Shown here piece after piece: positions 1-64,000 of a DNA stretch of 64,000 bases; position 1 is the stretch's first letter, and every line of letters begins with the position of its first letter. This stretch comes from an uncultured Collinsella sp. Lineage in GTDB: Bacteria > Actinomycetota > Coriobacteriia > Coriobacteriales > Coriobacteriaceae. The position numbers and the translations under genes are program-made. The notes beneath the pieces were generated by a model. The model worked only from the letters and a program-made list of their open reading frames with translations. It did not search any database and was not told the DNA's origin. The stretch is from contig CAAFEX010000038.1 in assembly GCA_900762015.1 (NCBI GenBank), positions 6,578 through 70,577 on the forward strand, written 5' to 3'.

Positions 1-28
1 CAACGCGTTACGTAAACAACCGTATATC

Positions 29-1084
29 TTACCGCAGGCTTACCGAGTTCAAGAAACCACCTAATACTGGCTTGGCTTCGAGAAGACCGAGCTGAGGAAC
101 GATCTCGTCGCCGGCAGCGGTGCGACCAAGCGAGCGCGGGGCCAGGTCGTCAAGAACCGCAGCGAGATCCCACGGCAGCTCGTCGCGGCACTCAATGCGC
201 TCCCCCGTCACGGGATGGTCGAATGCAACACGCCAGGAATGAAGGAATTGCCTGGTCAGACCTTGATCGGCGCGTGCATCGCACTTGCCGTAGAGCGGAT
301 CGCCCACGCAGGCGTGGTTGATATGGCGCATATGCACGCGAATCTGATGTGTGCGGCCCGTAAACAGGTGGCACTCGACGAGCGTATAGCCGTCGTCAAA
401 ACGCGTGGAATCGAAGCGCTCGAGGACCTTAAAGGTCGTAATGGCCTGGCGCGCGAAAGGATCGTCCGAAACCGCCATCTTGACACGGTCACGCGTAGAA
501 CGGGCAATGCCGGTGTTAATGGTGCCCTCATCCATAGCGATATGTCCGTGAACGAGCGTGATATAGCGACGATCGAGCGTGCGCGTGCGAATGAGATTTT
601 GGAGTGCGCGCTGCGTGTCGTCGTCTTTTGCCGCAAGCATGAGGCCCGAGGTATCGCGATCCAAACGATGCACGATGCCGGGGCGGTCCTCACCCTGCAC
701 GGTACCAAGATGGTCGATGCCACAGTGGTAGACCAGGGCGTTCGCAAGGGTGCCGTTCTCGTGGCCATGGGCGGGATGGCACACCAGGCCGCGCTGCTTG
801 GAGAGCACGATGAGGTAGTCGTCCTCGTAACGGATATCGAGGGGGATGGCCTCGGGAATCACATCAGTGGGATCATGCGGCTCGGGCAGGTCGACCGAGA
901 TACGGTCACCGGAGCGCACAGCATATTTTTTTGATAGGCAGGTCTCGCCGTTCACGATTACGGCGCCGCCCTCGATCAGATGCGCGCAGGCAGAGCGCGT
1001 GGGGCAGCCGTCGTTGGCACCCAGAAAGGCGTCGAGACGCTGGCCAGAGCAATCGTCGGCAACAAGAATATGGATGTCGGCCAT
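29..1084 (-). CDS. rluD: RluA/RluD-family 23S rRNA pseudouridine synthase
   Basis: N-terminal S4-like RLDAFL segment, catalytic GIVHRLDRDTSG and TGRTHQIRVH motifs; adjacent to lspA. Confidence 0.9.
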   Translation of the reverse strand: MADIHILVADDCSGQRLDAFLGANDGCPTRSACAHLIEGGAVIVNGETCLSKKYAVRSGDRISVDLPEPHDPTDVIPEAIPLDIRYEDDYLIVLSKQRGLVCHPAHGHENGTLANALVYHCGIDHLGTVQGEDRPGIVHRLDRDTSGLMLAAKDDDTQRALQNLIRTRTLDRRYITLVHGHIAMDEGTINTGIARSTRDRVKMAVSDDPFARQAITTFKVLERFDSTRFDDGYTLVECHLFTGRTHQIRVHMRHINHACVGDPLYGKCDARADQGLTRQFLHSWRVAFDHPVTGERIECRDELPWDLAAVLDDLAPRSLGRTAAGDEIVPQLGLLEAKPVLGGFLNSVSLR

Positions 1085-1683
1085 TAACGCTCATTCCTTT
1101 CGCGAATCTTGCGGGCACGCTCCCCACGCTGCTTGGCTTTGCGCTTGGCGCGGGCCTCATCACGGGCATTGAGCTCGGCAGTCGCATCGACTTCGCGGGC
1201 CGCAGGGCTCAAGAACATGTAGCCGATGAGGGCAAGCACAACGCCTACGGTGATGCCGATATCGGCCACGTTAAAGACGGGAAAGTCGATGAAGGTGGTG
1301 GCAATAAAATCGGTCACAAAGCCAAAAGTCAGACGGTCGATCGCGTTGCCAATGGCGCCGCCCGCGACCATAGCCATGCCCACAACCTCCAAGCGAGCAA
1401 GCTGGGGCGCGCGAAGCAAGTACACGGCAATAGCGATAATGACCGCCAACGCCAGCACGGCAAACGCGATGCCATGCCCCTCGCCCATGCTAAAGGCAGC
1501 ACCGATATTGCGGACAAATAGAAAGTCGATCACACCGGGGATAACAGTCACATGCAAAGCGTCGCCCGCGGCACGAACCGCAAGCTTGGTCAGCTGGTCA
1601 ACAAGCAGCACAACCAGCGCCACCCCACCAGCAACACCCAACCGCCAACGCAAAGGCGGCGTCATATCCCCAGCACGACCCAA
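1084..1683 (-). CDS. lspA: Lipoprotein signal peptidase II
   Basis: DQLTK, RNIGAAFS, GAIGNAIDR and FPVFNVAD motifs; exact start uncertain (ATG at 1665 possible). Confidence 0.95.
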   Translation of the reverse strand: MGRAGDMTPPLRWRLGVAGGVALVVLLVDQLTKLAVRAAGDALHVTVIPGVIDFLFVRNIGAAFSMGEGHGIAFAVLALAVIIAIAVYLLRAPQLARLEVVGMAMVAGGAIGNAIDRLTFGFVTDFIATTFIDFPVFNVADIGITVGVVLALIGYMFLSPAAREVDATAELNARDEARAKRKAKQRGERARKIRERNER

Positions 1684-1796
1684 ATCAATCCCCTACCCTA
1701 AAGAACATCGAATTCCGTTTAACGCAATTAACCATCTTATATTGCCACACGCAGAGCGCACGACATATTCGCTAACGCCAGATAAATAACCAGCAT

Positions 1797-1836
1797 AAAA
1801 AGAAAGCGGCATTCCGAAAAACAGAATGCCGCTTTT
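1797..1836 (-). terminator. Intrinsic terminator downstream of ileS
   Basis: AAAGCGGCATTC/GAATGCCGCTTT inverted repeat flanked by T/A tracts. Confidence 0.75.
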
Positions 1837-1905
1837 ATTCAGCGGAGCAAATGGGCCGAAGGCGTCCAAATTCTCCCAATAACTAAAATGCCGAGTTACC
1901 GTGCC

Positions 1906-4707
1906 TTAAAGGGCATTCGCGCAGCGCTTGCAGATATGCGCGTGGCCGTTGTACTCGCCGACGGTGGTGCGGTAGTTCCAGCAACGGTCACAGCACTCGC
2001 CCTCGGCTGCCTCGATGGCAACGGAGAGTTCCTCGCCCTGGGTCAGCTCAACATCGGAAACGATGTAGAACTCGGCCAGGTCGACGGCCTTATCACCGGT
2101 CAGCAGCACGTACATCTCGGCGGGAACGACCGCCTTGACGCGGACCTGCTGGCTCTTGGTGAAGGTACCGGCGGAGCGGGCATCCTCAAGGGCCTTGGTC
2201 ACGGCGCTACGGAGCTCGAGTGAAGCCTCGAGCACGCCCTCAAACTCATTGGCCTCGTCGAACGTGATGGGCGACTTGTACCAATCGAGCAGCGCGGCGT
2301 ACTTCTGGTGATCGACGCAGCCGGCGGGCGCATAGGCCATGGCCTCGTCGACCGTGTAGGACAGGATCGGCTGAAGGTCGCGCATGAGCATCGAGAAGAG
2401 CTCGGCCAGCACGGTCTGGGCGCTGCGGCGCTCGAGCGAGCCGGGCTTCTCACAGTACAGACGGTCCTTCAGGGCGTCGAGATACACGTTGGAGAGCTCG
2501 GTAACCACGAAGTCGTAGAGCGCACGGTAGGCGCGCGGGAACTCGTAGCTGGCGTAGGCATCGTCGACCTCGGCCTGAACCTGGGTCAGACGGGCAACCA
2601 TGAGCTTGTCGAGCGGCAGCAGGTCGGCAAAGGCGACGCCGTCGGTCTCGGGCTCAAACTGACCCTCGAGCTCGGAGAGCAGGAAGCGCAGCGTGTTGCG
2701 GAAACGACGGTAGGCATCGGACGTACGAGCAAGAATCTCGTGGTCGATGGACACGTCGGAGCTGGTATCGACAGATGCAACCCACAGACGGATGATGTCG
2801 GCGCCCATCTCGTCGCAGACCTTATTGGGGTCGATGACGTTGCCGAGCGACTTGGACATCTTTCGACCCTGGCCGTCGAGGGTGAAGCCCTGCGAGACGA
2901 CCGCCTTGTACGGAGCGTGGCCATTGGCACCCACCGAGGTGAGCAGCGAGCTCTGGAACCAACCGCGGTGCTGGTCGGAGCCCTCGAGGTACACATCCGC
3001 CGGGTACTCCAGCTCGGGGCGGTACTCGCAGACGGCCTTCCAAGACACGCCGGAGTCCCACCACACGTCGAGAATGTCCTTATCAGCCTTGAGGTGATGG
3101 CCGCCACACTTGGGGCAAACGCAAGACTCGCCCAGGTAGCTCTCGGGAGCGTCGGTAAACCAGGCGTCGGAGCCCTTCTCGTGGAAGAGCTTGATGACGG
3201 CGTCGAGCGTGGCGTCGTTCATGACCTTCTCGCCGCAGTCGGCGCAAGTGTAGCTGGGGATAGGCACGCCCCAGTTGCGCTGACGGCTGATGCACCAGTC
3301 GGGACGCTGCTCGACCATGGCGCCGATGCGGTTGGCGGCGTGAGCCGGATACCACTTGACGTTCTCGCGGACCTCTTTGCCAGCCTGCTCGCGCAGACCG
3401 GTCTTGTCCATCGAGACGAACCACTGGTCGGTAGCACGGAAGAGCACCGGGTGCTTGCAGCGCCAGCAGTGCGGATAGCTGTGCGTGATCTTCTTCTCGA
3501 GGACCAGGGTGCCGCGCTCGCGCAGGAACTCGATGATGTGCGGGTTGGCCTCGTCGGTATCCATGCCGCTGAAGGGGCCGCCGGTGCCAAACTCCTCGCC
3601 GGTGTAGAACTTGCCGTCGTCATCGACCGGCATGCAAATGTCGGTGATGCCCTCCTTGAGGCAGGCGAAGTAGTCGTCGACGCCGTGACCGGGCGAGTTG
3701 TGGACGATACCGGTACCGTCATCGACACCGACGTAATCGGCCAACAGCGCAACGCCCTCGACACCGTCAAAGATCGGCTGCTTATAGTGAATGTGATGGA
3801 AGGTCTCGGCGGGAACCACATAGGGCTTGCCGTCGACCACAACCGGGGTGTACTCCCAGCCAAACTCCTCGCAGCACTTGGGAGCTAGGTCCTCGAGCAT
3901 GACCTCGGCGCGGCCGTCGTGCTCAACGGCGACGTAGGCGGCACCGGGCTTGAGAGAAACTGCCTGGTCGGAGGGGATGGTCCACGGCGTGGTCGTCCAG
4001 ATGATAAAGTCAACCGGGCCGTCGAAGTTCTCGAGGCCGGCGGGCTTGGAGGTCATCTCAAAGCGCACGAAGATGGAGGGGCTCGTCTCGTCGGAGTACT
4101 CGATCTCGGCCTCGGCGAGTGCGGTGTGGCAGTGCTTGCACCAGTGGACGGGCTTGTGGCCACGATAGATCATGCCCTTGTCGAACATAGCCTTGAAGAC
4201 CTCGATGTCGGCAGCGTCGTGCTGGTGGTAGAGCGTCAGATACGGGTTGTCCCAGTCGCCGAGCACACCCAGTCGACGGAAACCGGCCTTCTGCAGCTCG
4301 ATGTTCTCGACAGCGAACTTGTTGCAGAGCTCACGGATCTTAGCCGTGGAGGTCTGGTTGAACTTCTCGGTGCCGAGCTTCTCCTCGACCTTGTGCTCGA
4401 TCGGCTGACCGTGGCAGTCCCAACCGGGGACATAGGGGACCTCAAAGCCCTGCATCATCCAGTAACGGTTGATCATGTCCTTGGAGATCTTGTTCATGGC
4501 GTGGCCGATGTGAATCGGGCCGTTCGCGTACGGAGGGCCGTCGTGCAGCACAAACTTCTTGTGACCCTCGTTCTTCTTCAGAACTTGCTCGTAGACCTTG
4601 TTGTCTTGCCAGTCCTTGAGTCGCTTGGGCTCAGACTTGGAAAGACCGGCACGCATGGGAAATCCGGTTTTGGGCAGATTCATCGTCTGCTTGTACTCGT
4701 TTGCCAC
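1906..4707 (-). CDS. ileS: Isoleucine--tRNA ligase
   Basis: HDGPPYANGPIHIGH (HIGH), KMSKS and C-terminal CDRCW..CKRC Zn finger; GTG start at 4707 after GAAAGGGG RBS. Confidence 0.98.
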   Translation of the reverse strand: MANEYKQTMNLPKTGFPMRAGLSKSEPKRLKDWQDNKVYEQVLKKNEGHKKFVLHDGPPYANGPIHIGHAMNKISKDMINRYWMMQGFEVPYVPGWDCHGQPIEHKVEEKLGTEKFNQTSTAKIRELCNKFAVENIELQKAGFRRLGVLGDWDNPYLTLYHQHDAADIEVFKAMFDKGMIYRGHKPVHWCKHCHTALAEAEIEYSDETSPSIFVRFEMTSKPAGLENFDGPVDFIIWTTTPWTIPSDQAVSLKPGAAYVAVEHDGRAEVMLEDLAPKCCEEFGWEYTPVVVDGKPYVVPAETFHHIHYKQPIFDGVEGVALLADYVGVDDGTGIVHNSPGHGVDDYFACLKEGITDICMPVDDDGKFYTGEEFGTGGPFSGMDTDEANPHIIEFLRERGTLVLEKKITHSYPHCWRCKHPVLFRATDQWFVSMDKTGLREQAGKEVRENVKWYPAHAANRIGAMVEQRPDWCISRQRNWGVPIPSYTCADCGEKVMNDATLDAVIKLFHEKGSDAWFTDAPESYLGESCVCPKCGGHHLKADKDILDVWWDSGVSWKAVCEYRPELEYPADVYLEGSDQHRGWFQSSLLTSVGANGHAPYKAVVSQGFTLDGQGRKMSKSLGNVIDPNKVCDEMGADIIRLWVASVDTSSDVSIDHEILARTSDAYRRFRNTLRFLLSELEGQFEPETDGVAFADLLPLDKLMVARLTQVQAEVDDAYASYEFPRAYRALYDFVVTELSNVYLDALKDRLYCEKPGSLERRSAQTVLAELFSMLMRDLQPILSYTVDEAMAYAPAGCVDHQKYAALLDWYKSPITFDEANEFEGVLEASLELRSAVTKALEDARSAGTFTKSQQVRVKAVVPAEMYVLLTGDKAVDLAEFYIVSDVELTQGEELSVAIEAAEGECCDRCWNYRTTVGEYNGHAHICKRCANAL

Positions 4708-4750
4708 GGTACCCCTTTCTTGACGTGGGCGCGCACGCCCTCTGGGCACC

Positions 4751-5055
4751 AAAAAAGCGCCCGTCCCTACAAGCTGGGACGAAGCGCCACAAAACGGGCA
4801 GTGTGCCCGCAAAAGCTCTTCGCTTAACCACCCAGCTTAGATGCCCTCGCCCGCGTCGCCGCGCGCTCGCATCCGTTACTCGGCTGGCCTGTATCGACGA
4901 CCATCTCGGCGATGTCTACTAAGACGCATCTGTTGGGTACGTCCGTTGGGACCGCAGCTCCGGGGTGATTTTCATCGGTCGCATGCACGGGTTCTCAGCA
5001 CTCCCCGCTCTCTGTGGCATGCGGATGGCCGACTACTCGTCCCCATCAACGCTTA
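4751..5055 (-). promoter_or_regulatory. T-box riboswitch (Ile, AUC specifier) with antiterminator and intrinsic terminator
   Basis: Minus strand: stem I with AGUA, AGAGA bulge, GCUGAG loop and GAAAAUC specifier (AUC at 4967-4969); antiterminator AAGCUGGG-UGGUUAA-GCGAAG..CUUCGU-CCCAGCUU; terminator GCGCUUCGUCCC/GGGACGGGCGC+U6 at 4751-4787. Confidence 0.9.
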
Positions 5056-5205
5056 TGCGGTGTATGCTAGCACGTTCTGCGTCGGCGAAAAACCCTCAAC
5101 ACTGGTTTTATACGTTCGGAATTTTGGTTTGAAATTCTCGCGACTGATGCAGCCGCTTTGGAGCAAAATACCTGAAAGTACTTTATCGAGCGAAAGAAGG
5201 TTGCC

Positions 5206-6294
5206 ATGCGCACGATTGGAATGAGTGACTATACCGTCGGCGAGGACTGCTTTGACGAGTTGCCCGCCGCATTGGCCGAGTACGGGGCGACCAAAGTTGC
5301 CATCATTGGCGGTAAGCGAGCCCTGGCTGCGGCGCTGCCGGGAATCGAGGCGGCACTTGAAGGTACCGATGTCGAGGTCCTGGAGACGCGCGTCTATGGC
5401 ACCAACAGTACGCGTGCCAATATCGCCAAGGTCGTGAACTCCCCTGCCTGCCAGGAAGCCGACGTGCTCATCGCATGCGGCGGCGGCAAGGCGCTCGACA
5501 CCGTGAAGACCGCAGCCATCGGGCTCAAGAAGATCGTCTTCACCGTCCCGACGATCTGTTCTAACTGCTCCGCCGCGACCGCCATTGCCGTCGTGTACAA
5601 CGACGACGGCTCGCTCGAGGGCTATTCGTACCCCAACCGCCCCGCGCATATCTTCATCAACCCCAAGATCATCGCCGAGGCACCGGCGGAGTACTTCTGG
5701 GCCGGCGTGGGCGACGCCCTGTCTAAGCAGCCCGAGGTCGAGTACGCCACGAGCGCCGGTGACCTGGAGCACACGGCCGGCCTTGGCCTGGCACTTGCCC
5801 ATACCTGCTCCGAGCCGCTGTTTACCTATGGCGTCCAGGGCCTCGAGGATGTGCGTCAGGACCTGTCGAGCGAGGCTGTAAAACAGATCGCGCTCGACAT
5901 CGTGGTCAACACCGGCTATGTCTCGAACCTCACGAACCAGAACGATTACTACTACAACTCGAGCGTGGCGCACGCGTTCTACAACGCCACCTGTAGCATT
6001 CCGCGCGAGGGAACGTATCTGCACGGCGAGGTCGTAAGCCTGGGCGTGCTCGTGCTGTTTGCCTATACGGGCGATACCGAGAACCTTGAGCGCTACGCCG
6101 CCTTTAACAAGCAGATGGGCCTGCCCGTGACGCTTGAGCAGGTCGGCCTTACCGAGGCGGATATCCCGACGCTGTGCAAGTTCGCTCATTCCACCAACGA
6201 GTGGAAGCAGGGCAACCCGGAGCCCTTCACCGATGAGAAGTTCGCCGCCGCCATCAAGGCCGCCAACGCCTACGGCCACTCTATCCTGGCCTAA
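5206..6294 (+). CDS. Iron-containing alcohol dehydrogenase family, glycerol dehydrogenase-like
   Basis: GGGKALD, VPTICS, GVGDALSK, and metal-binding AH and HGE motifs. Confidence 0.85.
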   Translation: MRTIGMSDYTVGEDCFDELPAALAEYGATKVAIIGGKRALAAALPGIEAALEGTDVEVLETRVYGTNSTRANIAKVVNSPACQEADVLIACGGGKALDTVKTAAIGLKKIVFTVPTICSNCSAATAIAVVYNDDGSLEGYSYPNRPAHIFINPKIIAEAPAEYFWAGVGDALSKQPEVEYATSAGDLEHTAGLGLALAHTCSEPLFTYGVQGLEDVRQDLSSEAVKQIALDIVVNTGYVSNLTNQNDYYYNSSVAHAFYNATCSIPREGTYLHGEVVSLGVLVLFAYTGDTENLERYAAFNKQMGLPVTLEQVGLTEADIPTLCKFAHSTNEWKQGNPEPFTDEKFAAAIKAANAYGHSILA

Positions 6295-6300
6295 CCGACC

Positions 6301-6341
6301 AAAACCGCCACAAAGGGGACAGTACCTTTGTGGCGGTTTTT
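6301..6341. terminator. Bidirectional intrinsic terminator between convergent genes
   Basis: AAAACCGCCACAAAGG/CCTTTGTGGCGGTTTT perfect inverted repeat. Confidence 0.85.
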
Positions 6342-6802
6342 TATTGCTGTAACATGCTCGAGTCGAATTCGCTTGCCGGGATCACGCGGTAGCCGTGGCG
6401 CAGGAGCATGTCAACGAAGACACCGTTACCCGTTGTGAGCGTGCCGCTGAAGGATCCGTCGTAGATATGGCCCACGCCACACGACGGACTGCGATCCTGC
6501 AAGACGCACGCAGTAATCTCGGACGGGCCGCCCGCTTGCTCGCACATATCGAGCGCACGTTGAGCGCCTAGACGAAACTCGCGATCGACTGAGGTACCCT
6601 CGCAGGTACGGACCTCGCCATTCACAATCTCGGACGGCTTGCGCGGCGTGGGCAGGCCGCCAAAGACCTCGGGGCACACCAACAAGACCTCAGTCCCCGT
6701 GCGTTCGCAGGCCTCGACCAACGCGCGATGATAGTTGTCGAGCCCGTTATACTTGCAGCTCTCGCCCATCAAGCAGGCGCTCACCACGATCTTCATTTCC
6801 AT
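6341..6802 (-). CDS. DUF523 / 2-thiouracil desulfurase (TudS) family Fe-S protein
   Basis: SACLMG..CKYNG, VCPEVFGGLPTPR and SPSCG motifs; start at 6802 or 6796. Confidence 0.85.
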   Translation of the reverse strand: MEMKIVVSACLMGESCKYNGLDNYHRALVEACERTGTEVLLVCPEVFGGLPTPRKPSEIVNGEVRTCEGTSVDREFRLGAQRALDMCEQAGGPSEITACVLQDRSPSCGVGHIYDGSFSGTLTTGNGVFVDMLLRHGYRVIPASEFDSSMLQQ

Positions 6803-6811
6803 CCCTCTCAA

Positions 6812-6851
6812 GCAAAACGCCCCATTTGAGAAAGCTGCTCAAATGGGGCGT
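6812..6851 (-). terminator. Probable terminator after ftsH
   Basis: ACGCCCCATTTGAG/CTCAAATGGGGCGT stem followed by TTT on the minus strand. Confidence 0.65.
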
Positions 6852-6877
6852 CGGCGTTTACTGGCTCGACCGCGGCT

Positions 6878-8785
6878 TTACTGTTGCTTGGGCATCAGCG
6901 GATTCTCGCGCGTGAGGAGGTTCATGAACTCCTCACCCGTGATGGTCTCCTTCTTGTACAGATAACGAGCCAGCTCATGGAGCTTGAACTTGTTCTCCTT
7001 GAGGATCTGCAGGGCGCGATCGTGCGCATCCTCAATCAGCTTAGCGACAATCGCGTCCACACGCTCGGCCGTACCAGGGGCGCAGGTGAGCGACGTGTCC
7101 TGATTGAGATACGCGTTCTGCACGGTACCGAGCGCCATCATGCCAAACTCGTCGGACATACCAAAGCGCGTCACCATGTTGCGGGCGAGCTTGGTGGCCT
7201 GTTCGATATCGTTGGCGGCACCGGTCGTCATCTCGCCAAAGATGAGTTCCTCGGCCGCACGGCCGCCGCAGTAGACGGCAAGCTTGTCCAAGACCTCCTG
7301 GCGTGTCGTCAGGAAGCGCTCGTCCTCCTCGACCTGCATGGTATAGCCAAGAGCACCGCTCGTGCGCGGCACGATGGTGATCTTGGTAACCGGCGCGGAA
7401 CCCTTTTGGCGGGCAGCGACGATGGCATGACCGATCTCGTGGTAGGAAACGACCTGCTTCTCATGGTCGGAAAGCACCGTGGACTTACGCTGTTGGCCGG
7501 CAATGACGACCTCCACCGACTCCTCGAAGTCATCCTGGGTTGCACGCTTGCGACCCTCGCGAACGGCGCGCAGGGCGCCCTCGTTGATGATATTGGCCAG
7601 GTCGGCGCCCGAGGCACCGGGCGTGGCGCGGGCAATCGCGGTCAGATCGATCGGCGGCTCGGTCTTCACACTCTTGGCGTGAAGCTCGAGGATGTTCTTA
7701 CGACCGGTCAGATCGGGCAACTCGACGGGAATGCGGCGGTCAAAACGACCGGGGCGAAGCAGCGCCGGATCGAGACTGTCGGGGCGGTTGGTTGCGGCAA
7801 GGACAACGATACCCTTGTGGTTATCGAAGCCATCCATCTCAGTCAGCAACTGATTGAGCGTCTGCTCGCGCTCGTCGTTGCCGCTAAAGCCGCCGCCATC
7901 ACGCTTCTTACCGATGGTATCGATCTCATCGATAAAGACGATACACGGGGCCTTTTCCTTGGCCTGCTTAAACAGGTCACGAACCTTTGCAGCGCCGCGA
8001 CCAACAAACATCTCAACGAACTCAGAGCCCGAAATACTAAAGAACGGAACACCGGCCTCGCCGGCAACAGCCTTGGCAAGCAGGGTCTTACCGGTACCCG
8101 GAGGGCCAACAAGGAGAGCACCGCGCGGCAGCTTGGCGCCGATCTCCTCGTAGCGCTGCGGCTTCTCCAGAAAGTCGACGACCTCCTTGAGAGACTCCTT
8201 GGCCTCTTCCTGGCCGGCGACGTCCTTAAAGGTCACGCCCACGTCCTTGGAGGCGATCACGCGCGCGCCGGACTTACCCAGTCCGCCACCGCCAAAACCG
8301 CCGCCGCCAAAGTTCATCGACGGGCCGTCATCACCCATGGCCTTCTTCATGCGGCGGTTGAGCCACCAGCCGATCAGGAAGAAAATCGCCATGGGAAGGA
8401 TGAGCGTAAGCAGGTAGTAGGTCATCAAACCCGAGTTTTTATCGGGAACGACCGACTCCAGCGAAGCGCCAGACTCAAGCACGCGATCGGTAAAGCCCGC
8501 ATCGTTCGGCACACCGGTCGTCTTATAGGCGATGTTCTCGTCCTCGCCCTTCTTGGTGTAATAAATCGAGTAATCGTCCGTGTTGTACTCGACCTTGTCG
8601 ACACTCTTCTTATCGAGCGCTTTGACAAACGTCGAGTAATCGGTCTTCGTAATCTGCTGCGTGTGACCGATGTTAGGGAACAGAACGGTCGAGAGCACGA
8701 GGTAGACGACGAAGGCGATGAGCACGTAGAGGATCATATTCCGTCTACGTTTGTTGTCATCCATCTCCATCTGCTTGAACTCCAT
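6878..8785 (-). CDS. ftsH: ATP-dependent zinc metalloprotease FtsH
   Basis: Two N-terminal TM helices, Walker A GPPGTGKT, Walker B FIDEID, SRH RPGRFDR, HEIGH zinc motif. Confidence 0.97.
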
Positions 8786-8862
8786 CTACTGGGGTTGATA
8801 ATTCTAACTAGAATACCCAACCCGGCCGGCGATAAACCGACGCCGGGCACGAAAGGACAGAG

Positions 8863-9348
8863 ATGGCATCACTCGAAGTCGGCAAGGTTCAAATCTATAC
8901 GGGCGATGGCAAGGGCAAGACGACGGCTGCGCTGGGGCTCGCGCTGCGCGCCACGGGCTATGGACTTAACGTGCTCATGCTTCAGTTTGCCAAGAAGCTG
9001 CACTGCGCCGAACATGACGCAGCGCCTCGATTGGGGCTACGCATCGTACAAGCCGACCGCGACACACCCGAAGCCTGCGCCGCACAGATCATGGAGCTCG
9101 CACGCGAGCAAATCTCACAGGTCGACGTTCTGATTTTGGACGAACTCGGCGAGGCCATGCGCCGCGGCTTCGTGACGCGCGAGGATGTCGAGGAACTGAT
9201 CGCGATGAAACCCGACACCACAGAGCTCATACTGACCGGCCGCGGCTTGCTGCCACTCGCCGACCTTGCTGACCTGGTCACCGAAATGCGCCCCGTCAAA
9301 CACTACTTCGACGAAGGCCTCCTGGCCCGCCAAGGCATCGAATACTAA
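8863..9348 (+). CDS. cobO: Cob(I)alamin adenosyltransferase (CobO/BtuR family)
   Basis: YTGDGKGKTTAALG P-loop, ILDE, ELILTGR, ADLVTEM, KHYF..G..ARQGIEY. Confidence 0.9.
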   Translation: MASLEVGKVQIYTGDGKGKTTAALGLALRATGYGLNVLMLQFAKKLHCAEHDAAPRLGLRIVQADRDTPEACAAQIMELAREQISQVDVLILDELGEAMRRGFVTREDVEELIAMKPDTTELILTGRGLLPLADLADLVTEMRPVKHYFDEGLLARQGIEY

Positions 9349-9438
9349 TTGATCCGAAGGGGACGGAGGAAAACGGATCATCGACATCACGACGGAGAGA
9401 AATGATCCGTTCTCCTCCGTCCCCTACGGATCAATTAG
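9345..9438. repeat. Long inverted repeat (37-bp arms, GGGGACGG core), REP-like
   Basis: 9345-9381 matches the reverse complement of 9402-9438 at 35/37; arms include the stop codons of both flanking genes. Confidence 0.85.
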
Positions 9439-10784
9439 GCGGTGGCGCGGCCGAGCCAGTTGCCGCTGTGGTGGTAGATGGTGAACATCGTGGCGGTGAT
9501 GAGCCAGGTTACGGGGTAAACCAACAGCAGGTGCTCAAGAGACGGATCGAACGGCATAATCGCAAACACCCAGATCACCCTGAGCACGACGGTGCCAAAA
9601 ATCGTGAGCATCATGGGCTGCAAGCTCACACCGGCACCGCGAATAGAGCCCGATGCGTTTTCGATAATGGAGAAGATCGCGTAAAACGGCGCGATAAAAT
9701 GAAGAATCGTCGTGGTGTACGCCGAAATCGAAGCATCGTCGACAAACAGACGCGACAACGGACCCGAGAACACCAACAGCACAGCAGACAGGCCACCAAT
9801 GAGCATAAACGACAGCACGAGCGACGTATGGTAGCCCTTTCGCATGCGCTCGTAGTTGCGCGCGCCAAAGTTCTGTGCCGAGAACGTGGTGATCGAAACG
9901 CCAAGCGCCTCGGTAACCATCCAAACAATGCCATCTAAGCGGCCCGAAAGACCCCACGCCGTGGTGACATCGGCGCCAAACGAGTTGACTGACACCTGAA
10001 TCAAAACGTTGGAAATCGAATACGCAGCAGACTGAAAGCCAAGCGGCAGACCACACGAGATCATGGTCTTGCAAATGCCAGGATCAATGCCGAGTTTGGA
10101 CAGTGAAAGCCGCCACGCACCCGGTGCGCGCATCATGCGAATCACGATCATCGTGGCGTTGGAGCAAATGGTCAGCGCCACCGCGATGCCGCAGCCCAGA
10201 GCCTCCATATGAAACACAGCAACGAAGATGACATCCAACACCGCATTAACAAGGCAGCCGGAAGCGATGATCACAGCAGGCCCGCGCGTGTCGCCCACGG
10301 CGCGCAGCAGTGCCGTTCCCATATTGAGCAGCAGCGCCGCAACCATGGCGGCAAAATAGCAACGAGCATAGGCCACGCCCTCGGCCAATAGTTCATGCGG
10401 CGTGTTCATAAGCACCAGCATGGGCTCAACGAACACTATGCCAAGAATCGAGAAAACGACACCGCCCACCAGTGCGAGCGTCATGGCCGTATGGACCGAA
10501 CGACTCAGTCGCTCATCATCGCGCTGGCCAAAATACTGACCGGTAATGACCGCGCAGCCGGCGCCGACGCCAACGCAAAAACCAATGCAGAGCTCGGTGA
10601 GCACCATCGTGGCTTGAATGCCACCCAGTGCGAGCTTGCCGCCAAACTGACCAACAATATAGGTACCGATAAGCGTGTAGGCCTGCTGAAAAAACGAACT
10701 AAAAAAGATGGGAACGCACAGCGAAAGCAGCTGCTGCCAAATAACACCCTGCGTTACATCGATAGCCGTAGATTTCTTAGCCAC
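9435..10784 (-). CDS. MATE family efflux transporter
   Basis: About 12 hydrophobic segments; GQYFG, RAVGD and QNFGA MATE motifs; GTG start after GGAGG. Confidence 0.9.
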   Translation of the reverse strand: MAKKSTAIDVTQGVIWQQLLSLCVPIFFSSFFQQAYTLIGTYIVGQFGGKLALGGIQATMVLTELCIGFCVGVGAGCAVITGQYFGQRDDERLSRSVHTAMTLALVGGVVFSILGIVFVEPMLVLMNTPHELLAEGVAYARCYFAAMVAALLLNMGTALLRAVGDTRGPAVIIASGCLVNAVLDVIFVAVFHMEALGCGIAVALTICSNATMIVIRMMRAPGAWRLSLSKLGIDPGICKTMISCGLPLGFQSAAYSISNVLIQVSVNSFGADVTTAWGLSGRLDGIVWMVTEALGVSITTFSAQNFGARNYERMRKGYHTSLVLSFMLIGGLSAVLLVFSGPLSRLFVDDASISAYTTTILHFIAPFYAIFSIIENASGSIRGAGVSLQPMMLTIFGTVVLRVIWVFAIMPFDPSLEHLLLVYPVTWLITATMFTIYHHSGNWLGRATA

Positions 10785-10906
10785 ACGTCCTCCCCAAAAG
10801 CGCACGTCAACCGACAAAACAGCTGATAATAGTTACACTCATGACCAGCCTAGCACCAAGCGAAGATTATAGAAACACCCCCGTGGCACGACTCGGTCAC
10901 ACCCGG

Positions 10907-11821
10907 CTAGTGATACAAACCTGGCTGGTAGTGATACTCATTGCTCACGTGCGGGCACAGCTGCCAAAAGGCGACGGCACTCGCCGCGGCCACGTTGAGC
11001 GAATCGACCCCGTGCGCCATCGGAATGCGCACAGCCCGGTCACAGCCCGAGATGGTCTTGGCGCCCAGGCCGGCACCCTCAGTGCCCATAAAGATTGCCA
11101 GGCGGTCAATCTCCTGTAGCGCGGGATCGTCCAGCGACACCGAATCGTCCGTCAGCGCCATGGCGGCACACGAAAAACCGGCATCGTGCAGCGCCGTCAA
11201 CCCGTCATGCGGCCACACGCGCGCCTCACTGCCAATACGCGTCCACGGCACCTGAAACACGGTTCCCATGCTCACGCGGGCCGAGCGACGGTACAGCGGG
11301 TCACAGCAAGTAGGGCTCACCAGAATGCCGTCGACATTGAGTGCGGCGGCCGAGCGGAAAATCGCGCCCACGTTCGTGTGGTCGACAATACCCTCGAGCA
11401 CGCATACGCGCACCGGTCGCTCACCCGCCGTCTCGACGACGCCGCCCAAGAACTCATCAACCGGAATCTGTCGGGGGCGACGGAACGCCGCGAGCGCACC
11501 GCGCGTCACATTGAAGCCCGTCAACTGCTCCATGAGCTCCATGGAGGCCACGAACACAGGAACCGGGCCGGCGCCCTCGCGCACAACCAGGCGCTCAAAC
11601 AGCGGCATCATCTGGTCGAGCCAGCGTTCGCCCAAAAGAAAGCTCACCGGCTCGTATCCGGCGCGCACTGCACGCTCGATGACCTTGGCACTCTCGGCGA
11701 TAAAAATGCCCTTCTGCGGCTCCAGCACGCAGCGAAGCTCACGCTCGGTCAGTCGCACGTAGGCATCGAGCCGCTCGTCCTCGAGCGAATCGATTCGCAG
11801 CACCTCAACTGCATCAGTCAT
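10907..11821 (-). CDS. TrmH/SpoU family RNA methyltransferase
   Basis: DHTNVGAIFRSA, GTEGAGL and IPM..VDSLNVAAA SPOUT motifs. Confidence 0.92.
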   Translation of the reverse strand: MTDAVEVLRIDSLEDERLDAYVRLTERELRCVLEPQKGIFIAESAKVIERAVRAGYEPVSFLLGERWLDQMMPLFERLVVREGAGPVPVFVASMELMEQLTGFNVTRGALAAFRRPRQIPVDEFLGGVVETAGERPVRVCVLEGIVDHTNVGAIFRSAAALNVDGILVSPTCCDPLYRRSARVSMGTVFQVPWTRIGSEARVWPHDGLTALHDAGFSCAAMALTDDSVSLDDPALQEIDRLAIFMGTEGAGLGAKTISGCDRAVRIPMAHGVDSLNVAAASAVAFWQLCPHVSNEYHYQPGLYH

Positions 11822-11930
11822 AGCAGCCTGCCCGCACCTTTCTTTACAGCAGATCTATACCAAACGAGGCGACGCTAAGCGCCGCCCCATGCATTCAAAT
11901 AACCCGATGATACCGTTCACGCCAGACGAT

Positions 11931-12458
11931 TTACGCCTCAACGCGACGATACGTCACGAACTCATAATCGAGACCCTCGTCACCCTCGCCCGCGGCAATC
12001 GTGGCAACACCGCCACGCCTCGCAATCTCCCACGCGGGATCGGCATCCAGATCGGGAAAGTACGTATCCACGTCATGCACGCAATGGTTATGCGTAACCT
12101 CGGCCTCGACGCAATACGGCAAGAACTGTCGATACACCTCGCCGCCGCCGATCACCCACGCAACGGGTTCATCGGCTACCGCGACGAGCGCTTCGTCAAC
12201 GCCATGCACCACGTCGACACCCTCGGCAGCAAAGCTCTCGTCGCGGGTGAGCACGATATTACGGCGATTCTTGAGAGGACGCCCGCCGGGAAAACTCAAC
12301 AGCGTCTTGCGCCCCATAATGACCGGGCAACCCTTGGTGCATACCACAAAATGACGCATGTCGGCACGGTTGGACACGACCATGTCGCCCTCGCACCCAA
12401 TACCCCAGTCATCGCACACGGCGACAATGGCAGAAAGCTTACACGTCATGCGCGTCAC
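11931..12458 (-). CDS. folA: Dihydrofolate reductase
   Basis: IMGRKT, PLKNRRNIVL, IGGGEVY and DTYFP motifs; directly downstream of thyA. Confidence 0.93.
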   Translation of the reverse strand: MTRMTCKLSAIVAVCDDWGIGCEGDMVVSNRADMRHFVVCTKGCPVIMGRKTLLSFPGGRPLKNRRNIVLTRDESFAAEGVDVVHGVDEALVAVADEPVAWVIGGGEVYRQFLPYCVEAEVTHNHCVHDVDTYFPDLDADPAWEIARRGGVATIAAGEGDEGLDYEFVTYRRVEA

Positions 12459-13307
12459 CTACACCGCGATGGGAATGTTCTTGACCTGCGGGCCGTGCTC
12501 GTAGCCCTCCACGATCAGGTCGTCGGTCGTAAACGCATAGAAATCGTGCACGTCGGGGTTCAGCGTTACCTTAGGCGCCGCAAACTGCGGGCGCTCGATA
12601 AGCTCACGGACGATATTGACATGACGGTCGTAAATGTGGGCATCGGCAATCACATGCAGCAGCTCACCGGGGATCATATCGACCGACTGCGCGACCATCA
12701 TCAGCAAGATGGCGTACTGACAAACGTTCCAGTTGTTCGCGGCCAAAATGTCCTGGCTGCGCTGGTTGAGAATCATGTTGAGTGTGGGCTTATCGTCCTG
12801 CGGGCGCTGCGTGACGCTATAGGTCACGCTGTAGGCGCACGGATACAGGTGCATCTCGGACAGGTCGCTAAACACATAGGTGTTCGTCATAATGCGGCGG
12901 CTGTACGGCGTGTGCTTAAGATCGTACAGCACGCGGTCCATCTGGTCGAAATCGCCCTCGGCATAATGGCTCTTCTGGCCAATCTGATACCCGTAGGCCT
13001 TGCCGATGGAGCCGGTCTCGTCGGCCCACTCGTCCCAAATATGGCTGTTGAGGTCATGGACGTTATTGGACTTCTTTTGATAGATCCACAGAATCTCGTC
13101 CATCGCAGACTTAAGCGCCGTGCGGCGCAGGGTAAGCGCGGGGAACTCCTCGCGCAGGTCGTAGCGCGCCGTGACGCCAAAGTTTTTTATGGTATAGGCA
13201 GGGGTGCCATCCTCCCACACCGGACGGACCTTTTGGCCCTCGGTGGTGGTGCCATGGTCCAGAATATCGCGGCACATGGTTACAAACTGTTGATCAGCCT
13301 TGCTCAT
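12459..13307 (-). CDS. thyA: Thymidylate synthase
   Basis: IWDEW, SRRIM, catalytic PCAY, QRSQD and DAHIY motifs; ATG at 13307 after AGGAGG (longer ORF call is an over-extension). Confidence 0.96.
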   Translation of the reverse strand: MSKADQQFVTMCRDILDHGTTTEGQKVRPVWEDGTPAYTIKNFGVTARYDLREEFPALTLRRTALKSAMDEILWIYQKKSNNVHDLNSHIWDEWADETGSIGKAYGYQIGQKSHYAEGDFDQMDRVLYDLKHTPYSRRIMTNTYVFSDLSEMHLYPCAYSVTYSVTQRPQDDKPTLNMILNQRSQDILAANNWNVCQYAILLMMVAQSVDMIPGELLHVIADAHIYDRHVNIVRELIERPQFAAPKVTLNPDVHDFYAFTTDDLIVEGYEHGPQVKNIPIAV

Positions 13308-13390
13308 TGACCCTCCTGTCAGTCGCCTACAAGCGAGATTCATTGTAGCCCAGGCGCACGCAGCCCCACAGCCCAAACATAAGCCCTCAT

Positions 13391-13459
13391 TTTCTGACAT
13401 ATGCCAGAAATTCATTGCGCAAATCTGAACGTTCGCTATTCTATTGTTGACATATGTCA
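13391..13459 (+). promoter_or_regulatory. Two palindromic TGRCATATGYCA boxes flanking a putative promoter
   Basis: TTTCTGACATATGCCAGAAA (13391-13410) and TGACATATGTCA (13448-13459) around TTGCGC..TATTCT. Confidence 0.6.
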
Positions 13460-13473
13460 GATAAGGAGTGCAC

Positions 13474-14238
13474 ATGGCAGGAAGACGCGAGAAACTGCGC
13501 CGCGTCGGGATCATCCCCGAATATCGCGGTTTTACCCCCGATGGCCTGGCGAGCGGCGATGCCATCGATATGACAGTCGACGAGCTCGAAGTGCTGCGCC
13601 TGTGCGATTTGGAAGGCCTTAACCAAGAGGCAGTCGCCCAGCACATGGGCATTGCCCGCGCCACGGTGGCGGCAATCTGCAGCCGCGCGCATCGCAAGGT
13701 GGCAAACGCGCTGGTCAATGGACGGGCGATCGTCATCGAAGGTGGCAACATCGCGTACTCCCCCATCACCACGACAACGGCCGCATGGCCAGCAAAGGAG
13801 GTCGACACCGTGAGGGTGGCAACGACGTACGACAACGGCAACATCTTTATGCACTTTGGCCGCAGCGAACAGTTCAAGATCTACGACATCCAGGATGGCA
13901 AGGTGCTCAACGAGCAGGTCGTGGGCACCGGCGGCACTGGTCACGGTGCATTGGCGGGTCTGCTTGCCAACAGTGACGTTGACACGCTCATCTGCGGCGG
14001 TATCGGCGGCGGCGCCATCAACGCACTTGCCCAGGCCGGCATCACGGTCTATGCAGGCGCCCAGGGCAGCTGCGACGCCTGCGTCGAGGCACTCATTGCC
14101 GGCACGCTCGCACAGACCGGCGAGGCCACCTGCGACTGTCATGGTCACGACCACGAGCACACCCACGAGCATGGCGAATCCTGCGGCTGCCATGACCATC
14201 ACGACCACGAAGGCCACGAGGGCTGCGGCTGCCACTAA
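13474..14238 (+). CDS. DUF134 HTH protein fused to a NifB/NifX (FeMo-co biosynthesis-like) domain with a His/Cys-rich tail
   Basis: DELEVLRLCDLEGLNQEAVAQHMGIARAT (DUF134); HFGRSEQF and ICGGIG (NifX-like); C-terminal HDHEHTHEH..CGCH. Confidence 0.88.
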   Translation: MAGRREKLRRVGIIPEYRGFTPDGLASGDAIDMTVDELEVLRLCDLEGLNQEAVAQHMGIARATVAAICSRAHRKVANALVNGRAIVIEGGNIAYSPITTTTAAWPAKEVDTVRVATTYDNGNIFMHFGRSEQFKIYDIQDGKVLNEQVVGTGGTGHGALAGLLANSDVDTLICGGIGGGAINALAQAGITVYAGAQGSCDACVEALIAGTLAQTGEATCDCHGHDHEHTHEHGESCGCHDHHDHEGHEGCGCH

Positions 14239-14299
14239 CGGCACGGCACCGCGAACTCGGGGCGCGACACTGAACGCAACCCGACAATCAAAGCCAACA

Positions 14300-14335
14300 G
14301 CAAAGGCCACCCGGTAGCTACCGAGTGGCCTTTGC
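14300..14335. terminator. Hairpin/terminator between convergent DUF134 gene and ffh
   Basis: GCAAAGGCCAC/GTGGCCTTTGC inverted repeat. Confidence 0.65.
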
Positions 14336-14358
14336 CATATCAAGCTGGAATTACAGCA

Positions 14359-15834
14359 CTATTTCTTATTACGCATCTGCGCTTCCATCTGGCGCAGCAG
14401 GTCCATATCGGACTTGGGGCCGCCCGTTCCCAGGCCGCCCATGCCGCCCAGGCCCATGGCATCCAGACCGGGAATATTGGGCATGCGCATCTTTTTGCCC
14501 TTTTTGCCCTTCTTGCCCTTCTTGCCGCCGGTCTGTGCCTGATTGGCCATCGTGCGCATGCGGCCCATCATCTTGTTCATCTCTCCCCACTGCTTCATAA
14601 GGCTATTGACCTCGGTGGGGGTCACACCAGCGCCCTTGGCAATGCGGGCACGGCGCTGACCGTTGATGATGGAAGGACGCAGGCGCTCCTCCTTGGTCAT
14701 CGACATGATAATGGCCTCGTTCTTATCGAAGATGCCCTCGTCCAGGTTGCCACCCATCTGGTTGAGCGCACGCTGGCCGCCGGGGAGCATGCCCAGGATG
14801 CCCTTCATGCCGCCCATCTTCTTGACGGCCCTCATCTGGTCGAGCATGTCGTTCATGGTAAAGCCCTCGCGCAGCATACGCTCGGCAGCCTCGAGCTGCT
14901 CGGCGTCGGCCGCCTCCTGGGCCTTCTCGATGATGCCGACAACATCGCCCATGCCCAAGATTCGCTTGGCCATGCGGTCGGGGTAGAAGGGCTCCAGTGA
15001 ATCGGGTTTCTCGCCCATGCTGACGAACTTAATGGGCTTACCGGTCACCTGGCGCACAGATAGCGCGCCGCCGCCACGAGCGTCACCGTCGAGCTTGGAG
15101 ATGATCACGCCGTCAAAGTCGGTGCGCTCGGCGAAGGTCGAGACAACGTTGACGATATCCTGGCCGGTCATGGCATCGACGACCATCAGCACCTGATCGG
15201 GTTTAACGGCCTTCTTGATGTCCACGGCTTCCTGCATCATCTGCTCGTCGATCTGCAAACGACCGGCGGTATCGACGATGACCACGTCACGCAGGTGGTC
15301 GACGGCCTCCTGAATGGCGCCCTTGGCGATATCGACCGGGTGCTCACCATCGCCACGGAAGACTGGTACGCCGATCTCTCCACCGAGTGTGGCCAACTGG
15401 TCGGCAGCGGCAGGACGGTAGACGTCGCACGCGGCGAGCAGCGGCGAGCGGCCCTGCTTCTTGAGCAGGTAGGCCAGCTTTACGGCCGCCGTAGTCTTAC
15501 CGGAGCCCTGCAGGCCCACGAGCATGATGACATTGGGAATGCGGTTACTAAAGACGAGCTTGCTCTCGGTGGAGCCGAGCATCTCGGTGAGCTCGTCGAG
15601 CACGATCTTGACGACGTTTTGCGCCGGCGACAGCGACTCCATGACCTCGGCGGTCATGCAGCGCTCCTTGGTCTTGGCGACGAACTCCTTGACGACCTTG
15701 AAGTTGACGTCGGCCTCGAGCAGCGCCATGCGAATGTCGCGCATGGCCGAGGTGATATCGGCCTCGGTCAGCTTGCCCTTGCCGCGCAGGCGGTCAAATG
15801 TGTCGTTGAGGCGATCGCTCAGGGAATCAAACAC
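14359..15834 (-). CDS. ffh: Signal recognition particle protein
   Basis: GLQGSGKTT, DTAGR, KLDGDARGG and Met-rich M domain. Confidence 0.98.
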   Translation of the reverse strand: MFDSLSDRLNDTFDRLRGKGKLTEADITSAMRDIRMALLEADVNFKVVKEFVAKTKERCMTAEVMESLSPAQNVVKIVLDELTEMLGSTESKLVFSNRIPNVIMLVGLQGSGKTTAAVKLAYLLKKQGRSPLLAACDVYRPAAADQLATLGGEIGVPVFRGDGEHPVDIAKGAIQEAVDHLRDVVIVDTAGRLQIDEQMMQEAVDIKKAVKPDQVLMVVDAMTGQDIVNVVSTFAERTDFDGVIISKLDGDARGGGALSVRQVTGKPIKFVSMGEKPDSLEPFYPDRMAKRILGMGDVVGIIEKAQEAADAEQLEAAERMLREGFTMNDMLDQMRAVKKMGGMKGILGMLPGGQRALNQMGGNLDEGIFDKNEAIIMSMTKEERLRPSIINGQRRARIAKGAGVTPTEVNSLMKQWGEMNKMMGRMRTMANQAQTGGKKGKKGKKGKKMRMPNIPGLDAMGLGGMGGLGTGGPKSDMDLLRQMEAQMRNKK

Positions 15835-15844
15835 TAGTCACTCC

Positions 15845-16762
15845 TTAATTGGACTCGCCCACCAGGGCGCGGCAGAAATCTTTGGCATTGAACTCCTGCA
15901 GATCATCGACCTGCTCGCCCACGCCCACGCGCAGGATCGGGAGCTTGAGCTTCTCGGCCACGGCCATGGCGATACCGCCCTTAGCCGTGCCGTCGAGCTT
16001 AGTCATGATAATACCGTCCAGGCCCAGTGCCTCGTTAAACTCGAGCGCCTGGTTCAGACCGTTCTGGCCGGTGGCGGCATCGATCACGAGCACGACTGAG
16101 ACGGGCATGGGGCCGGCGGCCATATTGGCGGCGCGCTTACGCGTCACGTTAACCACCTTGGCAAGCTCGCGCATGAGCTCGGGGCTCGTGTGCAGACGAC
16201 CGGCAGTGTCGATCAGCACCAGGTCGCTGCCGCGCTTGTCGGCCTCGTCGAGCACGTCGTAGCAAACACTTGCCGGGTCGGAGCCGCGGTCGCGCTTGAT
16301 GACGGGGACGCCAGCACGCTGGCCCCACACATCGAGCTGCTCGATGGCGGCGGCGCGGAACGTATCGGCAGAGCCGATCACGACGTTCTTGCCGCGGGCG
16401 GCCATGGCGCTCGCGATCTTACCGACCGTCGTGGTCTTGCCGGCACCGTTAATGCCCACAAACAGCACGCAGCTCGGCGTATCGGAGAACGGATCGCGCT
16501 CGATGGGCACAAAGTGCTGCTCAAGCTGCTCGGCCAGGGCGCGACGGAGTTGCGGGGCGGTCTTGAGGTTCTTCTTGGCCGCGGCATCGCGCAGGTCATC
16601 GGACACCTTGATCGCGACCTCGGCACCCATGTCACCCATGACGAGAGTGTCCTCTAGGTCCTCCCAAAAATCCTCGTCGACCTCGCCGCCAAAGTAAAAG
16701 ACCTCGTTGAGGGCCTCGCGACTGCGCTCAAGTCCGCGCGAGAGAGCGTCAAAGAATCCCAT
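15845..16762 (-). CDS. ftsY: SRP receptor FtsY
   Basis: GINGAGKTTT, DTFRAAA, DTAGR, TKLDGTAKGG. Confidence 0.97.
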   Translation of the reverse strand: MGFFDALSRGLERSREALNEVFYFGGEVDEDFWEDLEDTLVMGDMGAEVAIKVSDDLRDAAAKKNLKTAPQLRRALAEQLEQHFVPIERDPFSDTPSCVLFVGINGAGKTTTVGKIASAMAARGKNVVIGSADTFRAAAIEQLDVWGQRAGVPVIKRDRGSDPASVCYDVLDEADKRGSDLVLIDTAGRLHTSPELMRELAKVVNVTRKRAANMAAGPMPVSVVLVIDAATGQNGLNQALEFNEALGLDGIIMTKLDGTAKGGIAMAVAEKLKLPILRVGVGEQVDDLQEFNAKDFCRALVGESN

Positions 16763-19700
16763 TATGCATTCACGACCTTTCCGGTTTCGCGATCGAGTTT
16801 TTGCGAGACGACGCGACTGACGCCGTCGGCTTGCATCGAGACGCCATAGAGGACGTCAGCGTCCTCCATAGTACGGCGCTGATGCGAGATAACCAAGAGC
16901 TGCGTATCGGAACGCAGTACATCAAGGGCACCAATGAGCTTGGACAGGTTGGCGTCATCGAGCGCCGCCTCGACCTCGTCCAGCACATAGAACGGCACCG
17001 TGCGCGTGCGGTACACGGCAAAGAGAAGGGCGAGCGCCGTCAGGCTCTTCTCGCCGCCCGACATGAGCATCATCTTGGTGATGCGCTTGCCGCGCGGCTG
17101 CGCCACGACCTCGATACCCGTCTCGGCAGGATGCTCGGGATCGGTCATCTCCAGATGAGCCTGACCGCCCGGGAAGAGCATAGCGAAGATCTCGCGGAAG
17201 TTCGCGTCGACCTTCTCAAACGTCACCAGGAAGGCCTTCCGCATCTTGCGATCAATGGCCACCGTGATCTTGGTGAGCGCCTTGCGCGCGCTCTCCAGAT
17301 CGGCCAGCTGCTCCTCGATGTAGTCGGCGCGGCGCTTGAGCTGCTCGTACTCCTCCATGGCAACTTGGTTAACGGGACCAAGGTTGTTGATCTGGCGCAC
17401 AAGCTGGTTGAGTTCGCGCTCGGCGGCATCGCGGTCCGTGGGCGCCGGAAGCATGAGCGCTTCCTCGAGTACCGTGGTGCCATCGGCGGTAATGGCCTTA
17501 ATGGCGGCCTCTACCTGCACCTCGAGCTTACCACGCGCGACCTTGAACTCGTTTTGCGTGGCGGAAGCGGTATCGACTCGCTCCTTAGCGCGGGCAACCT
17601 CTGCCTTGGCATCCTCGATGGTCTTCTTGAGCGAAGCGGAGTCCGCCTCCTCGAGCGAAGCCTGGTCACGCAGACGCGCAGCCCAATCCGAGGCACGCTC
17701 CAGCAGGGCCGAATAGCGCTCGTGCATGGGGTCGACGCGCAGGCGCAGCAGCTCGAGCGAGCGCGAGGCCTGGCGTGTTCCGCGGATACGACGGTCGATG
17801 CCCTCAAGACGATGCTCCAGGTCGGGCACGCGGCCCTTCAGCGAACGCAGGCGTTCGCTCGTCTGGGCAAGGCGAACCTTGGCGTCGGCGAGCTTGCCGG
17901 CAGCCTCGGAATCGTCACGGCGAACGCGGTCGAGTTCGTCGTTAGCCTCGGCAATCTGCAAGCCCAGATCGCTTGCCTGCGCGCGGGCCTCATCACGCGA
18001 ACGGGTGAGCTCATCAACCCGCGGACGCGCAGCGCGAACGGCTTCGGAGGCCTGCTCGCGACGCTTGGAGATGCGCACGCGCTCGACCTCGGCATTGTTG
18101 GCGCTTTGCTCCAAGCGGCCGATCTCGGAGAGCAGCGAGCGGCGCTCGCCCTCAAGACGGGCGATCTCGCCGGCGGCATCGCCCTCAGCGGCACGCGCTT
18201 CCTCAACGGCCGCATTGGCCTCGACGACCTGATCCGACACATGCTCAAACACAGCGGCCAAATCGGGCTCAAGCCCCTCCAGCTCGCGAATGCGACGCTT
18301 ACGCTCCAGAGCACCCGACGCCTCGCCGGCATCGAGGCCCACACGCACCAGGCCGCCACAGCTTACGCGGGCGCCATCGGGAGTCACATAGGTCGCACCG
18401 TCAACGACAGGCGCAGCCAGCGCGGCAGCCAAGTCATCGACCACGTAATAGCCGCCGAGCAGCGCCTCGACGACGGGTCCGTAGCCTGCCCGCACGGACA
18501 GACGATCAACCAGGCGGGTACCGGCAGCGCCCTCGGCGGCAGCAGAGCCGCTCACGCCGCGCGCCACCAGCAGCGCCTCGCCCGAGGCCTTCTTCTGGTC
18601 CAGAGCGGCACGACCGGCACGCTCAAGCGAGGACGTATCGTCAAACAGCAGCGCATCGATATCGCCGGCGAGCAATTGCTCAACCAGGCCCTCAAGCTCG
18701 CGCGGGGCCTCGAGCACGTCGCCCAGACGACCCAAGACATCGTCGCCGAGCGCGCCCACCAGACGGCTCACGAGCGGCGAGCTGTCGGCCATGCGGGCAT
18801 CGAGTTTCTTTTGGCTGGCAAGCTCCGAGCGCACCTCGGAGAGCCTGTTACGCGCTTCACTCTCGCGGGCACGCAGGTCCTTCAGGGCCGCGCGTGCCGC
18901 CTCGGTGGCCTCACGCGCATCGACCTGAGCCTGACGCGACTCCTCAAGGGCGCTCTCAAGCTCCTCGGCGCGGTCGCGACGGCTCTCGAGCGAGGCCGCG
19001 ACCTCCTCGAGCTGCTCGTCAATCTGCTCCAGGCGCGAGGCATACATGTTGTCCTCGACCTCGGCATTGCTCAAGGAATCCTTCACCTTGGCGAGCTCGA
19101 GCGCGGCGTTATCGGCTACGCGCTGCACATCGCGTTGCTCGCGCGTAAGCTGCGAAATCTGATTGTCGAGCGCCACGCGCCGCTCGTGGAGCTCGGCGGC
19201 GGCAGGACCAGCGGCGTCAACGTCCTCCTGGGCCTGCATGTGCGCACCGGTCACTTCCTCAAGCTGCGCACGCGCGTCCTCGAGCTCCTCGACCACGCGA
19301 CGTCGCTGATGCTCGGAGCTCGAAATCTGCCCGCGCATGTCAGACAGACGCGACACCATGTTGTGGCCCTTTTCTTCGAGCAGGCGCATGTCGGAGTTAA
19401 TGCGGCCGACCACATCTTGCATATGACGGCGCTGCTCGCCCAGATCGCCCACAAACAGGCCCTTTTCCTCGAGCATGACCTGAAGCTTCTCGAGCTCGCG
19501 CTCCTTTTCGCCCAAGCGGTACTGCGCAAGCTCCAGCTCGGCGGCACCTTCCTTGGAACGGCTCTCCAGGTCATTCCACTGCGACTGCAGCGAACGCAGC
19601 TCGTCGACGGCTAGCATCTGCGTAAGCTCGTTCGCGCGCGAGGACAGCTCTTTGTACTTGCGCGCGCGATCGACCTGACGCTCCAGCGGCCGCAGCTGAC

Positions 19701-20298
19701 GGGCGATCTCCTTATTGATGTCGCGGGCACGAGTCAGGTGCTCGTCCATCGACTTAATCTTTTTGAGCGCACGCTCCTTGCGGCGCTTGTGCTTGGAGAT
19801 GCCAGCGGCCTCCTCGATAAGGGCGCGGCGCTCCTCGGGGCGGCTCTGCAAGATGGCGTCGAGTTTGCCCTGGCTGATGATGGAATGTGTATCCTTGCCC
19901 AGGCCCGAATCGTGCAGGATGTCCTGAATGTCCATCAGGCGGCACGGACTCGAGTTGATGAGGTACTCGCTTTCGCCCGAGCGATACATGCGACGGGTGA
20001 TGGCGACCTCGTCAAAATCGACGGGCAGCATATGGTCCGAGTTATCGAGCACCAGCGTGACCTCGGCAACACCCACCGGCTTGCGCGCCGACGAGCCCGA
20101 GAAGATGACATCCTCCATGGCCTGGCCGCGCAGCTGCTTGGCGCTCTGCTCGCCCAGGACCCACAGAATCGAGTCGGAGATGTTCGATTTTCCCGAGCCG
20201 TTTGGACCGACGATGACGGTCAGGCCCGGCTCAAACGTCATATGGGCGCGGTCGGCAAACGACTTGAACCCTTTGAGCGTGAGGGACTTGAGATACAC
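16762..20298 (-). CDS. smc: Chromosome segregation protein SMC
   Basis: GFKSF, GPNGSGKSN, long coiled coils, hinge, MSGGEK signature and LDEVEAALD. Confidence 0.98.
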   Translation of the reverse strand: MYLKSLTLKGFKSFADRAHMTFEPGLTVIVGPNGSGKSNISDSILWVLGEQSAKQLRGQAMEDVIFSGSSARKPVGVAEVTLVLDNSDHMLPVDFDEVAITRRMYRSGESEYLINSSPCRLMDIQDILHDSGLGKDTHSIISQGKLDAILQSRPEERRALIEEAAGISKHKRRKERALKKIKSMDEHLTRARDINKEIARQLRPLERQVDRARKYKELSSRANELTQMLAVDELRSLQSQWNDLESRSKEGAAELELAQYRLGEKERELEKLQVMLEEKGLFVGDLGEQRRHMQDVVGRINSDMRLLEEKGHNMVSRLSDMRGQISSSEHQRRRVVEELEDARAQLEEVTGAHMQAQEDVDAAGPAAAELHERRVALDNQISQLTREQRDVQRVADNAALELAKVKDSLSNAEVEDNMYASRLEQIDEQLEEVAASLESRRDRAEELESALEESRQAQVDAREATEAARAALKDLRARESEARNRLSEVRSELASQKKLDARMADSSPLVSRLVGALGDDVLGRLGDVLEAPRELEGLVEQLLAGDIDALLFDDTSSLERAGRAALDQKKASGEALLVARGVSGSAAAEGAAGTRLVDRLSVRAGYGPVVEALLGGYYVVDDLAAALAAPVVDGATYVTPDGARVSCGGLVRVGLDAGEASGALERKRRIRELEGLEPDLAAVFEHVSDQVVEANAAVEEARAAEGDAAGEIARLEGERRSLLSEIGRLEQSANNAEVERVRISKRREQASEAVRAARPRVDELTRSRDEARAQASDLGLQIAEANDELDRVRRDDSEAAGKLADAKVRLAQTSERLRSLKGRVPDLEHRLEGIDRRIRGTRQASRSLELLRLRVDPMHERYSALLERASDWAARLRDQASLEEADSASLKKTIEDAKAEVARAKERVDTASATQNEFKVARGKLEVQVEAAIKAITADGTTVLEEALMLPAPTDRDAAERELNQLVRQINNLGPVNQVAMEEYEQLKRRADYIEEQLADLESARKALTKITVAIDRKMRKAFLVTFEKVDANFREIFAMLFPGGQAHLEMTDPEHPAETGIEVVAQPRGKRITKMMLMSGGEKSLTALALLFAVYRTRTVPFYVLDEVEAALDDANLSKLIGALDVLRSDTQLLVISHQRRTMEDADVLYGVSMQADGVSRVVSQKLDRETGKVVNA

Positions 20299-20308
20299 GG
20301 TTCCTCGC

Positions 20309-21034
20309 TTAAACAGGCTTCTTGTTAAGAATCACGCCGTTGGTGGTGTAGCCCATGCGGTCGAGCGCCTCGAGTGCAGCGGCTCCCTCGGCCTCCTTCT
20401 TGGAGGAACCAGTGCCGCGGCCTTGACGAATACCGTCGATGAGCACCACGGCGGTAAAGGTGGGCGCATGCGCGGGGCCCTCGGAGCCAACCAGCTTGTA
20501 CGCGGGAGGCTCGTGGCCGTCCGCCTGCACGCACTCCTGCAAGAACGACTTGGGGTTCGCGGGGTGCTCGGCACGCTCGGAAGCCAAGTGCGGCTTAAGC
20601 GTACGGTGGATAAAGTCCGCCGCAACGTCCCAGCCGGCATCCAGATACAGCGCACCCACGAGCGACTCGTAGACGTTCTCGAGCGCCGAGTGCAGGCCGC
20701 GCGCGCCGGTACCGGTCTCGGAGGCGCCAAAGATGATGATGTCGTCGATACCCAGCTCATGAGAAACCTCGGATAGCGTAGCGCCCGAGACAAGCGACAC
20801 CTTCAGGCGCGTGAGCTTGCCCTCGTCAAACTCCGGATAGGACTCAAACAGGGAGCGTGCGACCACAGCGCCCAAAATGGAATCGCCCAAGAACTCAAGG
20901 CGCTCATAGCTGGCAGAAACCGGCTGGCCCTCGACTGCCGAGGGATGCGTAAGGGCCGCGCGCAGCAGCACTTTATTATTGAACTCGTGGCCCAGAATTT
21001 CCTGGGCGCGCGTAAGTCGTTCAGACAAAGCCAA
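20309..21034 (-). CDS. rnc: Ribonuclease III
   Basis: ERLEFLGDS signature and C-terminal dsRBD. Confidence 0.97.
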   Translation of the reverse strand: MALSERLTRAQEILGHEFNNKVLLRAALTHPSAVEGQPVSASYERLEFLGDSILGAVVARSLFESYPEFDEGKLTRLKVSLVSGATLSEVSHELGIDDIIIFGASETGTGARGLHSALENVYESLVGALYLDAGWDVAADFIHRTLKPHLASERAEHPANPKSFLQECVQADGHEPPAYKLVGSEGPAHAPTFTAVVLIDGIRQGRGTGSSKKEAEGAAALEALDRMGYTTNGVILNKKPV

Positions 21035-21037
21035 GAC

Positions 21038-21280
21038 CTAGGCCTCCCTGGCGTTTTCGATAGCGTCGACGGCGTCGGCGACAGAGTTGAGCGAGAGCAG
21101 AGTCTCGTCATCGATCTCGAGGTTGAACTCGTCCTCGATGGCCGTAACCAGCTGCAGGCGCTCGAGCGAGTTGGCATCGAGGTCGTCAAAGGTGGTCTCA
21201 TCGCTAATTTCGGCAACATCGACGCCCAGAACGTCAGCAGCGACCTCGGCGATCTTGTCGAAGATTTCGGAGCGGTCCAT
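21038..21280 (-). CDS. acpP: Acyl carrier protein
   Basis: Acidic 80-aa protein with DLDANSLE phosphopantetheine-Ser motif; lies between plsX and rnc. Confidence 0.88.
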   Translation of the reverse strand: MDRSEIFDKIAEVAADVLGVDVAEISDETTFDDLDANSLERLQLVTAIEDEFNLEIDDETLLSLNSVADAVDAIENAREA

Positions 21281-21309
21281 AGCGCTTCCTCTCATAGTGC
21301 ATGAATACC

Positions 21310-21338
21310 AAAAGAATGGTACCGCCCGGGCGGTACCA
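21310..21338 (-). terminator. Perfect 22-bp palindrome plus U-tract between plsX and acpP
   Basis: TGGTACCGCCCGGGCGGTACCA followed by TTCTTTT on the minus strand. Confidence 0.55.
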
Positions 21339-21394
21339 AGACACGGTTCTGATTCTACCCCACGACGTGCGCCCCGAGGCGCATAACGCCGCTG

Positions 21395-22414
21395 TTATAA
21401 AACGATACCGTCCATGGAGTTGGCGACATTCTCGACCAGCCCGGCGCGCACGGCTTCGGCCGCTGCGAGCGTACCGTTTTTGACAGCCTCGACCGAGGTG
21501 GCGCCATGGCCGATCAGGACCACGCCGCGCAGGCCCAGAAGAATCGCGCCGCCCTTGGCGTCGCCAGAGAGCTTGGCCTTAATCTCGCGCATCTGCTTTT
21601 TAATGAGCAGCGCGGCGATCTTGGTGCCGAGCGATGACATAAAGACGCCCTTGAGTTCCTGCAGCAAAAACTTGGCAGCGCCCTCGGTGGCCTTGAGCGC
21701 AATATTGCCCGACATGCCATCGGCAACGACGACATCGAAGTTACCGGAGGTGATGTCCGTTCCCTCACAGTTACCAACAAAGCCGGGAACGGCGGCTTTC
21801 ATGGCCGGGAAGCAGGCCTTGGTAAAGTTGGAGCCCTTCTCGTCCTCGGTGCCGTTACCAAGCAGGCCCACGCGGGGATGCTCGATGCCCAGGACGACGC
21901 GGGCATAGGCGCTACCCATCTGGGCAAAACGCACCATGTCATCGACCTCGACATCGGGGTTGGCGCCCATATCGCACAGCACCGTCAGACCGCCGGCACG
22001 ATTGGGCAGCGCATTGGTGAGGCACGGACGCACCGGCTGCTTCTTACCTTCGGCCATATATCTAAACGGCGTCACGTAGGCAGTAGCCGCGGCGGTCATG
22101 GCGCCGGTGGAGCCGGCGGAGAAGAACGCGTCCGCATTTCCCTTCTTGATGGCGCGGCACGACAGCACGATCGAAGACTTGCGTTTGGTCATCACGGCGC
22201 GAATGGGATCGTCATCCATGGCGATAACGTCGGGTGCCTCAAGGGCCTCAACACGTGCGTGGGAAGCAGCAAAGGGATTGACGATTTCGGCGGGGCCAGC
22301 TGCCAAGACCTCGATATCGGGATCGGCAGCAAGTGCAGCCTCGATACCATCGAGAACAACCTGAGGTTTCTCGTCTCCGCCCACAACGTCTACACAAACG
22401 CGAACGTTACTCAT
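21395..22414 (-). CDS. plsX: Phosphate acyltransferase PlsX
   Basis: VDVVGGD, SAGSTGA, DMGAN, GTEDEKG and DG..GNIALK motifs. Confidence 0.93.
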   Translation of the reverse strand: MSNVRVCVDVVGGDEKPQVVLDGIEAALAADPDIEVLAAGPAEIVNPFAASHARVEALEAPDVIAMDDDPIRAVMTKRKSSIVLSCRAIKKGNADAFFSAGSTGAMTAAATAYVTPFRYMAEGKKQPVRPCLTNALPNRAGGLTVLCDMGANPDVEVDDMVRFAQMGSAYARVVLGIEHPRVGLLGNGTEDEKGSNFTKACFPAMKAAVPGFVGNCEGTDITSGNFDVVVADGMSGNIALKATEGAAKFLLQELKGVFMSSLGTKIAALLIKKQMREIKAKLSGDAKGGAILLGLRGVVLIGHGATSVEAVKNGTLAAAEAVRAGLVENVANSMDGIVL

Positions 22415-22431
22415 ATACATGCTCCTTATAC

Positions 22432-22461
22432 AAAAATGGCCGACTCATTGAGCCGGCCATT
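22432..22461 (-). terminator. Probable terminator after rpmF
   Basis: AATGGCCG/CGGCCATT stem plus TTTTT on the minus strand. Confidence 0.55.
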
Positions 22462-22501
22462 GTGGTTCCATTTGGAACGGCATCGCATCCAGAGTATAGC
22501 G

Positions 22502-22681
22502 TTACTCGGTAACGATAACCTCGCGGTCCTTGTAGAAACCGCAGCTGGGGCACACGTGGTGCGGGAGCTTGACAGCGCCGCAACGGGGGCACGTGGACTG
22601 AGCCGCAGCCGAGATCTTCATGTTGGCGGAACGACGGGTGTGAGTGCGGATACGACCCTGCTTTTGTTTAGGTACGGGCAT
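22502..22681 (-). CDS. rpmF: 50S ribosomal protein L32 (not in the ORF track)
   Basis: Manual translation MPVPKQKQGRIRTHTRRSANMKISAAAQSTCPRCGAVKLPHHVCPSCGFYKDREVIVTE; AAGGAAGG RBS; yceD-rpmF-plsX synteny. Confidence 0.97.
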   Translation of the reverse strand: MPVPKQKQGRIRTHTRRSANMKISAAAQSTCPRCGAVKLPHHVCPSCGFYKDREVIVTE

Positions 22682-22745
22682 AGTGACCTTCCTTATGAAC
22701 TATCCAGTGTGGCGATTACGCGCAAGTAGCGATACTACCACAGTT

Positions 22746-23300
22746 TTACTCGTCAAGCTTGAGATTCTTCAATGCTGCAAATGGATTTTCCGTGGCCTCG
22801 GCCCATTCGGCCTCGGCTTGGGCAGCACAATCGCATTGCTCGACGTTGAGATTGCAACCGCAAGTGGGGCAAAGGCCGCGGCAATCGGGCTTGCACAGGA
22901 CAACGAACGGCGTGTCCATGACGACCGCGTCGTTGATGGGCTCACCCAGATCGACGATGCGATCCTCACCCAGGAGCTCGTAGCCGTCTTCGTAGGCCTC
23001 GGGATCCTCGGGCTCCTCAAAGAGGTAGAACTCCTCGATCTCGCCGGCGATATCAAACGAGGCGGGCTCCAGGCAACGGTCGCACTCGCCGGTGGCGTGC
23101 GCGCGGACCATGCCCGTGAGCAAGACACCGGTACCGGCATTGGTAAAGACAACGTCGTAGTCGATGCCGTCCTGAAGCTGGTACTCCTTCTCGCCCACCG
23201 TGTAGGTGGCGACATCGACCTTACCGGTCAGCGGATACGAATCTCCAGGAAACTCGAGCTGCTCGGAAAGATCGACGGTAACGCTCGGGAACTCAGCCAT
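22746..23300 (-). CDS. yceD: YceD/DUF177 family protein
   Basis: CDRCL and LCKPDCRGLCPTCG motifs; upstream of rpmF. Confidence 0.92.
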   Translation of the reverse strand: MAEFPSVTVDLSEQLEFPGDSYPLTGKVDVATYTVGEKEYQLQDGIDYDVVFTNAGTGVLLTGMVRAHATGECDRCLEPASFDIAGEIEEFYLFEEPEDPEAYEDGYELLGEDRIVDLGEPINDAVVMDTPFVVLCKPDCRGLCPTCGCNLNVEQCDCAAQAEAEWAEATENPFAALKNLKLDE

Positions 23301-23797
23301 TACCACTGACCATTCTGTTGGGCGGCACCCTCGTTGAGCTGCTGACGGCAACGGGTAACGGTGCCGGTCAGGCTCTTGAGGTTCTCCTCCAGGTGCGTAA
23401 AGACCTGCTCGGCGTAGTCCTCGGCAGCATAACGCGTCTCGCGCTCGTACTGCTGGGCACGATCGCGGATGTCGTCGGCCTGCTGCTGCGCAAGGCGGAC
23501 GATCTCCTGCTCACCGGCAATGGTGAGGGCCTGCTGCTGAGCGTCGGCGATGATGGAATCGGCCTGAGCGGCGGCGGAAGCCATAAGCTCCTCGCGCTCC
23601 TTAAGGATACGGCGGGACTTCTGCCACTCCTCGGGATAGCTCATGCGGATCTCGTCGAGGATGTTGAAGAACACGTCGGCGTCAATGACCTTGAACTGAG
23701 CGTTCTTGCCGAAAGGCGGCTTGGCTTCCTCGATCAGCCCTTCGAGCTCATCGACCAAGCTGACGATCCTATCGCCAGGAAAATTCTCGCCCGGCAT
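23300..23797 (-). CDS. Conserved coiled-coil protein (DivIVA-like / ATP synthase b-like), typical between coaD and yceD
   Basis: LEGLIEEAK..P N-terminus and Ala/Gln-rich heptads; conserved position. Confidence 0.75.
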   Translation of the reverse strand: MPGENFPGDRIVSLVDELEGLIEEAKPPFGKNAQFKVIDADVFFNILDEIRMSYPEEWQKSRRILKEREELMASAAAQADSIIADAQQQALTIAGEQEIVRLAQQQADDIRDRAQQYERETRYAAEDYAEQVFTHLEENLKSLTGTVTRCRQQLNEGAAQQNGQW

Positions 23798-23865
23798 CCG
23801 GTCTCCTTTCATAGGTAACATATCATCGTGCTAGTTTACCACATGCCACCAGGCAATAAGAAACG

Positions 23866-24363
23866 TCACGCAAAGCGATGTTTGAGCGCTTCGACCACGT
23901 TGGAGGGGACAAACGTCGATACATCGCTGCCGAGCGAGGCGATCTGGCGAACGACCGAGCTCGAGATATAGCCGTACTGCGGCGCACTCATGACAAAGAT
24001 GGACTCCAGCTCGCTATCCAGGCGATAGTTAAGGTCGGCCTGCTGCAGCTCATACTCAAAGTCGGTCATGGCGCGCAGACCCTTGACCACGGCCCCCGCC
24101 CCCTGCTCACGAGCGAAGTCGACCAAGAGGCCGGTAAAGGGCAGGACCTCGACGCCGTCGATATCACCGAGCGCCTCGCGGGCCAGCGCCACGCGCTCAT
24201 CGAGCATAAACGTGGTGCCCACACCGTTTTTACCCTGCGACTCGGCAACAGCGACGATCACGCTGGGAAAGATGCGGCGGGCGCGGCGGATCACATCGAT
24301 ATGGCCAAACGTGATGGGATCGAAGGTGCCCGGGACGATCACGCGGTTGATGGTGTCATTCAT
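23866..24363 (-). CDS. coaD: Pantetheine-phosphate adenylyltransferase
   Basis: PGTFDPITFGHIDVI, KGLRAMTDFEYE, ISSSVVR. Confidence 0.97.
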   Translation of the reverse strand: MNDTINRVIVPGTFDPITFGHIDVIRRARRIFPSVIVAVAESQGKNGVGTTFMLDERVALAREALGDIDGVEVLPFTGLLVDFAREQGAGAVVKGLRAMTDFEYELQQADLNYRLDSELESIFVMSAPQYGYISSSVVRQIASLGSDVSTFVPSNVVEALKHRFA

Positions 24364-25012
24364 GGGCGTCCTCCTGAAACGTCGTGGCATCGTTGTTGTC
24401 GGCATCTGCGCCGACGCTGTCGCCCTCACCGTCGTCATCGCCGACCCAACGAAGCAGGTCGACCGAGGTAATGCCGTAGCGCTTCTCACGTACAGTCTCA
24501 AAGCCTACCGGATGCGCGCCCGCGTCGGCAGCGGCATGCTCAAACAGGGCATAGGCACCTGATGTCAGCAGGCCCTGCTGGGCAAGATTCTGCAGCAGTT
24601 CCTCGACCGGCTCGGCACCAAAAGCATAGGGCGGGTCGAGCAGGACCAGATCGAAGGGGCCGCCCGGCACACGACCGCGCGAGGCACTTGCCAGCATGTC
24701 GCCCGTCACCACACGCCAGCGCGTACGGTCACGGCAGAGCGACTCGATATTCTTGGTAATAAGACGTGCGGCATTCAGATCGATCTCAAACGTCGTGAGC
24801 GAGCGGGCGCCACGCGAAAGCATCTCGATACCCAAGGCGCCGGAGCCGCCAAACGCGTCCAGTACGCAGACCTCGTCCAAATCGAAATCGAATGCCGACA
24901 TGACCATAGATGCGCATGCCTCGCGCACGCGATCGGTCGTGGGGCGGGTGACATCGCGACCACGGGGCTCCTCGATCTTACGACCGCGCCATTCGCCGCC
25001 GATGATTCTCAT
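24356..25012 (-). CDS. rsmD: 16S rRNA m2G966 methyltransferase
   Basis: MRIIGG..RGR, RPTTDRVRE, LDAFGGSGALG, DPPY. Confidence 0.95.
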   Translation of the reverse strand: MRIIGGEWRGRKIEEPRGRDVTRPTTDRVREACASMVMSAFDFDLDEVCVLDAFGGSGALGIEMLSRGARSLTTFEIDLNAARLITKNIESLCRDRTRWRVVTGDMLASASRGRVPGGPFDLVLLDPPYAFGAEPVEELLQNLAQQGLLTSGAYALFEHAAADAGAHPVGFETVREKRYGITSVDLLRWVGDDDGEGDSVGADADNNDATTFQEDAHE

Positions 25013-27186
25013 CCTCCGCTGACCTCCTTAAAGATGTGTCGATACCGCGTGGCGACCGCATCGCGCAGAGGGCGCGTCGCCACGGAGTCAAGGTTGCAAG
25101 CATACCGCAAGAGTTCGACCGCGTCCAAATGGGCCCACTCGATTAGCTCCTCGTCGGCATCAAGGTCGACGAAGCGCAGGGTCACACCGCCATGCTGGCG
25201 GTACCCCAGGATTTCGCCCTCGTGGCGCAAACGCAGGTCCATCTGGGCAAGCGTAAAACCATCCGAAGTTTTTTCGAGCGACTGCAGACGGTCTTGCGCC
25301 GCCGATGCGCCGCCGTTGCCCTTGGAGTGCGTCATGACCAGGCACGTGCCCGACACACTGCCGCGGCCCACGCGACCGCGCAGCTGGTGCAGGGCAGCCA
25401 AACCAAAGCGCTCGCCGTTCTCGATGACCATGACGGTGGCGTTAGGCACGTCGACGCCCACCTCGACCACCGTAGTCGAGACGAGCACATCGATCTCGCC
25501 ACGTTTAAAGGCGTCGATCACGCGATCCTTCTCCCCCGCCGGCATGCGGCCGTGAAGGCGCTCGATGGCAAGACCCGGCAACGCCAGACGCAGGCGATCG
25601 AGCTCGGTTGCCGTATCGTGCAGCGGCACGGGGACCGTCACGCGGCCCTCGTCGTCGCGGGCGATACCAGGTACGTCTTCCAGCTCATCGGCCGAATCAC
25701 TCGGCTCCACAAGTGGGCAAATCACGTAGGCCTGCTGGCCCTTTGCATGCGCCTCGCGGATGGCGCCATAGGCGAGGTCGCGGCTCGACTCGGTGAGCAC
25801 GCGTGTCGTCACGCCAGCGCCAGGGACGGGCCGATGGCGGATGATACTCGTGTCCAGATCGCCGTAGACCGAAAGCGCCAGCGTACGCGGGATTGGCGTT
25901 GCCGTCATAACGAGCAGATCGGCACCGGGGCCCTTCGCGCGTAGGGTGTTACGTTGGCCGACGCCAAACCGGTGCTGCTCGTCGATGACGACAAGCGACA
26001 GATGCTTGAACGCAACGTCATCCGAAAGCACCGCATGGGTGCCAAAGAGCACGTCAAGCTCGCCCGATTCCAGCTGTGCATGGATGCGCTCGCGCTCTGC
26101 GGCCGGCGTGGCACCCGTCAGAAGCGCCCAGGACATGCCGGCCTGAGAGAGCAGAGGGCCGGTCTTATCGGCATATTGGCGCGCCAGCACGCCCGTGGGC
26201 GCCATAACACAGGCCTGCGTGCCGCTATCGGCAGCCACAGCCAGCGCGCAGGCGGCAACGGCGGTCTTACCGGTACCGACATCGCCCAGCAGCAGGCGGT
26301 TCATCACACGCCCGCCATCGCACATATCGCGCAGGATATCTTGGAACGCGACCTCCTGCTCGTCGCTCAGCGAAAACGGCAGGGCTTGCTTGAGTGCGGC
26401 CAGGTGCTCGCCCGCGGTGTGGGCATAGGGCACCACATCGACTAGGCCACCATCGTTGCGCAGGCGAAGCGCCAGCTGAAGGTAAAGGCACTCCTCATAA
26501 GCAAGGCGACGTCGCGCGATATCCCGCTCAGCCATACTCGATGGAAAGTGGATCGATCGAAGCGCGCGGGCATTGCTCATCAGGCGGCGCTTGACGCGCA
26601 AGCGTGCGGGAATCGGGTCGAAGGGATTGCCGACGACCTCGAGCGCGCCGCTTACGATGCGGCGCATCCACGCCTGGCTCACGCCGTCACTCACATAATG
26701 GACCGGCAAAATGGTACCCGCAGCACGCCCTTCCTCGAGCTTTTCAAAGTGCGGAGAGGCCATCTGCTTAAAACCGTAGGCAAACTCAACCTTGCCCATC
26801 ACGGCCAGGCGGTCGCCCTGCTTAAGCTGCTGGGCAATCCAGGGCTGGCGGAAAAAGGCGACCTGCAGCACGCCCGTCTCGTCAACGAGTGAGACCTCGG
26901 TCACCTGCATGCGCGGACGCGGCTGTTTTTGGACGATACGGTCGACCGTGGCGATGATGGTGCACACAGTACCGATGGGCGCCATCTCGATAGACCAAGA
27001 ACGGGTAAAGTCCAGGTATCGATGAGGGATATGGAGAAGGAGGTCCCCCACCGTCCGAATTCCCAGACGGCGAAGGGCCTCCTCACGTTTACCCGAAACA
27101 TATTTGAGTCGCGCGATATCCTCGTCGAGCGCATTGCTCTGGGCAAAGCGCTCCGAGACGCGCGGCACGGAGCACAGCTCGGACAT
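25009..27186 (-). CDS. recG: ATP-dependent DNA helicase RecG
   Basis: GDVGTGKT, DEQHRFG, MTATPIPR, HQLRGRVGR and N-terminal wedge domain. Confidence 0.97.
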   Translation of the reverse strand: MSELCSVPRVSERFAQSNALDEDIARLKYVSGKREEALRRLGIRTVGDLLLHIPHRYLDFTRSWSIEMAPIGTVCTIIATVDRIVQKQPRPRMQVTEVSLVDETGVLQVAFFRQPWIAQQLKQGDRLAVMGKVEFAYGFKQMASPHFEKLEEGRAAGTILPVHYVSDGVSQAWMRRIVSGALEVVGNPFDPIPARLRVKRRLMSNARALRSIHFPSSMAERDIARRRLAYEECLYLQLALRLRNDGGLVDVVPYAHTAGEHLAALKQALPFSLSDEQEVAFQDILRDMCDGGRVMNRLLLGDVGTGKTAVAACALAVAADSGTQACVMAPTGVLARQYADKTGPLLSQAGMSWALLTGATPAAERERIHAQLESGELDVLFGTHAVLSDDVAFKHLSLVVIDEQHRFGVGQRNTLRAKGPGADLLVMTATPIPRTLALSVYGDLDTSIIRHRPVPGAGVTTRVLTESSRDLAYGAIREAHAKGQQAYVICPLVEPSDSADELEDVPGIARDDEGRVTVPVPLHDTATELDRLRLALPGLAIERLHGRMPAGEKDRVIDAFKRGEIDVLVSTTVVEVGVDVPNATVMVIENGERFGLAALHQLRGRVGRGSVSGTCLVMTHSKGNGGASAAQDRLQSLEKTSDGFTLAQMDLRLRHEGEILGYRQHGGVTLRFVDLDADEELIEWAHLDAVELLRYACNLDSVATRPLRDAVATRYRHIFKEVSGG

Positions 27187-27195
27187 AGGCAGAGC

Positions 27196-28857
27196 CTACT
27201 CGATCGAGAAGATCACGGGATAGAGCGGCTGCTCGCCACGATGGGCGTCGATCTCCAAGTCGGGCTGAGCCTCCTCAATAGCATCGACGATCTCCTGGAA
27301 GGCCTCGTCGGACAGCTCCTCGCCGGCCAGAATCGTCAGCGCGTCGCCTTCCTCTTCCTCCTGCATGCGGTTGATGCAGTCGAGCGTGACCTGCTTCACG
27401 TCGGAACCGACCACGTCGATGGAGCCGGCGATGATGCCCATGACGTCACCGGAGTGAATCGGAGAGCCGTCCGAGGCGCTGGAGTCGCGCACGGCGCGGG
27501 TGACCTCGCCATCGCGGACCTCGCTGATGGCGTCAACCATGGCGGCAACGGCGTCCTCGAGCTCAGAATCGGGCAGGACGGCGAACAGCGCGGAGAACGC
27601 CTGCGGGACGGTCTTAGTGGGAACGACGGCGACCTTCTTGTCGGTGCAGGCAGAGGCTGCGGCCTCGGCAGCCATGCGGATGTTGCCGTTATTGGGCAGG
27701 ATGATGACCGAGGTCGCGTTGACCTGGTCGACGGCGCCCAACAGGTCGGCGGTCGAGGGGTTCATGGTCTGGCCACCCGAGACGATCACGTCAACGCCGA
27801 GGGACTTGAGGATGTCGGCCTCACCGGAACCGGCGGCAACGGCGACAAAGCCCAGGGCCTTCGCGGGCTCGGCGGCCTTCTCCTGATCCTCGTGAATCTT
27901 AGCGGTACGGTCGTGGGCCTCCATCTCCATGTTGTGGATAAAGACCTCATAGATCTGACCAAGCTGCAGCATGTGCTCGAGCACCAGGTTGGGGGTGTTG
28001 GAGTGCACGTGGATCTTGTAGTCGGGATAGGCACCCACGAGCAACTCGCAGTCGCCCATGGAGCCCAGGAACTTAAGGCACTCGTCCTCGTCAAACGGGG
28101 CATCGGCCTTAAAGAGGAACTCGTTGCAGTAGCGGAACTCCGAGCCCTCCCAGTCATCGTTGGCCTCGATCTCAACGCGACCGAGGGCCGCATCGCGGGC
28201 AGAGCCGGCAGAATCAAACGTGGCGGAGAAATCCTCGACAACGGTGCTACGGCCAAGTGCTGCGGCAACAAAGTTCTCCAGGAAGATGGCAAAGCCAAAG
28301 GCGCCGGAGTCGACAACGCCGTTCTCCTTCAGAACCGGCAGCAGGTCGGGCGTGCGGGCGACAGACTGGTAGGCCTCGACAACGATGGCATCGAGCGCGT
28401 CCTCGGCCGAGAACTTCTTCTTTTCGCACTCGTCGGCCTTGGTCGAGACATCGCGCAGTACCGTGAGGATCGTGCCCTCGATGGGCTTGCGGACGGCCTG
28501 GAAGGCGACCTTGACGGCACGACGGAACGCATAAGCGATGTTGGCGGAGGTGATGGGCTCATCGGCAGAGACGAGGCCCTCGGCCACGCCGCGCAGAATC
28601 TGCGACGTGATGACGCCGGAGTTACCGCGGGCGCCCATGAGGGAGCCGTGAGTGATGGCGCCGGCAATGGCCTCCATGTCGGCATCGGCGGGAAGGGCGG
28701 AGAGCTCCTTGGTCACCGAGGCGAGCGTGAGCGACATGTTGGTGCCGGTATCGCCGTCGGGTACGGGGAAGACGTTGAGCTTGTTGATCTCCTCGGCCTT
28801 GTCGGAAACGGCAGCCGCAGCGATCGGAAAACAGGTGCGAATGGTCTTTGCAATCAT
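27196..28857 (-). CDS. fakA: DAK2-domain fatty acid kinase subunit (FakA/YloV)
   Basis: NVFPVPDGDTGTNM, GARGNSGVI, HVH, TMNPS. Confidence 0.93.
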   Translation of the reverse strand: MIAKTIRTCFPIAAAAVSDKAEEINKLNVFPVPDGDTGTNMSLTLASVTKELSALPADADMEAIAGAITHGSLMGARGNSGVITSQILRGVAEGLVSADEPITSANIAYAFRRAVKVAFQAVRKPIEGTILTVLRDVSTKADECEKKKFSAEDALDAIVVEAYQSVARTPDLLPVLKENGVVDSGAFGFAIFLENFVAAALGRSTVVEDFSATFDSAGSARDAALGRVEIEANDDWEGSEFRYCNEFLFKADAPFDEDECLKFLGSMGDCELLVGAYPDYKIHVHSNTPNLVLEHMLQLGQIYEVFIHNMEMEAHDRTAKIHEDQEKAAEPAKALGFVAVAAGSGEADILKSLGVDVIVSGGQTMNPSTADLLGAVDQVNATSVIILPNNGNIRMAAEAAASACTDKKVAVVPTKTVPQAFSALFAVLPDSELEDAVAAMVDAISEVRDGEVTRAVRDSSASDGSPIHSGDVMGIIAGSIDVVGSDVKQVTLDCINRMQEEEEGDALTILAGEELSDEAFQEIVDAIEEAQPDLEIDAHRGEQPLYPVIFSIE

Positions 28858-28884
28858 GGGTATTTGAATCTCCGTTTTCGGATG

Positions 28885-29241
28885 CTAGTTCAGACGGCTC
28901 TTGAGCGCGTCGATATGGATGCCGATCTTAAGGCTGGCGGGATCGATCTGGGCGATCTCCTGCAAAGTGAAGGCAACGGAGCTCGAAAGATTGTGGCAGA
29001 CGGACTTCATGTTGACGCCGTTCTCGAGCACGACGTGAAGATCGACCGTAAGGCCGTCCTCGTCGGCGGAGACAAGCACGCCCTTGCGGAGGCGCTGACC
29101 GGCAAGCAGGCGCACGCTCTCGGCGCCCTGGAGCTGCTCGGCCATACCGACGACGCCATAGCACGTCATCGCGGCATAACCGGCAATATCGGCAATAACG
29201 TCGTTCGAGACGCTCAGGCTGCCGTTAATGGTCTCAGACAC
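28885..29241 (-). CDS. Asp23/Gls24 family protein (YloU)
   Basis: VIADIAGYAAMTCYGVVGMA..KGV; upstream of fakA; GTG start after AAGGAG. Confidence 0.9.
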   Translation of the reverse strand: MSETINGSLSVSNDVIADIAGYAAMTCYGVVGMAEQLQGAESVRLLAGQRLRKGVLVSADEDGLTVDLHVVLENGVNMKSVCHNLSSSVAFTLQEIAQIDPASLKIGIHIDALKSRLN

Positions 29242-29400
29242 AAGAATCTCCTTTTCTTGGTGCTCGCGGCACCATGTCGTGGGAGCAATCATTGCAATAT
29301 TCTACAACGACCGCGCCATGTTGAGGTGGCGGGCCTCGGGATTACATCCTCGACACGAAATGTTGATACGGTAACGTTCGCGCCAAGCGATCGCGACATG

Positions 29401-29427
29401 AAAAAACCCGCCGCATAAGCGACGGGT
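29401..29427 (-). terminator. Terminator after tRNA-Asn
   Basis: ACCCGTCGC/GCGGCGGGT stem plus T6 on the minus strand. Confidence 0.75.
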
Positions 29428-29436
29428 GTTACAACC

Positions 29437-29511
29437 TGGCTCCCCGGGTAGGACTCGAACCTACAACAGCGCGGTTAACAGCCGCGTGCTCTACCATTGA
29501 GCTACCGAGGA
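29437..29511 (-). tRNA. tRNA-Asn (GTT)
   Basis: TCCTCGGTAGCTCAATGGTAGAGCACGCGGCTGTTAACCGCGCTGTTGTAGGTTCGAGTCCTACCCGGGGAGCCA: cloverleaf, GTT anticodon, TTCGA T-loop, encoded CCA. Confidence 0.98.
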
Positions 29512-29541
29512 ATAGGTGCGTGCTCTCAAGCAACGAAGTTT

Positions 29542-29569
29542 ATTATACGGACGAATCAGCTCAGGGCAA
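29542..29569 (-). promoter_or_regulatory. Sigma-A promoter of tRNA-Asn
   Basis: TTGCCC-16 nt-TATAAT with an AT-rich upstream tract. Confidence 0.7.
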
Positions 29570-29595
29570 GAACTTTTTTAAGAAATTTTCCGCCC

Positions 29596-29651
29596 TAGTC
29601 ATTGGGGACGTACTTAAACGACCAGTCATTCAAGAACGTCCCCAACGACTA
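29596..29651. repeat. Inverted repeat (27-bp arms, GGGGACG core), REP-like
   Basis: 29596-29622 matches the reverse complement of 29625-29651 at 23/27. Confidence 0.7.
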
Positions 29652-29654
29652 CAT

Positions 29655-29690
29655 AAAAGCGCCCTCAAGCGGATGTGCTTGAGGGCGCTT
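29655..29690 (-). terminator. Terminator after sigA
   Basis: AAGCGCCCTCAAGC/GCTTGAGGGCGCTT stem plus T tract. Confidence 0.8.
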
Positions 29691-29703
29691 CTTGCTTGCG
29701 AGG

Positions 29704-31053
<1,350 letters not shown>

Positions 31054-31163
31054 AGATTCTCCCTTCATAGTCCACAGGACTCAATACTTTAGCACACACA
31101 TTGACGTCTATACCCAAAAAGAGGACTGGATATAGGCGAGAATACGCTGGTTGACCACAACAT

Positions 31164-33272
31164 CTAGGCTTGTTCGGTGCCCGCGGCCTCCAGGCCGATC
31201 AAGCGGAACGGGTCCGCCACGCCGCCGATCGACTTTTGCAGTTCGCGTTGACGCTGCGAATCCTGCGCGGCCTGAACGGTCAGCGCACGACGGGCCTCAT
31301 CATCGAGTGAACGGTCCTGGCGCAGCTTGGCCTGTGCAGCACGCATGTGGCGTTTGATGGTGTAGAGCTCGAGCGTATCGAGCATAAACACGATGTTCGT
31401 CTCGGTGGGGTGCTTGCTCGTCGCCGAGATGCGCCCGGCACTCACAAGCGTTGCCGCCTCGGGACACACCGAGCGCGCCGCATCCATGCAGGCTGCAGGA
31501 TCGGTTCCCGGCGGCGTTGCCAGAACGGCCCACGCGATGGACTCGTGACGTGGGTCAACCCACTCGATGGAGCAGATGCGGTCGGCATACGTGCGGAACA
31601 GGTCGGGGTAGCTCGTGAGCATGGTCAGCAACTCGCGCTCCCCTGCCAAGGACTTGCGCTCAAGATCGGTAAGAACCATCGGCGCCGCCGCAGCCGGTGC
31701 GTTCGAACCATCAGGCACAGGCACAGCGCCCATACCATCAGGCACATCGATCGGCGGAAGATCGTCGACGACCTCCACGGGCGCGGCACCGTAGGCATCG
31801 AGCGGGACATAGTCGTACGGCTCTTCCTCGACCGGCGCGGACACCGGCGGCGTCGCGCCCGATGCCCAAGCACCGCGACCAGCATCGCGAGAACCCGATG
31901 CCCGACCGCCCGCATTTCCAGAGCGCTCGGCCTGCGCCCTCTGGCGCTCATAGTTTTGCTCGCGGCGGCGCTCCGCATCTTCGCGCTTGGCGACATCGCG
32001 AAACACGCGGCCCGAGCTCGCACGCACTGTCTCCAGATCCAAACCCAGCAGATCGGCAATCTGGATAAAGTACGTATCGATCATATAGCTATCGCGCAGC
32101 GGATAGATGAGCGTGAGAGCATCCTCCAGCGCCTTAGCGCGACCGCCTGGCGTGGTGATGTCGCTCGACTCCTGCAGCGAACGGTAAACAAAGTCCATAA
32201 GCGGCTCGGCAGCGTCGATGCGCGCCTGCAGTGCCTCGCCACCATGCGCCGTGATGAACTCCATGGGATCGTTGCCGTCGGGTAGCACCACGCAGCGCAG
32301 ATCCATCGAATCCTGCTCGATAAACTGAATCGCGCGGCGAGCGGCCTTTTGACCGGCGGCGTCACCATCGAACATATACACGATGCGCTTGGCAAAACGA
32401 GTGAGCGTCTTGACGTGATGCTCCGTGAGCGCGGTGCCCAGCGTGGCGACAACGTTTTTAATCCCCGCCTCCCAACAGGCGATGCAGTCGGTATAGCCCT
32501 CCACCACGATGGCGGTATCCTGCGCGACGATAAACTCCTTGGCCCAATTAAAGCCGTAGAGGTTTCGCTTTTTATGAAACACGCTCGTCTCGGCGGTATT
32601 GAGGTACTTGGGTTGGCCGTCACCCATGATGCGACCACCAAAGGCAATGTTGTGACCCTGCTCATCAAAGATGGGAAACATCACGCGGTCGTAGAAGCGG
32701 TCGGCAAGCTGTCCACGCCCGCGACTCACAGCCACGTTGGCGTCGATCATCTCCTGCGGGGTAAAACCCGCCTGGGACAGGTGCGACACCAGCGCATTGC
32801 GACCCGGCGCAAAGCCCAGGCAGTAGCGGCGGCAGACGTCGCCACCCATGCCGCGGCTGGCAAAGTACTCGCGTGGACGGCCGTCCTTACCGCGCATAAG
32901 CATGGTGTGGTAGAACTGGGCGGTCTCGGCGCACAGATCGTAGATGCGGGCACGCTTGGTACCGCGCTCGCGGCGATCTCCGGTGTCATGCAGCTCAATA
33001 CCCGCGCGGTCGGCCAAATACCGGATTGACTCGGGAAAGCTCAGGTTCTCGCGCTTCATGATATAGGTGAAGACGTCGCCACCCTCGCCGCAGCCAAAGC
33101 AATGCCACACCTGCGTGGCGGGAATAATGTGGAAGGACGGAGTCTTTTCGCCATGAAAGGGACAGCAACCCCAAAACTCATGACCGCGAGGCTTGAGCTC
33201 AACCGTTTCCTGCACGATGGCGACTAAGTCGGACGCAGCGCGTACCTGGTCTTTTTCCTCATCGCTAATCAC
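31164..33272 (-). CDS. dnaG: DNA primase
   Basis: CPFH..KTPSF..CFGC zinc ribbon, KYLNT, VVEGYTD and DGDAAG TOPRIM motifs. Confidence 0.97.
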   Translation of the reverse strand: MISDEEKDQVRAASDLVAIVQETVELKPRGHEFWGCCPFHGEKTPSFHIIPATQVWHCFGCGEGGDVFTYIMKRENLSFPESIRYLADRAGIELHDTGDRRERGTKRARIYDLCAETAQFYHTMLMRGKDGRPREYFASRGMGGDVCRRYCLGFAPGRNALVSHLSQAGFTPQEMIDANVAVSRGRGQLADRFYDRVMFPIFDEQGHNIAFGGRIMGDGQPKYLNTAETSVFHKKRNLYGFNWAKEFIVAQDTAIVVEGYTDCIACWEAGIKNVVATLGTALTEHHVKTLTRFAKRIVYMFDGDAAGQKAARRAIQFIEQDSMDLRCVVLPDGNDPMEFITAHGGEALQARIDAAEPLMDFVYRSLQESSDITTPGGRAKALEDALTLIYPLRDSYMIDTYFIQIADLLGLDLETVRASSGRVFRDVAKREDAERRREQNYERQRAQAERSGNAGGRASGSRDAGRGAWASGATPPVSAPVEEEPYDYVPLDAYGAAPVEVVDDLPPIDVPDGMGAVPVPDGSNAPAAAAPMVLTDLERKSLAGERELLTMLTSYPDLFRTYADRICSIEWVDPRHESIAWAVLATPPGTDPAACMDAARSVCPEAATLVSAGRISATSKHPTETNIVFMLDTLELYTIKRHMRAAQAKLRQDRSLDDEARRALTVQAAQDSQRQRELQKSIGGVADPFRLIGLEAAGTEQA

Positions 33273-34272
33273 GGATGCTCACCCCCTGCTCACTCAAGTT
33301 GTGACGAATGTCCTCGATATTACCCTCGACGGTAGCGATCAACTCATCCAGCGAATCGAACACACGCGACGGACGCAGCCAGCGTGTAAATGCCAGCGAA
33401 ACGGAAGCGCCGTACAGGTCACCCATATAACCAATTAAATTAGCCTCGAGATGCGCAGATGCCGCATCGTCGGCATACGTCGGCGGCAGTCCGACGTTAA
33501 CAGCAGCGGGCCACACGGTGTCATCGACGAGCACCAAGCCCTCATACACGCCATCGGCAGGCACCTGAATGCCGTCGGGAACTTGCAGGTTTGCCGTGGG
33601 AAAGCCCATGCCAGAACCCTCGTGACGGCCGCGAATAACACCGCCGCGCACCATATACGGACGGCCGAGTAACTCAGCAGCAAGCTCCACATGGCCCTGT
33701 CCCAGCTCATGGCGAATGCGGGTGGCGCAAATGGCCTCACCGCCCTCGCAAAGCAGGTCGTGACCATACACGTCAACGCCGTGCTCGGAACCCCAGGCGC
33801 GCATCTCGGCAACACCAGAAGCTCCGCCACGACCCAGCCTAAAGTCACTGCCAACGCGAATCGATCGAATGTCGACCAGACGCGACACCAGCGAGAGAAA
33901 ACCAACATGGTCAAGCGCCGCAACCTCAGGCGTAAAGGGAACGGCCACCACCGCATCGACCCCGGTTTGAGCCAGGGCATGCAGACGGTCGGCCGTCGTC
34001 ATCAATTTTTGAGCGGGCGAAAGGCTCACCACAACGTCCGGATCAGGATCGAAGGTAACCACGACCGCCTTACAGCCATGGGCACGGGCATCACGGACAA
34101 GCGCTTCGATGAGCTCCTGGTGTCCACGGTGCACGCCGTCGAACACGCCGATGGCGATCGATGCGGCACCCAAGTGCTCGCACTCATCAAACGTATCGGC
34201 AGTAACGATGCGAGCCTCGTCCGACTCGCCCGCGAAAAAGACACGCGCGAGCTCGCGAGCGGACAACATCAT
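33265..34272 (-). CDS. ribF: Bifunctional riboflavin kinase/FAD synthetase
   Basis: GVFDGVHRGH and GFPTAN motifs; downstream of truB. Confidence 0.95.
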   Translation of the reverse strand: MMLSARELARVFFAGESDEARIVTADTFDECEHLGAASIAIGVFDGVHRGHQELIEALVRDARAHGCKAVVVTFDPDPDVVVSLSPAQKLMTTADRLHALAQTGVDAVVAVPFTPEVAALDHVGFLSLVSRLVDIRSIRVGSDFRLGRGGASGVAEMRAWGSEHGVDVYGHDLLCEGGEAICATRIRHELGQGHVELAAELLGRPYMVRGGVIRGRHEGSGMGFPTANLQVPDGIQVPADGVYEGLVLVDDTVWPAAVNVGLPPTYADDAASAHLEANLIGYMGDLYGASVSLAFTRWLRPSRVFDSLDELIATVEGNIEDIRHNLSEQGVSIRD

Positions 34273-35201
34273 CGAACACCGCCGATTGCTTGCGGAAACA
34301 CGTGCTCCATAACAAAGCGGCCACTCTCAATGCGGGCGAGCGCCTTGAGTCCCCCATCGAGCACCAACGCAAACGGCGCCTTCGAGGCATCGAAATCGGC
34401 AAGCGCACGCTCAACGGGAATGCGTCGGCCGCAGAGCAGGTCGTCGGCAAGATTGCCCGGCAAGTCAACACGCGTTGCGCCCAGGGCCGCAATGGGATCC
34501 AGGGCAAAGCCAGCGGCGGACTCGGGAGAAAGCTCCTCCACCGCATGGCAGGTGCCAATGGAAACAACACCGGACGTGGTGCGACGCAAAGCGGAAATAT
34601 GCGCGGCGCTATCGCAAGCGCGGCCCAGGTCGCGGGCAAGCGCACGGATGTAGGTGCCCTTGCTTACCGAAAACGCCACGGTCCACACACACGTATCGCC
34701 CTCGCCGCTCACGGCGATCAGGTCGGCGGCATAGACCTCGACCGGGCGCGGAGGCAGGTCAACCGCATTGCCCTCGCGAGCAGACTTATAGGCGCGGACG
34801 CCGTTAACCGAGATGGCTGAAAACGCCGGCGGCACCTGCATCTGCGGACCCAGCATAGCGGCCAGTTGCTCACGGGCATAGACGGGATCGCGCAGCTCCG
34901 AGGCAATAGCCACCGTACGAACGGCTTCGCCCTCAGCGTCATCGGTATTAGTCTCGGCGCCAAAAGAGATGTCGGCGACATAGCTTTTGGTGTCGAGGGT
35001 TAGCATGCCCAGCAGACGAGTGGCCTGGCCCACGCCCACCACCATGACACCCGATGCCATGGGGTCGAGCGTGCCAGCATGGCCGACGCGCCGCTCATGG
35101 AGGGCGCGTCGGCACTGCGAGACCACGTCGTGGGACGTGCAGCCCACCGGCTTATCGACGGCGAGCAGCATATTCAATTGTGAAGGCGTACGACGAGCCA
35201 T
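34269..35201 (-). CDS. truB: tRNA pseudouridine(55) synthase
   Basis: DKP.G.TSHD, GHAGTLDP, SKGTYIRAL. Confidence 0.97.
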   Translation of the reverse strand: MARRTPSQLNMLLAVDKPVGCTSHDVVSQCRRALHERRVGHAGTLDPMASGVMVVGVGQATRLLGMLTLDTKSYVADISFGAETNTDDAEGEAVRTVAIASELRDPVYAREQLAAMLGPQMQVPPAFSAISVNGVRAYKSAREGNAVDLPPRPVEVYAADLIAVSGEGDTCVWTVAFSVSKGTYIRALARDLGRACDSAAHISALRRTTSGVVSIGTCHAVEELSPESAAGFALDPIAALGATRVDLPGNLADDLLCGRRIPVERALADFDASKAPFALVLDGGLKALARIESGRFVMEHVFPQAIGGVR

Positions 35202-35216
35202 GTACCATCCAAAAAG

Positions 35217-36260
35217 TTAAAGCTCGACGGTCACCGAAGCGGGATCCTCCCCTACCAGTTCGGCCAGCATGGGAAGCGCCACGGTGAGCGTCTCGAGAAT
35301 CGTTCCGTTGTTGGAGAAACCGGCGGCAGCGGAATGCCCGCCTCCGCCAAAGGCAGCAGCAATCTCGGACACGTTGAGGTCGCCCTTTGAGCGCAGGTTG
35401 CCGCGCACCTTGGTATCGCCCTCAATGCCCTTCAGGAACAGGCAGACCTCGACGCCCATCACCGAGCGCACCACATCGACCAGGCCGTCGCACTCATCCG
35501 AGGTGACACCGCAAGCCTCAAGGTCACTCTGGTACGCGTAACTATACGCGACGCGCCCGTGGGCCACCGTCTTAATGCGGCCCATAACGATGGACTTGAG
35601 GTGCAAAAACTCGACGCGCATGCTCTGATAGACCTCGAGCGCGACGCGCGCCGGATCAGCGCCGTGGGCAACCAGACGCGAGGCCGCATGGAACGCGGCG
35701 GCATCGGCGTTTTGGTACTGAAAACGGCCGGTATCGGTAACCAAGCCACACAGCAGGCAAGTCGCAACGCCATCACGTGCGACAATGCCACAATTGTCCA
35801 AGAAACGGTCGATGATCATTGCGCAGGCTGCAGCTTCAACGAGCCTCAGGCTGAGCTCGGCAAACTCCTCGCGCGCCGGATGGTGGTCGAAGCACACCAC
35901 ATGCTTGGAGCGACGAAGCACCTCGGCCGAGTTGTTGAGACGCTCGACGACCGGTACGTCCACCGAGATGAAAAGGTCAGGATTGCCGGTGTACGCAGAT
36001 GCCGGCACCAGGCGATCGGAGCCTTCCATAAAGCGGTAGATGCGCGGAACCGGGTCATCATCTGCCAGCAGCAGCGCAATGTCCTTGTTGGGGAAAAACT
36101 TCATGAGCGAAAGGCCCAGACCCAACACGGAGCCCAAGGCATCGCCATCGGGAGAAGTATGTCCCGAAATCGCAATGGAGGACGCACCCTCGATGAGCTC
36201 GAGGATGCGTCGCTGAATATCTGCAGACTCGCACGAGGCGAGGTCGGCGGAATTAGTCAT
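35217..36260 (-). CDS. nrnA: DHH/DHHA1 phosphoesterase (NrnA-like)
   Basis: H..PDGDALGS, DHH, DTGRF and GGGGH motifs; rbfA-truB context. Confidence 0.88.
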   Translation of the reverse strand: MTNSADLASCESADIQRRILELIEGASSIAISGHTSPDGDALGSVLGLGLSLMKFFPNKDIALLLADDDPVPRIYRFMEGSDRLVPASAYTGNPDLFISVDVPVVERLNNSAEVLRRSKHVVCFDHHPAREEFAELSLRLVEAAACAMIIDRFLDNCGIVARDGVATCLLCGLVTDTGRFQYQNADAAAFHAASRLVAHGADPARVALEVYQSMRVEFLHLKSIVMGRIKTVAHGRVAYSYAYQSDLEACGVTSDECDGLVDVVRSVMGVEVCLFLKGIEGDTKVRGNLRSKGDLNVSEIAAAFGGGGHSAAAGFSNNGTILETLTVALPMLAELVGEDPASVTVEL

Positions 36261-36663
36261 CTAAAGCTGCCTCCTGGGCGGCATCCGCTATCGGATAGCC
36301 GTCCTCGTCCTTTTCGATCGCAAGCGTGGCGGGAACGTTTTCCAGCGCACGCGTGATGCGCTCGGCCTCATCGGTCGAGCGATCGATGCGAAAATCGAGC
36401 TCGGGCGTGACACGCCAATCGAGCGAGCGAGCCAACAGGCTGCGAATACGGCCCTTGGCGCTTGCGAGCGCCTCCATGACCTCGTCGTAGCGGCTCGCAT
36501 CGCACGACACGTACACACGCGCGAACGAACGGTCCACCGCGACCTCGACCGCGGTCAAAGTAACCAGGTCGAGACGCGGATCGGAAACCTCAAAGAGCAG
36601 GATATAACCGAGCTTCTCGCGAAGCTGCTCGCCCAGACGGCGGGTTGCCTGCGTTTGCTTCAT
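36253..36663 (-). CDS. rbfA: Ribosome-binding factor A
   Basis: DPRL..VT...V..D...ARVY and PELDF motifs; follows infB. Confidence 0.95.
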   Translation of the reverse strand: MKQTQATRRLGEQLREKLGYILLFEVSDPRLDLVTLTAVEVAVDRSFARVYVSCDASRYDEVMEALASAKGRIRSLLARSLDWRVTPELDFRIDRSTDEAERITRALENVPATLAIEKDEDGYPIADAAQEAALDD

Positions 36664-36674
36664 AGCGCTACCCC

Positions 36675-39389
36675 TTACTCGGTACGGGCAACCTGGTCGA
36701 TACGGTAACCCTCGATCTGGTCGCCGGGTTTGATGTCCTGGAAGTTCTCCAGGCCAATGCCGCCCTCGGAACCGCTCTTGAGGCTCTTGGCCTCGTCCTT
36801 GTAGTGGCGCATCGAGGCGATCTTGCCGTTGAAGACCACGATGCCGTCACGCACCAGGCGCACGGAATCGGTCGCGGCGATCTCGCCCTCCTCGACGCGG
36901 ACACCGGCGGCGATACCGACTTTGGGCACCTTGAAGGTGTCCAGGACGGTCGCGGTACCCGTGGCGACCTCGACCTCGGTGGGCTTGAGCATGCCGATAC
37001 GGGCGGCGTCGAGCTCCTCGAGGCACTTGTAGATGACGTCGTAGCAACGGATCTCAACGCCCTCGCGCTCGGCGGCGGAGCGGGCCTTACCGTCGGGACG
37101 GACGCCAAAGCCGATGATGATGGCGTTGGAGGCGTCGGCCAGGACGACGTCGGTCTCGTTGATGGCACCGACAGCGGAGTGGATCGTGTTGATGCGAACC
37201 TCGGACTGATCCATCTTGTCGAGCGAGTCCTGAAGGGCCTCGATGGAACCTTGGACGTCGGCCTTGATGATCAGGTTGAGCTCCTTGACCTCGGCATCGG
37301 CAATGGTCTCGAAGAGGTTCTCGAGCGTGACGTGCTTGACGCGGCTCTGCTCCTCGATACGGGCCTTGAGCGAACGCTCGTCGGCCAGCGCACGGGCCTC
37401 GCGCTCGTCCTCGAACACGCGGAACTCGTCACCGGCGTTGGGTACGGACTGCAGGCCCAGGATCTCGACGGCGTCGGAGGGACCAGCCTCGGTGACGGCG
37501 CGACCCTTGGGGTCGAGCATGGCGCGAACGCGGCCGTAGGTGAGGCCAGCGACCAGCGTATCGCCCACGTGCAGGGTACCGCGGGTCACGAGCACGGTAG
37601 CGACCGAGCCGCGGCCCTTGTCGAGCTTGGCCTCGAGAACGTTGCCGGAGGCAAAGGTGTCCGGGTTGGCCTTGAGCTCGAGCACGTCTGCCTGGAGCAG
37701 CACGGTCTCCAGAAGGTCGTCGATACCGATCTTCTGCTTGGCCGAAATGTTGACGAACATGTTCTGTCCGCCCCACTCCTCGGGGATGACGCCGTACTCG
37801 GTGAGCTCCTGACGAACACGGTCGGGGTTGGCGCCCGGCTTATCGATCTTGTTGACGGCGACGACGATGGGTACGCCGGCGGCCTTGGCGTGGTTGATCG
37901 ACTCGACCGTCTGGGGCATGACGCCGTCGTCGGCGGCGACGATCAGGATGACGATGTCGGTCACCTTGGCACCACGGGCACGCATGGCCGTAAAGGTGGC
38001 GTGACCCGGGGTATCGATGAAGGTGATCTTGCGGTCGTTGATCATGACCTGCGAAGCGCCGATGGCCTGCGTAATGCCGCCCGCCTCGCCGGCAGCAACG
38101 CCGGTGTGACGGATGGCGTCGAGCAGCGACGTCTTGCCGTGGTCGACGTGACCCATAACGGTGACGACCGGGGCGCGCGGCTTGAGGTCGGCGGGATCGT
38201 CGTAGAACGAGAAGGTGTTCTCCTCCTCGGGGGTGATGATCTTGATCTGACGGCCCAGGTCGTCGGCAACGAGCTCGACGAGGTCATCGGACATGGACTG
38301 CGTCATGGTAAGCGGCGTGCCCAGCAGGAACAGGCGCTTGATGATGTCGTTAGCCGGAACGTCGAGCGCCTCGGCGAGCTCCTGGACGGTAACGCCCTGG
38401 GAGACCTTGATGGCGTCGAGGTCCTCGGGGTTCACGCCCTGGGCCAGCGCCTCCTCAATCTTGCGCTCTTCCTGAGCCTTTGCGGCCTCGCGCTCGCGCT
38501 TCTCCTTGCGTTTTTTGCGGCGACCAGTGGACTCGCGAGAGGCCTCCTCGACGGCGGCACGAGCCTCCTCGAGCACCTTCTCGCGGCTGTACTCCTCGGC
38601 CTCGCGAGCCATGCGGCTGTAGTGGTCCTCTTCGTTGTTGTGACCGCCCTTGCGCTTCTTGCCCTTGCCCTGCTTATCGGGGTTGGGGAAGTCCATACCG
38701 GCAGCGACGTTGTTGCTGGCATTAGTGCGATGGCTGTGGGGACGGCTCTCGGAGGCGTTGCGCTCGGAGTTGTTGTCGGAGGCGTTGCGATCGTTACGAC
38801 GGCCACCGCGGCGGTCGTTGTTGCCGCCACGACGGTTGCCGCGCTCGGCGGCGCGCTCGGCCTTGGCCTTCTCCTCGGCGTCCTTCTTCTCCTTGAGCAC
38901 GGTCTCCTGTGCGGCGATCTGGTCGAGCAGCGAACGGAAGCGCGAACCGGAGTCGGAAGCGGGAACGGCGCGGCGCTGGGCCTCGCGGGCAGCCTCCTCC
39001 TTCTCGCGGGCAAGACGCTCCTGCTCGGCCTTCTTCTTGGCCTCGGCCTCAGCGCGGGCGGCCTCCTCGGCAGCCTGGGCGGCGGCGAACTGGCGGCGCT
39101 CCTCCTCGCGTGCCTTCTCGGCGGCGATGCGCTCGCGCTCGGCCTCGGCAGCGCGTGCTGCCTCCTCGGCGGCGGCTGCCTGCTCCTCGGCCCGCTTGGC
39201 GGCCTCGACTTCCTTCGCGCGGGCCTCGATCACCGAGGCGAGCTGCTTGCGGACCATGGCGACATAGGCGTCCTCCAGGGCGGAGGAAGCGGACTTAGCG
39301 GGAATCTTCATTTCGGCGAGATGACCCATCAGTTCCTTGGAGGTCATGCCGAACTCTTTGGCCAGGGTGGACACACGGACTTTTGCCAT
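36675..39389 (-). CDS. infB: Translation initiation factor IF-2
   Basis: [18 protein letters not shown] and KADVQGS motifs. Confidence 0.99.
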
Positions 39390-39480
39390 ATGACTTCACC
39401 TACCCTTTCTGGCACCTTGGGTGCCTAGAGACTGAACAAGCGTGGGGTATGCGCTGGGACCCGCCCGGCGCGACCGCGCG

Positions 39481-40728
39481 CTAGATCAGGTCCTCCGCAT
39501 CATCGAAGGCGTCGGTGTCGTGAACACCGCAGAAACGGGAGCCGGGACGGGCCTGGTTGCGGCACTGGATGCCGTCCTCGGACACGAACTCGCAGCGACG
39601 GACGTCCTCGTCCTCCTCGTCACCGATCAGGTCGGCGGCGGGCTCCTCGTGAACGGGAACGTTCTTGAGGATGTCGGCGGCAAGGGTCTCGGACTTGATG
39701 TCGATGTGCCAGCCGGTCAGGCGCGCGGCGAGGCGGGCGTTCTGGCCCTCCTTGCCGATGGCGAGGGACAGCTGGTCGTCGGGCACGATGACGCCGGCAT
39801 AGGCCTTCTCCTCGTCGATAAGGACGCGGGTGACCTTGGCAGGCGACAGGGCGTTGGCAACGTAGACGGCCGGATCGGCATCCCACAGGATGACGTCGAC
39901 GCGCTCGCCACGGAGCTCGCCCACGACCGCGCGAACACGGCTGCCCTTGGGGCCGACGCAGGCGCCCACGGGATCCAGGCGATCGTCGAGCGAGTGAACG
40001 GCGACCTTAGAGCGCTGACCGGGCTCGCGGGCGATCGACTTGATCTGGACGGTGCCCTCATAGATCTCGGGCACCTCCTGCTCAAACAGACGACGCATGA
40101 GCTCGGGATGGGTACGGGAAATGACAATCGGCGGACGGCTGTGCTCGCCACGGACCGGCTGCAGGTTGGAGTTGGGGTCGCGAACGTCAATGATCACGGC
40201 CTTGATGTGCTGGTTGTGCAGGTAGCGCTCGCCCATCGGACGCTCGTTGCGCTCGTTCTCGTAACGACGCTGGTCGAAGTGCGGAAGCTCGGCCTCGACG
40301 CCCTCGCGGATCTTGACGATCGTAAAGTCGGGAGTGGACTGCAGCACGGTGCCGCTGATGAGGTCACCGATGCGGCCGGAGAACTCCTCGTAGATCTGCT
40401 CGCGGGCGGAGTTACGCACGATGGCGTTGATCTCTGCCTTGGCGTGCTGGGCGGCGATGCGGCTCGTGTTCTTGGGGGTGACGTCGATCTCCTCGAACTC
40501 GGTGAAGTTGCCCTCCTCGTCCATGGAATCGTCGATCGGCTCCAGGCGGTAGACGTAGATCTTGCCGGTGGTGCGGTCGATGGTCACCTTGGCGCCCCAC
40601 TCAAGATGCAGGATCTCGGCATAGCTCTTGGCGAGCGACTGCTCCAGGCGGTCGATCAGGTAGAGCTGGTCGATGTGCTTCTCCTGGCAAAGCTCCATCA
40701 GGGCGGACATCATGTCGGATGCTGCCAT
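39481..40728 (-). CDS. nusA: Transcription termination factor NusA
   Basis: S1 and KH domains, [32 protein letters not shown]. Confidence 0.98.
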
Positions 40729-40729
40729 C

Positions 40730-41224
40730 TTACTTTCCTTCCTTCGCGGGCTTGAAGTCGTAGGTGGGCTTCAACTTGCACTTTTTAACATCAGAAAAAT
40801 CGAGGGTAACGGACTCGCCGTCCTCGAGCACGAGGGTCACGTTCGTCTCGGTAGCGGCGGCAATCTTGCCGGCGTACTTGCGACGGCCCTCGGTGGCGGT
40901 GGAGGTGAGCTCACAGTTTTCGCCCACAAAGCGGGCAAAGTCACTCGGGCGGCGCAGCGGGCGCGCCATACCCGGGCTCGACACCTCGAGCGTATAGCTC
41001 GAAGAGATGGGGTCGAGCTCCTCAATTACATCGCCGACCCACTTGGTGTTGGCCGTGACGTCGTTGAGCGACAGGCTCTGACCCTCGGCACCCTCGATAC
41101 GCACGCGCACGCAGGGGGCCTTGGTGGCACCCACGAGCTCGACGTCGACGATGTCGACATCGTGCTGGGGGGCGACGGCCTCGAGCGCGTCGATGATCGC
41201 CTGCTCGGTCTTGGTCTTGACCAT
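40730..41224 (-). CDS. rimP: Ribosome maturation factor RimP
   Basis: YTLEVSSPG.RPL motif; first gene of rimP-nusA-infB; ATG at 41224 after GGAGG. Confidence 0.95.
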   Translation of the reverse strand: MVKTKTEQAIIDALEAVAPQHDVDIVDVELVGATKAPCVRVRIEGAEGQSLSLNDVTANTKWVGDVIEELDPISSSYTLEVSSPGMARPLRRPSDFARFVGENCELTSTATEGRRKYAGKIAAATETNVTLVLEDGESVTLDFSDVKKCKLKPTYDFKPAKEGK

Positions 41225-41244
41225 TGCGGCACCTCCATCCATAC

Positions 41245-41277
41245 AAAAAAGAAGCGGGGCCGAAACCCCACTTCTTT
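41245..41277 (-). promoter_or_regulatory. rimP-leader attenuator hairpin
   Basis: AAGAAGUGGGGU-UUCG-GCCCCGCUUCUU+UUUU between the promoter and rimP RBS; position and form match the known rimP leader. Confidence 0.75.
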
Positions 41278-41302
41278 CAATTACAACTTCATTTGCAATC
41301 AA

Positions 41303-41331
41303 ACTATAACAATAGCTGCGGAAACGTGCAA
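41303..41331 (-). promoter_or_regulatory. Sigma-A promoter of the rimP operon
   Basis: TTGCAC-17 nt-TATAGT with TG extension. Confidence 0.65.
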
Positions 41332-41592
41332 GCACAGTACGAATCTGCAGGTCAGCGTGCGCACAGCTTCTCCACAAGAATAGGACAATTGGCCGAGGAG
41401 CCCCATGCGGCGCACCCTCAACAGCCCCAAAACGGGCCATGCGTCCCAACCCGCCAAGCGAATCGGGCCCTATGGGCATTCCTCTCTTGGGTGCACATCG
41501 GCCAGACTACAGCTAGGGACATTCTGCAGCAAAAGGCCGGCCGCGCGCATTGGCCGCACAACCTTCCAAAACCCTACGGCAAGGAGGCACCC

Positions 41593-42165
41593 ATGAAACG
41601 TCTCGGCACCCTCTGCACGACCGCGCTCGCCATCGCAGTCTGCTCGTTCGCCCTGATGGGATGCAGCAATATCGATGGCAAAACCGGACCATCTGAGCCG
41701 AATCCCGGAAGCACCGAAGCTGCCGAGGAAACGACGCCACAGGGTAGCTTCGATAAAATCAACGAAGACGAAATCGATCCCCAGGGTCTGAGTCCCGACC
41801 CCCAAGAACAGTTCCCCATCGACCTTGAGGTAGACGAGAACGTCCATGTTACCTGCGTGGGCAAGGACACCGACGGTTACGGGGACGCCGCGCTCGTCTT
41901 TACGGTGTCCAACAACACCGGTGTCGACATGATGTTTGGCGATGTGGACTCCTATGCCTACGTCAACGGCGTGGTCCGCGACGTACGCATGCGCCAACCG
42001 GTCGCCGCTGGAGAGGAAACGCGCGCCATGCTCACCTTTGTGGGCACCTTCGACGATCCGGACTTTGATGTGGACAACGACCTCAACGACATCTACCTCA
42101 ACATTTGGATGTTCGAAGAGGCGACGGGCAACGTTTACTTTAGGGACCTGGTACACATCCCATAG
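41593..42165 (+). CDS. Hypothetical acidic lipoprotein
   Basis: AAGGAGG RBS; MKR plus hydrophobic stretch plus LMGC lipobox; Pro/Glu linker. Confidence 0.75.
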   Translation: MKRLGTLCTTALAIAVCSFALMGCSNIDGKTGPSEPNPGSTEAAEETTPQGSFDKINEDEIDPQGLSPDPQEQFPIDLEVDENVHVTCVGKDTDGYGDAALVFTVSNNTGVDMMFGDVDSYAYVNGVVRDVRMRQPVAAGEETRAMLTFVGTFDDPDFDVDNDLNDIYLNIWMFEEATGNVYFRDLVHIP

Positions 42166-42205
42166 AAGACGGTGCGACGCAATGATTAAGCAGGGCATAC
42201 AACAC

Positions 42206-42246
42206 AAAACGAGGGACGACCCAACCGGACCGTCCCTCGTCTTTTA
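42206..42246. terminator. Bidirectional terminator between lipoprotein gene and leuS
   Basis: ACGAGGGACG/CGTCCCTCGT stem with A/T tracts on both sides. Confidence 0.75.
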
Positions 42247-42269
42247 TGCGTCAGTTAAGCGCGCAGTAC

Positions 42270-44846
42270 TTACTTGACCACCAGGTTGACCAGCTTGCCG
42301 GGCACGCAGATGGCCTTGACGACCGTCTTGCCCTCGAGCCACTTGGCGACGGCGGCCTCGGCGGCAGCCTGCATATCCTCATTGGAGGCATCGCGGGCAA
42401 CGTCGACGCGGCCGCGGACCTTGCCGAGCACCTGGACCACGATCTGCACCGTGTCCTCGATGGACTCGGCCAGGTCGAACTCGGGCCAGGCAGCGGTATA
42501 GGCGTTGCCCTCGCAGCCGAGCGCCTCGTGCCACAGCTCGTCGGCCCAGAACGGGCAGATGGGGGCAAGGACGCTCACGATATCCTTGGCCACACCGTAG
42601 CACAGCGCCTTGTCGCGGGCGGTACCCTCGGTGGCGTTGAGGTAGGCGCTCGCCGCGTTGACGAGCTCCATGACGGCCGAGATGGCGGTGTTGAACTGGC
42701 CGCGATCGAAGTCCTCGGTGCACTTGGCGATGGTGCGGTGACGCTCGCGATAGAGTTTCATCGCAACCTCGTCGAGCGCGGACTTGTCAAAGGCCACGTT
42801 GGCGTCGCCGGACTGGACGAGCTGCCAAACGATACGCCAGGCGCGCTTGATGAAGCGGTTGGCGCCCTCGACGGCCTTGGGATCCCAGTCGAAGTCCTTC
42901 TCGGGCGGGGCGATAAACAGGATCGCCAGACGCATGGTGTCGGCACCGTAGGGCTCGATGACCGAGCTCGGGGGAACGACGTTGCCCTTGGACTTGGACA
43001 TGGTGTCGCCGTTCTCGTCCTTGACCATGCCCTGGCACAGCAGGTTGGTGAAGGGCTCGTCCACGCTCAGCAGGCCCAGGTCGCGCAGCGCCTTGGTAAA
43101 GAAGCGACTGTAGAGCAGGTGCAGAATGGCGTGCTCGATGCCGCCAATGTAGTTATCGACGGGCATCCAACGATCGGCGGCCTCTCGAGAGAAAGGCAGC
43201 TCAGTGTTGTGCGGATCGGTATAGCGCAGGTAATACCAGCTGGAGCAGGTGAAGGTGTCCATGGTATCGGTCTCGCGTTTGGCCGGGCGGCCGCAGACCG
43301 GGCAGGTGGTCTCGTAGAACTCCTTGCACTCGGCGAGGGTTTCGCCGGCGCCCAGGTCCAGGTTCTCGGGCAGCGTCACCGGCAGCTGATCCTCGGGCAC
43401 GGGCACGATGCCGCAGTGCTCGCAGTGGATGGCCGGGATGGGGTTGCCCCAATAGCGCTGGCGGGAAATGAGCCAGTCGCGCAGACGGAACTCGACCTTG
43501 CGACGGCCGCAGCCCATGGCCTCGAGGTCGGCCACGATCGCAGCCTCGCCCTCGGAGTGCTTGCCGCCGCGCATGCCAGTGTACTTGCCGGACTGGACGA
43601 GCGTGCCCTCGGCAGCGTGAGCGCAATCCCAGTCGACGGTCTCGGCATGGAAGGTATCGATGGTCTCGCCGCTGGCCTCGACGGCAGCGCGATCGTCGTC
43701 GTCCAGGATGATCGGCACGATCGGCAGGTCGTACTTACGGGCAAACTCAAAGTCGCGCTGGTCGCCACAGGGAACGGCCATGACGGCACCGGTACCGTAG
43801 TCGGCAACGACATAATCGGCAACCCACACGGGGACCTTCTCGCCGTTGACGGGGTTTACCACATAGCGGCCCGTGAAGGCACCGTGCTTCTCGAGGGTGC
43901 CCTGAGCACGCTCGACGGCAGAGATATGCTTGGAGTCCTCGACGATCTTGGTGACGGCCTCCTCGTACTCCGTGCCCTCGACGAGCTCGTGCAGGCCGGC
44001 GTACTCGGGAGCCAGGACAAAGAAGGAGACGCCAAAGAGCGTATCGGCACGCGTGGTGAAGACGGTGATCTTGCCCTCGTCGCCCTCGATGGGCTCGCCA
44101 TCCTTGTCGCACAGGGTAAAGTCGACCTCGGCGCCCTCGGAGCGACCGATCCAGTTGGCCTGCATCTGCTTGACGCGCTCGGGCCAGCCGGGGAGCTTCT
44201 CCAAGTCGTCGAGCAGCTCCTGAGAGTACTCGGTGATCTTGTAGTACCACTGCTCCAGGTCGCGCTTCTCGGGCTCGGTGCCGCAGCGCCAGCACTTACC
44301 CTCGGTAACCTGCTCGTTGGCCAGAACGGTCTTGCAGGTGGGGCACCAGTTGACCGGGTTCTTCTTGCGGTAGACCAGGCCCTTTTCCCACATCTTCTCA
44401 AAGATCCACTGACCCCAGCGATAGTAGTCGGGGCTGCAGGTCTTGACCATGCGATCCAGATCGTAGGAGAAGCCCATGCGCTTCATCGTGGCGAGCGCCT
44501 GGTCCATGTTCTTATACGTCCAGGCGGCAGCCTGCGTGTTGTGCTTGATAGCGGCGTTCTCGGCGGGCAGGCCAAAGGCGTCAAAGCCGATGGGATGCAG
44601 CACGTCGTAGCCGCGCATGCGGGCCTGACGGGCCATGGCATCGCCGATAGTGTAGTTGCGCGCGTGGCCCATGTGCAGGTCGCCCGACGGATACGGGAAC
44701 ATCTCGAGCACATACTTCTTGGGCTTACTGTCGTCGGTGTCGACGGCAAAGAGGTTGGAGTCCTCCCAGGCCTTCATCCACCGGGACTCGATGGCCTGCG
44801 CGTCGTAGGCAGGGATCTCGTCCTTATGATCTGTGCAATCGCACAT
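42270..44846 (-). CDS. leuS: Leucine--tRNA ligase
   Basis: [30 protein letters not shown] and TMSKSKGN motifs. Confidence 0.98.
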
Positions 44847-44869
44847 ATCAGCTCCTTTAATCTTAGCTG

Positions 44870-44988
44870 GGGTCGGTCGGCTTGGCTTTATTCGCTACTG
44901 CGGACAGTCCTGCGCAAGACGAAGAGCACATTTAGTGCTCTTCTTTGCGTGCGGAACTTGTAGCGAACAAAGCCAAGCCGACCGACCC
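44870..44988. repeat. ~120-nt imperfect hairpin upstream of leuS
   Basis: Outer arms 44870-44898 and 44960-44988 pair at 28/29; inner stem GAAGAGCAC/GTGCTCTTC. Confidence 0.8.
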
Positions 44989-45022
44989 TAAGGTTAACTT
45001 GACTGATGATAGCAAATACGAC

Positions 45023-45058
45023 AAGCGAGATGCCTGCGACTTGCATGCATCTCGCTTT
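45023..45058 (-). terminator. Probable terminator after guaB
   Basis: AAGCGAGATGC/GCATCTCGCTT inverted repeat. Confidence 0.65.
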
Positions 45059-45105
45059 ATCTAAATAACGTGGTTGATACTCAACCTTTATGTGCAGCTC
45101 TTATC

Positions 45106-46617
45106 CTATCGATAAGACACAGACTGCTGAGAGTCTTTCACGACAACGTCGTGGGCGCCGCCTTCGACGATGGAGGTGGAGCTGACCAGCGTTAGGCGTG
45201 CCTTTTCCTGGAGCTCGGGGATCGAGAGGGCACCGCAGTTGCACATCGTGGACTTGACCTTGTAGAGCGTACCGCCCACGCCGTCCTTGAGGGAACCGGC
45301 GTAGGGAACGTAGGAGTCGACGCCCTCGACGAAGCTGAGCTTCGCGGCGCCGCCCAGGTCGTAGCGCTGCCAGTTGCGGGCACGCGCAGAACCCTCGCCC
45401 CAGTACTCCTTCATGTACTGACCGTTGACGTTGACGCGCTCGGTCGGGCTCTCGTCGAAGCGGGCGAAGTAGCGGCCCAGCATCATAAAGTCGGCACCCA
45501 TGGCAAGGGCGAGCGTCATGTGGTAGTCGTAGACGATACCGCCGTCGGAGCACACGGGCACGTAAACACCGGTCTCCTCGTAGTACTCGTCACGGGCGCG
45601 ACAGACGTCGATCAGCGCGGTAGCTTGGCCACGGCCGATGCCCTTGGTCTCACGGGTGATGCAGATGGAACCGCCGCCGATACCGACCTTGATGAAGTCG
45701 GCACCGCAGTCGGCCAGGAAGCGGAAGCCCTCGGCGTCGACGACGTTACCGGCACCGACCTTGACGTCCTCGCCGTAGTTGGCGCGGATCCACTCGATGG
45801 TGCGCTTCTGCCACTCGCTGAAGCCCTCGGAGGAGTCGATGCACAGGACATCGGCGCCGGCCTCGATGAGCAGCGGCACGCGCTCGGCATAGTCGCGGGT
45901 GTTGATACCGGCGCCGACCATGTAGCGCTTGTCGTTATCGAGCAGCTCGTTGGGGTTGGTCTTGTGGCTGTCGTAGTCCTTGCGGAAGACAATGCCCATG
46001 AGGTGATCGTTGTCGTCGACGATGGGCAGGGCGTTGAGCTTGTTGTCCCAGATGACGTCGTTGGCAACCTTGAGGCTGATGTTCTTGTCGCCCACGATGA
46101 GCTGCTCACGCGGGGTCATGAACTCGGAGACCTTCGTCTGGTGGTCATCGCGGCTGGGGCGATAGTCACGGCTTGTGACGATACCCAGGAGCTTGCCCTT
46201 GGGAGTGCCGTCGTCGGTAACCGGCATGGTGGAGTGGCCGGTCTTCTCCTTGAGCTCAATGACCTGCTCCATGGTCATGTCGGGGGTCAGCGTGGAATCG
46301 GACTGAACGAAGCCGGCCTTGTGATCCTTGACGGCCTTGACCATAGCGGCCTCGGACTCGGCGCTCTGGGAACCGTAAATGAAGGACAGGCCACCCTCGG
46401 TAGCGAGCGCGACACCCATGTCGACGCCCGAGACGGACTGCATGATGGCGGAAACCATGGGGATGTTCAGGGTGATTGCCGGCTTCTCACCGCGCTTAAA
46501 GCGGGTCAGCGGCGTCTTAAGAGAGACGTTGTTGGGGATGCACTGCGAGGACGAGTAACCAGGGACCAGCAGATACTCCGAAAACGTGTGGGACTCACCG
46601 GGAAAGAACGTAGCCAT
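45106..46617 (-). CDS. guaB: Inosine-5'-monophosphate dehydrogenase
   Basis: CBS pair, [13 protein letters not shown] catalytic Cys loop, SDGGI, YWGEGS, EGV. Confidence 0.95.
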
Positions 46618-46810
46618 GTTTCTCCTTTTTCCATGCGACCGGTCGGCTGCAGGCCTCGTAGGACCCAGCCCAACCTTGGGCGCCCAATACTGGGGAAGTA
46701 TCTTAACGCACTTTGACTGCTACAATGCATGATTTAAGAAGAGCACACGAGGGTTTGACGCAGGCTTTGCGTTTGCCCAGCAAACACTTTAGCGGAGAGA
46801 CGTGGAGCGC

Positions 46811-47155
46811 ATGGAGTACAAGACGACGGCAAAACTGGTCATTCAGTCGTGCGACAAAGATCTGCCGGGCGTGTTCGGCCACGGCTGCGTCTTGCTGCTG
46901 CAGGGTATCGCCCGCGAGCACTCGCTCAACCGCGCCGCCAAGAGCATGGGAATGGCGTATTCCAAGGCCTGGCGCATTGTGAACGAGGCGGAAGGCCAGC
47001 TAGGCTGCAAGCTCATCGAGCGCGACGGTGCCCGCGGATCCACCCTCACCCCCGCCGGCGAGCGAGCCATAGCAGCCTACGAGGAGCTGCAGGGCGACAT
47101 CAACAACGTCATCGCCACCAAAGCCAACGCCCTCATCGCCAGCATCAAAGAGTAG
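46811..47155 (+). CDS. Stand-alone ModE-type N-terminal winged-helix regulator
   Basis: FG.G...LL..I....SLNRAAKSMGMAYSKAW..GSTLT motif; no molybdate-binding TOBE domains. Confidence 0.85.
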   Translation: MEYKTTAKLVIQSCDKDLPGVFGHGCVLLLQGIAREHSLNRAAKSMGMAYSKAWRIVNEAEGQLGCKLIERDGARGSTLTPAGERAIAAYEELQGDINNVIATKANALIASIKE

Positions 47156-47195
47156 CCAATTTGGGACGGGGCTTTTTAGCCGGTCGGTCACCATA

Positions 47196-47273
47196 GATGA
47201 TTATTCTGGGACGGGGATTATAAAATCATTAGGTACATAATGATTTTATAATCCCCGTCCCAGAATAATCATC
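47196..47273. repeat. Perfect 36-bp inverted repeat with GGGACGGGG core, REP-like
   Basis: 47196-47231 is the exact reverse complement of 47238-47273; 6-nt loop; extra GGGACGGGG at 47163. Confidence 0.9.
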
Positions 47274-48258
47274 GAAGGGCGTTGTCTAGGGTGGCCGCTA
47301 CAACCAGGGGGTTGTCGGTGCCGGCGAAGAGGCGGACGGTGCTCCCCTGTTTGCCACGTGGGGCCGAAAGACGCGTCGTTGCGCCGCCGGCAGGCGACGT
47401 GCGAAACTCCCCCGGCAAAGCGTCGAACAGCTCTCCCGCGCTACGCTCGATAAGGTCAAATTCAACTGCCGGGCCAAAACCATGCTCGAGGATTCCCGTT
47501 GCAACCGCATGGTCGGGATGCGAGCTCAGTCCGGGAAAGCGCACGTTGCGCACCATCTCGTTGGCGGCCAGATACTCGGCCAGCGCACGTGCGCGGTCGA
47601 AATGTGCCTGCATGCGGACATCGAGCGAGTCCAACCCGCGCTCCAGCGCACCGGCCTCGTCAGCAGGCATATCAAGCTTGGCCAAGCCACAGCCCTCAAG
47701 CAGGGCATGCGCGCACTCAGCCGCGGCATCCACGCGATGGCGCTTGAGCTGCGAGCGCGCGGCCGATACGGCAACCAACTTGCGCGGCGCCTCACCGGCG
47801 AACACGCGATCGAGTGCCTCGAGCGACAGCACGGCACCCAAACGCAAAGAATCGCAGCCAAAGATGGAAGCCACGGTGTTATCCACCACGAGCAGCGCAC
47901 GTGCCTCGCGCGCCACGCGGCCCAGAGCGCGCAGATCGGGCACACGCAGACCAAACCCGCCGATGGAGTTGACGAACCACCACAGGTGAGGCCCCTCGGC
48001 ATCAAACGAAGTATCAAAGCCCTCGGACGCGGCGGTAAACACCGCAACCGACGGCGGGTCCACGAGCACAACGTCGCGGCCATCAAAGCCTCGCGCAAAC
48101 GCATCGGCAAAGTCATCGGCAAAGACCACCAGGCGGTCACCGGGACGCACAATCCCCAGCTGCGACAGCGCCGCCGGCACATGCGAGGCCGCAAGCAACC
48201 GCGCCTCACGCGCGCCGGCCCTTGCAGCCCAGGCCTCTTCTAGCTGCCGCACATCCAT
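47269..48258 (-). CDS. Divergent Cys/Met-metabolism PLP-dependent-fold protein
   Basis: LLVVDNT, GLDSL..RM..H...A..LAEYL and V.FPGL.SHPDH..A motifs of the cystathionine gamma-synthase/lyase family. Confidence 0.75.
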   Translation of the reverse strand: MDVRQLEEAWAARAGAREARLLAASHVPAALSQLGIVRPGDRLVVFADDFADAFARGFDGRDVVLVDPPSVAVFTAASEGFDTSFDAEGPHLWWFVNSIGGFGLRVPDLRALGRVAREARALLVVDNTVASIFGCDSLRLGAVLSLEALDRVFAGEAPRKLVAVSAARSQLKRHRVDAAAECAHALLEGCGLAKLDMPADEAGALERGLDSLDVRMQAHFDRARALAEYLAANEMVRNVRFPGLSSHPDHAVATGILEHGFGPAVEFDLIERSAGELFDALPGEFRTSPAGGATTRLSAPRGKQGSTVRLFAGTDNPLVVAATLDNALR

Positions 48259-48274
48259 AAGGCACCTTCCCTTC

Positions 48275-48315
48275 AAAACAAAAACCCACGGTGCGGGTGT
48301 TCCCCGAATCGTGGG
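48275..48315 (-). terminator. Terminator-like hairpin downstream of scrB
   Basis: CCCACG..CGTGGG stem followed by TTTTTGTTTT on the minus strand. Confidence 0.55.
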
Positions 48316-48353
48316 CAACGGCTGCAGTATAGCGCCGATATGCGACGAATCGC

Positions 48354-49886
48354 CTAGATGTTGAGCGCGTGGTAGGTCACATTCGCGCCCGGAGCGTCAA
48401 CGGTCACGCCATAGGTCTCGGGATAGATGCGCGTCGAAAACACGAGCGAGCCATCGTTCACAAACACCTCGACCGACGAGACATCGCCAACAATGCGCAC
48501 GTTACGAACCTCGTCGACGGGCTCCCAGCGCACGGTGCGACCACAGCCGGCAGAAGCGCGACCCTCATCGGTAAATCGCATCTCAAAGCGCGAGGGCAGT
48601 TCGCCCTCAGCGGGCACAAACGCCAGCTTCAGCTCGCCATCAACGGTCGCGGTGAACGCGTCGTCGACACCGTCAACAACAACGTCAAAGCAGGTATCAC
48701 CGGCAACCTCCAACGAGCCCTCCCCCACACGCACCGAGGCATAATGGCGCTCGATCTCGCGCGCCGGCTGCTGCAGTACCACGCCGCCAGCACCGGCTGT
48801 AAGCTCACGCGGCACCGTCATGCAGTGCTGCCAGCCACACGCCACGGTGGGGTCGTTGCCATAGGTCGGCTCATCGGGCATGCCCATCCAGCCAATCAGA
48901 ATGTGACGACCGTCCTCGGCCGTGAACTCCTGCGGAGCATAGAAGTCAAAACCGGCGTCCCACAGGCGGAACTCGCCCAGCTCATAGGCACCGTCACCAC
49001 CCGTAATGTCGCCCGTTACAGGCATGTAGCCAGCAGCGTATACGTTGCCGCGGTCCCAACGGCCGCCCTCGAGGCCCTGGGGCGAGAAGGACAGCCACTT
49101 CGCCGGTACACCGCCATCCGCCTCAAGCTCAAGGTATCCCGGGCACTCCCACATAAAGCCAAAACGCTCGGGCGTAGACACACGACTCTCGAGCTCCCAA
49201 CTCAGCATATCCGCCGAGCCATACACCAGGATCTCGCCCACATCGCGCCCGGCGCCCTCGCCGTGCATGACGCAAAATCGACTATCGACATGCGGACCAT
49301 CCACGCGGCGACGCGCGCCCAGCACCATGTGATAACGCCCGTCCGCGTCACGCCACACCTTGGGATCGCGCACATGGCAGGTCAAATCCTCGGGATAATC
49401 CTCGGAAGCCAGCACCACGCGCTTGGCGCCAAACGCCTGACCGTCGGTACTCTCCACATAGACGGTATCAGCGCGACGGCCGGTATTGACGTAGTCGTAC
49501 GTCCCGTCCGCATCGGAAAGCTTCACGTTGCCTGTGTACAGCACGCGAATACGGCCGTCCTCGGCAAGCGCGGAGCCCGAATACACACCGTGGCAATCGA
49601 ACGGCTCGTCGGGCAGCAGCGGGGCGCCAACGTAGTCCCACGTCATAAGGTCGCGACTCGTCGCATGACCCCAAGCCTTAACGCCACCCTCGACATCAAA
49701 CGGCGCATACTGAAAATAGGCATGGAACACGCCACCCGCCTGGCAAAGACCGTTGGGGTCGTTGAGCCAGCCCGCCGGCGGCATAATATGGAAGCGCTGG
49801 CCATATACGCCATGACCGCACTCAGAGGCGGCGGCGTCAACAGCGGCAACCAGCTTTGCAAGGTCGCGGCCAAGTGCATTAGACAT
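48354..49886 (-). CDS. scrB: Sucrose-6-phosphate hydrolase (GH32)
   Basis: WLNDPNG, YSGS, RDPKV, WECP and DFYAPQ GH32 motifs; adjacent to PTS gene. Confidence 0.93.
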   Translation of the reverse strand: MSNALGRDLAKLVAAVDAAASECGHGVYGQRFHIMPPAGWLNDPNGLCQAGGVFHAYFQYAPFDVEGGVKAWGHATSRDLMTWDYVGAPLLPDEPFDCHGVYSGSALAEDGRIRVLYTGNVKLSDADGTYDYVNTGRRADTVYVESTDGQAFGAKRVVLASEDYPEDLTCHVRDPKVWRDADGRYHMVLGARRRVDGPHVDSRFCVMHGEGAGRDVGEILVYGSADMLSWELESRVSTPERFGFMWECPGYLELEADGGVPAKWLSFSPQGLEGGRWDRGNVYAAGYMPVTGDITGGDGAYELGEFRLWDAGFDFYAPQEFTAEDGRHILIGWMGMPDEPTYGNDPTVACGWQHCMTVPRELTAGAGGVVLQQPAREIERHYASVRVGEGSLEVAGDTCFDVVVDGVDDAFTATVDGELKLAFVPAEGELPSRFEMRFTDEGRASAGCGRTVRWEPVDEVRNVRIVGDVSSVEVFVNDGSLVFSTRIYPETYGVTVDAPGANVTYHALNI

Positions 49887-49992
49887 ATCAAAGTCCTAAC
49901 GGATCGAAAGTTACAAGGCGCCAGAGATCGGCGCCAAATGCGGGAAACACCCGCGAGCATACAGCCCGCGGGCACCCCTCAATCAAAAGCTC

Positions 49993-51393
49993 TTAGGCCT
50001 GCTCGGAAGCCTTGGGCTCGTCCTTGTACAGGCCAAACGAGATGGCAAAGGAAACCAGCGCGGCGATCGCAAACATGATCGCGTACTGCACGGGCTGGGC
50101 CAGGCACAGCAGAATACCGAAGATACCGGTAACGCCCGTGCCGGAGGCAGCCAGCGAAGTGAGCGCGCAGACCAAGGCACCGCAACCGCCGCCGATGCAG
50201 CCGGCGATGAAGGGCTTAAAGAAGCGCAGGTTCACACCAAAGATGGCAGGCTCGGTAATGCCCATGAAGGCGGACAGGGCCGAAGGAAGCGCCAGACCCT
50301 TGATCTTGGCATCGCGGGTCTTAAAGGCAACGGCGAGTGCGGCGCCACCCTGAGCGATGTTGGCAGCACTGGCGATGGGCAGCCAGTAGGTCACGCCGTA
50401 CTGGGCAAGCTGGCCCAGGTCGATGGCGGTGTACATCTGGTGGATACCGGTAACGACCGTGGGGGCATAGAACAGGCCAACGATAAAGGAACCGATGCCA
50501 AAGGGCAGGGTCAGCAGAGCCTGAATCAGACCGAGGATGGCGTTCTCGGCCCAGACAAAGATGGGGCCGACGGCAACGAGCGTCACGAGTACGGTCACGA
50601 ACACCGAGACGAGCGGGGTCACAAAGAGGTCGAACATCTCGGGAACGATCTTGTGCAGGCGCTTCTCGAGGAAGGCCAGAATGGCGCAGGCGATAACGAT
50701 GGGGATCACGTGGCCCTGATAGCCGACCCACTCAAAGCTGTACACGCCGGGGATGACGGTGACCATGGTCTGAACGCCCTCGGAGGCAACCGTGTAGGCG
50801 CTCTGCAGCGAGGAGTTGATGAACGCACCGCCGACGACAGCACCCAGGTACGGGTTGGCGCCAAAGGCCTTGGCGGCGGAGTAGCCGATCAGGATCTGCA
50901 GAATGCCAAAGGACGTTCCCGAGACCAGGTCGGCGATCTTATAGATAAAGTTATTGGTGTCGAGCGCGATAAAGCCGTTGGAGGCCATAAAGTTGAGGGC
51001 GCTCATAATGCCCAAAAGCAGGCCCGAAGCCACGATGGCAGGGATGATGGGGACAAAGACGTCGCCGAGCACCTTAATGGCACGCATAAAGATGTTCTGC
51101 TGCTGCGCCGCGGCCTCCTTGACCTCGGCCTTGGTGGCAGCCTCGACGCCACTGAGCGCGATGAACTCCTCGTAGACCTTGTTGACGGTGCCGGTGCCAA
51201 AAATAATCTGCAGCTGGCCCTGGGCCTCAAAGACGCCCTTAGCGCCATCGACATTCTCGATGGCCTCCTTGCTAACCTTAGTGTTATCGGCAATCACCAG
51301 GCGCAGGCGAGTGGCGCAGTGCGCGGCCGAAACAACGTTGTCGGCGCCACCGATGTTGTCGAGCACCTCTTGGGCTGATTTGCGGTAGTCCAT
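49993..51393 (-). CDS. scrA: PTS sucrose-type transporter EIIBC
   Basis: HCATRLR EIIB cysteine motif, GITEPAIFG and multiple TM helices; no EIIA domain. Confidence 0.9.
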   Translation of the reverse strand: MDYRKSAQEVLDNIGGADNVVSAAHCATRLRLVIADNTKVSKEAIENVDGAKGVFEAQGQLQIIFGTGTVNKVYEEFIALSGVEAATKAEVKEAAAQQQNIFMRAIKVLGDVFVPIIPAIVASGLLLGIMSALNFMASNGFIALDTNNFIYKIADLVSGTSFGILQILIGYSAAKAFGANPYLGAVVGGAFINSSLQSAYTVASEGVQTMVTVIPGVYSFEWVGYQGHVIPIVIACAILAFLEKRLHKIVPEMFDLFVTPLVSVFVTVLVTLVAVGPIFVWAENAILGLIQALLTLPFGIGSFIVGLFYAPTVVTGIHQMYTAIDLGQLAQYGVTYWLPIASAANIAQGGAALAVAFKTRDAKIKGLALPSALSAFMGITEPAIFGVNLRFFKPFIAGCIGGGCGALVCALTSLAASGTGVTGIFGILLCLAQPVQYAIMFAIAALVSFAISFGLYKDEPKASEQA

Positions 51394-51449
51394 GACTTCC
51401 CTTTCCTCCAACGGGCGCATTTGCACCCGGCCATCTTTGACACTTACAC

Positions 51450-51489
51450 TGTAATCGATTTCAGTTTCATATGTCTGAAATCGTTTTCA
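51450..51489. promoter_or_regulatory. Two LacI-family (ScrR) operators upstream of scrA
   Basis: TGTAATCGATTTCA (51450-51463) and TGAAATCGTTTTCA (51476-51489). Confidence 0.8.
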
Positions 51490-51577
51490 TAGTAGGGTGA
51501 ACGGTAGGAAAAAGCCGGCGAATGGTAGTTTTACGGCAAAAACAGGCGGCTGAGAGGCAGGCAGACGTGCCCAAGAC

Positions 51578-52558
51578 CTAGACATTCATAAGCTGATGGC
51601 CAAGCTTGAGCGTCTTGAGACCGCTCTCCCCCTCCACGCCATCGAGCGTGTTGAGCAACATATTGGTCGCCTCGACGCCACTGGTCAGGTATCCGTAATG
51701 CACGGTGGGAATGCCGCCCGTCAGCGCGCGCAAAAATGCGTTGTCGCCGAAACCGCTCACGCGACGCACACCCTCGCCCATGCCACGCACCTCGTCAAGA
51801 GCGCGCAGAGCGCCGGCCGCCATAGTGTCGGTCGCGCACGCGATAAACGAAACATCGGGGGCATCGGCAAGCAGTTCGCGCGCAGCGCGATAGCCCGAGT
51901 CGAGCGTAAAGGATCCCTGGCGAATCAGGCTCGGATCAAGCACCACGCCCGCAGCGCCCAAGCCAGCCTCAAAACCGCGACGACGGTCGTAACCGGCCGC
52001 GCGGTCTTCTTCGGTAACACCGATGTAGGCGATTTTGCCCTCAGCACGCTTCGCGAGCGCCTGACCCAGCTCGAAAGCGGCCTCGTAATCATCGTGATAA
52101 ACACACGCCGCGCCCTCGACGTTTTGACCAATGACCACAAGGGGTACGCGACAAGACTCAATCGCTCGACGGTGCTCGCCGGTGATCATGGTTGCCACCA
52201 GCACGATGCCGTCGACCGGGTGGTTTTGGAATAAATCGAGATATTCGAGCTCGCGATCGGGGACGTTGTCGGTATTGGCAAGCAACATCTGGTACCCGCG
52301 GCGGCCAAGCACCTGCCCGATGCCCGCCGTAATGCGGCTCACCGACTCGGAATTAATCTTAGGCACGATGACGCCGATGAGCTTGGTGGAGCCGGTACGC
52401 AGCGCGCGAGCCTGGCTGGACCGCACGTATCCGGTCAGCTCAATCGCCTGCTTAATGCGCTCGGCCTTGTCCGCCGAGATATACCCACCGTTGAGGTAGC
52501 GCGAGACGGCGGCGCTCGAAACGCCAGCCAACTCGGCCACATCTTTCATCTTTACCAC
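51578..52558 (-). CDS. scrR: LacI-family repressor of the sucrose locus
   Basis: MKDVAELAGVSSAAVSRYLN HTH plus sugar-binding domain. Confidence 0.9.
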   Translation of the reverse strand: MVKMKDVAELAGVSSAAVSRYLNGGYISADKAERIKQAIELTGYVRSSQARALRTGSTKLIGVIVPKINSESVSRITAGIGQVLGRRGYQMLLANTDNVPDRELEYLDLFQNHPVDGIVLVATMITGEHRRAIESCRVPLVVIGQNVEGAACVYHDDYEAAFELGQALAKRAEGKIAYIGVTEEDRAAGYDRRRGFEAGLGAAGVVLDPSLIRQGSFTLDSGYRAARELLADAPDVSFIACATDTMAAGALRALDEVRGMGEGVRRVSGFGDNAFLRALTGGIPTVHYGYLTSGVEATNMLLNTLDGVEGESGLKTLKLGHQLMNV

Positions 52559-52573
52559 GAGCACCCCTGTCAT

Positions 52574-52587
52574 TGAAATCGCTTTCA
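52574..52587. promoter_or_regulatory. LacI-family operator upstream of scrR (autoregulation)
   Basis: TGAAATCGCTTTCA, same consensus as the scrA boxes. Confidence 0.75.
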
Positions 52588-52641
52588 CCATGATACCCGT
52601 GACGGCGCTTCGGATAAATCAATATCACCCAGGTCGAGCAA

Positions 52642-52760
52642 ACGTCAGCGAGCGGGCAGCTGCCGTGGCGAGGTGCCGCGAAAGAGGAGCGAAGCGTACT
52701 TCATGTACGCGAGCGACGGTTTGAGCGGCAGATCGCCCGGCAGATGCCCGCGCAGCGTCG
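52642..52760. repeat. ERIC-like long imperfect palindrome
   Basis: Nested stems GCGGGCAGCTGCCG/CGGCAGATGCCCGC and TGCCGC/GCGGCA, apical GCGTAC-TTCAT-GTACGC. Confidence 0.6.
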
Positions 52761-52765
52761 AGCGG

Positions 52766-52788
52766 TCCGGCGTTCGTTAGACGCCGGA
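52766..52788 (-). terminator. Hairpin after DUF4956 gene
   Basis: TCCGGCGT/ACGCCGGA stem just past the stop codon; no good U-tract. Confidence 0.4.
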
Positions 52789-52794
52789 ACATAG

Positions 52795-53460
52795 TTATCC
52801 ATGATACTCGCCGTTGTACTGGATGAGGGTCAGGTCCTCAACGCCATCGAGCGTGCGAATCGCGTCGGCATAGGGCATGTCCACGCCGTCCGAGAATACC
52901 TCCACGGCCATCTCGACTTTGTCGCCGTGCATCGTCTTGGACTTAACGGTGAACTTGGTACGCCCAAACGCGCGCACGATATCGTCGCCGGTGGTCTGGC
53001 CCGTGTAGTGAATGACCATCATGTACACGCGCGCCTTGTCCTGATGGCTCGCAAAGCCGGCAATCATCACCACGATCACCACCGCCGTGAGCCCCACGAG
53101 CGCATACATACCGGCTCCCGCCGTAATGCCCGTGGTAATGGACCAAAACAGATACAGCAGGTCGAGCGGGTCCTTGACCGCCGTACGGTAGCGGACGATA
53201 GACAGAGCACCGACCATACCAAGCGAGATGACCACGTTTGTCGAGATCGCGAGCGTGACCATGCAGGTGAGCACGCACATGCCCACGAGCGTCACGGCAA
53301 AACTGCGCGAATAGACCACGCCAGTAAAAAAGCGCTTGTACACGTAGTAGATCAGGATGCCCATGGCGAGCGCCACGAGCAGCGAAAGGCCGATCTTGGC
53401 AGGGTCGACCTGGCCAAACGCCTCCAAGACGGAGTTCTTAAAAAAGTCCCTGGTGCTCAT
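52795..53460 (-). CDS. DUF4956 family membrane protein
   Basis: YSRSF..TL, SLGMVGALSIVRYRTAVKDP and FWSI..G...GAG motifs; about 4 TM helices plus a C-terminal soluble domain. Confidence 0.9.
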   Translation of the reverse strand: MSTRDFFKNSVLEAFGQVDPAKIGLSLLVALAMGILIYYVYKRFFTGVVYSRSFAVTLVGMCVLTCMVTLAISTNVVISLGMVGALSIVRYRTAVKDPLDLLYLFWSITTGITAGAGMYALVGLTAVVIVVMIAGFASHQDKARVYMMVIHYTGQTTGDDIVRAFGRTKFTVKSKTMHGDKVEMAVEVFSDGVDMPYADAIRTLDGVEDLTLIQYNGEYHG

Positions 53461-53463
53461 GGT

Positions 53464-54255
53464 CTAAATATCCCCTCGGTTCCCAAAATCCGATTCCCAG
53501 TAGTTAAAACCGCGCAGGTAGGCGGTCTTGTCATAACACAGGCAGTACTTAGAGACCGCCGTGAGTTCGGCCGCACCCGGCGGCACCATATCGCGCACCA
53601 GCTGTGGGCAAAACTCGGTAAACTTGACCTCCATCACCAGCTTGCCGGGCTCCAGCACGGGCAACGCGGGCAACGTCGCGTCAAAGATGTCAAAGCTCCC
53701 CACCGCCGCACGCACGTTGCTATCAAAGGTAATGCGCACGGTGCCCTCGTCCATCACCCACGGCTCGCGCTCGTAGTCCACGATGGTCCGCGGGCGCATC
53801 ATATTACAGATGCACTCGATGTAGAACTCGCGACAGAGCGGATAGGGGCTCCTCAGCAAAAAGTCGTAGTCGCCAGCCAGAATCTGCTCGAACTCGTCAC
53901 GCGTGAGCGGCGCGTCCTCCTTGTAGATCCAGCTGCCGTACTTCTTTTTGCGCTCGAGCTTAATCACCTTGTCGCTGCCGTTATAGATGCGCACGCGATA
54001 CTTTTTGCGCATGAGAATACCGGCGTCTTTTTCCTCGTAGGCCGAGTTGCAGTAGTCGTCAAAGTACAGGCTGCGAATGGTATAACCGCCCGCCTGCGCA
54101 TGCTTGTCCAGCTTAAACACCGGCGCCATGCGACAGGCAAGCGCGGCGTGCTCGCCCTCGTTAATGAGATATTTGAGCTCGTGGCGGTAACGCTCCTGCG
54201 TGGCACGCACAGGCGGAGCTGCCAAGCGCTCAAGCAGCGCGCTAGCCCTCCTCAT
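53464..54255 (-). CDS. VTC-domain (polyphosphate polymerase-like, CYTH/TTM fold) protein
   Basis: RHELKY, IRSLYFD, KYRVRIY, LERKKK, YERE, RITFD, EVKF and SKY motifs. Confidence 0.92.
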   Translation of the reverse strand: MRRASALLERLAAPPVRATQERYRHELKYLINEGEHAALACRMAPVFKLDKHAQAGGYTIRSLYFDDYCNSAYEEKDAGILMRKKYRVRIYNGSDKVIKLERKKKYGSWIYKEDAPLTRDEFEQILAGDYDFLLRSPYPLCREFYIECICNMMRPRTIVDYEREPWVMDEGTVRITFDSNVRAAVGSFDIFDATLPALPVLEPGKLVMEVKFTEFCPQLVRDMVPPGAAELTAVSKYCLCYDKTAYLRGFNYWESDFGNRGDI

Positions 54256-56011
54256 ACGTATCCTCCACGACCTTACCGCCGTCCTGCACGTAAAAACACT
54301 TCATGCCGTAGTGCTTGCCGTCGTCGGTCACATAGTAGTCAAACGCATCTTGCGTATAGCCGTCGGAGTTGGTGGCGCGCACGCGCACAAAATACTGGCC
54401 GGCATCGGGCGCATCACAGGTCACCTCGGGAAGTAGCACGTCCTCGGCCTTAAAAAGCACGTCGCTTATGGCATAGTCGCGCGCCAGCTCCACGGTATAG
54501 CGAATGTCACGCGCTTTAAAGTCGTAGGACGCATCCCAGTTCATACGCAGCTTACCGTTATCGATCTGCGGCACGCCAATGTAGAACGGCATGGGCTTTT
54601 TATAGCTCTCGCAGTAGCTCTTATAGTTCTCCTCGATCTCGGAGGGAATCGCCGCGGCGATCTGCTCGTATTGGTCCTTGGTGACAGGCAGATTGTCGGT
54701 ATCGGGCGAAGCAAAGACCAGCGATTCGGTAACCTCGCGATAATGTTTGATCATCTTGGCCAGGCGCGCCTCGGTCATATACGAGCGCAGGTCCTTTACG
54801 GCGCGGTCGAGCTCACTGCGAAACGCCTTACTGCGCAGCGCACGATTGAATAGCACGTTGCCCCAGTAGTTGCTTACGCCGCGCTCCCAGCTCGCATAGT
54901 CCGAGAACCCGGTAAGAGAAAGCTCCAGCTTACGCAGCATGCCGTCGTTATCCCAATCCAGGATATACCAGACCTTGGAGTTAAGCGGGCTGTACAGATA
55001 GCAGTTACGGTTCTGCGTATCGCAGTTGCCCGTCAGGATCTGAAACGCCAGCCAATAGACCAGATTCTCGGTATCAAAGTAGGTGTCGAGCACGTTATCG
55101 ATCTTTTGCGATTCGTCGTTGAGCGCATCGAGCATCTCGATGAGCTTGGTGTGGTCCGAATCGCCCTTAATCTCGAGCATGCCCTCGAAGTTTGCCTGGT
55201 TGTAGTCGGGATCGTCGGCAAGCTTAATGGTGTCCTCGTAGCGATGGAAATCAAAGCTGTTCACCTTGTACAGGTACCCGCTCTTATCCAGGCCATGTGC
55301 CTTAAGCGCCGTCTTGTTGAGCTGCTCCACCTGCGTAAACAGGCCGTAGTCCTCAAAGGTATCGTTGGACTTTTCGGTCTGGTCGCACACCCACAGATGC
55401 ACAAACTGCGTACGCAGGCCCATCATCTGGGGAATCCCGCGGATAAGGTCGTAGGCCATCTTGTTGCGAAAACGCATACCCTCGCCCATGTGCTTGTTGA
55501 GCGCAATCGCGCGCTGTTGGCGCCAGGTGCCCTTGCCCTTTTTGAGCTCCACCTTGTAATTCTTTTGCGTGTAGGAGCTCGATGTCTGGCCGCGCACCTG
55601 CACGGTGGCATTGGGCGCTTCCTCGCCATAGCCAACCTCGCCGGCCACCGGGCCGTCTTCGTCGCCCGCCTGCAGCAGGCCCATAACCTGATAGCGCGTC
55701 ACGCCCATGTCGGCATAGTCATACACCGAGTACGTGTTGATCTCGGCCCAGCTATGGTCCGTGTTCTCGGAGCTGTTGCCGCGAGAGACCGTCAGATACA
55801 TGGTCACAATGCCCGAGTCATCATAGACCTCGTACAGCTCGTCCTTATCGCGCAGATGCTTGGACTGGGCGGAGGCCTCGGCCTTTTTAATCTTGTCCTG
55901 CTTTTTTACCTTATTTGTCGAGGATTCGTCCTGAGATGAGCAGCCTGAAAGCAGCAGCGCGCCGGCAGCCGCCTCGATCAGACAGCGGCGAGACATCAAC
56001 TTATCGATCAT
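54242..56011 (-). CDS. CotH kinase family lipoprotein
   Basis: VRGQTSS..QKNYK, NCYLY and WDND motifs; N-terminal SRR..LLLSGC (twin-Arg plus lipobox); C-terminal beta-rich FN3-like segment. Confidence 0.88.
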   Translation of the reverse strand: MIDKLMSRRCLIEAAAGALLLSGCSSQDESSTNKVKKQDKIKKAEASAQSKHLRDKDELYEVYDDSGIVTMYLTVSRGNSSENTDHSWAEINTYSVYDYADMGVTRYQVMGLLQAGDEDGPVAGEVGYGEEAPNATVQVRGQTSSSYTQKNYKVELKKGKGTWRQQRAIALNKHMGEGMRFRNKMAYDLIRGIPQMMGLRTQFVHLWVCDQTEKSNDTFEDYGLFTQVEQLNKTALKAHGLDKSGYLYKVNSFDFHRYEDTIKLADDPDYNQANFEGMLEIKGDSDHTKLIEMLDALNDESQKIDNVLDTYFDTENLVYWLAFQILTGNCDTQNRNCYLYSPLNSKVWYILDWDNDGMLRKLELSLTGFSDYASWERGVSNYWGNVLFNRALRSKAFRSELDRAVKDLRSYMTEARLAKMIKHYREVTESLVFASPDTDNLPVTKDQYEQIAAAIPSEIEENYKSYCESYKKPMPFYIGVPQIDNGKLRMNWDASYDFKARDIRYTVELARDYAISDVLFKAEDVLLPEVTCDAPDAGQYFVRVRATNSDGYTQDAFDYYVTDDGKHYGMKCFYVQDGGKVVEDTYEEG

Positions 56012-57545
56012 CAGAACCTCCCCAATGGTTGCGATACACGCGAGCTACTGCGCGCTGAAACGCGCCGTGTGGCACGCCCTTATGGCGACCTTCCTCATAG
56101 CGCTGCTCGGCACGGTCGAGCAAGCGGCCCAGCTGTGTAAAACGACCCGTTTTGTCGGTCGCCACAATGGGCTGCTGGCTCAGGATACGATACGGCAAGT
56201 TGGCGGTATAGGTATCGAGCCGCAGCAGGGCCACGATAAAAAACACCACCGCACCCAACAAAAAGCCAAAGCCGTAAAACTGCTGCGGCAAAAGCAACGA
56301 CACGGCGGTCGCCAGCCCTACCACACCGGCAAACAGGCCCGAGGCCAGAACGGCTCCCTTGTAGTCGGTAAAGTACAGCAAGATAAGCAGGATCGTGTTG
56401 CCCACGGCATACAGGCCGTAGCCTACGCATAACGTGCGAAAATACCCGTGCATAAGATTGTTAAAGCCCAGCGGCAGGGCCGAGAGCACTGTGGTCTCGA
56501 GCGAGATGACCGCCGCGGTCACAAACAGCTGCTTGAGCGCGCAAAAGCGCAGTTCGCTGTTGAGCGTGGAGAGCATCTCCTCCTCGGCCACCACAATATC
56601 GCCCACCACGCCGCCGTCGTTAAACAGGCTGTAGTAGTCACGGTAGCGCGGATAGAAATTGACCTCGACCGACACCACAAAGTTGACGGTCGTGACGAGT
56701 GTGGTCAAAAACGCAATGAGTGCCGGAACGTCATGGTAAGGAGCCCCGTAAAACAGGCCTTTGATCTGCACGCCAATAGGGCCCGCCCAGATAATAACCA
56801 AGTGTGCGAAAAGTCCCAAGTTGGTAAACAGCCCCGTAAGCGCAAGCGGCATAAATTGGTCGAGCCAGCGCAAAAAACGCCAGGGACTCCGATCACTCTG
56901 TGGAAAATACCGGTACAGCAGTACCACATCCCAGGCAAGCATGACGCCGTAGCCTAGGGCGATTGACGCCAACAGGCCCTCGACCGGCGGCAGTCCCAAC
57001 GCCAGCGCTGCCAGGGCGCACAGGCACGCCACGCCAATGGCGGCCGCAAAGCTGCACAGAATGCCACGATAATCTTTGATGGCCGTGAGATAGCTCATGC
57101 CGTTCCAGTTGACGATCATGATGTTGAAGAGCCACAGGCACAGCAGCCCCTGCAGCAGCGTGGCCCCCGAGAACAGCAAAAAGACGCCGTAGAGCACCGT
57201 GCCCGAAACGAGCATGATGGCATTAGATCCCCAAAACGAAGGCAGGATCTCATCCTCGCGCTCGGCAAAGAGCATGTCGGCCAAAAAGCGCGTGACCGGC
57301 ATGGAGAAAAAGCTTGTGAGCGTAAGCGACGCCAGCAGCGTATAGGTCACCATGCACACCAGCAGATCCTGGTTGGCGCGGCCCACACCCCACAGACCGC
57401 ACAGCACCAAGATACCCACCTGGAGCAGCACGCCAAGCAGCATGGGGCCCGTGCACACAATGCCGGCGTAGCCATAGGCGCGCATCGTAGCAAACAGACC
57501 CTTGCGCCTAAACAGGCGTTTGAGCTCAAAACCGATTCCGGCCAC
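56001..57545 (-). CDS. pelG: Exopolysaccharide Pel transporter PelG
   Basis: MAGIGFEL start, GP, TRFLAD and Y(H)DVP..AFL motifs; about 12 TM helices. Confidence 0.93.
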   Translation of the reverse strand: MAGIGFELKRLFRRKGLFATMRAYGYAGIVCTGPMLLGVLLQVGILVLCGLWGVGRANQDLLVCMVTYTLLASLTLTSFFSMPVTRFLADMLFAEREDEILPSFWGSNAIMLVSGTVLYGVFLLFSGATLLQGLLCLWLFNIMIVNWNGMSYLTAIKDYRGILCSFAAAIGVACLCALAALALGLPPVEGLLASIALGYGVMLAWDVVLLYRYFPQSDRSPWRFLRWLDQFMPLALTGLFTNLGLFAHLVIIWAGPIGVQIKGLFYGAPYHDVPALIAFLTTLVTTVNFVVSVEVNFYPRYRDYYSLFNDGGVVGDIVVAEEEMLSTLNSELRFCALKQLFVTAAVISLETTVLSALPLGFNNLMHGYFRTLCVGYGLYAVGNTILLILLYFTDYKGAVLASGLFAGVVGLATAVSLLLPQQFYGFGFLLGAVVFFIVALLRLDTYTANLPYRILSQQPIVATDKTGRFTQLGRLLDRAEQRYEEGRHKGVPHGAFQRAVARVYRNHWGGSDDR

Positions 57546-57548
57546 CGG

Positions 57549-58976
57549 CTACTCCCCCTCTCTGGGCAGGTCAAACGCACGCGCCGTCTCGTTGTACAGC
57601 GCGCGATAGTTGGCGAGCATCTGCTCGTGCAAAAAGTACGTGGAAACGCGACGCTGGCCGCGCTCCCCCATCTCAATGCGGCGGGCGCGGCTCGCGCACA
57701 TGCGCTCCATGGCATCGGCCAAGCCCTTGCGATACATGGGCGGCGTCAAAAAACCTGCCACGCCAAAGTCATCGCCCGGGGCGCCTTCGAGCAGCTCGCG
57801 GCAGCAGCCCACCTCGGTCGTCACGCAGGGACGGCGCGCTGCAAGCGACTCCAGCACGCTGAGCGGCTGGCCCTCGGAGATGCTCGTCAAAATGGTAAAG
57901 TCGAGCTTTTCCATGTACTCGACCACGTTGACGCGACCGGTAAAGATCAGGTCGCGCACGCCCAGGGTATCGACGAGCGCATGGCACTCGGCACCGTACT
58001 CCTCGTCGTCTACGCCGCCCATGATGTGCAGACGCACCTTGGGCAGGCGCTCGTGCAACTCAAAGAAGGCATAGATCATGGTCTTGACGTCCTTGATGGG
58101 CGCCAGACGCACCACCGCGCCAATGTCCACCCAGCCGTCATCGGGCTTTAAGGGGATGTCCTTAAAGCGGTCAAACTGGATGCCGTTGGGGATGACCAGA
58201 CATTTGTCCGCATCGCAGCCCATATCGATCTGCGTCTTGCGGGCGTTATGAAACAAGCTCGTCACGCGGAAGGCGCGGCGGTAAATCTCCTCCGAAAGCA
58301 GGTAGAAAAAGCGAATCCAGCGGTCCTTAAACGACGGCACGACCCAGTCGGCGCGAATGATCTCTTCCTCGCGCTCGCGGGTATAAATGCCGTGCTCGGT
58401 CAACAGCACAGGAGCCTGGTGAACGCTTGAGCCCAGGCAGGCGAGCAGGCCGCCGTAGCCGGTCGAGATGGCGTGGTACACATCGGCCACCGGCACCTCG
58501 CTGCCCAGAAGGTAGAGCACGGGCAGCAGCATGGAGCGCATGGTGTGGAATGCATCGGCAAAGGGCGTGTAGGGGTACTCGGCCAGGCACACGTCGCGAA
58601 AGATATCCATAAACGTGCGGCTCTGCAAAAACGAGAGCGGATGCACGCGACGGCGCTGGAAGATATCGAACAACACGTCCCAGTCCGGATTGGAGAGCGA
58701 TACCAGGCGGCGCAGTGCCTCGCGCTCGCGGGCGTTAAAGTCGGCCTCTTCTTGCTCGCCCGAAAGGCGCAGGGCGTCGTCCAGAAACACCTCGTGTACC
58801 TCGACCACGTTGCCGGGCAGCTCGTAGACAAACTTGCCTCGGTCGGCAGCATGCGCGCCAATCACCCACAGCACAAACTCGTGCTCGGGCATGGCCTGTA
58901 TGTAGCCGTGCATCCAGGTGGACACGCCGCCGTGCACATAGGGGTAGCAGCCCTCGAGTACCAAGCAGATTCTCAT
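57549..58976 (-). CDS. pelF: GT4 glycosyltransferase PelF
   Basis: EGCYPYVHGGVSTW, HAISTGYGG, LTEHGIYTRER, PIKDVKT and SISEGQPL motifs. Confidence 0.95.
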   Translation of the reverse strand: MRICLVLEGCYPYVHGGVSTWMHGYIQAMPEHEFVLWVIGAHAADRGKFVYELPGNVVEVHEVFLDDALRLSGEQEEADFNAREREALRRLVSLSNPDWDVLFDIFQRRRVHPLSFLQSRTFMDIFRDVCLAEYPYTPFADAFHTMRSMLLPVLYLLGSEVPVADVYHAISTGYGGLLACLGSSVHQAPVLLTEHGIYTREREEEIIRADWVVPSFKDRWIRFFYLLSEEIYRRAFRVTSLFHNARKTQIDMGCDADKCLVIPNGIQFDRFKDIPLKPDDGWVDIGAVVRLAPIKDVKTMIYAFFELHERLPKVRLHIMGGVDDEEYGAECHALVDTLGVRDLIFTGRVNVVEYMEKLDFTILTSISEGQPLSVLESLAARRPCVTTEVGCCRELLEGAPGDDFGVAGFLTPPMYRKGLADAMERMCASRARRIEMGERGQRRVSTYFLHEQMLANYRALYNETARAFDLPREGE

Positions 58977-60853
58977 TTGTCGCCACCCTCCTTGCGTGCA
59001 ATGGTCACCGTCTTGTCCGTGGCTTTAACCAGATACAGATCGCCCGTCAGATGCGTAATCTCGCCACCCGTGACTGCACCCGGCTCGCCGTTGTTGGCGC
59101 GGAACATGAGCCACGCCTCGTCGTGAAAATTGCCCAGGCTGAGCGTCCAAGCATCCGCGCTGGTATCCACGCTCACCGTCACGGACGAAAAGCGTTGGAT
59201 GGCACCGGAGCACTCCGACGCCGTCTGGTGCCGCAGATCGGGCGCGGATTTGGTAAGCCAGTCCAGGTAGTCGGTCAGGCCGCCCTTGTAGACCTCCCAG
59301 CCCTCCTTGGCGCCGCGATCGGGATCTAGCAGATCGTCCGGGTGCATAAAATGCGTACTCACGTAGTGCATGTTGAGCTCGGACACGGCTGCCAGGCGCA
59401 TATAGGAATCGTTGACCATGCCGCCCGAGACAATACGCGGTTGTTCCACAATGCCGTCGCTCGCCACGCCAAACTCCTGCACGTAGGGCAGGTCGGTACC
59501 GTCCTCAAAATACGTACTGGCAATGGTCTTAATGCGCGGAACGTCGGTGCCGATGAGCTTGCGCGCTCGGGCCGAAAGGATATTCGACGGCGGCACGTAA
59601 ACCGAGCCATGAGCGTTGGGCAGGACCTCGTCCTGAAACGCGATAAGTTCGTTGAGCGAAGCGACAAGCGTCTCTTTGTTCTTCCAAGTCTTGTAGACGT
59701 ACAACGTACCATAGTCGGTGTCCCAGAGCGCAAGCGGCTGATGGTTGTAGCCGTGAAAGCCCAGCTCGCCGCCCATCTGCAGCAGCATGCCGCCAAAATA
59801 GCGGAACTGCGTGGTATCGGCCTGTCGCGCGGGCTCGGTCTGGTTGACCGCGTCCTCGTAGTTTTCGATCATCACGCCGGTATAGCGAATGCCGTATTTT
59901 TGCGCGAGCTTTTGCAGATCGGGCCACCAGACCTTGGTGTAAAAATCGGCAATGGAAAGGCCGTAGTCACGCTTGATATAGGTGCCGTCGCCCGAGGGCA
60001 CGGGGCTGGGAAAGTCGTCCAGATAGAAGACGGCGCTGTTGATGACGGGGTAGGCCGTGGCATCGCCCAGCAGGCTGATCGCCGCGGCGTAAAAACCGCG
60101 CATGACCTTGTCATAGATACCGATATTGCACACCACGGTGCGACCGCTACCGCAGTCATTCGACCAAATGAGCGGGGCGCCCGCATCGCCGGTCTTAGCC
60201 CACACACGAGCCGTCTCGCGCAGCGAAACCGAAAGCGACGAATCAAAGGGGTCCGAGAGCTCGTAGCGCTCTCCCCCGCCCAGCATAAAGTCCTCGCTCG
60301 GCACAATGCTTTCGGCTTTTACATAGCCATATCCGGCAGATTCAATGCCAAGCTTGGGAGCAATCACTTGCAGATAGCCCGAGTTATCCGGAGGCATGGC
60401 GAGCATAAGCGAACCGCCGGCACTCACCCAACTCATAATGTCGCTCAGGTGCGTACCGAGCCCATCGAGCGACGGCATGAGCAAAACCACGCGATCGTAG
60501 GAGGTCAGCGAGGGAATGGCATCCGCGCCGTCCAGCGCAAGGTCCACGTCGCGGTGCGCGATCTTCATGTCGAGCAGAATCTGGTCGAACTGCTCCTTTA
60601 CGTCCTCGACGCCAGCTTGATCGGAATCGGTAATGACCAGGCACGTGGGCTTTTGGCCAAATATTGCCGAGGAGGCCGGAACCGCATCGTTGGCGGCAAG
60701 CATCCCCAGCTTATGCTGGCCCGCACTGTACTGCACGCCGGCGCGCTCCACCAGCAGCACGGCCGCCATGGCAATAAAGACCGCCCACACCACAAGCAGC
60801 CCCATCCAGCGAAAATGGCCCGCACGGGCGCGGATATGCTGTACCACGCTCAT
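58973..60853 (-). CDS. pelA: DUF2194 / PelA deacetylase-like membrane-anchored protein
   Basis: N-terminal TM helix; YLDDFPSP, ELGFHGYNH, YVPPSN and HFMHPDD (CE4-like); ATGA overlaps on both sides. Confidence 0.82.
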   Translation of the reverse strand: MSVVQHIRARAGHFRWMGLLVVWAVFIAMAAVLLVERAGVQYSAGQHKLGMLAANDAVPASSAIFGQKPTCLVITDSDQAGVEDVKEQFDQILLDMKIAHRDVDLALDGADAIPSLTSYDRVVLLMPSLDGLGTHLSDIMSWVSAGGSLMLAMPPDNSGYLQVIAPKLGIESAGYGYVKAESIVPSEDFMLGGGERYELSDPFDSSLSVSLRETARVWAKTGDAGAPLIWSNDCGSGRTVVCNIGIYDKVMRGFYAAAISLLGDATAYPVINSAVFYLDDFPSPVPSGDGTYIKRDYGLSIADFYTKVWWPDLQKLAQKYGIRYTGVMIENYEDAVNQTEPARQADTTQFRYFGGMLLQMGGELGFHGYNHQPLALWDTDYGTLYVYKTWKNKETLVASLNELIAFQDEVLPNAHGSVYVPPSNILSARARKLIGTDVPRIKTIASTYFEDGTDLPYVQEFGVASDGIVEQPRIVSGGMVNDSYMRLAAVSELNMHYVSTHFMHPDDLLDPDRGAKEGWEVYKGGLTDYLDWLTKSAPDLRHQTASECSGAIQRFSSVTVSVDTSADAWTLSLGNFHDEAWLMFRANNGEPGAVTGGEITHLTGDLYLVKATDKTVTIARKEGGDK

Positions 60854-61755
60854 CGGACCTCCTCTCCGTTGCGCCAAAACGCCAGTTCCTCGCGGTTGGC
60901 GGCGCTCAAGTATACATGCTGTTTGTCAATCGCATCGATCACGCGGTGGACCTCGTCACCGTCGCGGCGCATCACCGCAAGGCGCAGACAAAGCATCCAA
61001 ACCTCCTGCTCCTCGGGCACGTCTATCACCAGCTGGTCGGTCACGGCCTGCGCCTCGTCGATCTGTCCGACATCGGCCAGCGCCGTCGCGTATCGAATGC
61101 GCAGCTCAAGGGTATCCTCGCGCTCGCAGCGACGCGCAAGCAGGCGCGCGTACTGTTGGCGCTGAATCTGAGCCACGCGCCCCTCAGCCAAGCCCGAGCA
61201 CAAGTATTCACCAAGAAAATCGCAGTATTCGTTGAGGTTTTGCGCGCTCGGGTCCGTCTTAAAGGCACGCTCCAGCTGCTGCAGTTTAAGGTCGGACTCC
61301 TTGGAGATCTGCGCCACCGCCGTCGCGGCATAGTGCGCCACCTCAACGTCATCGTTAAGCTTAGCCGCCTGCAGCTGCGCCAGGTACGCGTCGGGTTCCT
61401 CGGTGAGCATGGAGAGCATTAGGCGGCGCCGGTATGCCGGGTCGTTGACGATGAGCGCCTCCTCGAGCGGCACTACGCCTGAATCGTCCTCACCACTCGG
61501 TACCGACATACTACGATGCAGGTCGTCGTTGAAGCGCAGCGATTCCAGCTCAGACTCTTTCAGCCCCTCGCGAAACACCGCGCTGCGGACCGATAGCAGA
61601 ACCACCAGCAACGGGCCCCACAGCGGCACCAGCACTATCACAGCCAGCATGTGCCCGCGCACCGGCAGCAGGCCCAGCTTCATGAGCGTCCACAGCATCA
61701 GGCAAACCAGCGCATGAATCAGCAGCAAGACGGCAGCAACGACAAGCGAGATCAA
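60850..61755 (-). CDS. pelE: PelE-like protein (two TM helices plus helical repeats)
   Basis: N-terminal TM helices; VVPLEEAL, RRRLML and NDDVEVAHYAATA motifs; TPR-like C-terminus; position between pelD and pelA. Confidence 0.72.
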   Translation of the reverse strand: MISLVVAAVLLLIHALVCLMLWTLMKLGLLPVRGHMLAVIVLVPLWGPLLVVLLSVRSAVFREGLKESELESLRFNDDLHRSMSVPSGEDDSGVVPLEEALIVNDPAYRRRLMLSMLTEEPDAYLAQLQAAKLNDDVEVAHYAATAVAQISKESDLKLQQLERAFKTDPSAQNLNEYCDFLGEYLCSGLAEGRVAQIQRQQYARLLARRCEREDTLELRIRYATALADVGQIDEAQAVTDQLVIDVPEEQEVWMLCLRLAVMRRDGDEVHRVIDAIDKQHVYLSAANREELAFWRNGEEVR

Positions 61756-63890
61756 GCGGCACCCCCCTCACCGTCACCGGTGTAAGCGATGTGCTGCAGC
61801 AGCGCCACGATGTCCTCGCCGTCGACGGGCTCCACCGCAATATGCTTTGCGCTCAGGCGCTCGCGGATAATGGGCAGATCGCACGCCTTTGCCTGGCGCA
61901 TAAGCAGGTAGAGCACGTCGCCGTCGACCAAGCCCGCCGCGTCGCTCTCGCGAATTGCCGACCCAATTGCGCCCACCAGCTCGCCGACAGGTTCCATGCC
62001 CGGTACCACGCGCAGGAGCAAAAAACTCCCCATCTTGCTATCTGCCAGCGCCTGCTCCGCCGCGAGCTCTTGGCCAAAGGCAGCCTGCTTGAGCACGCAA
62101 GTGCCGTCAACGCAGCGTTTATCCTGCGCCACCGCCTCATAATCAAAGGCACGGCCCAGCGCACTTTCGACCAGGCCGCACAAGATGCGGAACAGGTTTT
62201 GATAATAGAGGGTCATTTGGTTTTCGGCCGCACTACGTACAAAGATCAACACGGCGGGTGCCCCGTCGCGCTCGATCGCATATCCAAACATGGGAAGCCC
62301 CGGCGTCAGCTCGCGGTTCACCCACAGGTTCGAACGACCCCCGTCGCCCAAAAGAGGTGCAAGCTGCTCAAGCGCGAGCGAGCGTGCGGCATTTTCGGCA
62401 ATCGCAGGACTTGCTGCCACCAGGCGTGCAAATGCCCCGCCCGAAACATGGTAGATCGCCACGAAATCGTTCTCGAGGATCTCGCCCAAAAGCTCGCAGC
62501 ACTTGCGATAGATGTCGCGTGGGTTGAGCACGTCGAGCTCCTGCGTCACCGCAAAGATCTTGCCAAAGCTGTCGTGGCGACCCACGATCTGGCGCCTGTA
62601 CGCGCGCTTATCCTCGATCGCGTCGTGGTAGAGCTGCGTAAGAAACGTATTACGGTTGCGCACGAGCTCGTTTTGATCGCGCTCCGCCCTAATGGCTTCG
62701 CTGTTGCGCAGCTGCACATAGCCGCACACGGCACCCACCACAAAGTACGCAATATACGGCAGCCAGTTGGACGGCTCGTAGAACAGCCCCTGGAAGGTAT
62801 AGCCGTACTGAGTAAAGTAGCTCGCGGCCAAACCCACCGACGCCAGCAGCGCCGCAACCAGGCCAAAGTCCAAGCCATACAGCGTGCCGATCATCACCAC
62901 GTAGAGTAGGCGATAATCGAGCACGTTGAGCTGGGCCGATTGAGAGAACAGATGCTCCAGCACCTCGAACAGAACCCAGGCAACGCCCGTCTCCAGGCAT
63001 TTAATAGGCAGCGTGCGCATTTGGATGCGGTCGATGGCGGCGCGCAAGGGGTTGACCTTCTTTGCGCGGCCAGCATCCCAACGCGCTTGAATGGTCGAAA
63101 GATCGCGCAGCAAGTCGTAGCGCTGAAACCAGCCATAGCGCACGCGAGCGACGTCGTTGGCGGGCAGGTTGTAGCCGGCAGAATCGCCATAGGCAACGGC
63201 AAGGCCGGGGAACAACGCCTTGAGGGCGTCCCCCACCTCACCCGCCGTGTGATGGAAGGCATCGGCAACGTCGAGCGTCTCAAAGGAGGCGTCCCAGCTG
63301 TCGAAGATACGGCGTACTAGCACCGCGAGCTCCTCGGTGCACAGCAGGGGAAACGCCGCATCCTGCGCGCCCTGCAGAGCAACCGAGCCGGTCGAGCACG
63401 CATCGAACAGCGGCACCAAAAACGGGTCCTCCATCGCGGCAGACGCGGTATACAGGAACGGCACGCGCAGGATCTTGGTCTGAACGCCCTCGCGAGCAGC
63501 GTAGTAGCGGCACAGGTCGTTGGCTGCGCGGGCGATAATGCCCTTGCCCGTTCGCCCCGCGGCGTCGGTGGCACCCTCGGCACCCGCGGGCCCCGCTACA
63601 TACAGCAGTTGGACCCGGCGACCCGCGCACGCACGAAAGACCGAGCGCAACAGCTCGATATCGCCCACGGTATCGGTATGCGGGGTAAGGTAATTGGAAA
63701 GGTAGACCATGCGGTCGAACTCGTAGGCCTGATCCAGGTGTTGCAGAAGCTCTTTCCACGAGGAATGGGGCGACGACTCGTCGCGGTACGCGTCCTGCGC
63801 GGCTACGACCTGCACATGGTCCCCGGGGAACGCCTTGGCACAAAAGTCATCGTCAACATATGCGGTGTTGCCAACAACCAGCACCTCCAT
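61752..63890 (-). CDS. pelD: PelD-like protein: degenerate SDR/epimerase + TM + GAF + degenerate GGDEF with RxxD site
   Basis: SDR-like N-terminal half, four TM helices, DSFGKIF..QELD coiled coil, GAF-like region, IRESD I-site followed by VDGDV. Confidence 0.8.
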   Translation of the reverse strand: MEVLVVGNTAYVDDDFCAKAFPGDHVQVVAAQDAYRDESSPHSSWKELLQHLDQAYEFDRMVYLSNYLTPHTDTVGDIELLRSVFRACAGRRVQLLYVAGPAGAEGATDAAGRTGKGIIARAANDLCRYYAAREGVQTKILRVPFLYTASAAMEDPFLVPLFDACSTGSVALQGAQDAAFPLLCTEELAVLVRRIFDSWDASFETLDVADAFHHTAGEVGDALKALFPGLAVAYGDSAGYNLPANDVARVRYGWFQRYDLLRDLSTIQARWDAGRAKKVNPLRAAIDRIQMRTLPIKCLETGVAWVLFEVLEHLFSQSAQLNVLDYRLLYVVMIGTLYGLDFGLVAALLASVGLAASYFTQYGYTFQGLFYEPSNWLPYIAYFVVGAVCGYVQLRNSEAIRAERDQNELVRNRNTFLTQLYHDAIEDKRAYRRQIVGRHDSFGKIFAVTQELDVLNPRDIYRKCCELLGEILENDFVAIYHVSGGAFARLVAASPAIAENAARSLALEQLAPLLGDGGRSNLWVNRELTPGLPMFGYAIERDGAPAVLIFVRSAAENQMTLYYQNLFRILCGLVESALGRAFDYEAVAQDKRCVDGTCVLKQAAFGQELAAEQALADSKMGSFLLLRVVPGMEPVGELVGAIGSAIRESDAAGLVDGDVLYLLMRQAKACDLPIIRERLSAKHIAVEPVDGEDIVALLQHIAYTGDGEGGAA

Positions 63891-64000
63891 GGCGCACCCC
63901 TCCCCTAAAATCCACTCTGTTCATAGTCAAACATGCGTATTTTACGCTGTCAACGCGAGCTGGAAAGCCTTTAAGGCTGTTTTAAGAACTTTTTTGAGGA

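Follow-up and report, generated by a model that had tools for sequence, protein, structure and literature searches.

A Collinsella pel operon continued by cotH, VTC-domain and DUF4956 genes, a possible polyphosphate-to-surface-kinase module

The association of Pel biosynthesis genes with a kinase and polyphosphate genes has published precedents. Whitfield et al. (2020; PMC7112168) reported that in streptococci, clostridia and bifidobacteria pelDEA(DA)FG is contiguous with cotH, a poly-phosphate polymerase gene and a DUF4956 gene; two Collinsella aerofaciens genomes appear in their supplementary PelG table. The accessory group is tied there to a PelD extended by a degenerate epimerase domain and is joined by a further gene, for DUF4832 or for a DGC/PDE protein, and the discussion proposes regulation via protein phosphorylation. 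A 2025 study of S. intermedius (PMC12345266) deals with a pel cluster comprising SIR_1594 (CotH), SIR_1593 (polyphosphate polymerase domain), SIR_1592 (MgtC-like transmembrane region plus ACT) and SIR_1591 (glycoside hydrolase), and cotH, VTC and DUF4956 were each deleted. The CotH mutant had less Pel and the DUF4956 mutant more, and aggregation in artificial sputum medium was reduced in both; for the VTC mutant, the accessible part of the report covers aggregation and cell-pellet Pel and names no change. The same source states that the three-gene synteny was not found outside Pel loci; here, the three families were found together, though in different orders, in genomes that lack PelG. A related locus is NELoc-2 of Clostridium perfringens, with two polyphosphate-polymerase-domain proteins, a CotH kinase, a HEAT-repeat protein, a glycosyltransferase and a polysaccharide deacetylase, and with no Pel genes in the description available (PMC11677781). 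The sequence-only reading of the DNA studied here had taken kinase and polyphosphate genes to be absent from characterised pel operons. This premise is wrong. The arrangement is not new either, having been in print since 2020 and tested in part by deletion in 2025; the gene identities, the tight operon and the host given in that reading stand.

In the 64,000-nucleotide stretch of Collinsella DNA analyzed here (the window), the same eight families lie at 63890..52795 as eight ORFs, all on the minus strand. As in the described Gram-positive group, so far as its published account was accessible, the three accessory genes are contiguous and directly follow pelG, and they do so in the order cotH, VTC, DUF4956, as in S. 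intermedius. The ORF list and junction check agreed exactly with the co-orientation and junctions read earlier: a 4-nt overlap at pelD/pelE, ATGA at pelE/pelA (if pelA starts at the ATG at 60853) and at pelA/pelF, a 3-nt gap at pelF/pelG, an 11-nt overlap at pelG/cotH, a 14-nt overlap at cotH/VTC, and a 3-nt gap at VTC/DUF4956. The longest pelA ORF would open at TTG 60877 rather than at ATG 60853, which is preceded by the Shine-Dalgarno sequence GGAGAGGAGG; a purine-rich ribosome-binding stretch precedes all eight starts. A consensus scan of the operon region gave no internal promoters or terminators beyond chance (5 promoter-like sites vs 4.8 expected). The sole sigma-70-like consensus site upstream of pelD, a candidate promoter at 63939..63966 on the minus strand (TTTCCA, 16 nt, TAAAAT; 9/12 matches), was likewise not above chance in the scan. 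RNA folding of 52592-52800 placed a GC-rich, terminator-like hairpin without a U tract at 52766..52788 (minus strand), a few bases 3' of the DUF4956 stop codon, which was missed by the consensus terminator scan; a LacI/sucrose cluster lies downstream. In contrast to the described clusters, as far as their accounts were available, the Collinsella operon has neither a fourth accessory gene nor a hydrolase gene: a DGC/PDE gene is absent after DUF4956 at this locus, and DUF4832 was not found in the genome, which is 88% complete. Profile searches returned all six families proposed for confirmation (PelF, PelG, DUF2194, CotH, VTC and DUF4956), and the host is indeed a gut actinobacterium, a Collinsella of the C. 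aerofaciens group. We consider the eight-gene operon joining Pel genes to CotH-VTC-DUF4956 to be confirmed.

The PelD-like protein (61752-63890; 712 aa, from the ORF and its start) comprises an N-terminal degenerate SDR/epimerase-like domain, a transmembrane region and a C-terminal part with an RxxD motif. Over residues 112-270 the protein resembles NAD-dependent epimerase/dehydratase, with matches to 7epr (E 0.0055) and 3wmw (E 0.0094), but does not preserve the YxxxK position, and a DUF4118 match at residues 303-397 (25.2 bits) falls below the Pfam cut-off. The RxxD motif, located by eye in the translation, is R647-E-S-D650, followed by DGDVL. With its degenerate epimerase-like N-terminal extension, the protein fits the extended PelD of the published group, as described in the accessible text of PMC7112168. 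Streptococcal PelD is given there as lacking a GGDEF domain; the Collinsella protein keeps RxxD, and 11 matches to GGDEF genes were found in its genome. The pelE-like product (60850-61755; 301 aa, from the ORF and its start) has hydrophobic helices at the N-terminus and TPR repeats (TPR_19, E 2.4e-4, below the Pfam cut-off), and is so assigned because its gene is placed between pelD and DUF2194. The pelA(DA) product (58973-60853; 626 aa from the ATG at 60853) is deacetylase-like with a single N-terminal transmembrane helix, and it covers the whole length of the PF09960 (DUF2194) profile with 577 bits. PelF, a GT4 glycosyltransferase (57549-58976; 475 aa), scores 322 bits against a cut-off of 100 for the NF038011 PelF equivalog and contains DUF3492 and GT1 domains, and PelG, a polytopic membrane protein with many transmembrane segments (56001-57545; 514 aa), matches PF16933 with 457 bits.

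CotH (54242-56011; 589 aa) matches PF08757 with 227 bits, its kinase domain spanning residues 137-464. It shares this domain family with the Bacillus spore-coat kinase (5jd9, 5jda) and aligned to B. cereus CotH 5jd9 with an E of 9.2e-7, which places D331 and D354 opposite B. cereus D224 and D247. Because of their identical 23-residue spacing, the latter were equated with B. subtilis D228 and D251, so that the two Asp needed for activity, whose mutation inactivates B. subtilis CotH, are conserved; D331 and D354 are invariant among 15 sequences. Unlike the Bacillus kinase, the protein of Collinsella, a genus not known to sporulate, has an extra Ig/FN3-like domain at the C-terminus and a twin-arginine-like lipoprotein signal (SRR...LLSGC) at the N-terminus. 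The lipobox Cys is kept in 12/12 close orthologues and the RR in 9/12, and TatC is encoded in the same genome. CotH is thus predicted to be an exported lipoprotein and appears active; the S. intermedius protein is also predicted to be secreted, according to the available text of PMC12345266.

The VTC-domain protein (53464-54255; 263 aa) is soluble, without a transmembrane segment, and matches PF09359 with 112 bits. In comparison with the PDB, the family profile matched yeast Vtc4 (3g3q, E 1.9e-23) far better than the non-catalytic paralogues Vtc2 (3.2e-12) and Vtc3 (3.3e-8). The predicted model (pLDDT 85.2) gave Vtc4 3g3r as its top fold match (E 2e-14, TM 0.65), with a weaker match to ygiF (E 9.5e-10). 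The invariant residues K28, R87, R89, E209, S235 and K236 align with K200, R264, R266, E426, S457 and K458 of Vtc4, for which the variant R264A/R266A/E426N is catalytically impaired (PMC9911596). By these comparisons the protein looks like a catalytically competent, polyphosphate-polymerase-like triphosphate tunnel enzyme of the Vtc4 type and, as PPK1 is already present in the same genome, it would be a second, locus-specific polyphosphate-type enzyme. As in the eukaryotic VTC complex (Vtc4/Vtc3 or Vtc2/Vtc1; 3g3q, 7ytj, 8i6v), a catalytic tunnel domain with conserved catalytic residues goes with a membrane partner. Unlike that complex, the Collinsella polypeptide includes neither SPX nor a transmembrane domain, and its partner is MgtC-like rather than Vtc1-like. 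In yeast, synthesis by Vtc4 is coupled to passage via a membrane channel lined with basic residues (PMC9911596); any translocation here is putative. A literature search found no biochemical data on any bacterial VTC-domain or DUF4956 protein.

The partner, a DUF4956 membrane protein (52795-53460; 221 aa), matches PF16316 with 44.5 bits against a cut-off of 30.6. Five helices in the membrane part and a C-terminal beta-alpha-beta-beta-alpha-beta (ACT-like) domain are predicted (pLDDT 76.5), and R90 and R92, adjoining the third helix, are invariant, two basic residues that we count in favor of a passage like that of yeast Vtc4. Alignment by hhalign to an actinobacterial MgtC protein had a probability of 94.6% (E 6.9e-8), and Foldseek gave weak matches to ACT and MgtC C-domains (E 3e-3 to 6e-3). 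The protein fails as a Pfam MgtC member (9.3 bits vs a cut-off of 31.4); it shares with the MgtC/SapB family a helical membrane part followed by the ACT-like domain and differs in missing this cut-off and in being always paired with a VTC-domain gene. It may be regarded as a remote MgtC relative, which independently confirms for Collinsella the MgtC/ACT-like nature given for SIR_1592 in the accessible part of PMC12345266. Foldseek revealed no similarity to the Vtc1-type transmembrane channel, which, together with the apparent relationship to MgtC, argues against a role in polyphosphate export. We know of no channel role for MgtC. It is described as a regulatory membrane protein acting on ATP synthase and phosphate signalling (PMC12345266, available text).

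Among 201 Actinomycetota genomes, VTC and DUF4956 match an identical set of 16, and the two genes are adjacent in every one. Among the features new in this analysis, VTC and DUF4956 form an obligate adjacent pair, and this pair is not Pel-specific, with PelG in 0/15 of the other Actinomycetota carriers and 34 of the 51 VTC-carrying Coriobacteriia without Pel linkage. CotH lies within ~3 kb of the pair in 10 carrier genomes of 16. Five carry the pair without CotH, and of four such loci that were annotated, three have a Cthe_2159 carbohydrate-binding protein in its stead; feeding a kinase therefore cannot be the sole role of the pair. It also occurs in Wzx-type polysaccharide clusters and in a GT2/HEAT locus (VTC, DUF4956, CotH, HEAT and GT2 in genome G151), which resembles NELoc-2 when compared by description only (PMC11677781, available part), and a PhoU_div gene is found near one pair. 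The third partner, wherever present, is predicted to be exported, and the module accompanies secreted-glycan loci of several kinds. Within Collinsella, linkage to pel in other genomes, a proposed check on the earlier reading, was seen: cotH is directly 3' of pelG in 12 of 13 PelG-positive genomes of the genus (in the 13th, pelG is 681 nt from the contig end), and VTC lies ~2 kb beyond PelG in 16/16 further genomes. Across 41 complete Collinsella loci, which are close kin and not independent samples, dN/dS was 0.048 for VTC, 0.031 for DUF4956, 0.101 for cotH and 0.065-0.067 for pelA, pelF and pelG, indicating strong purifying selection on all three accessory genes. In some Collinsella loci cotH/VTC/DUF4956 are interrupted internally, and one species retains a remnant only.

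We tentatively propose that the published cotH-VTC-DUF4956 genes act in the Collinsella pelDEA(DA)FG operon as a portable polyphosphate-to-surface-kinase module that tunes Pel or the matrix. In this scheme, polyphosphate would be synthesized at the membrane by the Vtc4-like enzyme of the cytoplasm together with its MgtC-like partner; this polymer, or phosphoryl groups of it, would be passed outward to the lipid-anchored extracytoplasmic CotH kinase, which would then adjust how much Pel is produced or alter the matrix. The predicted features are consistent with a kinase outside the cytoplasm that is paired with a Vtc4-like enzyme. We infer polyphosphate synthesis by VTC, passage of something across the membrane by DUF4956 and the use of polyphosphate rather than ATP by CotH, and any phosphorylation target of CotH is putative. 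The genes may, as suggested earlier, be a tailoring module phosphorylating Pel or matrix proteins. No CotH-fold kinase is known to take polyphosphate as donor. The S. intermedius phenotypes, as reported in the accessible text, argue against a simple linear pathway from VTC through DUF4956 to CotH, because loss of CotH lowers Pel, loss of DUF4956 raises it, and no change is named for the VTC mutant (PMC12345266).

These opposite shifts in Pel would suit a regulatory kinase model after Whitfield et al. (2020), which we regard as rather unlikely, in which CotH phosphorylates outward-facing Pel machinery or an envelope protein and thereby sets the amount of Pel, and VTC/DUF4956 bear on phosphate or energy status without feeding the kinase. 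Such regulation was put forward in their discussion, and the MgtC-like character of DUF4956 points the same way, as MgtC is described as regulating ATP synthase and phosphate signalling (available parts of PMC7112168 and PMC12345266). The extended PelD with its degenerate epimerase domain also co-occurs with the module, and in genome G032, where PelD is short and the epimerase is encoded separately, the pel locus lacks it. However, it is hard to see where an exported lipoprotein kinase would obtain ATP, these families also adjoin unrelated glycan loci without Pel proteins to regulate, and the model does not account for why VTC and DUF4956 are so strictly paired alongside an exported third partner. 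In another account, VTC/DUF4956 would export anionic polyphosphate as a matrix component that cross-links cationic, partly deacetylated Pel, with CotH acting independently, e.g., on matrix proteins. In its favor, VTC has catalytic residues like those of Vtc4 and is always accompanied by a membrane protein. The cationic nature of Pel was given in the sequence-only reading, a DUF2194 deacetylase-like gene is present, and a separate PPK1 serves the cytoplasm; but polyphosphate export is putative, the module also lies beside polysaccharide loci whose products may not be cationic, and the S. intermedius VTC mutant has no named change in aggregation or Pel in the accessible report (PMC12345266), so that we consider this account unlikely. 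It is improbable that VTC is a tunnel enzyme of other activity (a triphosphatase, or one forming a local polyphosphate store), tethered by the MgtC-like protein and linked to Pel by nucleotide-sugar or phosphate budgeting. The tunnel fold is common to triphosphatases and class IV cyclases, which gave weaker matches such as ygiF, DUF4956 is MgtC-related, and the PhoU_div neighbor would suit this role, but the profile is far closer to catalytic Vtc4 than to other tunnel enzymes, the Vtc4 catalytic set is invariant, and the third partner is exported wherever present. Mere co-transfer of the three genes with pel, without a functional tie, is very improbable: the module stands apart from pel in most carriers, but here it is translationally coupled to pelG via the 11-nt overlap, linked to pel in every Collinsella genome where this could be checked, under strong purifying selection, and, in the published deletions, of consequence for Pel and aggregation (PMC12345266, available text).

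Our preferred, tentative reading remains a polyphosphate-to-surface-kinase module, and the three accessory genes likely bring phosphate chemistry to the cell surface.

Eight co-oriented ORFs were called on the minus strand within 52795-63890 of the window, encoding a pelD-like protein, a pelE-like protein, a DUF2194 protein, PelF, PelG, CotH, VTC and DUF4956. As read from the sequence of this strand, pelD and pelE overlap by 4 nt, pelE/pelA share an ATGA with the ATG at 60853 and GGAGAGGAGG just upstream, pelA/pelF share a second ATGA, pelF and pelG are separated by 3 nt, pelG and cotH overlap by 11 nt, cotH and VTC overlap by 14 nt, and VTC and DUF4956 are separated by 3 nt. Every junction listed in the sequence-only reading was thereby reproduced exactly. 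A purine-rich ribosome-binding stretch precedes all eight starts. Consensus promoter and terminator scans of the operon interior gave no excess over chance, and a GC-rich hairpin lies 3' of the DUF4956 stop codon. Upstream of pelD the contig ends after ~400 nt (the assembly is 88% complete, in 115 contigs). On the 3' side, Pfam and NCBIfam identified an unrelated cluster of LacI (51578-52591), sucrose PTS IIBC (49993-51426) and GH32 (48354-49886) genes. Base composition was considered as a sign of a foreign island and discarded as uninformative, with GC of 0.54-0.63 in the operon vs 0.58-0.64 in the adjoining sequence from 46000.

The sucrose cluster (window 48273-52752) is an insertion/deletion polymorphism; in the comparison genome G003 the pel operon adjoins sequence matching window 47273-48273, without the sucrose cluster. 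Upstream of pelD in the same genome (locus L083, G003:C12:58000-67973) are genes for an AAA_21 ATPase and a reverse transcriptase, which looks like a defence-type variable region. A multi-copy intergenic repeat of ~75 nt lies at window 52624-52700, in the spacer that separates DUF4956 from LacI, and further copies of 75-96% identity occur in the Collinsella genomes G021 (six), G003 (three), G024 (two) and G004 (one). The spacer 52592-52800, read on the minus strand, folds far better than its shuffles (z -3.98).

Profile searches with Pfam and NCBIfam bore out the identities previously assigned to the DUF2194, PelF, PelG, CotH, VTC and DUF4956 products. PelF scored 322 bits with the equivalog NF038011 (cut-off 100), the polytopic membrane protein PelG scored 457 bits with PF16933 (cut-off 29), and the predicted PelA deacetylase-like protein (DUF2194) scored 577 bits over the whole length of PF09960. 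Gram-positive Pel operons of this kind make a polymer rich in GalNAc and partly deacetylated. The pelE-like protein gave a weak match, to TPR. PelD of such operons has a TM region with GAF and degenerate GGDEF domains and binds c-di-GMP at an RxxD I-site. For the pelD-like protein, a DUF4118 match of 25.2 bits fell under the Pfam cut-off, no GAF or GGDEF match was found in Pfam, and PelD (4dn0) was not among the PDB sequence matches. Its residues 112-270 weakly matched SDR epimerases (E 0.0055-0.0094) with the YxxxK position lost, and the protein has the build of the extended PelD in the group of Whitfield et al. (2020), whose N-terminal epimerase domain is catalytically degenerate. Further along the translation, R647-E-S-D650 followed by DGDVL was read by eye. 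To the eye this looks like an I-site ahead of a degenerate GGDEF domain, comparable to B. cereus PelD, which a passage of PMC7112168 describes as binding c-di-GMP.

Passages of Whitfield et al. (2020; PMC7112168) place a cotH-like kinase, a poly-phosphate polymerase, DUF4956 and DUF4832 contiguous with pelDEA(DA)FG in streptococci and clostridia, with a DGC/PDE gene standing in bifidobacteria where DUF4832 is elsewhere. The same passages note a correlation of the extra, degenerate PelD N-terminal epimerase domain with the accessory genes among streptococci, clostridia and actinobacteria, and the supplementary PelG table includes Collinsella aerofaciens C11 and 'indica'. In S. intermedius all three accessory genes have been deleted (mBio 2025; PMC12345266). 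According to passages of that paper, deletion of SIR_1594 (CotH) led to less Pel, deletion of SIR_1592 (encoding the DUF4956 protein, to which the paper assigns an MgtC-type TM domain and an ACT domain) led to more Pel, and both mutants showed reduced aggregation in artificial sputum medium. For the mutant of SIR_1593 (polyP polymerase domain), the passages report aggregation and cell-pellet Pel and name no change. The earlier assertion that characterised pel operons have no kinase or polyP genes was therefore wrong, as both papers describe such genes in the passages cited. Because of these descriptions, the eight-gene architecture is already known, down to the host species group, and the locus contributes nothing beyond the published Pel operon catalogue. 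As in the accessory group of Whitfield et al., the trio is contiguous with pelG and downstream of it; unlike in that group, the fourth gene (DUF4832 hydrolase or DGC/PDE) is absent here, and LacI stands next to DUF4956. The genome, 88% complete, gave no DUF4832 match. Nor does a DGC/PDE gene take the fourth place, since the 11 GGDEF matches of the genome include none on this contig and LacI follows DUF4956. The remaining value of the locus is the function of the widespread cotH-VTC-DUF4956 module.

The VTC gene product is a soluble 263-aa protein consisting of the VTC domain only (112 bits, Pfam), with neither an SPX domain nor a TM segment. In this it differs from the Vtc4-type polymerase, which makes polyP from ATP and combines an SPX sensor and a C-terminal TM domain in one polypeptide. 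PDB sequence searches with the single protein and with a narrow alignment (A1) found no match; a broader alignment of 23 diverse family sequences (A3) alone reached the yeast Vtc4 catalytic domain (E 1.9e-23), as well as Vtc2 (3.2e-12) and Vtc3 (3.3e-8). In A3, the invariant residues K28, R87, R89, E101, K103 and K112 correspond to Vtc4 K200, R264, R266, E279, K281 and K294, and R163, R174, E209, K211, S235 and K236 correspond to Vtc4 R361, R373, E426, K428, S457 and K458. The Vtc4 catalytic residues are thus represented by K28, R87, R89, E209 and K236, invariant in all 23 sequences. Among their Vtc4 counterparts, K200 and K458 are residues that we take to be catalytic. The Vtc4 variant R264A/R266A/E426N is catalytically impaired (PMC9911596). 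The AlphaFold model of the VTC protein (pLDDT 85.2) has the triphosphate tunnel fold, and its top Foldseek match was Vtc4 (3g3r; E 2e-14, TM 0.65). As for other polyP genes, the genome encodes a canonical PPK1, and PPK2 was not found in the 88% complete assembly.

The model of the DUF4956 protein (44.5 bits, Pfam; model pLDDT 76.5) opens with an N-terminal helix, followed by five in the hydrophobic part, and closes with a beta-alpha-beta-beta-alpha-beta domain. The Foldseek matches were all weak (E 3e-3 to 6e-3) and were ACT-like domains, including the MgtC C-domains 7qa5 and 2lqj, and a PDB sequence search found no match. In hhalign, DUF4956 aligned with an actinobacterial MgtC protein over 144 columns (probability 94.6%, E 6.9e-8), and it fails the Pfam MgtC model (9.3 bits vs a cut-off of 31.4, E 1.9). 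The protein has both the remote homology and the architecture of MgtC/SapB, with membrane helices and a C-terminal ACT-like domain; its invariant residues are Y41, F54, G84, R90, R92, D100 and G111. Eukaryotic VTC has Vtc1-type channel partners, whereas no Vtc1-like fold match was found by Foldseek for the partner model here. The membrane partner of VTC is MgtC-like, not Vtc1-like.

CotH (PF08757, 227 bits) begins with MIDKLMSRRCLIEAAAGALLLSGC, a twin-arginine-like lipoprotein signal in translation. The lipobox Cys is present in 12/12 close orthologues and the RR in 9/12, and TatC is encoded in the genome. Residues D331 and D354 align with D224 and D247 of B. cereus CotH, which we equated with B. 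subtilis D228 and D251 because of the identical 23-residue spacing. The substitutions D228Q and D251A inactivate the B. subtilis kinase, according to a passage of PMC7821199. Both aspartates are invariant in 15 sequences, and N329, D331, W353 and D354 are invariant also when three distant free-standing CotH proteins are included, so that the catalytic Asp pair of the CotH kinase family is predicted to be intact. Whereas Bacillus CotH is a protein Ser kinase of spore-coat substrates, here there is no spore context and the protein carries an export signal.

We surveyed the linkage of the trio to Pel in three samples of genomes. In the same-genus sample, a profile search found PelG in 13 of 24 other genomes. 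In 12 of the 13, the PelG match is followed after ~580 nt by the start of a CotH match, with both on one contig and one strand; in the remaining one (G001) pelG lies 681 nt from a contig end. Among 200 Coriobacteriia plus the genome under study, PelG exceeded its cut-off in 18/201, namely this genome, 16 of 41 same-genus genomes and G032, a member of another family. In each of the 16 same-genus PelG genomes, PelG is followed on its strand, at a distance of ~2 kb, by VTC. The pel cluster of G032 lacks the module, the VTC gene lying ~650 kb away; its PelD position is taken by a short protein of 470 aa without a Pfam match, and a 212-aa epimerase is encoded by a gene of its own. VTC itself was found in 51 of the 201 genomes, 34 of them without Pel linkage.

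Among 200 Actinomycetota plus the genome under study, VTC and DUF4956 matched the same 16/201 genomes and were adjacent in all 16. In 10 genomes CotH lay within ~3 kb of the pair and in one it was on a different contig; the other five gave no CotH match. PelG exceeded its cut-off in three genomes: the one under study and G051 and G093, both without CotH, VTC or DUF4956 matches. As these latter two lack the trio, all 15 other genomes with the pair are without PelG. Of the control genomes, B. thetaiotaomicron, C. glutamicum and M. acetivorans gave CotH, VTC and DUF4956 matches, and T. maritima alone gave a PelG match. The G051 locus (L101, G051:C1:1798000-1817999) is an actinobacterial pel-like cluster of different build, without the CotH module. 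It encodes a hybrid histidine kinase, an 1104-aa HEAT/TPR protein, a GAF+GGDEF PelD, PelF and PelG, together with an Agd3-type deacetylase with CBM87 and a Spherulin4 protein.

We annotated the context of 14 of the 15 non-Pel loci, leaving out G109 as a same-genus duplicate of G094. In G151 (L086, G151:C2:45000-64999) an intact locus encodes VTC, DUF4956, CotH, a 754-aa unknown protein, a HEAT-repeat protein and a chitin-synthase-like GT2, and is faced by GGDEF, RR-HD and Hpt genes. It resembles C. perfringens NELoc-2, as described in passages of PMC11677781. GGDEF, RR-HD and Hpt genes also stand beside the trio in the Collinsella genome G192 (L087, G192:C1:183000-202999), where VTC and DUF4956 are broken. 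In G218 an RsgI-like gene precedes VTC, DUF4956 and CotH. In G037, G094 and G165, the carbohydrate-binding Cthe_2159 takes the place of CotH after VTC and DUF4956, with a two-component system. These three loci (L089, L090 and L092) belong to another Coriobacteriales family, and Cthe_2159 is PF14262; in L089 and L090 an OmpR-type response regulator and a histidine kinase are divergent, and in L092 the kinase alone was seen. The trio lies with a doubled CotH within a Wzx-type polysaccharide cluster in G110 and G193, CotH is fused to lamin-tail domains in G047, G089 and G223, and the neighbours are PIG-L, LicD/cytidylyltransferase, NUDIX or PhoU-like in G128, G188 and G224. From these varied contexts, CotH, VTC and DUF4956 form a portable set that accompanies several kinds of surface-glycan locus. 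Its conserved core is VTC plus DUF4956, with an exchangeable exported partner, CotH or Cthe_2159. Natural fusions (DUF4956+VTC in P0021 and P0150, CotH+VTC in P0342) were rejected as evidence of coupling, being in clusters of 1-3 sequences that may be frameshift artefacts.

In our samples, the strict order cotH, VTC, DUF4956 is found at Pel loci only. A passage of the mBio paper (PMC12345266) states that the syntenic arrangement of the trio was not found outside Pel loci; this is true for gene order, but not for co-occurrence, because the trio is found in other orders without Pel. As the three families co-occur outside Pel loci, the function of the module is unlikely to be Pel-specific. Three points are usable by the field: the non-Pel co-occurrence, the VTC+DUF4956 core and the MgtC-like partner.

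The Pel-linked proteins are strongly conserved: the VTC protein shares 66-72% identity with proteins that their sources assign to Lachnospiraceae or Eubacteriales, DUF4956 shares 69% with Bifidobacterium proteins, and CotH shares 62-69% with many proteins from metagenomes. Free-standing actinobacterial copies are distant, with 25-38% (VTC) and 20-47% (DUF4956) identity where BLASTP gave any match. Because the Pel-linked proteins are far closer than the free-standing copies, these identities suggest that the eight-gene unit may move between phyla as a block. We further compared the 80 nearest, near-identical loci of the species-genome collection, 77 of which are titled Collinsella, including C. 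aerofaciens. All eight genes are present at ≥95% length in 41 of the 80 loci, and the shortfalls are mostly at contig ends. For these 41 loci, dN/dS (Nei-Gojobori, ratio of sums), which among such close kin is a description rather than a test, was 0.031 for DUF4956, 0.048 for VTC, 0.065 for pelA, 0.065 for pelF, 0.067 for pelG, 0.101 for cotH, 0.173 for pelD and 0.188 for pelE. About a dozen of the 80 loci have interior breaks, with four genes affected in L067 (QSCH01000027.1, Collinsella sp. OF03-4AA), where the pelD, pelA, pelG and cotH ORFs are shortened inside the contig; this may be operon decay in a cultured isolate, or sequence errors. In the Collinsella species G024, PelG and CotH are absent, and LacI, DUF4956 and a VTC fragment are retained, joined to an AAA_21 fragment. 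At this locus (L103, G024:C31:21000-25529) a 215-aa DUF4956 ORF and a 154-aa VTC fragment have a 151-nt deletion at their junction. An AAA_21-family gene also lies upstream of pelD in G003; loss of the stretch from cotH through pelD would explain the remnant, apparently a scar left by deletion of the pel operon. In a genome labelled Sodaliphilus (G238), the VTC gene of one contig (L079, CAVKNR010000085.1) shares 98% identity with that of Collinsella; the phylum sample around this genome has the same matches as the Actinomycetota sample around the genome under study, and its label or binning is probably wrong.

The observation made in the sequence-only reading is confirmed, and its interpretation, with a putative tailoring module that would add phosphate or polyP to Pel or to matrix proteins, is partly supported. 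In the mechanism favoured here, VTC would be a Vtc4-like polyP polymerase working at the membrane with its MgtC-like DUF4956 partner. Together they would deliver polyP or phosphoryl groups to the outer face of the membrane, where the lipid-anchored CotH kinase may act on Pel, matrix proteins or outward-facing Pel machinery. The obligate VTC/DUF4956 pairing, the export of the third partner (CotH or Cthe_2159), the apparently intact catalytic residue sets, the separate PPK1 for the cytoplasm and the recurrence in secreted-glycan loci favour this mechanism, as does, by analogy, the yeast precedent, in which VTC couples polyP synthesis to translocation (PMC9911596); against it stand the resemblance of the partner to MgtC, which is not known as a channel, the lack of one shared phenotype among the deletions made in S. 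intermedius (PMC12345266), and the absence of CotH in 5 of 16 pair carriers. As a whole, this surface phosphate chemistry running from VTC through DUF4956 to CotH is a tentative proposal, possible but doubtful. That VTC/DUF4956 would be the bacterial counterpart of the yeast VTC synthase-translocase, threading polyP across the membrane, with the Tat-exported CotH as the first kinase of its fold using polyP in place of ATP and phosphorylating Pel or matrix proteins outside, we consider improbable; if true, it would solve how bacteria phosphorylate where ATP is absent. If VTC and DUF4956 send polyphosphate or phosphoryl groups out to an exported kinase, phosphate chemistry beyond the bacterial membrane would have a route not described before, and this would also be a new way of tuning the biofilm matrix in abundant gut commensals (Collinsella, Bifidobacterium and Lachnospiraceae) and in streptococcal pathogens.
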